Shown: positions 1 to 32,000, counted from the first letter of the stretch. The stretch is DNA of 32,000 nucleotides from Planctopirus limnophila DSM 3776 (GCF_000092105.1 NC_014148.1:2190001-2222000), one strand, 5' to 3'. The notes: generated by a model from the sequence alone, not told the origin. Numbers and translations: made by a program.

Positions 1-547
1 TCTCAATCGTCGGAATGTCGGGCGACAACGACAACACCATTGGTAGGACTTTCCGACAAGCCTGTCTCAGTAGCAACAAAGAACCGGCACGGAGACACTC
101 TCAGATCACATGAATCACCAAGGATTCATCGGCCAGCCAACCATACTTCATCCACATCTGCATCGACTGCTTCGGTGAACTTTCAGTCTCCACGCGAATC
201 AATTTGAATAACTTCAGTGAAAACACTCGCTGTTTTGGGGGGGATATTCACTGAATGTCGCTTCCCAGTATCCAGTCATCACTTCACCGCTCTGGGACTG
301 AAAATGCTTCACGCTGACTTCGGTGCAATTTCCGGATAAATCATTGATTCGGTTCTGGATCAATTCATCGTGGAATTGAAGAGGAAAAACGCTCAAAACT
401 CTTTGAATCTCAAGACGCCTGACGAGGGAAGCGAAGGAAAACTTATCACGAATCGTCAACGAACGACCTGTTCATCGAGTGTATTGCCCATGGTTCTCCG
501 TTACGATTTGAAACAGTCATTTCACTGCAACTGGCAAAGGAAACCTT

Positions 548-1564
548 GTGGCCACAGAAAAACGAGACTTTGACGATTTTCTGGAGAAGTTCCGCAAACA
601 CCGTGAACTGATGCAGGAAGAACTCAGCAAGATCATCGTTGGTCAAAAGCCTGTTATTGAGCAGATTCTCGGAGCTATCTTCACTGGTGGGCATTGCCTC
701 CTGGAAGGTGTGCCTGGTCTTGCCAAAACTCTCACAGTTGCCACGATCGCTCAGATTCTGGATGTCCACTTCAAACGCGTGCAGTTCACTCCCGATCTCA
801 TGCCTTCGGATATCACGGGTACGAACGTCCTTGACGAAAACGAAAGCGGCCGACGCGAGTTCCGTTTTGTCGAAGGCCCGGTCTTCACGAACGTCTTACT
901 GGCCGACGAAATCAATCGTACGCCACCGAAAACACAGGCAGCACTTTTGCAGGCAATGCAGGAACGTGAGGTGACTGTCGGTCAAACCACCTACCGTCTG
1001 CCAGAGCCTTTCTTTGTCATCGCCACTCAGAATCCCATTGAGCAGGAAGGAACTTACCCACTCCCTGAGGCACAACTTGACCGCTTCATGTTCAACGTCG
1101 TCGTTGACTATCCCAATCTCTCGGAAGAAGAGGAAATTCTGACCGCGACCACACGCGGCGAACGACCGGAGATCCGTAAAGTCCTTTCAGCCAAGTCGAT
1201 TCTGTTCCTGCAAAAGCAGGTGAGCATGGTCGAAATTGGCCCGCTCACCGTGAACTATGTGGCCCGGTTAGTTCGCGCCACCAGACCGCGCGATGATTCG
1301 GCACCGAAGTTCATCCGCGACCTGGTCGATTGGGGAGCAGGGCCCAGAGCCGGGCAATTCCTGATTGCCGGGGCCAAAGCCATGGCGGCGATGGATGGTC
1401 GCCCGAGCGTCGCCATTGAAGATATTCATCGCGTGGCCATTCCTGTTCTCAGGCATCGCATTTCCACCAACTTCCAGGCCCAGGCTGAAGGACTCTCACG
1501 TGAAGCGATTATTGCCCGATTGCTCGATGCCGTCCCTGAGCCATCGATTAAGAAATACTCCTGA
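548..1564 (+). CDS. MoxR-family AAA+ ATPase (338 aa, GTG start)
   Basis: Translation carries Walker A GVPGLAKT and Walker B LLADEINR. It also has the MoxR-typical block FFVIATQNPIEQEGTYPLPEAQLDRF. A DUF58 gene follows directly, which is the usual pairing. Confidence 0.93.
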   Translation: MATEKRDFDDFLEKFRKHRELMQEELSKIIVGQKPVIEQILGAIFTGGHCLLEGVPGLAKTLTVATIAQILDVHFKRVQFTPDLMPSDITGTNVLDENESGRREFRFVEGPVFTNVLLADEINRTPPKTQAALLQAMQEREVTVGQTTYRLPEPFFVIATQNPIEQEGTYPLPEAQLDRFMFNVVVDYPNLSEEEEILTATTRGERPEIRKVLSAKSILFLQKQVSMVEIGPLTVNYVARLVRATRPRDDSAPKFIRDLVDWGAGPRAGQFLIAGAKAMAAMDGRPSVAIEDIHRVAIPVLRHRISTNFQAQAEGLSREAIIARLLDAVPEPSIKKYS

Positions 1565-1634
1565 TTGTTTCTCTGCAGAGACCAGATAGAAGGCCATGAT
1601 CGACTGTTGAAACTGACCAGGTCGGAATACTGTC

Positions 1635-2534
1635 ATGCCCAACTCAGCCGAGCAGTATTTGAATCCCGAAGTGATTCGCAACGTTTCACGTCTGGATCTC
1701 CGCGCGCGTTTCATTGTCGAAGGATTTTTACAGGGGCTTCATGCCAGTCCTTTCCATGGTTTTAGCGTCGAATTCAGCGAACATCGCCGATACTCCCAGG
1801 GCGACGACCCCAAAGATATCGACTGGCTCGTCTACGCGAAAACAGACCGATACTTCGTCAAGAAATTTGAAGCCGAAACAAACATCTCTGGCATGCTGCT
1901 GATGGATCTCTCCGCCAGCATGGGCTACACCTTCCGGCAACAACTCAACAAGTTCGAGTATTCAATCTGTCTCGCTGCGGCACTCGCCTACCTGATGATT
2001 CATCAGCAGGATCCTGTCGGACTGATGACGTTCGACACCAACATTAATGCTTCCTTGCCACCTCGGAGCCGACGCTCCCAACTGGCTGAACTGCTGGGTC
2101 TCCTTTCGCGATTAAGCCCGACGGGAACAACCGATTTCGGCACATCCATGAAGCGTGCAGCAGGGATGCTGAGGCACCGCCATCTGATGATGATCTTTTC
2201 TGATCTTCTGTCTGATCCTGATCAGATTCTGGAAGGACTTCGATACTTAAAGCATGGTGGTCACGACGTGATCCTGTTTCACGTTCTCGATGAAGCTGAA
2301 GTCACGTTTCCCTTCCAGGGGGCATCGATGATGATTGACCCCGAGAGTGATGAGTCTTTGATTGTTGACGCCTTAGGGACAAGACCTGCTTATCTCGAAG
2401 CACTCAAAACCTGGAGGAAAACTCTCGCTGCCGATGCTCTCAAGCTCGGCATCGATTACGTTCCTCTGGATACCAGTCTGCCATTTGATCGAGCCCTTGT
2501 GGAATACCTCTCGCAGCGCCGGGCGAGAGGTTAA
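1635..2534 (+). CDS. DUF58 / vWA-like protein, the usual MoxR partner (299 aa)
   Basis: N-terminal DUF58-type block GxHxSxxxGxSxEFxEHRxYxxGDDxRxIDW is present (GLHASPFHGFSVEFSEHRRYSQGDDPKDIDW). A MIDAS-like DxSxS motif occurs in LLMDLSASMGY. The gene starts 70 nt downstream of moxR on the same strand. Confidence 0.88.
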   Translation: MPNSAEQYLNPEVIRNVSRLDLRARFIVEGFLQGLHASPFHGFSVEFSEHRRYSQGDDPKDIDWLVYAKTDRYFVKKFEAETNISGMLLMDLSASMGYTFRQQLNKFEYSICLAAALAYLMIHQQDPVGLMTFDTNINASLPPRSRRSQLAELLGLLSRLSPTGTTDFGTSMKRAAGMLRHRHLMMIFSDLLSDPDQILEGLRYLKHGGHDVILFHVLDEAEVTFPFQGASMMIDPESDESLIVDALGTRPAYLEALKTWRKTLAADALKLGIDYVPLDTSLPFDRALVEYLSQRRARG

Positions 2535-2577
2535 CTTTCCATATCGAACCTGCAGCGGCTGCTGAAAGTTTTATGCA

Positions 2578-3828
2578 ATGCGAAATGTACTTGCCCTGAT
2601 ACTTGCGGGTGGTAAAGGAACACGCCTTGAACCTTTAACCCGCGATCGCGCAAAACCAGCTGTCCCGTTTGGGGGAGTTTATCGCATTATCGATTTCGCA
2701 CTTTCCAATTGCATCAACAGTGGGCTGCGAAAAATGCTCATCATGACGCAATACAAAGCCGCCAGCCTTGACCGACATATCAATCTGGGATGGCGATTCT
2801 TATGCCGTGAACTGGATGAATTTATCGACATTCTTCCTCCACAGCAGCGCATTGATGAAAGCTGGTATCAGGGGACTGCCGACGCGGTCTATCAGAATAT
2901 CTATTCGATAGAAAAAGCCAGAGCCGATTATATACTGATTCTGGCGGGTGACCACATCTACAAAATGGATTACTCGCAATTAATTGCAGACCATATCGTC
3001 TCAGGTGCCAAGCTGACAATTGCCTGCATCCCGGCCACTCTGGAAGAAGGAAAGCAGTTCGGCGTCATGCAGGTCGATGCCAATCGCCGGGTCATTGAAT
3101 TCGCCGAAAAGCCTTCTCATCCAAAATGCATGCCCGATGATTCCACTCGTTGCCTGGCTTCGATGGGCATTTACGTTTTCAATGCTCAATTTCTGTATGA
3201 TGAACTTTGCCGTGATGCGACCGAACCCGATAGCCATCGCGATTTTGGAAAAGATATCATCCCGGGTGCCATACGCGATCATCTGGTCAGAGCGTGGCCA
3301 TTTCGCGATAAAAACACTGGCAAATCGCTCTACTGGCGCGATGTGGGGACACTCGACGCCTTTTACGAAGCCAATATGGATCTGGTGGCCGTCGATCCCG
3401 AGTTGAATCTGTATGATCGCAACTGGCCAATGCGGACTTATCAACCGCAATTACCGCCGCCCAAGTTTGTCTTTGCCGATGAATCAACGACACCCGCACG
3501 GATCGGACAGGCCCGCGACAGCATGATCAGTACGGGTTGCATCATCTCCGGCGGTTCAGTCACACGATCTGTACTATCACCTCGAGTGCGTGTGAACAGT
3601 TACGCGACTGTCGAGGATTCGATTCTTTTCGAAGGCGTTGAAGTGGGGAGACATTGCCGGATTCGCAAAGCGATCATCGACAAGGGAGTCAAAATCCCTG
3701 AGGGAGTCGAGATTGGCTTCGACGCTGCAGCTGATCGAGAACGAGGTTTTACTGTGACAGATTCCGGAGTCTGTGTTCTCGGAATGGGCTACGACTCATT
3801 ACTCGTCCAGGACTGGTCGATCGACTGA
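2578..3828 (+). CDS. glgC: Glucose-1-phosphate adenylyltransferase (416 aa)
   Basis: N-terminus LILAGGKGTRLEPLTRDRAKPAVPFGGVYRIIDFALSNCINSG is the GlgC signature. WYQGTADAV and a C-terminal left-handed beta-helix-type region are also present. Confidence 0.93.
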   Translation: MRNVLALILAGGKGTRLEPLTRDRAKPAVPFGGVYRIIDFALSNCINSGLRKMLIMTQYKAASLDRHINLGWRFLCRELDEFIDILPPQQRIDESWYQGTADAVYQNIYSIEKARADYILILAGDHIYKMDYSQLIADHIVSGAKLTIACIPATLEEGKQFGVMQVDANRRVIEFAEKPSHPKCMPDDSTRCLASMGIYVFNAQFLYDELCRDATEPDSHRDFGKDIIPGAIRDHLVRAWPFRDKNTGKSLYWRDVGTLDAFYEANMDLVAVDPELNLYDRNWPMRTYQPQLPPPKFVFADESTTPARIGQARDSMISTGCIISGGSVTRSVLSPRVRVNSYATVEDSILFEGVEVGRHCRIRKAIIDKGVKIPEGVEIGFDAAADRERGFTVTDSGVCVLGMGYDSLLVQDWSID

Positions 3829-3911
3829 CTTTTAGGTCATCGTTCGTGGATTTCAACGATTTCAACCTGCGATCACTGGCCCGAAAGCAATCAATACGCC
3901 GCGTGATCAAA

Positions 3912-4412
3912 TTACGTCCACATAGAAAACCCTGAACCCGGAAGTTCATCCCCATGGTCGATTGTATGCCGCCCTGTGGGTTGCTGAGAATTGGAACGGT
4001 TCACTCGCAAGTGATTTGGCTGAGGAATTCCGCCAGCATTGGCAGCTGCCAGCTTTTCACCCAGAAGTTGCCAGGTTTCCTGATGAATCATCAGAATTCG
4101 TAAGCCATTGGCCGCATGGTCCGGGCTCCGCTCGACATCGGCCATCACCAATTGCTTATAGCAGAAGGCAAACAAAGCCTGCTGCCTCGATGCCAGATCC
4201 GGAGCAGCTTCCTCGCGGACACCATTCATTAACTCGGCCACGCAAGCTCTCGCTTTGGCCAGAGCCTCCAGCACGTCATCAAAGTCAGCCGTATTCCACT
4301 GTTCAACAGCAAAACGAGCATTCCGGACGGCAGCATCCACCACCATCTTGTGCAACTGGTACGGGGAAGCTGTCTCAATACTGGCCAGAAAGTATTCGTT
4401 CGGAGAAGTCAC
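3912..4412 (-). CDS. fliS: Flagellar export chaperone FliS with a C-terminal extension of about 45 aa
   Basis: NEYFLASIETASPYQLHKMVVDAAVRNARFA matches the FliS N-terminal helix (Y..NSVxTAxPxQL). The gene lies immediately downstream of fliD, the classical order. The longest ORF reaches 4502. I prefer the in-frame GTG at 4412, which is preceded by AGGA about 7 nt upstream and gives the normal 6-7 residues before the conserved Tyr. The start remains uncertain. Confidence 0.75.
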   Translation of the reverse strand: MTSPNEYFLASIETASPYQLHKMVVDAAVRNARFAVEQWNTADFDDVLEALAKARACVAELMNGVREEAAPDLASRQQALFAFCYKQLVMADVERSPDHAANGLRILMIHQETWQLLGEKLAAANAGGIPQPNHLRVNRSNSQQPTGRHTIDHGDELPGSGFSMWT

Positions 4413-4695
4413 GGGAGATTCCTGAAGATGAAAACCGCAACGAAACCAGGCATCCAGAAAGTCCAGTGATGACATGAGGCACATCAAAGGCCTGACTGAC
4501 AAGACACGAACAGAAATCGCATCGACCGCAAGCTTGAGCTCACGTTGAAAATTTCCGTGGACTGCTTCTCTCTGCCACGATCGGAATAGCTTCTACGAAC
4601 GGAAAAATGAATCGACTGAAACACATATCGATGAACGACCATCCGGATGAGAAGCGACTCATACAGATGCAGGAAAACCCTTCAAACACGATTCA

Positions 4696-7434
4696 TCAAT
4701 TTGATTTGCTGTTATTAAACTGCGTCAGGAAGGACGTTAGAGCGTTCCCCTGGCTTTGCAGAGAATTGATCACCGTCTCAAGCTGAGTAAATTGCAACGT
4801 TAATCGTGTCCGGCGAAGAGCCAGCCGATCATCGATTCGCTTGACCTGCCCCGTGATGCTCGTGTCGGTCGCTTCCAACGATTTCGAAGTCGTGGTCAGC
4901 GAGCCATCGATGGAATCTGTCATCGATTTGGCCAGATTGTCCAGTTGTTTGCCAACACCGGTTCCATCCGTGGTAAAGAAAGCCGCGACACTCTCAGGCG
5001 ATGCAGCCAGTGCGTCATTCAGCTTGGCCGTATCAATCTGCAATTGCCCGCCCGTCGTGACAGTCACACCCAGATCACCCAATGATCGAATATCTCCCGT
5101 CGCACCAGAGTTTCGATAATTGACGATACTGCTCAAACTTTCCTGCACACGCAGTACAGAGGCTTCACCTTGCAAAATGGCCCGCGTGTTGGTGGCCGTA
5201 TTGAAAGCTGTTAACGTGCTGATTGTCGAAAGGACTGTGTTATACGAGGTGACAAAATCGCTCACAATCTGGCTCGTGGCGGCATTGTTTCGCGAGATGG
5301 TGACGTTCGTCGGGCTGGCCCCGACCGCCTTGATCGAGACATCCACGGCAGTCGCGACGTTGTTAAAGCTGTTGAAGGGCGAAGTCAAAAAGTAGGCACT
5401 GGCAGCTGAATTCCCGACGCGTAGAACGGCATCACTCCCATTTGCGGGATCCGTGACTCCCAGCACGTTATTGGGATCTTCGATCAAGAAACTGCCTCGA
5501 GAACCACTGGCGGTGGCACTGAACGAGATTTTGACAGGACTGACGAGTGAACCCGTATTGATTGCAGTCGCCCGGACTCGCCCTCCCAAAGCGTTCAGCT
5601 TCGAAATCACATTGTTCACAGTGTCCGTGGCTGCGACATCAATCGTGAGTACGCGTCGTCCATCAATCGCCTGTTTCCCATCACTGCCAACCACTCCACT
5701 CCCCAGCAGATTGAGTTCTGTCGCGGTTTTTCCTGAGATCTCCGCTACGGAAAGGGTGCCACTTCCTGCAGCCTGATCAACAAGTTCAATCCCGTCGCCA
5801 GATCGACTGAGTTGGGCTGTCACTTGCCCGCCAGTGGCCTGATTGATGGCCGAGAGCACATCACCCACAGTTTTGGTGGTGGAACTGACTGTTACGATGA
5901 ACTGACCACCTGAGGAATCGGTGATCCGAAATGATCCCGTCGGGACCGAGACTCCCGCCGTCGAATAAGTGGAAAGGCCCGTCGCTTCGTTAATGCTTCT
6001 CAGCTTCAAAGAACCTGAAGCAATCGATGTCGTCGTCGTCGAGCCAGCAATTTTAAGATCAGCGGCCGTCGTCCCACCACCCACATCGGTCACAACCAGT
6101 GGCGACGCCGAACTTCCCGACGTATCCACCAGAAGAATACCAGTTCCAGAACTATCGACGCTGGCAGTGACAGCTAAAGGATTCCCGCCGCTGTCAGTCG
6201 CACTGTTAATCGCCAGCAGCACGTCCTCCAATGTCTCTGCTGACGACAGGTTAATCTGTGCGGTTTTTCCCGTGCGATCTGTGACTTCAATGGTGCCTTG
6301 GGCCGTGATCCCTGTGCCGCCATTCAAGTTTTTCAACAGAACAGTTCCCAGGCCGGCTGCCAGACGGCTGCCCGTCAATGTCCCTCCGGCAGGTGTGGTT
6401 TTTAATCCCAGCACATCCTTCGCATTCGACGAATTCAAATTCGCAACAGCCAGTGTCCCTGCGCCCGTCGTCTGATCAGCGAGAACAAGTCGACCATTCA
6501 CCAGCGAAGCAGAGATCTTTCCCGCATTATCCGCATCATCATTGATCCGAGTCAGTACATCACCAATCGTTAATGCACCATCGAGATTGACATCGACCTG
6601 GGATCCATCGGCAGTCGTGAATCTCAGGTCATCAAGACTGGCTTGCTGATAAAGGCCATTTCCGTCGTTAATCGTGCTTAGCAGAAAGTTTTCCGTCACT
6701 TCCAACAGATCATTACCGGTTAATGTCGAACCGCTGACTGTCGTCGCAATCCCCAACTGGCTGGCCGTTTTTCCGCCCGAGATATCGGCAATGGTCAGTG
6801 AACCTGAGCCTCCCGAGAGATCGGTGATGACCAGCCGATCCTGTTGAATCTTGGCGCTGATATTGATGCCACTGGCTTCATTCAGAGCACTGACAACATC
6901 TTCAATGGAAACAGCTTTCGATAGATCGACGGTTGCAGTGGTTCCGGTCCGGTCGGTAATACGGATGTTCCCTCTCTGAACTCCACTCCCTCCATTGAGC
7001 AGCTCCAACCGTGTGGTCGAGTTCAATCGCGCAGGATTCGAGATTTTAATCTGACCGGCTTTGCCGACAGTTTGTGTGTCGGCATTTGCAAAACCTCGGG
7101 AAGTCGTCTGGGCAAAACTTGCCTCTCGAATGGCCTGAAACTGATAACTTCCCACCTGTGCGCCAGATCTGGTAGTCACTGCCAGCTGATTGGGATCACC
7201 TACCGCCACGCTCGTCGTGCGAAAGGTCGATGCGGAAGCCAGCTTACTGGTGGCTGTCTGAAGATTCAGAATCGTCGCCGAAAGCTGCGTAAACGCCGCC
7301 TGCTTAGACTGAACATTCTTCAGTCTCGATTCCAGTCGAGCCGCGGGGGCACGTTCGGCATTGATGATCGCATCTGTCAACGCGGAATAATCAATACCAC
7401 TGATCAGTCCGGTTCCAGTGGAAATGCCAGTCAT
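4696..7434 (-). CDS. fliD: Flagellar filament cap protein FliD / HAP2, unusually long (912 aa from the preferred ATG)
   Basis: N-terminus MTGISTGTGLISGIDYSALTDAIINAERAPAARLESRLKNVQSKQAAF is FliD_N-like. C-terminus ...RIDDRLALRRTRLTLQFTQLETVINSLQSQGNALTSFL is FliD_C-like. The longest ORF starts at 7500 (TTG/ATG), but the ATG at 7434 reproduces the canonical FliD N-terminus. Confidence 0.88.
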   Translation of the reverse strand: MTGISTGTGLISGIDYSALTDAIINAERAPAARLESRLKNVQSKQAAFTQLSATILNLQTATSKLASASTFRTTSVAVGDPNQLAVTTRSGAQVGSYQFQAIREASFAQTTSRGFANADTQTVGKAGQIKISNPARLNSTTRLELLNGGSGVQRGNIRITDRTGTTATVDLSKAVSIEDVVSALNEASGINISAKIQQDRLVITDLSGGSGSLTIADISGGKTASQLGIATTVSGSTLTGNDLLEVTENFLLSTINDGNGLYQQASLDDLRFTTADGSQVDVNLDGALTIGDVLTRINDDADNAGKISASLVNGRLVLADQTTGAGTLAVANLNSSNAKDVLGLKTTPAGGTLTGSRLAAGLGTVLLKNLNGGTGITAQGTIEVTDRTGKTAQINLSSAETLEDVLLAINSATDSGGNPLAVTASVDSSGTGILLVDTSGSSASPLVVTDVGGGTTAADLKIAGSTTTTSIASGSLKLRSINEATGLSTYSTAGVSVPTGSFRITDSSGGQFIVTVSSTTKTVGDVLSAINQATGGQVTAQLSRSGDGIELVDQAAGSGTLSVAEISGKTATELNLLGSGVVGSDGKQAIDGRRVLTIDVAATDTVNNVISKLNALGGRVRATAINTGSLVSPVKISFSATASGSRGSFLIEDPNNVLGVTDPANGSDAVLRVGNSAASAYFLTSPFNSFNNVATAVDVSIKAVGASPTNVTISRNNAATSQIVSDFVTSYNTVLSTISTLTAFNTATNTRAILQGEASVLRVQESLSSIVNYRNSGATGDIRSLGDLGVTVTTGGQLQIDTAKLNDALAASPESVAAFFTTDGTGVGKQLDNLAKSMTDSIDGSLTTTSKSLEATDTSITGQVKRIDDRLALRRTRLTLQFTQLETVINSLQSQGNALTSFLTQFNNSKSN
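5455..7008 (-). repeat. Four full and one degenerate tandem protein-level repeats (about 90-105 aa each) inside FliD
   Basis: The recurring pattern is L..(L/I)N(G/D)G.G ... (I/F)(R/E)(I/V)TD(R/S).G......(V/I)(D/N)L(S/D).A.(S/T)(I/L)(E/G)DV(V/L).A(L/I)N.A ... L(V/L).D..G(G/A)G.L.(I/V)A(D/E)(I/L)(S/N). It is seen at ORF residues about 165-251, 274-366, 389-484, 500-600 and, degenerate, 612-682. Confidence 0.7.
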
Positions 7435-8319
7435 GACAGAATCACCACGTGACTGAAAACTGATCAGAACCTGAGACTCGAATTTCCGGCTCGTCATCAA
7501 CCCGTCGAATGAACATCAGGCCCTATCAAAGCCACTTTGTATCAGTCTTAACGAGGATTCCGCAGGAGTCTCTTCTCGATTGATCGGACAGGTCATCCAT
7601 TTCTCATCATGGAAAGTCCACCGTTCCTGTCCTTAATAGCACACGGCTCACTTCAGTTTAACGATTATGACTGAGATGCCGATTACCAGCCGTTTGACAG
7701 GAGGCCTGACCAGCCGAATTCCAGAACCTGCTTCGTCGAGAATGTTGGGCCATCGCGTCGGCGGTCACGGCGCTCAGATGTCAGGAAAATCAGACCGACA
7801 AGAAAAAAATGCACAATTGACCAGAACAAAGTCTACGGCGGGACTGGAAATCAACATCAAAACGGCCTGTACAAAAGAGTTCTCTCTTGACGATTTCATC
7901 CTCACATGGTTTTAATAAGCAGTGGTTGAACTGTTGTCAGAAGTACCGGCTGGGGTCTGCCGTAAGGCGGATTCGGGAAACTGGCGGCAACATTCTGTCT
8001 GACATCCACGAGCAATTGTGTGTTATCGGGCAGATTTATGGTGTGTTTGGCAATTCTGACGGTGGGGACCGAAGGAATGGCCAGCTTTCTGATTTGCTAC
8101 AAAGTCGCCAGTGTCATTGAGTTTTTGGCGAAAATTGGTCGATAAACCAATGCCCGAACTCTCTGACAAAGGCTTGTGCATCACTTTGCAACTGGATTTG
8201 CAACGTGGTGAACATGTGGCATTTCGAAGTGCCGGAAGGTTTTTTCTGTCTTTGATGGACAAGACTCACGGCGAATCGAGCTGCAGTGGAACAGCCGCTC
8301 GATCCTGAGGGCTGCTACG

Positions 8320-9612
8320 ATGGCAGGCAATAACTTACATACAGACGCTGTCCCACGCATTGTGGTGACCGGGGTGGGTATCGTCTCGCCCATTGGCATT
8401 GGTAAAGAGGCGTTCTGGGACAGCCTCAGCCAGGGAGTATCCGGAATCCAGGCAGATTCCAATATCTCTGGTCATCCATTGGGAGCAAAGGTCAATGAGT
8501 TTGACCCTGTCGCTCATATCTACCAGAAGAAGTTTATTCGCGTCATGCCGCGAGAAGTGCAACTGGGTGTGGCTGCCGCCTCAATGGCGATGAAAGATGC
8601 CGGTCTGGAGCGAGGCGATCTTGATCCTTACCGCATTGGCGTCGAGTTTGGCGCCAGTCATATCTCGACCTCAGCGGAAGATCTGCTCGATGCCGCCCGC
8701 GGCCTGAAAACCGTTGTCGATCCCGAACGATTCGCCAGTCAATTTGGCTCTGCGAACATGGATCAGATTGGCCCGCTGTGGCTGATCAAGCAACTCCCCA
8801 ACATGCCTGCCTGCCATGTCGCGATGGAGCACGATGCCCGCGGCCCTAACAACACAATTACCAGCTCGGAATCGTCTGCGATCCTGGCACTTGCCGAAGC
8901 CGTTCGAACTATCGAACGTGGTGCCGCAGATGTCATGATCGTGGGTGCGTGCAGTTCGCATTTTGACCCAGTCGAATGGACACGAGTTACCACTTACGAG
9001 CAGTTAAGCCAGGAATCCGATCCTGATCGTGCCTGCCGCCCATTCGATTTAAATCGGTCGGGAACGGTCATGGGTGAAGGAGCAGGGGCGTTCATTATTG
9101 AACGATATGAGCACGCCATGGCTCGTGGTGCAACCATCTATGGGGAAGTGCTGGGAGTTGGAGCAGGTTGTGATGGTGCAGGTTTAGAAAATCGCCGCCA
9201 GGGGACAGGTCTGGTGCGAGCGATCGAGCATGCTTTGCGCCGCAGTCAGCTTACTCCGCAGCATCTGGGCCATATCAACGCGCACGGCAAAGGGACCATC
9301 ATTGATGACCTGACAGAAGCCAGGGCCTACCACAGGGTCCTTGGTTCTGTTGCGGAGACGATCCCCGTCACGGCACTAAAGAGTTACTTTGGTCACTTCG
9401 ATGCCGGTGCTGGTGCGGTCGAACTCGTAGGCAGCATTCTCGCATTACGTCATCGGCTGATTCCCCATACGCTCAATTACCGCACTCCCGATCCTGAGTG
9501 CCGACTCAAAATTGTGCGCGGTGAGCCTCGGCGCATGACCAGCGACATCGCCCTCAGTGTCAATCGTACACGCATGGGTCAGAGTGCTGCTGCTGTCATT
9601 CGCGCGATTTAG
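8320..9612 (+). CDS. Beta-ketoacyl-ACP synthase I/II-family protein lacking the catalytic cysteine (430 aa)
   Basis: It has a KAS N-terminus (RIVVTGVGIVSPIGIGKEAFW). Both catalytic His contexts are kept (INAHGKGT; KSYFGHFDAGAGAVE). A gap-free alignment to E. coli FabF around NM.A.H......RGP puts Glu184 (GAA, 8869-8871) where Cys163 sits: ATACTSG versus TSSESSA. Confidence 0.9.
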   Translation: MAGNNLHTDAVPRIVVTGVGIVSPIGIGKEAFWDSLSQGVSGIQADSNISGHPLGAKVNEFDPVAHIYQKKFIRVMPREVQLGVAAASMAMKDAGLERGDLDPYRIGVEFGASHISTSAEDLLDAARGLKTVVDPERFASQFGSANMDQIGPLWLIKQLPNMPACHVAMEHDARGPNNTITSSESSAILALAEAVRTIERGAADVMIVGACSSHFDPVEWTRVTTYEQLSQESDPDRACRPFDLNRSGTVMGEGAGAFIIERYEHAMARGATIYGEVLGVGAGCDGAGLENRRQGTGLVRAIEHALRRSQLTPQHLGHINAHGKGTIIDDLTEARAYHRVLGSVAETIPVTALKSYFGHFDAGAGAVELVGSILALRHRLIPHTLNYRTPDPECRLKIVRGEPRRMTSDIALSVNRTRMGQSAAAVIRAI

Positions 9613-9668
9613 TGCCGAGTACGTGCTGAAGCCAGTACTGAAGTGCCATCTCAAGTTAGAATCGTCAA

Positions 9669-9710
9669 AAAGGCTGCTACCGCTTTGGGCTGTAGCAGCC
9701 TTTCTTGTTT
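9669..9710. terminator. Bidirectional rho-independent terminator between convergent genes
   Basis: A perfect 12-bp stem pairs aaaggctgctac (9669-9680) with gtagcagccttt (9692-9703) around an 11-nt loop. It is flanked by aaaaa on the left and tttcttgttt on the right. It sits between the KS-like stop (9612) and the phoD stop (9725). Confidence 0.7.
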
Positions 9711-9724
9711 AGCAACATATCTGC

Positions 9725-11329
9725 CTACATCTTCTGGGCACCAGCTTTACCGCTCTCCACGGCAAAGCTCGCACGCGTCACCAGTGGTGCACCGGGCTTG
9801 TCGACATACTCAACGACCTGATAGTTCGACGTCCAGCTCTTAGGAGTGATCTCACAACTGACATACCCGCGCTCGGCATTGTAGAACTTCACGAAGGGAT
9901 TCTCATCCTGCACAGTTTGGGCATATTTCAGATTCTGTGATCCATTCCCACTAGAACTGATCGATGTCACGACAAACTCAGTGGCTACAGGCTGGGCGTT
10001 ATCATCCTGACCTGGCGCCAGGTTGTTAACCCAGTTGCTGTGAATATCACCTGTCAGAACAATAGGATTGGAAATCTTCTCGCGATCAAAGAAACCAAGA
10101 ATTCTCTGTCGCTCGACTTCATAACCTGGCCATTGATCCATGCTATAAGCCACCTCTTCCCCGGCTTTGCGATCAACATGCCCCATCATGACCTGCTGAG
10201 CCAGCACATTCCAGATGGACGACGAGGCCTTGAGCCGCTGGGCCAGCCACTTCTCCTGAGCAGGCCCCAGCATGGTTTGCGAAGGCGAGAGCGATTCCGG
10301 GCAGGGAGGTTTGTTTCCATCCCCACAGGGTTGATCCGAACGGTACTGCCTCGTATCCAGCACAGAAAAATCGGCCAATCGGCCAAATGTGGCTGGACGA
10401 TAGAGCGCCATATGCGGCCCCTCAGGCAGGCAGGCGCGAGGCAATGGCATATGCTCGTAATAAGCCCGATAGCTGTTCGCTCTCCGGTCGAGAAACTTGG
10501 CAGGATCGACATCTTTCTGCTCGGAAATGTATCCCGCGCAATTGTTATCGAATTCATGATCATCCCAGGTCACAATCCATGGGCAAAGTGCGTGAGCTGC
10601 CTGAAGAAATTCATCGCTTTTGTACTGCGCATGCCGCTGTCGATAGTCTTCGATCGATTCGATCTCATTACCTCGATGCTTTCGCACCAGGCGATCTTTC
10701 CCCTTGTACTCATAAATGTAATCCCCCAGATGAAAGATCAGATCGAGATCCTCTTTGGACATGTGGTCATACGCAGTGAAAAGGCCCTGCTCAAAGTGCT
10801 GGCACGAAGCAAATGCCATTCGCAACCGGTTGTTGAGAGCCTCAGGCCTGGGCATGGTTCGAAAACGGCCCGTGCGACTGGCACCACCTGAGGCAAGAAA
10901 TCGATAGAAGTACCATCGATCAGGGTCTAACCCGCTCACTTCGACATGCACCGCATGCGCCATATCGGGAGTAGCGACCGCAGTTCCCTTCTGCATGATC
11001 TTCGAGAACTTCTCGTCGTGAGAGACCTCCCATTGGACGGGAATCGCCACAGGTTCGACAGGCTCATCACTCAGCGGATCGGGAAGAATACGTGTCCAGA
11101 GCACAGCACCAGTCGGTTGAGGATCACCCGCAGCCACACCCAATCCAAAAGGATTCGGCCCCAGCCGATAGTTACGATTGAGAACAGCCCCCTCTGTCCA
11201 TGTCGATAATGTCGGCCACAGAACTGCACCAAATCCAGCAGCCATGATCTGTCGCCGAGACCACTTCAACGGGATCTGACCTTGACGAATTTCTCGCGAT
11301 AAGGACTGCGGGGGGTTATCGATTGGCAC
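9725..11329 (-). CDS. phoD: PhoD-family alkaline phosphatase/phosphodiesterase, Tat-exported (534 aa, GTG start)
   Basis: A twin-arginine signal (WSRRQIMAAGFGAVLW) is present. The PhoD N-domain block GVAAGDPQPTGAVLWTRI and metallophosphatase blocks (FHLGDYIYEY, WDDHEFDNN, LTGDIHSNW) are also present. Confidence 0.9.
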   Translation of the reverse strand: MPIDNPPQSLSREIRQGQIPLKWSRRQIMAAGFGAVLWPTLSTWTEGAVLNRNYRLGPNPFGLGVAAGDPQPTGAVLWTRILPDPLSDEPVEPVAIPVQWEVSHDEKFSKIMQKGTAVATPDMAHAVHVEVSGLDPDRWYFYRFLASGGASRTGRFRTMPRPEALNNRLRMAFASCQHFEQGLFTAYDHMSKEDLDLIFHLGDYIYEYKGKDRLVRKHRGNEIESIEDYRQRHAQYKSDEFLQAAHALCPWIVTWDDHEFDNNCAGYISEQKDVDPAKFLDRRANSYRAYYEHMPLPRACLPEGPHMALYRPATFGRLADFSVLDTRQYRSDQPCGDGNKPPCPESLSPSQTMLGPAQEKWLAQRLKASSSIWNVLAQQVMMGHVDRKAGEEVAYSMDQWPGYEVERQRILGFFDREKISNPIVLTGDIHSNWVNNLAPGQDDNAQPVATEFVVTSISSSGNGSQNLKYAQTVQDENPFVKFYNAERGYVSCEITPKSWTSNYQVVEYVDKPGAPLVTRASFAVESGKAGAQKM

Positions 11330-11721
11330 TGGATCAACTCCTTGTTGTTAATTCTGGATATGACGCATCGTCACATGAGCGTCCTGGCTCAGAAGAAATC
11401 CTCACTCTTATTCGAATCAAAAATTATCAATAAACGGTGAAGATTTAACTGGGAATCAATTTTTTATCGTAAACTGCTTATTCGGAGAAAAACTTCCGAC
11501 AGTTCATTTGGTCAATTACCACAAGAGACAAGACCGCAGTTTGATGAACGCCTGCCACCATGATGTCTTAAATCATTTCTGATATGGCTCGACTTACGCA
11601 GTTGACAACAAACCTGTTGGCTTTGTGATTGGGAGCAGGCACAAAAAGCGTTACTCTGAATTTGAAGTCCAGAGAATCGAGGCATAGTCAATCGTCTACT
11701 CTTTGCAGATCTGAAAGCGTT

Positions 11722-12429
11722 ATGGAGCTGAACCAAATCATCGAGTGGGCCGGGAACTCCATCTACGCCTTTCAGGCATTGGGAGCATTAGTCGGTGGGA
11801 CATTGTGTGTGATTCTGTTTCGCCAACTGGCAACCAAACGTTTTCGTACACACAAAGAGGCGGAAGAGTTTCGCGAAGAATGCTCTCAATGGATTCGCGA
11901 CCACAATTGGGAAGCCTTGATTGCCCGTTGCGATGCATCACCCTGGTGGACGAAAGTTTCTCCTCAACTGCTGGGGTTAGCTGCCAGCCGAACGGACATC
12001 CCTCCCGCCGAGATCCGAAATTTTGCGCTCGATCAGTTCGAGCGGGAAGTTCAGGCCGAACTTGAGCACAAAGTCATGTGGGTCAACACGGTCATCAAAT
12101 CAGCCCCGATGCTGGGTCTGTTAGGGACGGTTGCGGGGATGATTGCAGCCTTCGGCAAAATTGCTTCCATGCAGAAATCCGGGACCGATCCTTCCATGCT
12201 GGCTAACGATATCAGCCTGGCACTCATCACCACCGCCGTGGGTCTCGTGATAGCCGTTCCACTGATGATTGCGATTTCTGCGATTCTGATTCGTGTTCGC
12301 AAATTGCAGTTTGAAGTTGATCAGATTCTCACTCCACTCCTCGATCAGCTGGCAGAGGCCCGGTTTGCTGAAACCCAGCAAAAAGTACGTACATCATCCA
12401 GCGAACGGCAGGTGGAACGTACCCGATGA
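11722..12429 (+). CDS. exbB: MotA/TolQ/ExbB-family proton-channel protein (235 aa)
   Basis: Three predicted TM segments are present, with the family motif MLGLLGTVAGMIAAF followed by ISLALITTAVGLVIAVP. The longest ORF starts at 11629. I prefer the ATG at 11722 (MELNQIIEWAG...) because the upstream 31 codons are non-hydrophobic and not family-like. Confidence 0.9.
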   Translation: MELNQIIEWAGNSIYAFQALGALVGGTLCVILFRQLATKRFRTHKEAEEFREECSQWIRDHNWEALIARCDASPWWTKVSPQLLGLAASRTDIPPAEIRNFALDQFEREVQAELEHKVMWVNTVIKSAPMLGLLGTVAGMIAAFGKIASMQKSGTDPSMLANDISLALITTAVGLVIAVPLMIAISAILIRVRKLQFEVDQILTPLLDQLAEARFAETQQKVRTSSSERQVERTR

Positions 12430-12947
12430 ATCCGCCAACTCAACACGAACATTCCCTTTCGAACAAATTGGAAAGCGCAACGGGCAAATTGTTCGATGCC
12501 CAGCCACCAGCCCGGGCCGAACGAGTTCGTCGAAAATCGAACAACACGGCTCTGAACAGCGTCGATCTCGACATCACACCCATGATCGATTGTGTCTTTC
12601 TGCTGCTGATCTTCTTTATGGTCTCGTCCACAATGCAGGGAACACCTGATCTCGACGTCCCCTTTGCAATTCACACGCAAGGCGTCGACAGCCGGCAGTC
12701 GACCGTACTGATTCTCAGGCCAGGCAGAAACCCGGGTGATCGCGCACTGATTACTCTTGAAGACTCCGGCCAGCCGATCTCTTTTGCAGAAATTGGTCAA
12801 CGGGTGACAGACGCTGTGCGAAACGGCCAGCGAAATGTCGTCGTCAAGGCCGAGGGGGACGTGGCCCACGGCGATGTCAGGGATGCCATGCAGGCTGCGG
12901 CAAAAGTCCAGGGCACCAGCGTGTTTGCCGGTGTACGGGAGAAGTAG
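12426..12947 (+). CDS. exbD: ExbD/TolR-family protein (173 aa)
   Basis: The TM motif DITPMIDCVFLLLIFFMV retains the conserved TM Asp (D55, GAT 12588-12590, equivalent to E. coli ExbD D25). The periplasmic domain has GDVAHGDVRDAMQAA. ATGA overlaps the exbB stop at 12426-12429. Confidence 0.9.
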   Translation: MNPPTQHEHSLSNKLESATGKLFDAQPPARAERVRRKSNNTALNSVDLDITPMIDCVFLLLIFFMVSSTMQGTPDLDVPFAIHTQGVDSRQSTVLILRPGRNPGDRALITLEDSGQPISFAEIGQRVTDAVRNGQRNVVVKAEGDVAHGDVRDAMQAAAKVQGTSVFAGVREK

Positions 12948-12950
12948 CTC

Positions 12951-13703
12951 ATGCCCATACGTTTCCGCTGTAATGCCTGCGGGCATCGGTTATCAATCAC
13001 CTCGAGTAAACAGGGGCAAACGACCACCTGTCCGATCTGCCAGAGTGAGACCACCATCCCCTTCGAAGTCGATGATCTTAACAATCATACTCACGAGGAT
13101 ATCGAAAACAATCAGCCTCAAGCAGTCGATACTGAACCCTCTGCAGAACCTCCGGAAACTGCTCAGCGTCTTCCCGTGGCTGCTAAACCTCGATCGATCA
13201 AAAGGATTCCCATCGATCTGGAGGAGATGGATCTTACGCCTATGGTCGATGTCACCTTTCTGCTGCTCATTTTCTTCATGATCACGGCCTCCTTCAGCCT
13301 GCAGAAGACAATTCCATTCCCCACGCCTGACCCACAAAAATCGGGTGGCAAAGCCTCTTTGCAATCCCTCGATGATCTGCTCAACCAATCGATTCTTGTG
13401 GAAGTCAGTCGAGAAGGAAAAATCACGATTGATCGTCGACCGATTGAGACGGACTCTCGAGTACTCGAAGATGAGTTCCGCCTGCAGATGACTCGTGACA
13501 ATAAACAGGAACTGGTTCTGACTGCGGACCCTGCGGCTAAGCACCGCCTGGTGATCACAATCCTCGATGCTGCCAATGCTGCAGGATTGCAGAAAATTCG
13601 GATCGTCACAGCCGGCAGTCAAGTACCACTCAAAGTCACTCGAATTTCGCCAGCTACGAATCTCACCCGGACGCTCACTCAAACCATGACGGAGGGAGTG
13701 TGA
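12951..13703 (+). CDS. ExbD/TolR-family protein with an N-terminal CxxC...CxxC zinc ribbon (250 aa)
   Basis: The N-terminus is MPIRFRCNACGHRLSITSSKQGQTTTCPICQSETTIPF, with Cys at positions 7, 10, 27 and 30. An acidic/Pro linker follows. Next is the ExbD TM motif DLTPMVDVTFLLLIFFMI, with the TM Asp retained (D100, GAT 13248-13250). The periplasmic ExbD domain carries HRLVITILDAANAAG. The gene starts 3 nt after the previous stop. Confidence 0.88.
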   Translation: MPIRFRCNACGHRLSITSSKQGQTTTCPICQSETTIPFEVDDLNNHTHEDIENNQPQAVDTEPSAEPPETAQRLPVAAKPRSIKRIPIDLEEMDLTPMVDVTFLLLIFFMITASFSLQKTIPFPTPDPQKSGGKASLQSLDDLLNQSILVEVSREGKITIDRRPIETDSRVLEDEFRLQMTRDNKQELVLTADPAAKHRLVITILDAANAAGLQKIRIVTAGSQVPLKVTRISPATNLTRTLTQTMTEGV

Positions 13704-16700
13704 TGCCGGAGCTTGTTGTCGTCTGCCCGGGAACTGCCAATCGTGTTTTGGAACTCACCAAAACTCACCCTGTCATGATTGGCTCGCTGGAATTCAATGA
13801 AATTGTGGTACCTGGAGACAACATTCCAGCAGTTGTCTGCCGGGTCAGCTGGAATGGCTCGGCATTCGAAGTCACTGTCGCCGGTGCTCCTTCAGTGAGT
13901 GTGAATGGAGCCGATGTCGCTCGGTCGGAGCTCTCTGCCGGAGATGTGATCTCGATTGGCAAAGTGGCCATTCGTTATCAGGATTTGCAGCAGCAGGGGA
14001 TGGAAAAATCAGTGCCCGCTCCTGAGGCTCAAACACTTCCGAGAAAGTCACCTCGGAAAGGGCAGCCTGAACAACCAGTCGTCATTATTGAAGAAGAATC
14101 TTCGACCAGCCTGAGCGATCTTCCGGCACTTCCCACACGAGATAACGCCGTCGCCAGTCGACTGGCAGCACGCGAGTCTGCTGGATCGCCCGGAGGCAGT
14201 TTTTCTGAAAAACCTGATCTTCGTCAAAGAGGGCTCAATAAGGCCCCCGCACTTGCCCGCCCGGGAGAAGAAGACCTCGTCAGATCGCCGTTTGTTCTGG
14301 GAATGGCCATCTCTGTCGGGCTACTTATCGTGGCAGGACTGGTCACGACTTTCCTGATTCAACAAAGATCTCTCGAGCGGGAATTCGGCCTCGCTGAACT
14401 CGATTTCAAAGAAGGTCGTTTCTCTCAGGCTTACGAAGGATTCCAGAAGTTCTCCACAAGTCACCCCCGGGCCAAACGCTCGAAAGAAGCCAGACGCTAC
14501 GCCTGGAAAGCAGCCATTGAACGCGAACTCCTCGGAGTCACTCCTGATTTCACTCAGGCCATGTCCCATTTGCAGAAATGGATTGTCGATGACCGCGATG
14601 CAGAAGATTTCAGCTCGATCAGACCAGATTTACTTCGTGCAGCCGAAAGAATTGCAAATGGTAGCGCCATAGCCTCGGCTGCCAATGCCAGTGCCGAACT
14701 TCTGAACATTTCCGATGACGCCACCCGACTGATCGAACGCTACAACGACGACCGGACATCTCTGACAGCTTCACTCGAACGCCTGGAACAGTTGCGAAAA
14801 GCTGCCAATCGCGCTCTGGTTCGAAAAAACCGTCTTGATACCGCCACCAGTGAGATCCAGTCCGCCTTAAAGGCAGATCAGGCTTTGAAAGCACTCGCCA
14901 TTCATCGGCAACTGATGGATCATCACCCGGATCTCAAGAAAAACCCGGAGTTGAACGAACTCCTTGCAGAAGCCATTCGACTCGAAACAAAACAGGTCGT
15001 TGAACGTCCCGCCGAGTCACTTCCTCAACCTGACAAACCGCGTGAAGCTGTCAGCGTCATGCCCTACTTCCGGCAGCGCAGCCGCAGCGAAGATCCCACC
15101 AGCAGTCTGATCCTCCCACTGCGCTTGCAGGATTCATTAGTCGCCATTCAACCCGAAACTGGAAAGCTTCTGTGGCAATATCCTCTGGGAAAATCCAATT
15201 CTCCATTTGCGATCCCCTTATCAGGGAATGCTGAGCGCTGGCTGGCATGGAGTGAGCGTGACCAGGGTCTGATCTTATTTGACTCAGAAAATGGGCGGCC
15301 TTCATGGCTCTGCCCGACAGGTCAACTCGCTCCTGGGATTCCTGCCCAAGCGGAGAACTCGCTTTTCGTGAGCCTAGCCTCAGGAGAGGTCTGGCGGCTC
15401 GATAAGGAAACGGGACGCGTTACTGCCGCCTTAAAGTTTCCGCAGAGACTCGTGACGCAACCCGTATTGTTACGAGACGCGACTCATCTCGTCGCGGGCG
15501 GGGAACAGTCACTTCTTTACACCTTCAGCCGCAATCCTCTTCAGATCGTGGCAGCAACATACTTAGGTCATGACAAACACACGTTGACAGTCCCTCAACT
15601 GGCAACGGGAGATTTACTCCTCGTGGGAGAGAATGACCAACTCGACTCAGCCAGATTGCACGTACTGTCCACCGGGCAACCCCTACAGCCCCTGGCAATC
15701 AGGCAAACTTTGGAATTGCCCGGTCTGCTCATGGGAGCTGGCAAAATTCGTGGATCAACGCTTGTATTGCCCCTCGTCGGCGAACGACTGGCTCTCTTCA
15801 ACGTCACCGATCAATCCGGCATGACTCCTCTGACGGAAGTGGATGGCTATCCTTTACAATCGAAATACAACGGGCCGATTGAACTCTGGTTCTCACCACA
15901 AGATGAAATCTGGATGTACGGTTCCCGGTTGAAACGATTCTCCACTCGTTCCGATGGGCTCAGCCTGCTCTCTGGAGATTCCATCACAGGGTGGGCTGCC
16001 GGTCCCATCACCAGCTTTGATCGACAGGTCATGATCCCCCGCAGAGCTTCGTGGACGACCGGAACAACCACCAGCACGGTCAATCTGGCTGGTCAGCCCG
16101 GAAACTGGAAAATGATCTCCGGTGGAAAGTTACTCGGGTCCGCCACCGCCCCAGATCGATTGCTCACTGCCAGTGAAGCCGGCATTCTTTCCCAATGGAC
16201 AACGATTTCTCATAACGAGTCTTCCGTCATGGAATCGCAGGTCGCGATTGACTTGCCACCTCTGGAAAACTGGCAATTGTTCGCCACTCCCTGGAATGGC
16301 AAACTCGTGGTCACAGCCGCAAGAGCTGACTCTGCTGGATCTTCAACCCGCTACTGGATCTATGAAGGGACATCGACACTTCCACCACCGCGATCCATCG
16401 AAGGTCATCTCGAGTTAGCCCCATTGTCGCTCGATGGCGGAATTGTTCTTTTCCAACCGGGAACTGCCACCTGGCTCAATCCCCAAACGGGCCAGAAATC
16501 GCAAGTCGTCCAGCCACAGTTGGCTTCCAGCGGTGATTCAACCTTGCAGAGAAGCTGGAAGTGCGCGGCCGTATTACCAGATTCCATCGTGGTCGCAACA
16601 AAAGATGGTGAACTCTGGAAACTGGCCATGCTCCAGGGTCAATTGACACGCATCGCGACAATCAAGTTGCCTGACGCAGATGTTGCTCAAATGGCGAGCT

Positions 16701-17254
16701 GCGGCCGCTATATCGCAGTTCTCTTGCGCTCGGGAGAAGCCGATCACTCAGGTCAGCTTCATTTGTATCTGGCGGAAACACTCGACCCGCGCGGAACAAT
16801 TGAACTTTCAGATTCTGAATCTGACAACGAAATTCATGCCCTCATCGGTGATGAACAATCGCTGATCGTGTCGACCAGTCAAGGAGTCGAACACTTTGAT
16901 TTGAGCGGCAGTTTTAACTCAGCGATGGCCAACCAGACGACACCGCATCGCTGGAAGATCCCTTCAAAACAGTCACATCGATTACTGGCACACTTTCAAG
17001 GTACAACCATCTGGATTGTCACTGCACCCGATCAGGTTCAGCAGATAGATCGTCGCTCAGGAAAAGTCTTGCACACCGTTCAGACTCAAATCCAGATCGA
17101 TTCGCTCTTTATCGCCTTTGGAAAACTCTTTGCGGCCTCCAGCGATCTGGCCATCGAGTTGATTGCCAACCCTGCCAATACTTTCATTGAAGAGCAGCAG
17201 ACACAGAACACGATTGATCCTGAAAATCGACCTGCTCAAGGGATCGAGCCATGA
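13703..17254 (+). CDS. Bitopic giant protein of about 1183 aa: cytoplasmic FHA-like domain, Pro/Glu-rich linker, TM helix, helical region, PQQ/BamB-like beta-propeller
   Basis: An FHA-like scaffold spans residues about 20-95 (IGS...VVCRVSW...VSVNGADV...LSAGDVISIGKVAIRY). One TM helix, PFVLGMAISVGLLIVAGLVTTFLI, maps to nt 14288-14359. Repeated propeller-type strands occur (LVAIQPETGKLLWQYPLG, LILFDSENGRPSWLCP, VWRLDKETGRVTAALKF). The ATG at 13703 overlaps the preceding TGA (TGATG). A GTG at 13700 is an alternative start. Confidence 0.85.
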   Translation: MPELVVVCPGTANRVLELTKTHPVMIGSLEFNEIVVPGDNIPAVVCRVSWNGSAFEVTVAGAPSVSVNGADVARSELSAGDVISIGKVAIRYQDLQQQGMEKSVPAPEAQTLPRKSPRKGQPEQPVVIIEEESSTSLSDLPALPTRDNAVASRLAARESAGSPGGSFSEKPDLRQRGLNKAPALARPGEEDLVRSPFVLGMAISVGLLIVAGLVTTFLIQQRSLEREFGLAELDFKEGRFSQAYEGFQKFSTSHPRAKRSKEARRYAWKAAIERELLGVTPDFTQAMSHLQKWIVDDRDAEDFSSIRPDLLRAAERIANGSAIASAANASAELLNISDDATRLIERYNDDRTSLTASLERLEQLRKAANRALVRKNRLDTATSEIQSALKADQALKALAIHRQLMDHHPDLKKNPELNELLAEAIRLETKQVVERPAESLPQPDKPREAVSVMPYFRQRSRSEDPTSSLILPLRLQDSLVAIQPETGKLLWQYPLGKSNSPFAIPLSGNAERWLAWSERDQGLILFDSENGRPSWLCPTGQLAPGIPAQAENSLFVSLASGEVWRLDKETGRVTAALKFPQRLVTQPVLLRDATHLVAGGEQSLLYTFSRNPLQIVAATYLGHDKHTLTVPQLATGDLLLVGENDQLDSARLHVLSTGQPLQPLAIRQTLELPGLLMGAGKIRGSTLVLPLVGERLALFNVTDQSGMTPLTEVDGYPLQSKYNGPIELWFSPQDEIWMYGSRLKRFSTRSDGLSLLSGDSITGWAAGPITSFDRQVMIPRRASWTTGTTTSTVNLAGQPGNWKMISGGKLLGSATAPDRLLTASEAGILSQWTTISHNESSVMESQVAIDLPPLENWQLFATPWNGKLVVTAARADSAGSSTRYWIYEGTSTLPPPRSIEGHLELAPLSLDGGIVLFQPGTATWLNPQTGQKSQVVQPQLASSGDSTLQRSWKCAAVLPDSIVVATKDGELWKLAMLQGQLTRIATIKLPDADVAQMASCGRYIAVLLRSGEADHSGQLHLYLAETLDPRGTIELSDSESDNEIHALIGDEQSLIVSTSQGVEHFDLSGSFNSAMANQTTPHRWKIPSKQSHRLLAHFQGTTIWIVTAPDQVQQIDRRSGKVLHTVQTQIQIDSLFIAFGKLFAASSDLAIELIANPANTFIEEQQTQNTIDPENRPAQGIEP

Positions 17255-19857
17255 AGCAGCGACTAACACTTCATCGCTGGTTATTAGTCATGACTGTGGC
17301 TGTATGGGGCTTCACCCTGAGCGACGCACTTTTCGCTCAGGAAGTCACCCCCGATACCAACGCACAACTCACTGAGACTACACAGACTTCAAGCAATCAG
17401 ACTTCAAGCAATCAGAATCCCACCACCAGCAACGCAGCCGTCGATGAAGCTGCCGAGGAGGCAGAAAAACTCCCGACGTTATCAACACTGGCTTTACCTG
17501 ATGCCAAGACATTGCTCAAAGGACGGCCTGTCGACTGGATCATTCTCAAAACTGACGAAGTGATTGTGGTTGAACCACTCGAACCTCGACCCGGCGCTCT
17601 CGAAAAGCAGATCAACGATCAACTGGAGGCCATGCGAAAGCCATTGCCACCCCAGAAAAATGCCATGGAACTCGAACAGTCGCGCCGCCGCGAATTGGGA
17701 ACACTCAAGATCACACTGGCCGATCCTGAGGATCCTCAACCGGAATACCGAATCGATCTCAAACTCATCCGGGAAGTTCTATACCATGAGGATTTGCTGC
17801 TTCGCCGGGTTGATGAGTTGCTGAAATCGGGCGAGACGGATGTGGCTTATGAACTGCTTTCCGAAATCTGCGAGATCGCTCCCGGCTGGCGAGGGACTCA
17901 GGAAAGACAAATCGATCTTTTGCGAACTGAAGCTCGTCTGGCTTTCAAGGCAGGAAACTCATCGCGTGCCAGAATCCGACTTCTCAAACTTTTGGAACTC
18001 AACGCGGCCAATCGTAACGACATCGCAGATCTTGTCACACTCACCCGCAAGGAGATCGAAGCTGGGGTGGCTGCCGGCAATATGCGTCTCGCGCGAGAGA
18101 TCCTTCAAAGCCTCCCCAGTTCGATTCGCCAGAGCCCGGCTTCGGAATCGCTTACCACGTTGGTTCCCTCAAGTCCTCGACCAACAACAACAATTCCTGC
18201 AAAGGCCAGCCATTGGGAACCGTGGCAAGAACTGATCAACTGGCGTCAAACGACCACTGATCTGCCACTGCTCAGAAAACTTTGGCGGGAACAGTCTCAA
18301 GGGAACGCGCTGTTGCGGATTGTCCGCACAAACGATGGGCGAAAAGACCTTCTCGAACTGACGGACGTTCGACTCTTTCAACAAGTCCCGCTGGTTTTCA
18401 ATGAGACGAAAAGACCTGTGTCCAGTGGCACAAGTCATAATACAATATGGTCATCGCCGATTCTTCAGAGCTGGGAACCGACAGATCTGGGTCGGCAGGA
18501 ACGACTCACTTTGAATCGGTTCGCTATCGAGGCTGGATGGAATGCCGATCGACTGGCCCAATGGCTGGGACAATCAACAGCCGATTCCTCCACTTTGCTG
18601 TCGCAATACATCGATGGCTACAAGGTCCTCAACGCTACCGAACTCGTGATCGATTTGCGGAGTTCACCACGCGCTTTCGAGGCCATTTTTTCTGACGCAC
18701 CACCCCTGAATTCAACACCGCACGGTCTGCCAGATGATCAATCTCAAAACCAACTCGCCGCCTGGCGACAGGTAGAATACGAAGCGGCGAGTTCATCGGA
18801 GCCGAAGTTATCGGGAGAGAAGCGATCGATCCAGCAGGTCGTCATCCTCCAGAGGAATCACGCCAGACCTGCCATCAGAAGCGTCTCGACTTCGTCCATT
18901 CACTGGATTCATCAGACAACACTCGATTCCGAGGCTGATGGTGTACGGGAATTACTGCGGGGTGAAGCCGATTTTTGCCCGGTGATCGATCCACAGGATG
19001 CCGTTCGATTCCAGAAAGACAGTCGATTTTTCACCATTCCTTATGCCACTCCATCGATCATCACTCTTCGATTTTCACCTCAATCACGGTTGGGGCAATG
19101 CGAGCCTTTAAGGCAAGCGATTAACCTTTGCCTGGATCGCAAAAAAATGGCAGAGGTGGTGGCAGGAACCGATGGAAAAAATTTCGTTCAACCAGCCACA
19201 CAATTTTCTGGCCAAGCGGCTGCTCGATCCAATTCATTACTTGGTGAACAACTCTCCGAGTTCGATCCACTGACGGCAGCCACATTTCTGCAACTTGCCA
19301 AAGGAAAGTGCCCGGAATTCAATCGCCCTCTCCGCTTCGAAAGACCAGCATCGGATGTCTTTCGTCGCTGTCAGGAGATGTTAACGAACACCTTGAATCG
19401 ACTGGGAATTGCTACGGAAACTGTTCCTGCAGATTCCGGTCTGGCTGATCTTCGCTGGGAACGCCAGGTCATTTCTAATCCAATCGACAACTGGATCAAC
19501 CTGATCCGGCCCGATGCTCCCCAACATTCCAACACGCGCTCCCCATGGAATCTCATCCACAGTACGACAAAGAATGGAAAAAGTGATGCTTCAGCGTTAG
19601 CGGAATTGGATTTTTCTGGTTCGAACTTTCGTTATCTTGCAGCCGAATTACAGCGTACCACGAATCCGGAGATTGCGACGAGACAGGCCTTGAAGCTCGA
19701 GTATGATCTCCGACTTTCCGCCTGGGTATTGCCCGTCCTCAGGATCACAGATCATGCCGTCTGTTCCAGAAAGCTCTCTCGCTTACCAGCGGAATTGAGT
19801 ACGCCTTTTGATGGGATTGAACAGTGGCTGATGAATCTGGAGGAAGAATCCAGATGA
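17251..19857 (+). CDS. Exported 868-aa protein of unknown function (signal peptide, Ser/Thr/Asn-rich linker, helical TPR-like region, weakly SBP-family-5-like C-terminal half)
   Basis: An N-terminal signal peptide is present (MKQRLTLHRWLLVMTVAVWGFTLSDALFAQE). ATGA overlaps the upstream stop at 17251-17254. A helical repeat stretch runs about LLRRVDELLKSGETDVAYELL...MRLAREILQSL. The C-terminal blocks LRQAINLCLDRKKMAEVV and FDPLTAATFLQLAKG resemble peptide/nickel solute-binding proteins. That resemblance is by eye only and low certainty. Confidence 0.8.
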   Translation: MKQRLTLHRWLLVMTVAVWGFTLSDALFAQEVTPDTNAQLTETTQTSSNQTSSNQNPTTSNAAVDEAAEEAEKLPTLSTLALPDAKTLLKGRPVDWIILKTDEVIVVEPLEPRPGALEKQINDQLEAMRKPLPPQKNAMELEQSRRRELGTLKITLADPEDPQPEYRIDLKLIREVLYHEDLLLRRVDELLKSGETDVAYELLSEICEIAPGWRGTQERQIDLLRTEARLAFKAGNSSRARIRLLKLLELNAANRNDIADLVTLTRKEIEAGVAAGNMRLAREILQSLPSSIRQSPASESLTTLVPSSPRPTTTIPAKASHWEPWQELINWRQTTTDLPLLRKLWREQSQGNALLRIVRTNDGRKDLLELTDVRLFQQVPLVFNETKRPVSSGTSHNTIWSSPILQSWEPTDLGRQERLTLNRFAIEAGWNADRLAQWLGQSTADSSTLLSQYIDGYKVLNATELVIDLRSSPRAFEAIFSDAPPLNSTPHGLPDDQSQNQLAAWRQVEYEAASSSEPKLSGEKRSIQQVVILQRNHARPAIRSVSTSSIHWIHQTTLDSEADGVRELLRGEADFCPVIDPQDAVRFQKDSRFFTIPYATPSIITLRFSPQSRLGQCEPLRQAINLCLDRKKMAEVVAGTDGKNFVQPATQFSGQAAARSNSLLGEQLSEFDPLTAATFLQLAKGKCPEFNRPLRFERPASDVFRRCQEMLTNTLNRLGIATETVPADSGLADLRWERQVISNPIDNWINLIRPDAPQHSNTRSPWNLIHSTTKNGKSDASALAELDFSGSNFRYLAAELQRTTNPEIATRQALKLEYDLRLSAWVLPVLRITDHAVCSRKLSRLPAELSTPFDGIEQWLMNLEEESR
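17384..17416 (+). repeat. Perfect 15-bp in-frame tandem duplication (2.2 copies)
   Basis: The unit agacttcaagcaatc occurs at 17384-17398 and again at 17399-17413, followed by aga. It encodes TSSNQ-TSSNQ in the linker just after the signal peptide of the 868-aa protein. Confidence 0.9.
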
Positions 19858-21482
19858 ACGTGTTCACCTATCGCGCAGGGATCATTGTTTTTGGCATTTG
19901 CCTGTGGTTATTGGCAAATGGTTTGAGCTTCACTCCGGAAGCAGGTCACAAAGTCATCGGGGCTGAAACAATCGGGGCAGAAGTGAACCCGGCTGATTCC
20001 CACAGCCTCGTGTCTTTGCCCGCCGCTGAAACGGCCATCGCCTGGGAATTGTCGCCTTATCGAGTGGCTTGGGAGATTCGTCATGACAATCATCAATTCG
20101 AAAACATGCCCCCACTTCCTCAGCAAGCAGAGTTCGGGTCACTGGTTTTAAGTACCAGTAAACGAATCAGTTCGGGCCTTTGGCAATCGACTCTTCGTCA
20201 CAAAAAAAGTGGTCAACCCGTTGCTGCTGCCGATGTCGAAATTGTCGTCCTTTGGAAAGTGGAGGGGGGTGGTTATGCGGCGATCGTCACGTTGGCTCAG
20301 CCTGCCTACAACCGCTTGGTGGAATTCTCCATCTCCCGACAACCTGATCTTGATGCACTGGCGAAAGCAGTCGTTCGCTCCTGCCTGAAGCAGTTTGCTC
20401 CCGAGTTGCGACTTGCGACGGGCTCATCCGGCCAATTGATGGCCACACATCGCGGCGAACTGCTGTTTCCAGAAGTGGCCACACGCTGGTCTCCTCGAAA
20501 CCTCCACCTGGCCATTCCGTGGATTTGCTATCTCGATGAACAGGGCAAGACCATCCGCCACGAACCGGTCGAGTGGACGGTTCTCGAATTACCAGCCGCT
20601 GGTGCGCCGATCCTGCATTCCGGAAGCCGAATCAATCTGGCAGGCCGTGGACGTTCGCAGATTGAACTCAAAGGATTACTGATACCACCCAATGACCAGT
20701 CAACTAAACTTTCCATACTCACTCTGGGAAGTCGGCAACCTCAACCGGGCCTCGATATCTTCGTTTCTCACGAGCCATTGGCAGCAGCCACTCGCGTGCA
20801 GTTGATTCAGAGTTTACAACCCTCCAATCAACAAAAAACTCCCACCACGACAGAAAACACCACCGCAGCGGCTGATTCGAAAAGTTTAGCAGCTTCGCCG
20901 CCACCCCGGCCATTCCTGGTCACCACGAACCTGCGCGGTGAGGTGCTCATCACTTCTCAATCTGAGCAGGATCAGTCTCGCCTATTGTGGCTGAATGTGT
21001 TCGGTGGCGATCAACTTCTGGCTCGCGTGCCGATGATTGCCGGAGCGGAAAGACAAGAGCAGTTGTTTCTTCCGGATGACGGGCCGCGACGTGAAGCGGA
21101 AGCTCAGCTCCAAAGTCTTGCCGATGAAATCACCCTTATTGTCGCCAGGAGGACTTCACTTCTGGCGCGCTTAAGAAATGCCTCCCGGCAAAGAAACTGG
21201 CAACTGGTGAGTGATCTGCGAAAACAAATCGGCCAACTCCCTACCGATCAAAATGTCGAAACCATGATCTCTGCGATTCAATCGACCAGTTCTGAAGCCG
21301 CCAAAAAAATCTCCAGCCGATCCGCAGCAGAACGTATCCGCAGACAATCTTCGGCGTTGCTCAAACTCGCGCAGCAGCACCTGGGCACTGAGGCACTCAA
21401 AGTTCTCGATGAAGAAATCGCTCAGTTGCGGGCATTGGACGACGCTGCTCCTCAAACTCCTCCCAAAGTCGATACTCCCTGA
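19854..21482 (+). CDS. Membrane-anchored or exported 542-aa protein of unknown function with a C-terminal coiled-coil-like region
   Basis: The ATG at 19854 overlaps the upstream TGA (ATGA, 19854-19857). It gives MNVFTYRAGIIVFGICLWLLANGLSF, a hydrophobic anchor or signal. The last 120 aa or so are heptad-like and charged (REAEAQLQSLADEITLIVARR...LKVLDEEIAQLRALDD). I recognise no family motif. Confidence 0.75.
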   Translation: MNVFTYRAGIIVFGICLWLLANGLSFTPEAGHKVIGAETIGAEVNPADSHSLVSLPAAETAIAWELSPYRVAWEIRHDNHQFENMPPLPQQAEFGSLVLSTSKRISSGLWQSTLRHKKSGQPVAAADVEIVVLWKVEGGGYAAIVTLAQPAYNRLVEFSISRQPDLDALAKAVVRSCLKQFAPELRLATGSSGQLMATHRGELLFPEVATRWSPRNLHLAIPWICYLDEQGKTIRHEPVEWTVLELPAAGAPILHSGSRINLAGRGRSQIELKGLLIPPNDQSTKLSILTLGSRQPQPGLDIFVSHEPLAAATRVQLIQSLQPSNQQKTPTTTENTTAAADSKSLAASPPPRPFLVTTNLRGEVLITSQSEQDQSRLLWLNVFGGDQLLARVPMIAGAERQEQLFLPDDGPRREAEAQLQSLADEITLIVARRTSLLARLRNASRQRNWQLVSDLRKQIGQLPTDQNVETMISAIQSTSSEAAKKISSRSAAERIRRQSSALLKLAQQHLGTEALKVLDEEIAQLRALDDAAPQTPPKVDTP

Positions 21483-21562
21483 CTCCGCTGAAAAACATCG
21501 CCACCGAACAGCATGACGACTGGCTGTTCTCGATCATCCCAACTGTGTAAAATCCGTTGATT

Positions 21563-22717
21563 ATGGCAGGAAACAGTTTTGGACAAGCATTTCGCATCAC
21601 GACCGCTGGCGAGAGCCACGGGCCGGGGAACGTTGTGATCGTCGATGGTGTTCCCGCGGGAATTCCACTGACGACAGACGATCTGCTGATCGATCTCAAT
21701 CGCCGCCGCCCCGGGCAAAGCCACATCACGACACAGCGCGATGAAGCTGACTTGCCCGAGATTCTCGCGGGTGTCTTTGAAGGACAGACGACAGGCACCA
21801 GCATTGCCATCCTCATTCGCAACACGGATCAGCGAAGCAAGGATTACGGCAACATTCAGGATGTCTACCGTCCCGGTCATGCCGATTTCACCCTGGATGC
21901 CAAGTATGGATTTCGAGACTACCGGGGAGGTGGAAGGTCGAGTGCCCGCGAAACCACTGCGCGCGTCGCAGCAGGGGCTATTGCCAAAAAGCTCCTCGCC
22001 CACGCATTGGGAGCCCAGGTGATTGGCTATGTCCATCAGGTGGGATCGATTGTCGCTGAAGTGCCTCATCCAGAATCAGTCACACTGCAGCAGGTTGAGT
22101 ATCTGGCTGATGGAACGCCGAACATTATCCGTTGCCCTGATGAAGCCACTGGCAGCCGGATGATTGCACTCATTGAAGAAGTGCGTAAGCAACAGGATTC
22201 AATTGGCGGTGCGGCCACAATTGTGGCTACTGGAATCCCTGCAGGACTGGGGGAACCTGTCTTCGATAAGCTGAAAGCCGATCTCGCAAAAGCTCTCTTC
22301 AGTCTCCCTGCGGTTCTGGGTGTGGAGTACGGCATTGGATTCGGCTGTGCCACCATGCGCGGGAGTGCCAACAACGATTACTTTGTCCCCAAAGATTCAT
22401 TTGACGCTTCGACTTCCGCGATTCCTGCGATTGATAACATCACCACACAAACGAATCGTCATGGCGGGATGCTGGGGGGCATTTCGAGTGGTCAGGCCAT
22501 CATTCTGCGTGCTGCTGTCAAGCCCACCAGCAGCCTGCCACTAGAGCAGCCCACCGTAACGCGGGCCGGTGAGGCCACGACAATACGCACCAAAGGGCGG
22601 CATGATCCTTGCCTTCTGCCGAGATTCATCCCCATGGCTGAAGCGATGGTCGCAATTGTGCTGGCCGATCATTGGCTCAGGTGGTGCGGGCAGAAAAACT
22701 GGAAGTCTGCCACTTAG
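21563..22717 (+). CDS. aroC: Chorismate synthase (384 aa)
   Basis: It contains FGQAFRITTAGESHGPG, LNRRRPGQSHITTQRDE, YRPGHADF, RSSARETTARVAAGA and KGRHDPC. All are canonical AroC blocks. Confidence 0.95.
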   Translation: MAGNSFGQAFRITTAGESHGPGNVVIVDGVPAGIPLTTDDLLIDLNRRRPGQSHITTQRDEADLPEILAGVFEGQTTGTSIAILIRNTDQRSKDYGNIQDVYRPGHADFTLDAKYGFRDYRGGGRSSARETTARVAAGAIAKKLLAHALGAQVIGYVHQVGSIVAEVPHPESVTLQQVEYLADGTPNIIRCPDEATGSRMIALIEEVRKQQDSIGGAATIVATGIPAGLGEPVFDKLKADLAKALFSLPAVLGVEYGIGFGCATMRGSANNDYFVPKDSFDASTSAIPAIDNITTQTNRHGGMLGGISSGQAIILRAAVKPTSSLPLEQPTVTRAGEATTIRTKGRHDPCLLPRFIPMAEAMVAIVLADHWLRWCGQKNWKSAT

Positions 22718-22748
22718 ATCTGCCTTCCGGAAGCAGGTAACAGTGCCC

Positions 22749-23171
22749 ATGAATATCCGCCATGCGTTCATTCAACTCGCCGCCAGACCTCGCGGCTGCC
22801 ACCTCGTGACCGATGAAGTCGTCTCTCAACTCGAGTCCTTGCCAAGTTCTGGCGACGGGCTCTTATTCGTGTTCATCATGCATACATCGGCCTCTCTGAC
22901 GATTAATGAGAATGCTGATCGCGACGTCCGTACTGACTTCGAGATGTCACTCAACCGATTGGTCCCCGAGAACTGGCCTTACGTTCATACGCTGGAAGGA
23001 GCAGACGATATGCCTGCCCATATCAAAGCCTCTCTGATGGGTTCCAGCGTGACAATTCCGGTGGTTCGTGGCCGATTGGCACTCGGAACCTGGCAAGGCA
23101 TTTATCTCTGTGAACACCGTGACCACGGTGGTTCTCGACGCTTGTCACTGACGCTGATGACTTCGCAATAA
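22749..23171 (+). CDS. YjbQ/UPF0047-family protein (secondary thiamine-phosphate synthase family), 140 aa
   Basis: It contains HTSASLTINENADRDVRTD, DDMPAHIKASLMGSSVTIPVVRGRLALGTWQGIYLCEHR and GGSRRL, typical of YjbQ. The longer ORF from 22569 would overlap aroC by 149 nt, so it was rejected. Confidence 0.85.
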   Translation: MNIRHAFIQLAARPRGCHLVTDEVVSQLESLPSSGDGLLFVFIMHTSASLTINENADRDVRTDFEMSLNRLVPENWPYVHTLEGADDMPAHIKASLMGSSVTIPVVRGRLALGTWQGIYLCEHRDHGGSRRLSLTLMTSQ

Positions 23172-23227
23172 TGGTATAACAATGACCAGTCCCAGCAGTT
23201 TCCTCATCCCGATAGAAAGAAGTTTCC

Positions 23228-23647
23228 ATGCACACAAAAGCTGTATCTGTTGCGACCTTCAAACTCTGGAGCCTCATTGTGACAGCCGCGATGATGTCTG
23301 CCTGTCTGCCTCAATCCGCCCTCAGTGACGACGCTGCTCCACAGCTTTTAAGGCACGTTGTGCTGTTCCAGTACAAGGAAGGCACCACACCAGAGCAGAT
23401 TGAAGAAGTCACCAAAGCGTTTGCTGGGCTAAAAGGAAAAATCAGCGAGATTGTCGATTTTGAATGTGGCACCGATGTCAGCGTTGAAGGCAAAGCGGGT
23501 GGCTTCACCCATGGATATGTGGTCACCTTCAAAAGCGAGAAGGATCGCGACACTTACCTGCCACATCCAGCCCATAAAGAGTTCGTCAAGCTTGTCGGGC
23601 CACGCCTGCAAAACGTGCTTGTCTTTGATTACTGGGTGAAGAAGTAA
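23228..23647 (+). CDS. Dabb (stress-responsive alpha/beta-barrel) domain protein with N-terminal signal or lipoprotein-like peptide (139 aa)
   Basis: HVVLFQYKEGTTPEQIEEV...GFTHGYVVTFKSEKDRDTYLPHPAHKEF...VLVFDYW matches the Dabb domain. The N-terminus has a hydrophobic segment ending in ...AAMMSAC. Confidence 0.85.
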   Translation: MHTKAVSVATFKLWSLIVTAAMMSACLPQSALSDDAAPQLLRHVVLFQYKEGTTPEQIEEVTKAFAGLKGKISEIVDFECGTDVSVEGKAGGFTHGYVVTFKSEKDRDTYLPHPAHKEFVKLVGPRLQNVLVFDYWVKK

Positions 23648-23688
23648 TCTGTCATATGCTTTCCATGAAAAAACAGCGATCTGTGTGC

Positions 23689-23718
23689 CATGCTTGCGGC
23701 TCTGGGCAAGCATGTTTT
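23689..23718 (+). terminator. Rho-independent terminator after the Dabb gene
   Basis: A perfect 9-bp GC-rich stem pairs catgcttgc (23689-23697) with gcaagcatg (23706-23714) around an 8-nt loop. TTTT follows at 23715-23718. Confidence 0.7.
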
Positions 23719-23769
23719 CGCGACCAACAACGCGCTTTTGTTTCCTGGAATACAGTATCAGACATCTTC

Positions 23770-23814
23770 AAAGGTAATCAGCCAACTGCAATAAGCAGTC
23801 GGCTGATTACCTTT
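23770..23814 (-). terminator. Long hairpin terminator downstream of the minus-strand CCP-fusion gene (possibly bidirectional)
   Basis: A perfect 14-bp stem pairs aaaggtaatcagcc (23770-23783) with ggctgattaccttt (23801-23814). After one mismatch it is extended by a 5-bp inner stem (actgc/gcagt) with loop aataa. A/T runs flank both sides. It lies 24 nt from the stop at 23838. Confidence 0.65.
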
Positions 23815-23837
23815 CTCTCTTTGACCGTGTGCGCTGC

Positions 23838-25742
23838 TTAGAGAGATTCGAGATATCGAAGTAACTGCTGCAGTTCTTCGGGAGAAAGCTTCTCGCCAGC
23901 CACCTTTTCCGGGGCATGATACTTTTCGAGGGCGTCGCGCAGACTGCGAGAACGTCCATCGTGCAGAAATCGTCGTCTGAGATTCAGCCCCAGCAAACTC
24001 GGCGGATTGAATCGGAAGTCACTGTCATTTCGACTTTTCAGCCCGATCTCAAACGTATCCTCATGCACCATTTGCGGCCCCTGGTGGCAGTTATCGCAGG
24101 CGCCTTTCCCAAAGAAGATCGCCTTACCGGCATGCCAGTCGGGATCATCCTGCGGTTGTGACCGCTCCAGAGGATTTCCCTGCCACGATGCAGGACGGAG
24201 TGTTTCAAGGTAGGCCACAAGGGCTTTCTGCTGCTCTTGAGTCGATGACTTTTCACTTTGCATGGTTTCTTCGATAGAACGCTTCATGGCGTTCTCCAGA
24301 TCTCGTTGCCAGCCATGCCATGTCCATGGGCCTGTTTCAGCCACGTGGTACAACGTGGGTGTCAGCTTCGCTGCTCCATAGCCCCGATCATTCTGAGTAT
24401 CGAAGAGTTGTCCAGCGGTGTGACCATCGGGGTGGCAGGAATGACAACTGAACCACTGATGCAGGCTGTGCTTCGCATCATAGAAGATTTCTTCACCCTG
24501 TCGGGCTAAAGACTTCTCATGGGGATTGGTACCGACAGCGATCGACTGCTCAATTTTTCCATGTTCGAGATCAACGATTTCCACGGCTTCTTTGAGACCA
24601 TTGGCGACCGCAATCCGACGATCATCAAGGAACTCGAAATCCAAAGGACGGCCTGCCAGCGAAATCCGGCGGTACCTCGTCTTGTCACCAATCAGTTCTG
24701 GACGCACAAAGTCGCCTGGGTCCCCAGGCATCCAAGGCAATTCTTTGCGTTTGACCAGAATGATCTCATGCGAGCCGCTGGCAGTGATGACGATCCATTC
24801 ACCGTTAGGCGAAACGCGCGTCGCGTAAGCATCGCCCACACCTTTTTGAAATTCATCGAGACCAAGTTGTTCCTGCTCGCCCAGTTCTCCTTGTGGAATC
24901 GGCATCCTCACCAGACGGTTATCAATCACCCAACCCCGTTCAATATTGCTGAAGTTGACCGGAAACCCTCGATTGATGGCACAACTGACGAGGAGTGAGC
25001 CTGTTTCAGGTTCAAACGCCATCGGGCCCAGATTGAAACCATCTGTGTAAACTTTGTGCTCACCGGCGACTTTGAGTGTGGCGAGATCGAAGACTGTCAC
25101 TCGGGCCGGCACCTGTGCAGCCACTGCGAGCCACTTTCGGTCGGGAGAGATAACAACTTGCTGTGGCAGACCCCCGGCTGGCAAACGCCGCAACACCTCG
25201 AATGAATCCAGATCAACAACAGCGACATCATCGCTCCCCGAAACAGCCACATAAGCCAAAGGGGGACGAGATTCACTGTCAATGGCCAGCCCACAAGGTT
25301 CCAACCCGACGGGGAGTTGACGAAGGAATTCAAGCTTTCCACCGACGACACCCATCTCGACGAGTTGGCCTCTCCCTCGCAAAGTCGCATAGGCCTTATG
25401 ATCGTTCAGCCACTGAACATCCCACGGGACGCCTGCCAGAGAGATCTCAGAGAGTTTCTCACCGCTTGAGAAATCCACCAGAGCCACAGAGCCCCCGGTA
25501 TTGGCGACAAGTCCCAGCTTCTTACCCGCCGACAAGGCCAGACTGCGGGGATTGCGATAGCCACCTTCGAGATCAGCGGTTGAAGTCCTGGTCTCCGGGC
25601 GAGACGGACCAGCAGATGTCAGGTTCTCCTCGGCGGCCTGGGCAACCGAGTCGCAGAATGAAGAGGAGGTGCAGAACCAGAACGCCATCGTTAACAGCAA
25701 ACCAACCGCCACGCCTGCACTGCTATAAATCATCCATCGCAT
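23838..25742 (-). CDS. Beta-propeller (YVTN-like repeats) fused to a di-haem cytochrome c peroxidase (CCP/MauG family) domain, 634 aa
   Basis: There are two CxxCH haem motifs: CHSCH (nt 24432-24446) and CDNCH (nt 24084-24098). CCP blocks are LTPTLYHVAETGPWTWHGW and FNPPSLLGLNLRRRFLHDGRSRSLRDAL. The N-terminal half has repeated V..D......(V/L)..(I/L)..G strands. The ATG at 25742 (MRWMIYSSAGVAVGLLLTMAFWF) gives a signal anchor. The longest ORF reaches 25925. Confidence 0.88.
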   Translation of the reverse strand: MRWMIYSSAGVAVGLLLTMAFWFCTSSSFCDSVAQAAEENLTSAGPSRPETRTSTADLEGGYRNPRSLALSAGKKLGLVANTGGSVALVDFSSGEKLSEISLAGVPWDVQWLNDHKAYATLRGRGQLVEMGVVGGKLEFLRQLPVGLEPCGLAIDSESRPPLAYVAVSGSDDVAVVDLDSFEVLRRLPAGGLPQQVVISPDRKWLAVAAQVPARVTVFDLATLKVAGEHKVYTDGFNLGPMAFEPETGSLLVSCAINRGFPVNFSNIERGWVIDNRLVRMPIPQGELGEQEQLGLDEFQKGVGDAYATRVSPNGEWIVITASGSHEIILVKRKELPWMPGDPGDFVRPELIGDKTRYRRISLAGRPLDFEFLDDRRIAVANGLKEAVEIVDLEHGKIEQSIAVGTNPHEKSLARQGEEIFYDAKHSLHQWFSCHSCHPDGHTAGQLFDTQNDRGYGAAKLTPTLYHVAETGPWTWHGWQRDLENAMKRSIEETMQSEKSSTQEQQKALVAYLETLRPASWQGNPLERSQPQDDPDWHAGKAIFFGKGACDNCHQGPQMVHEDTFEIGLKSRNDSDFRFNPPSLLGLNLRRRFLHDGRSRSLRDALEKYHAPEKVAGEKLSPEELQQLLRYLESL

Positions 25743-26078
25743 GGAATACGCTTTCCGTAAAGTCAGGCTGAGTCGGGCCAGACAAAGGCTGCCGATTGAC
25801 AAGATTTTCTCGGCTAATAAATCAATATTACCAGTACAACAGAATCTTAGATGGATCAATGTGATTGATGACCTGGTTTTCTGAAAAACCGGGATTTCAT
25901 CAGGATCGAGTAACCTCTCAGCCAAAACATGCGAAATTGCGAAATCCAGTATTCAACGCGGAATATGAAGTGAAAATCGAAGCCAAGTGACAGGATATGA
26001 ATCATGTCCCAAAGCTCATCGGAATGAAGTACGATCAGACCCTGGGGCGATTTTGATTTCAGGCTTTGGAGCAGCTTT

Positions 26079-27278
26079 GTGACAACTTCATCTGCCAACC
26101 CAACTCGATTGGTCTCCATTGATGCCTATCGAGGCCTGGTCATGATTCTGCTGGCCTTTAACGGGTTTGGCATTCTGGAGGCCAGTCGAAACTTTCCCGC
26201 GTCGGAAGGCTGGCAGACCGCGGGCTGGATGTTTGAACATGTCGCCTGGCGAGGATGCTCCCTCTGGGACATGGTTCAACCGTCGTTCATGTTTCTCGTC
26301 GGTGTTTCGATCCCTTGGTCATTGGCTGCTCAGAAATCAAAAAACGTCTCGACAGGGCAGGGCTGGGTGCGCGCTGTCTGGCGATCTGTCCTGCTGGTCG
26401 TATTGGGCATTTTCCTGATCTCAAACAACAAGCCTTCCACTGATTTTTCGTTTGTGAACGTCCTGACCCAGATTGGCCTGGGATACCTCGTGGTCTATGC
26501 CGTCGCCCAGTCTTCTCGACCTCTGGCTCCTTTCATGGCGGCAGCGATCCTGGCGGCCTATTGGCTGCTTTTTGCACTCTGGCCTGTTGTTAGTCAGGGG
26601 CCTATTGGAAGTCAGGAGTTAGCGGCACAACTCAACCTCCCCATCGACCGTCAGCAACTGGCAGGTTTTGGTGCCCACTGGAATCAGCATTTGAATCCTG
26701 CGGCCAGCTTCGATCGCTGGTTTCTCAATCTGTTCCCGCGGGAAACACCCTTCGTCTTCAATCGTGGCGGATACCAGACACTCAACTTTATTCCCTCCAT
26801 CGCGACGATGTTACTTGGCCTGGCGGCTGGTCAGACCATTCGCGAAGTCCCAGGTGCTTTCCCCGCAGCCATTCGGCTCGTCCTGGGTGGAGTCGTGATT
26901 GCCTTACTTGGCTGGCTGCTGGATATCACGGGTGTCTGCCCACTCGTTAAACGCATCTGGACACCTTCCTGGACACTCTGGAGCGGCGGGTTATGCCTGT
27001 CGATTCTCGGGCTCTTTCACTTTCTGACAGAAGCCCTTCAAAAGCAGATTCTCGCCTGGCCACTCACCATTGCCGGGATGAACTCCATCGTGCTCTACGT
27101 CTGCTACATGTTGCTCCGACCATGGACGGCAGCCTCGTGGGAACGCCATTTCGGACCAAACATTTTCCTGATGGCTGGCCCGGCTCTGGCTCCCATCCTA
27201 CAGGCCTGTTTCGTGGGTTTTTCGTTCTGGCTGTTTGTCTGGTGGTTGCAGAGACAAAAAGTCTTTATCCGTCTCTGA
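26079..27278 (+). CDS. Polytopic membrane protein, DUF5009/DUF1624 (heparan-alpha-glucosaminide N-acetyltransferase-like) family, 399 aa
   Basis: N-terminal RLVSIDAYRGLVMILLAFNG matches the R(L/I)xS(L/I)DxxRG motif of this family. About 10 hydrophobic segments follow. The start is GTG. The functional call is moderate-confidence only. Confidence 0.8.
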   Translation: MTTSSANPTRLVSIDAYRGLVMILLAFNGFGILEASRNFPASEGWQTAGWMFEHVAWRGCSLWDMVQPSFMFLVGVSIPWSLAAQKSKNVSTGQGWVRAVWRSVLLVVLGIFLISNNKPSTDFSFVNVLTQIGLGYLVVYAVAQSSRPLAPFMAAAILAAYWLLFALWPVVSQGPIGSQELAAQLNLPIDRQQLAGFGAHWNQHLNPAASFDRWFLNLFPRETPFVFNRGGYQTLNFIPSIATMLLGLAAGQTIREVPGAFPAAIRLVLGGVVIALLGWLLDITGVCPLVKRIWTPSWTLWSGGLCLSILGLFHFLTEALQKQILAWPLTIAGMNSIVLYVCYMLLRPWTAASWERHFGPNIFLMAGPALAPILQACFVGFSFWLFVWWLQRQKVFIRL

Positions 27279-27319
27279 AATTGCCTCGGTTTCAAGTAAA
27301 CTTTGTTTGAGCTTGAAGA

Positions 27320-28675
27320 ATGTTTTCTTCGAAAGTGGGAACTCCCATTTCCCACAGTTCTGGACCTCAGATACTGCACCCTCGCCCCGTGCATCAACCA
27401 TCAACCATCAAAAGAGCAACCAACGTGACACCTAATACGCACCACATTTCGCGAAGACCTCTCCTCTCTCGACTGACATGGGCACTTCTCGTTTCCAGTT
27501 TTGCCATTTCACAGATTTCATTGGTTCACTTTCTGCACGCTGAAGAGCCCGCGAAAAAGCCGGCTCCCATTCTGCTGTTTGATGGTCAAACTCTTGATGG
27601 TTGGAAAAAAGTTGGGGGAGACGCCACCTATTCAATCGAGAATGGTGAGATCGTGGGCCGCGTGGGCCCAGGGCCCAACACCTTTCTGCGAACGCAGGCC
27701 ACCTATGGCGATTTCGAACTGAAATATGATGTCAAACTCGATACTCCGGGCAATAGCGGAGTTCAGTTTCGCAGCCACCAGAAAGATGGTACGGGCCGGA
27801 CATTCGGCTACCAATGCGAAATTGATCCCTCACCTCGCCAGTGGACGGGTGGCATTTATGACGAATCCCGTCGCGGGTGGATCTATTCTCTCGACAAGGA
27901 CGAGCAGGCCCGTAAGGCTTTCAAGATTGATGACTGGAACACGTTTGTCATTACAGCCAGAGGCCCGCACATAACCACTAGTGTGAATGGAGTACGCTGT
28001 GCTGATTTGATCGATACAGCCGATCTGGAAGGGTTTATCGCACTCCAGGTTCACTCAGGAAAAGCAGGGCAGATTCGCTGGCGGAACATTCAGTTAACAC
28101 CACTGGGACAATCTGCCTGGAAGCCACTGTGGAATCAGAAGGATCTGGCTGGCTTTCGTGCGATTGGCGGTGGCGAATGGAAAGTTGCTGATGGTGAACT
28201 GGTAGGCACATCCAGCAAGGAGGAGTCTCGTCATGGTTTGTTGATCACAGAAGATGCCTTCCGGGATTTTGCAGTGCGTGTCGAGTTCAAAGCCATCACT
28301 GGAAACAGTGGACTTTACTTCCGCTGTGTCGAGGCAGATCCGTACGGTGTCGCAGGCTTTCAGGCCGAGATCGATCCCACGAAAGATGTGGGCGGATTGT
28401 ACGAAACCAATGGGAGAGCCTGGATTTTCCAGCCGAGTGCCGAACAGTTAAAGAAAGCCTTCAAGCCTGGCGAGTGGAATGAAATGACTGTGGTTGCTCT
28501 GGGTGAGCGAATTGTCATTCACCTCAATGGGATCAAGACCGTCGATTTTATCGACAAAGGGGGTAGGGCCGCGGGGAAAATCGCTCTGCAACTCCACGGC
28601 GGCGATGATATGGATGTCCGCTTCCGCAAGGTAGAAATCATGCGGTTAGACGACATTGCCTGCTGCACGGAATAA
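27320..28675 (+). CDS. Exported protein with two tandem DUF1080 (3-keto-disaccharide hydrolase-like, concanavalin-type) domains, 451 aa
   Basis: Domain 1 has LFDGQTLDGWKKVGGDATYSIENGEIVG...GNSGVQFRS...IALQVHSGKAGQIRWRNIQL. Domain 2 has LWNQKDLAGFRAIGGGEWKVADGELVG...GNSGLYFRC...IALQLHGGDDMDVRFRKVEI. The signal region includes SRRPLLSRLTWALLVSSFAI. An in-frame GTG at 27425 is an alternative start. Confidence 0.88.
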   Translation: MFSSKVGTPISHSSGPQILHPRPVHQPSTIKRATNVTPNTHHISRRPLLSRLTWALLVSSFAISQISLVHFLHAEEPAKKPAPILLFDGQTLDGWKKVGGDATYSIENGEIVGRVGPGPNTFLRTQATYGDFELKYDVKLDTPGNSGVQFRSHQKDGTGRTFGYQCEIDPSPRQWTGGIYDESRRGWIYSLDKDEQARKAFKIDDWNTFVITARGPHITTSVNGVRCADLIDTADLEGFIALQVHSGKAGQIRWRNIQLTPLGQSAWKPLWNQKDLAGFRAIGGGEWKVADGELVGTSSKEESRHGLLITEDAFRDFAVRVEFKAITGNSGLYFRCVEADPYGVAGFQAEIDPTKDVGGLYETNGRAWIFQPSAEQLKKAFKPGEWNEMTVVALGERIVIHLNGIKTVDFIDKGGRAAGKIALQLHGGDDMDVRFRKVEIMRLDDIACCTE

Positions 28676-28708
28676 CCTCTACTCGCCTGCTGATCTGTGA
28701 CTTCGCGA

Positions 28709-30094
28709 TTATTTGCCAATGCAAAATCGACTGAAAATGCGGTCGAGAAGATCTTCCGTTTGTGTGGCACCGGTCATCAGGCCCAGAGCATTGATGACCT
28801 GCCGGAGATCTGCTGCGAGCAGTTCGTCGGCAGTTCCACTTCGCGCGGCCTGGAGTGCAGAATCGAGTGCCCTGAATGCTGAACCAAGGACTTCATGGCA
28901 GCGTGCCGCTGTGGTTCCCAGCCAGAATTGCGACAAGGAATGATCGCTCGTCAACAGTTTGCGGAGCAGACCTGCCAATTGATCCAGTCCAGTCCCATTC
29001 ACGGCAGATAACGAAACCAGAGAATCTTTAGGTAGATAATGTTTCTCGGGTTCATAAAGATCAAACTTGGTGGTAATGCGGATGGCCTTGGATGTTTTTG
29101 AGGCGGCCAGATCGAAAAACTCTTGATCCTCGGCCGCTTCGGCTAGTGATAAATTGGCAGGCGAACACCAGAGGAGAAAATCACTGGAGGCCATCTGCTC
29201 TTCGCGTTGCCTTTGCGAGGCCTCAGCAATCGGATTGAGGCTCTCTTCCCAACCTGCTGTGTCAATCAAATCAAACGACAAACCTTCCCAAGCGATTGAC
29301 CAGAGGAGGTAATCTCTGGTTGTCCCTGCAATGGGTGAAACAAGGGCGGCATCGGCGTTAGAGAGTCGATTTAGCAGCGTACTTTTCCCGGCATTCGGAC
29401 GACCAGCCAGAACCACGCGCTTGCGGGAATTCGACGTCAATCGCGATGGTGAGCGTCCTTCAATTGATTTCAATTGAGCGAATGCTGTCTGCAATCGCTG
29501 GATGACCTGGGAACGAGGGACAAATTCGATATCTTCATCGACAAAATCGAGGCCCGCTTCGATATCAGCGAGCAGATTCAGCAGGTCGTTGCGCAGATCA
29601 ATCAACGGTTGTGAAACCCCGCCACTGAGCTGATTGAGCGCCACACGCAAATCTTCCTCATGACGAGCTTCAATCACTCCAAGAACGGCTTCGGCTTGAA
29701 TCAGATCGACTTTGCCATTCAGAAAAGCCCGTAAAGTAAACTCGCCTGGCTGAGCACCACGGGCACCGTGCCGAAAACATTCAGCTAACGTCGCTTCAAG
29801 TAAGGGCTGACAACCCGCAAGTGTGATTTCGGCTTGAGGCTGACCGCAATAACTGCGGTGATCTGGCCAGAGCGTTAAGCGAGCTGGAATATGAAAACGA
29901 TCTCCGGGAATCCAGATCGATCCATGAACACAGATGGCCTTCCTGGCAGCTTTCCATGTCCCAGTGGAGGCTTCAAACAATCCACTGACAACGGTGACAG
30001 TTTGTGGGCCGGCGAGGCGAATCGTCCCGGCGCCGGCAGCCCCCGGAGCGGTCGCAATCGCCGCAATTGTGTCGCTCAGGTTCAAGTCGAGCAT
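28709..30094 (-). CDS. mnmE: tRNA uridine-5-carboxymethylaminomethyl modification GTPase MnmE/TrmE (461 aa)
   Basis: It has the N-terminal DTIAAIATAPG motif, G1 GRPNAGKSTLLNRL, G3 DTAGWEE and the family-defining C-terminal FCIGK. It lies downstream of yidC, a conserved arrangement. Confidence 0.95.
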   Translation of the reverse strand: MLDLNLSDTIAAIATAPGAAGAGTIRLAGPQTVTVVSGLFEASTGTWKAARKAICVHGSIWIPGDRFHIPARLTLWPDHRSYCGQPQAEITLAGCQPLLEATLAECFRHGARGAQPGEFTLRAFLNGKVDLIQAEAVLGVIEARHEEDLRVALNQLSGGVSQPLIDLRNDLLNLLADIEAGLDFVDEDIEFVPRSQVIQRLQTAFAQLKSIEGRSPSRLTSNSRKRVVLAGRPNAGKSTLLNRLSNADAALVSPIAGTTRDYLLWSIAWEGLSFDLIDTAGWEESLNPIAEASQRQREEQMASSDFLLWCSPANLSLAEAAEDQEFFDLAASKTSKAIRITTKFDLYEPEKHYLPKDSLVSLSAVNGTGLDQLAGLLRKLLTSDHSLSQFWLGTTAARCHEVLGSAFRALDSALQAARSGTADELLAADLRQVINALGLMTGATQTEDLLDRIFSRFCIGK

Positions 30095-30241
30095 TCAGGA
30101 AACTACTTTCCGAAAAGCCGCTGTACCACGTTTCGATCTGACAATCACTTCATCGAGACAAAGCCCAACTCAGTCTTTGTTTGCCGGGGCAAATTCGCTG
30201 CCAGCGTCTGAAGACAGTTATTTCGACAGAAACGTGATCGG

Positions 30242-32000
30242 CTATCGGCCTTTACCGTTTTGACCATTCTTCGATGAAGAATTCGCTCCTGCCGATGGCA
30301 TTTGACGGGCCTGTTCGGCCTGACGATCGGCTGCTTCCAAAGCCTGCTGCCAGAATTTGGCGACAGCCGATGGCTTCTTTTCTTTCACTTCGACCGGTTT
30401 GGCTGGATACCATTCGTTCATGCGATCGAAGAACCAGCGTTCGGCCATGCCCCACAGACTGGAAGTGATAAAGTAAATGCACAGCCCCGCCGGCACACGA
30501 TAGAACATCACTCCCATCATGACCATCATGATATTCATCATGCGGTACTGCATCGCCTGCTCTTCATCAGCAGGTGGCGGCATCAAGATCTTCTGTTGAG
30601 CGACAAACAGGATGATCGTCAAAATGGGCAGTAGATTGAATTCTGTCCATCCGAGAAACGGGACACGAAAAGGAAGCTCGAAGAGAGCATCGGGTGCCGC
30701 GAGGTTGTCGATCCACAGGAATGAGGCACGCCGCAAATCGACGGAGACACTCAATGCCCGATAAAGGGCAAAGAAAATAGGCATTTGCAGTAACACTGGC
30801 CAGCAACCAGCCAGGGGGTTGAAGCCATGCTTGCTGTAAAGTTCCAGCTGTGCACGGCGAAGCCCGTCGGCATCACCGGCGAACTTCTTTTGCAGTTCCT
30901 TGAGCTTGGGCTGCATCTCCTTCATCCGCTGTGCGCTTTGTGCCTGCTTGCGAGTCAGAGGCATGAGGCAGGTTCGCACAATGATCGTCAACAGGATGAT
31001 GGCAATCCCGTAATTAATGCCAAGGGCGTGCAGGCCATTGAGCAGTGCCAGCATCGGGATCACCAGCAGGCGAACCAATGGCTCGAGGAAAAAGAAGGGA
31101 TTCCAGCCGATGTGATACTCCGTGACATCAGCAGCTCCCACGGCAGCCATCAGATGGGCACGCTTCGGGCCGGCATAAAGCTGGAAATGATGCGTCGCTT
31201 CCGCGTTCGGGCCAGTGCCTTGAGGAGCCAGTTGAATCGGCACTGAAGTCAATTCGATTGACACATCACTGAAGTGCTTCTCCTGGGCAGGATAAGTGAC
31301 CTGAGATTGAACACTTTCAATCGTACGTTCCTTGATCTGGTTCTCAACAGGATGCACCAGAGAAGCGAAATAAGTGGCATCCACCCCGACATACTCAATC
31401 GGACGAGTCCAGACAGAAGGCTTACCTGAGGATTCCGCGTCCAGCACTTCTGTAGCCGATTGATGCGATGACTCGACAGATTCTCCATCCGGAAGAACAA
31501 ACCCAACGCGAACATCACGATACTTAGTGACGTTTTCCGGATTTTCCAGAGGGACACCGACAGGCCCCTGCATGGTGTATCTGACTTCGCGAGGATTCTC
31601 CGTGAGATTTCTGACGGTCAGGCTGTAATCGAGCAGATAACCCTGCCCCAGATTATCGCGTTCGGTTTTTGTAGGCTCCTTGCCAGCCAACCCCGGGACT
31701 TTGGGCAATCGATAAGCCTTCTCAAGCTGAATCGAACCATCGGGCGATGTGAATCGAAAAGTCACACCTTCAGGGCTTTCGCTACCAGGGACAACTTCCC
31801 AATCAATTTTCGCCAGACTCAAGCCCAATGCAGCCAACTGGCGGTCAATCGCCTCAATTGTCACATCTGTGGTTTTCAATTTGAGCAGTGGATCATCTCC
31901 GACCACCTTGACGGGCTTGCTGCTGTCATCGAGAGATCGATAACGCGGATCATTCAGCTCGATGGTTTCAATGGAACCACCTCGACTGTTCAGCTTCACG
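30242..32000 (-). CDS. yidC: Membrane protein insertase YidC (partial; N-terminus lies beyond the right edge of the window)
   Basis: It contains YGIAIILLTIIVRTCLMPLTRKQAQSAQRMKEMQPKLKELQKKF, GFNPLAGCWPVLLQMPIFFALY, a large periplasmic P1-type region and a basic C-terminal tail. The ORF is open to the window end. Confidence 0.93.
   Translation of the reverse strand, partial: VKLNSRGGSIETIELNDPRYRSLDDSSKPVKVVGDDPLLKLKTTDVTIEAIDRQLAALGLSLAKIDWEVVPGSESPEGVTFRFTSPDGSIQLEKAYRLPKVPGLAGKEPTKTERDNLGQGYLLDYSLTVRNLTENPREVRYTMQGPVGVPLENPENVTKYRDVRVGFVLPDGESVESSHQSATEVLDAESSGKPSVWTRPIEYVGVDATYFASLVHPVENQIKERTIESVQSQVTYPAQEKHFSDVSIELTSVPIQLAPQGTGPNAEATHHFQLYAGPKRAHLMAAVGAADVTEYHIGWNPFFFLEPLVRLLVIPMLALLNGLHALGINYGIAIILLTIIVRTCLMPLTRKQAQSAQRMKEMQPKLKELQKKFAGDADGLRRAQLELYSKHGFNPLAGCWPVLLQMPIFFALYRALSVSVDLRRASFLWIDNLAAPDALFELPFRVPFLGWTEFNLLPILTIILFVAQQKILMPPPADEEQAMQYRMMNIMMVMMGVMFYRVPAGLCIYFITSSLWGMAERWFFDRMNEWYPAKPVEVKEKKPSAVAKFWQQALEAADRQAEQARQMPSAGANSSSKNGQNGKGR

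Follow-up and report, generated by a model that had tools for sequence, protein, structure and literature searches.

A six-gene operon of Planctopirus limnophila that joins a Tol/Ton-type proton motor to three large envelope proteins

What does a Tol/Ton-type proton motor serve when the genes that follow it encode three large envelope proteins? This question is raised by Plim_1696 to Plim_1701, six genes (g1–g6; Table 1) of the freshwater bacterium Planctopirus limnophila DSM 3776 lying within a 32,000-nucleotide stretch of DNA analysed as a whole (the window, from whose first letter positions are counted). A reading of the sequence alone had described near-zero junctions between all six same-strand genes, and re-reading of the DNA reproduces these exactly: g1/g2, g4/g5 and g5/g6 overlap in ATGA (12426–12429, 17251–17254 and 19854–19857), g2 and g3 have a 3-nt gap (TAG-CTC-ATG; 12948–12950), and g3 and g4 overlap in GTGATG (13700–13705). 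The spacing is identical in P. hydrillae (L005), and the models of 235, 250, 1183, 868 and 542 residues match GenBank entries ADG67526, ADG67528, ADG67529, ADG67530 and ADG67531 exactly. A promoter and terminator scan gave no internal signals above chance inside the block, and the promoter scan gave no consensus sigma-70 site in the upstream intergenic region, the presumed promoter region. Insertion indices from a published TraDIS study are alike across the six genes (0.087–0.119), all of which are non-essential. Plim_1696–1701 are confirmed as a real six-gene operon encoding a proton-driven Tol/Ton-type motor and three large envelope proteins; a literature search found no description of the system.

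Table 1. Features of the Plim_1696–1701 locus, with positions in the window.
Feature	Position	Strand	Description
Upstream intergenic region	11330..11721	+	392-bp gap 5' of exbB; phoD divergent, opposite strand
g1, Plim_1696	11722..12429	+	235-aa proton channel subunit of TolQ/ExbB/MotA type with three hydrophobic segments
g2, Plim_1697	12426..12947	+	ExbD/TolR-type subunit 1, 173 aa, single TM helix with Asp (ITPMID)
g3, Plim_1698	12951..13703	+	ExbD/TolR-type subunit 2, 250 aa, TM helix with Asp (LTPMVD)
g4, Plim_1699	13703..17254	+	bitopic inner-membrane protein, 1183 aa
g4 FHA fold	residues 1-101 (13703-14005)	+	
g4 disordered cytoplasmic linker	residues 102-195 (14006-14287)	+	ends in conserved motif R186-P-G-E-x-D-x-x-R-S195-P196
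g4 TM helix	residues ~198-222 (14294-14368)	+	
g4 TPR-like all-helical domain	residues 240-430 (14420-14992)	+	
g4 tandem beta-propeller	residues 433-1155 (14999-17167)	+	
g5, Plim_1700	17251..19857	+	exported protein, 868 aa
g6, Plim_1701	19854..21482	+	exported or N-terminally anchored protein, 542 aa

The motor had been read as one ExbB/TolQ/MotA-type and two ExbD/TolR-type subunits, both of the latter with the transmembrane Asp, and Pfam and alignment agree. g1 matches PF01618 (MotA_ExbB, E 2e-23), has transmembrane segments at residues 13–34, 130–148 and 159–195, and among solved structures is nearest to TolQ (E 1e-9), then ExbB (E 1e-5). Its TolQ-like pore motifs GLLGTVAGM and ALITTAVGL align with solved relatives, GLLGTVAGM and ALITTAVGLVIAVP being aligned to TolQ GLFGTVWGI and ALIATAIGLFAAIP. 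Both g2 (E 5e-17; transmembrane helix at 45–72) and g3 (E 4e-23; aligned with ExbD 7ajq_F) match PF02472 (ExbD), with their Asp residues in TPMID and TPMVD, respectively, aligned to ExbD TPFIDV. They are clearly distinct paralogues, g3 carrying an N-terminal cytoplasmic zinc ribbon (C7xxC10...C27xxC30) followed by an acidic linker. Zn_ribbon_8 and the FmdB-type CxxC_CxxC model both match the ribbon below cut-off, at E 9e-5 and 7e-5, respectively, and CxxC...CxxC is retained in homologues from four lineages (L004, L021, L031 and L032).

For g4, the proposed succession of FHA-like domain, transmembrane helix, helical region and beta-propeller is borne out by Pfam, a PDB profile search and an AF2 model (pLDDT 84.1, pTM 0.71; 80-sequence alignment). 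Profile matches include BamB (1e-18), the FHA proteins GarA/Rv1827 (1e-8) and the TPR proteins BamD/YfiO/YbgF (1e-8 to 1e-5), and the best Foldseek matches of the model are tandem WD40 proteins (Utp21/Utp12, IFT and DDB1; E ~1e-20). The family comprises 1296 cluster representatives at E<=1e-30, the best 150 of which are nearly all full-length matches. BamB is an outer-membrane lipoprotein with a single eight-bladed propeller. The database label of g4 as BamB reflects only the type of propeller repeat, as g4 scores 27 bits with TIGR03300 against a cut-off of 285 and has a cytoplasmic FHA fold, a transmembrane helix and a tandem propeller.

The FHA fold stands, but its canonical phospho-Thr contacts do not: across the 80-sequence alignment Cys replaces Ser in 70 sequences, and the Arg of GR is present in only 36. 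Conservation is higher at the membrane, where the R-P-G-E-x-D-x-x-R-S-P juxtamembrane motif and the entry to the transmembrane helix are kept in 77–80 of the 80 homologues (96–100%), above the FHA core. Homologues without FHA retain SPLLLxGGG at this entry, and the RPGE motif follows the presence of FHA, not that of the motor. The transmembrane helix of g4 contains no His, and neither a conserved His nor an SHLS motif is present there. In the model a compact TPR domain comes directly after this helix with no long periplasmic spacer, and g4 is unlike TolA because its disordered linker is cytoplasmic and such a spacer is lacking; with the linker on the cytoplasmic side, g4 therefore cannot reach the outer membrane as TolA and TonB do.

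g5 had been described as unplaceable, which proved incorrect, as its last ~500 residues form a complete family-5 solute-binding-protein fold. The family profile matches AapF, NikA, DppA and OppA in the PDB (E 2e-16 to 1e-12; profile positions 331–815), PF00496 is found in all g5 homologues, and the GenBank annotation is likewise family-5 solute-binding; g5 alone scores 31.9 bits with PF00496 (E 1e-7; cut-off 32.4) and matches TPR_19 weakly. A Sec-type signal peptide (~1–29, LFA/QE), a low-complexity stretch and a TPR-like conserved N-terminal region precede this fold. We also considered g5 as the binding protein of an ABC importer and rejected this, the fold being present and permease and ATPase genes being absent from the block and from every related locus examined.

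g6 has no Pfam or NCBIfam family, and its family profile has no PDB sequence match, in keeping with the claim that it could not be placed. The claimed N-terminal anchor is in part withdrawn, since homologues have cleavage sites of the AFA/V or ASA/Q type and the hydrophobic N-terminus may be a cleaved signal peptide. This hydrophobic segment (residues 2–21) is followed by disorder to ~67, an alpha/beta domain (69–180), a beta-sandwich (184–305), a disordered stretch (324–349), a small beta domain (354–406) and a helical bundle (410–531). The AF2 model is of medium confidence (pLDDT 66, pTM 0.52), and its Foldseek matches, to alpha/beta domains of the TolB, CadC, PelC, HPF, CsgG and LpoB type, are weak and local; that to TolB has an E of 1e-4 and a TM-score of 0.16–0.21 on a model of this pLDDT.

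Of 12 divergent lineages, about 10 (Planctopirus, L004, L015, L016, L017/18, L021, L024, L031, L032 and paralogous loci of Schlesneria), whose proteins are 22–45% identical to those of the window, have ExbB-ExbD-ZnR-ExbD genes directly upstream of g4, with g5 and g6 following. The three downstream genes, which the sequence-only reading had joined to the motor, are thus syntenic with exbB/exbD down to ~22% identity. In an independent search anchored on g6, every locus for which upstream sequence is available has g5 before g6, g6 directly follows g5 in all relatives examined, and the full block is present in L024. As the block recurs in distant planctomycetes, the six genes are therefore probably a single functional unit, an undescribed machine.

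Most relatives also contain an extra gene, g0, directly upstream of exbB, coding for a transmembrane helix, an acidic disordered linker and a conserved C-domain; with this TonB-like topology, g0 could fill the TonB/TolA role. The Planctopirus locus lacks both g0 and a HEAT-like protein that are present in most relatives. A domain search of window ORFs of at least 150 aa found no TonB_C, TolA, Pal/OmpA, PD40/TolB or TonB-dependent receptor domain, as had been claimed for all of these but PD40/TolB, and neither TonB_C nor TolA-III, which had been named as signs against the reading, was found in g4. 'TonB-less' accordingly applies to this window alone, g0 being a candidate for the TonB/TolA role in most relatives.

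Some loci lack the motor genes: L019/L020 and L030 retain g0-g4-g5-g6, and L025 has g5-g6 alone, so the accessory module can be encoded apart from the motor. L019 and L030 lend weight to a reading in which g4, g5 and g6 (with g0) would be a sensor or assembly complex linking the periplasm to cytoplasmic Ser/Thr phospho-signalling without force transduction, ExbB/ExbD being merely co-transcribed and serving a partner elsewhere, such as TonB. The cytoplasmic head of g4 is interchangeable (most homologues have FHA there, L030 has a Ser/Thr kinase, and L031 and L004 have a helical domain), PQQ-propeller kinases, a known sensor type, are among its PDB profile matches (7eq5 and 7dxn), and solute-binding folds often serve as sensor domains. 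However, in ~9 independent lineages g0 and g4 flank the motor genes at junctions that overlap or are near zero, a dedicated, specialised ExbD paralogue with a zinc ribbon co-evolves with the block, and the FHA fold lacks the canonical phospho-Thr contacts; we consider a force-free scaffold unlikely.

A reading to which we give about an even chance is that Plim_1696–1701 form one PMF-driven inner-membrane/periplasmic complex, specific to Planctomycetota, in which force passes via g4 to periplasmic partners. From family knowledge, the motor would have five ExbB/TolQ-like subunits enclosing the two different ExbD/TolR-like subunits as a heterodimer, on the pattern of AglR5-AglQ-AglS, and would be cycled by proton flow via the two transmembrane aspartates. 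g4 would bind the ExbB pentamer on its outer face by way of a single transmembrane helix and the near-invariant cytoplasmic juxtamembrane motif, in the place held by TolA, TonB or GltG in their respective systems, and would pass motor work to its periplasmic TPR and double-propeller platform, which may hold the exported g5 and g6. With its TPR region and solute-binding fold, g5 would be a probable ligand- or peptidoglycan-peptide-binding module; factors for localisation or regulation may dock on the cytoplasmic FHA-like domain that g4 carries and on the second ExbD's zinc ribbon, as they do in GltG and GltJ; and in most relatives the TonB-topology g0 probably adds a reaching arm. We infer that g1–g6 assemble into such a complex and that g4 transmits the force. 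As to the output, our first guess is that it helps to organise the envelope, in a non-essential way comparable to Tol, and does not gate an outer-membrane channel in the manner of TonB.

Points that speak for the proposed machine are the operon junctions, the intact motor, the g4- and g6-anchored synteny, the conserved g4 juxtamembrane motif, the family-wide zinc ribbon of the second ExbD, the Agl-Glt and PVC precedents and the alike TraDIS indices. Points that speak against it are the g4 transmembrane helix without His or SHLS, the missing periplasmic spacer, the motor-less loci, the RPGE motif following FHA, the absence of an outer-membrane component from every related locus examined, the lack of g0 and the HEAT-like protein in Planctopirus, and the further ExbB/ExbD paralogues.

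A different output would be the capture of macromolecules, the motor and platform powering or organising CCCP-sensitive import of polymers (dextran, protein) through the outer membrane into the enlarged periplasm, with g5 binding the cargo. Macromolecule uptake has been shown in Gemmata. Periplasmic uptake of GFP and 10–40 kDa dextran by Planctomycetes, through unknown machinery, is abolished by CCCP (PMC5394234), ExbBD-type motors classically energise import, the family-5 fold of g5 belongs to a family binding peptides, oligosaccharides and chelates, and the table of the TraDIS study lists g3–g6 homologues only in Planctomycetes among 4655 prokaryotes. The same table, however, has Plim_1699 homologues in only 9 of 45 Planctomycetes, no related locus encodes an outer-membrane channel, pilus, fibre or inner-membrane transporter, and P. 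limnophila has other ExbB/ExbD sets, leaving a role in capture improbable.

Compared with known systems, the block shares with Ton an ExbB/ExbD-family motor with the essential transmembrane Asp, but the window has no TonB_C domain, Pro-rich spacer protein or TonB-dependent receptor. The g0 of relatives resembles TonB in topology without detectable similarity: neither g1–g6 nor g0 gives a PF03544 or related match at E<=0.1, and hhalign of g0 with a manually entered E. coli TonB sequence gives a probability of 0.1%. A cognate TonB-dependent outer-membrane transporter is likewise absent from window ORFs and related loci.

Likenesses to Tol-Pal are the closeness of g1 to TolQ among solved structures, the periplasmic beta-propeller and TPR region of g4 with weak YbgF/CpoB and BamD similarity, and non-essentiality, Tol-Pal being non-essential in E. 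coli under laboratory conditions; g6 may have a TolB-N-like alpha/beta domain (a weak, local Foldseek match). There are two different TolR-like subunits here rather than a TolR homodimer, the propeller is tandem, of PQQ/BamB type and fused to an inner-membrane anchor, and there is neither a TolA (SHLS transmembrane motif, helical spacer and TolA-III domain) nor a Pal/OmpA-like lipoprotein. Tol-Pal membership was rejected: g1 scores 63.7 bits with TolQ model TIGR02796 (cut-off 221), far below equivalog level, as is its NCBIfam ExbB score; TolR model TIGR02801 gives 35.9 and 56.5 bits (cut-off 127.3); Pfam and NCBIfam find no TolA domain in g1–g6; and PF04052, PF07676 and PF00691 (TolB_N, PD40 and Pal/OmpA) have no match in the window.

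The Agl-Glt system of Myxococcus xanthus (AglR-AglQ-AglS, GltG, GltJ and GltD/E) likewise combines one TolQ-like with two different TolR-like subunits and an FHA-TM protein, which docks on the pentamer through its transmembrane helix and the FHA beside it (PMC11761067). GltG carries the FHA and GltJ a zinc ribbon (PMC11761067, PMC11135422), as the sequence-only reading had stated. A distant relative or analogue of this gliding and focal-adhesion core, moving or tensioning surface adhesins, a holdfast or fibres, would fit the shared modules: the 1+2 motor, FHA on a bitopic inner-membrane protein, periplasmic TPR proteins and a cytoplasmic zinc ribbon with its CxxC...CxxC spaced much as in GltJ. 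g4 matches GltG model NF033760 weakly (E 0.007), but its 14.9 bits fall short of the 650 that the model requires, and it ends in TPR and a tandem beta-propeller in place of the disordered spacer and TonB-C-like domain of GltG. The zinc ribbon is fused to ExbD and not to a GltJ-like protein (ZnR-linker-GYF-TM-TonB-C-like), g5 and g6 have no Glt counterpart, MglA/MglB are not encoded nearby, and neither operon nor window has a GYF domain, barrel or vWA adhesin (features of GltJ, GltA/B/C/D/E/F/H/K and CglB). Gliding is not known in Planctopirus, and we regard a surface machine of this kind as very unlikely. Membership of Agl-Glt proper was rejected, the 1+2 motor being present and the GltG, GltJ, other Glt and CglB features absent.

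For PVC bacteria, others have put forward non-TonB transducers encoded beside tolQ and a pair of tolR genes, including vWA force-transducer clusters that comprise one gene for a TPR protein, one gene resembling tolQ, two heterologous tolR-like genes and a TM-tethered vWA protein (PMC12204202). The operon has motor genes of the same kinds beside non-TonB partners, though these are an FHA-TM-TPR-propeller protein, a solute-binding-fold protein and g6, none mentioned in PMC12204202. Pfam finds no vWA gene in the Planctopirus operon, the sole VWA-type gene of the window being a DUF58 gene 9 kb upstream (1635–2534), and membership of these clusters was rejected as the TM-tethered SHLS vWA protein is absent. 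A paralogous Schlesneria locus reads ExbB-ExbD-ExbD-g4'-VIT/VWA, its VWA protein having a signal peptide, not an SHLS transmembrane helix. Within the 5:2 proton-motor family, g1 provides a PF01618 channel with its pore motifs and g2 and g3 a PF02472 axle with the transmembrane Asp, and Plim_1696–1701 follow the motor-plus-transducer theme of TolQR and ExbBD.

The ORF listing and a direct reading of the junctions reproduced every junction coordinate that the sequence-only reading had reported for the six same-strand genes Plim_1696-Plim_1701 (g1-g6), which form a tight operon structure. The divergent phoD gene lies 5′ of the block across a gap of 392 bp, aroC begins 75 bp past the block end, and a consensus scan of the block revealed no promoter or terminator signal within it that exceeded chance expectation. 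In P. hydrillae (locus L005) the junction spacing is identical.

Features of the six-gene block, its surroundings and related loci. Nucleotide positions refer to the window unless a related locus (L001-L032) is named; the basis of each locus-tag assignment is given, and homologue counts are for Planctomycetes, PVC and prokaryotes in the TraDIS homologue table.
Feature	Location	Strand	Remarks
MoxR-type AAA+ ATPase (Plim_1689)	548-1564		TraDIS insertion index 0.0039
DUF58/VWA_2 protein (Plim_1690)	1635-2534		TraDIS insertion index 0.012
FliS	3912-4502	-	adjoins FliD
FliD	4696-7500	-	unusually long, 934 aa; internal repetitive region with Flagellin_IN-type motif
g1, ExbB (Plim_1696, ADG67526)			exact look-up
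g2, ExbD (Plim_1697)			gene order and TraDIS-table product names
g3, zinc-ribbon (ZnR) ExbD (Plim_1698)			exact look-up; homologues 12, 12, 0
g4, 1183 aa (Plim_1699)			exact look-up; homologues 9, 9, 0
g5, 868 aa (Plim_1700)			gene order and TraDIS-table product names; homologues 7, 7, 0
g6, 542 aa (Plim_1701)			exact look-up; homologues 3, 3, 0
ATGA overlaps	start at 12426, 17251, 19854		junction reading
3-nt gap between g2 and g3	12948-12950
GTGATG at g3/g4 junction	13700-13705
g4 juxtamembrane motif	14258-14290		R186 to P196
g4 FHA fold	residues 1-101		predicted model
g4 disordered stretch	residues 102-195		predicted model
g4 helix	from residue 198		holds sole hydrophobic segment, 191-221
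g4 all-helical domain	residues 240-430		predicted model
g4 beta structure	~720 residues		predicted model
Propeller-peroxidase fusion, 695 aa	23838-25925	-	YncE-like beta-propeller and di-haem cytochrome c peroxidase (MauG-type)
Polytopic membrane protein, 399 aa	26079-27278	+	no Pfam match at E<=0.001
g0 (extra upstream gene)	L021 7144-8049
g0	L019 8731-9636
g0	L004 2195-3016
g0	also L015-18, L024, L030-32
g5-g6 alone	L025 4401-8674
Kinase-headed g4 homologue, 1474 aa	L030 6596-11020
Schlesneria paralogous block	L001 9977-16080		also L007, L009, L010, L014

The first gene of the block is intact and encodes a 235-residue MotA/TolQ/ExbB channel protein (PF01618, E 2e-23) with three hydrophobic segments. 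Its nearest solved structure is TolQ (E 1e-9), followed by ExbB (E 1e-5), and the pore motifs align; scores against the NCBIfam TolQ and ExbB equivalog models are far under their cut-offs. Two distinct ExbD/TolR-type genes follow, g2 (173 aa, E 5e-17) and g3 (250 aa, E 4e-23), and both products retain the transmembrane Asp (in TPMID and TPMVD, respectively). The g3 N-terminus has a zinc-ribbon signature (C7xxC10...C27xxC30) that scores under the Pfam cut-off (E 9e-5) and is kept in homologues of just 26-40% identity.

The g4 structure was modelled from an alignment of 80 full-length homologues (pLDDT 84.1, pTM 0.71). The beta part of the model resembles tandem WD40 proteins (Foldseek, E ~1e-20), and among PDB sequences the family profile matches BamB-type propellers (1e-18), GarA and other FHA proteins (1e-8), and the TPR proteins BamD/YfiO/YbgF (1e-8 to 1e-5). 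Since the FHA domain must be cytoplasmic, so is the disordered linker, and the TPR and double propeller are periplasmic; g4 is a bitopic inner-membrane protein with a large periplasmic platform. Identification as BamB was rejected, the database label mirroring the propeller repeat type alone, as was a planctomycete membrane-coat-like protein, in view of the reversed domain order and periplasmic location. The family is large, with 1296 cluster representatives at E<=1e-30 in an exhaustive profile search, the best 150 of which are nearly all full-length, whereas a word-indexed protein search recovered few homologues.

By sequence, the g4 FHA domain departs from the norm. In 70 of the 80 homologues Cys takes the place of Ser in the canonical SxxH motif, and just 36 have the GR-motif Arg, so a canonical phospho-Thr reader was rejected; the top Pfam match of the Planctopirus domain is the YscD-type cytoplasmic domain. 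More strongly conserved than the FHA core is the juxtamembrane motif preceding the transmembrane helix, R186-P-G-E-x-D-x-x-R-S195-P196, at 96-100% (77-80 of 80 homologues). The motif SP(L/V)xLxGG at the helix entry is universal among relatives. Their cytoplasmic heads vary: most have FHA, L030 has a Ser/Thr kinase, and in L031 and L004 the domain is helical. Homologues lacking FHA have (N)VWDSP in place of RPGExDxxRSP, and the Ser-Pro at the membrane entry is invariant.

Neither of the two exported proteins encoded downstream could be placed in a family by the sequence-only reading. This does not hold for g5, which contains a complete fold of the family-5 solute-binding (SBP) type (family profile against NikA, AapF, DppA and OppA, E 2e-16 to 1e-12), along with a Sec-type signal peptide and a conserved N-terminal region that gives weak TPR matches. 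The idea that g5 binds solutes for an ABC importer was rejected, as permease and ATPase genes are absent in ~15 loci. The same SBP family includes MppA, a murein-peptide binder. For g6 the earlier view stands: there is no Pfam or NCBIfam match, and the family profile matches no PDB sequence. Its predicted model is of medium confidence (pLDDT 66), with a hydrophobic helix at the N-terminus, then an alpha/beta domain and beta-sandwich domains, and a helical bundle at the C-terminus; the Foldseek match of this model to TolB is weak (E 1e-4, TM-score about 0.2), as are those to CadC, PelC, HPF, CsgG and LpoB-type domains.

We gathered 32 related loci by g4-anchored genome scans, look-ups of divergent representatives and a g6-anchored metagenome scan, and scored them by tblastn and profile HMMs on six-frame translations. 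The proposed joining of the motor genes to their downstream partners recurs in relatives, with ExbB-ExbD-ZnR-ExbD directly 5′ of g4 in Planctopirus, L004, L015, L016, L017/L018, L021, L024, L031 and L032 at just 22-45% identity to the Planctopirus motor proteins; at L013, where the contig is cut on the motor side, at least the adjacent ExbD is present. In every one of these loci with a contig long enough g4 is followed by g5 and then g6, and g5-g6 is the tightest pair, adjacent in all cases. At such divergence this synteny is well beyond neighbourhood conservation by descent alone, and speaks for the motor being functionally linked to its partners. Loci without motor genes are also seen, g0-g4-g5-g6 being present in two lineages (the Lacunimicrobium-like L019/L020, and L030), and it follows from the pattern that the partner module need not lie with the motor. 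A paralogous block in Schlesneria has the order ExbB-ExbD-ZnR-ExbD-g4′-VIT/VWA and lacks g5 and g6.

Individual loci vary further. In L025, DUF309 and LON-substrate-binding genes come before g5-g6 and a sulfate permease comes after it, with no g4 or motor genes within 4 kb upstream. At L030 an N-terminal Ser/Thr protein kinase replaces the FHA domain of g4, the neighbours of the gene are HEAT-like, g0, g5 and g6 genes, ExbB/ExbD are absent from the locus, and another kinase gene follows just downstream. The VIT-VWA protein of the Schlesneria block is exported, and at L010 ExbB/ExbD are missing between an upstream GH-like gene and g4′.

Most relatives have an additional gene, g0 (270-325 aa), directly 5′ of exbB or of g4. 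Its product carries a transmembrane helix at the N-terminus, an acidic linker that is disordered, and a Gly-rich stretch; in its conserved C-domain of ~145 residues the W, Y, FG-ELG and TW motifs are invariant. Pfam gave no match to it, its family profile found nothing among PDB sequences, and hhalign detected no similarity to E. coli TonB. A gene for an exported HEAT/terpene-cyclase-like protein often precedes g0, and both are missing from Planctopirus loci.

In the published insertion mutagenesis of P. limnophila (TraDIS; PMC10632474, Supplementary Data 2) none of the six genes is essential, and their insertion indices are similar (0.087-0.119). The homologue table of that study covers panels of 45 Planctomycetes, 79 PVC and 4655 prokaryotes, and the zero matches among the last indicate that the partners are phylum-restricted.

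The other genes of the window include MoxR, DUF58, glgC, fliS, fliD, a FabF-like synthase, PhoD, aroC, UPF0047, a propeller-cytochrome c peroxidase with extra cytochrome c motifs, a polytopic membrane protein, a DUF1080-type protein, mnmE and yidC; as had been noted, no TonB, TolA, Pal/OmpA or TonB-dependent receptor was found there, nor was TolB. FliD and FliS are both non-essential by TraDIS. The indices of Plim_1689 and Plim_1690 are within the essential-gene range, which is unusual for a MoxR-DUF58 pair. DUF58 is also found 8-10 kb upstream of Schlesneria ExbB-ExbD-ExbD-g4′-VIT/VWA loci (L001, L010, L014), hinting at a MoxR-DUF58-VWA connection.

We infer the function of the block, and that its products form a complex. 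Our model, in which we have roughly even confidence, draws on what is known of these protein families: the motor, like AglRQS, would have 5:2 stoichiometry and a heterodimeric axle, and g4 would use its transmembrane helix and juxtamembrane motif to dock on the ExbB pentamer where TolA, TonB or GltG would otherwise sit. The periplasmic TPR-propeller platform, with g5 and g6 as its partners, would then receive the work of the motor; cytoplasmic factors for localisation or regulation may dock at the FHA-like domain and zinc ribbon, and g0, where present, may act as a more TonB-like arm. Against this model, the g4 helix lacks an SHLS/His motif, g4 has no periplasmic spacer, and none of the loci examined encodes an outer-membrane component. 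Loci without a motor also count against it, as does the RPGE motif, which follows the presence of FHA and not of the motor. A signalling scaffold that transduces no force is nonetheless an unlikely reading beside the synteny of motor and partners. For the output of the motor-driven model we weakly favour a Tol-like envelope-organising role, because of the TolQ-like motor, the set of TPR, propeller and alpha/beta domains, the non-essentiality, and the SBP family that includes MppA.

To our knowledge, TolQR/ExbBD-type motors are the only route by which diderm inner-membrane energy reaches the periplasm and outer membrane, and they are so far understood only with TonB, TolA and Glt proteins. Planctomycetes have an unusual envelope and divide without FtsZ. 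Boedeker et al. reported that CCCP blocks macromolecule uptake into the planctomycete periplasm, by machinery that is unknown (PMC5394234). Given this envelope, PMF-dependent uptake and FtsZ-less division, a dedicated motor complex offers a concrete candidate, open to experiment, for one of these processes. That the motor drives macromolecule uptake is nevertheless improbable in our estimation, the SBP fold of g5 notwithstanding. A still bolder reading, to which we give little credence, is an unrecognised class of PMF-driven machine confined to Planctomycetota, in which a heterodimeric ZnR-axle 5:2 TolQR-type motor would drive a double-propeller/TPR platform and an SBP-fold protein instead of a TonB/TolA arm, and would be the missing CCCP-sensitive energiser of macromolecule capture into the enlarged periplasm (or of another planctomycete-specific process, e.g. 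budding). The block has conserved, phylum-restricted and quite different motor partners (FHA-TM-TPR-double-propeller, SBP-fold, and the novel g6 and g0 families), and it widens the catalogue of couplings of 5:2 motors to outputs. Being conserved, phylum-specific, undescribed and testable in a genetically tractable host in which all six genes can be disrupted, it should interest envelope and planctomycete biologists.

In the structural model of Agl-Glt, AglR5-AglQ-AglS binds the GltG transmembrane helix and adjacent FHA, and the zinc ribbon is carried by GltJ (PMC11761067, PMC11135422), with a spacing (C5, C8, C28, C31; PMC11135422) like that of g3. An Agl/Glt-like surface machine is all the same very improbable, as neither GltG/GltJ nor the Glt outer-membrane parts were found. 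A 2025 survey proposed membrane-tethered vWA proteins, adjoining tolQ and two heterologous tolR genes, as new force transducers in PVC bacteria (PMC12204202); it makes no mention of the FHA-propeller, SBP-fold or g6 proteins, and we found no mention of the Plim_1696-1701 locus tags in the main texts of the papers searched. Searches for TonB_C (Ton) and for TolA and TolB/Pal (Tol-Pal) were likewise negative, and the block is therefore not a member of the canonical Ton, Tol-Pal or Agl-Glt systems. It would work like the TolQR/ExbBD/AglRQS motor-plus-transducer systems, and new partner sets for motors of this type are already being reported.
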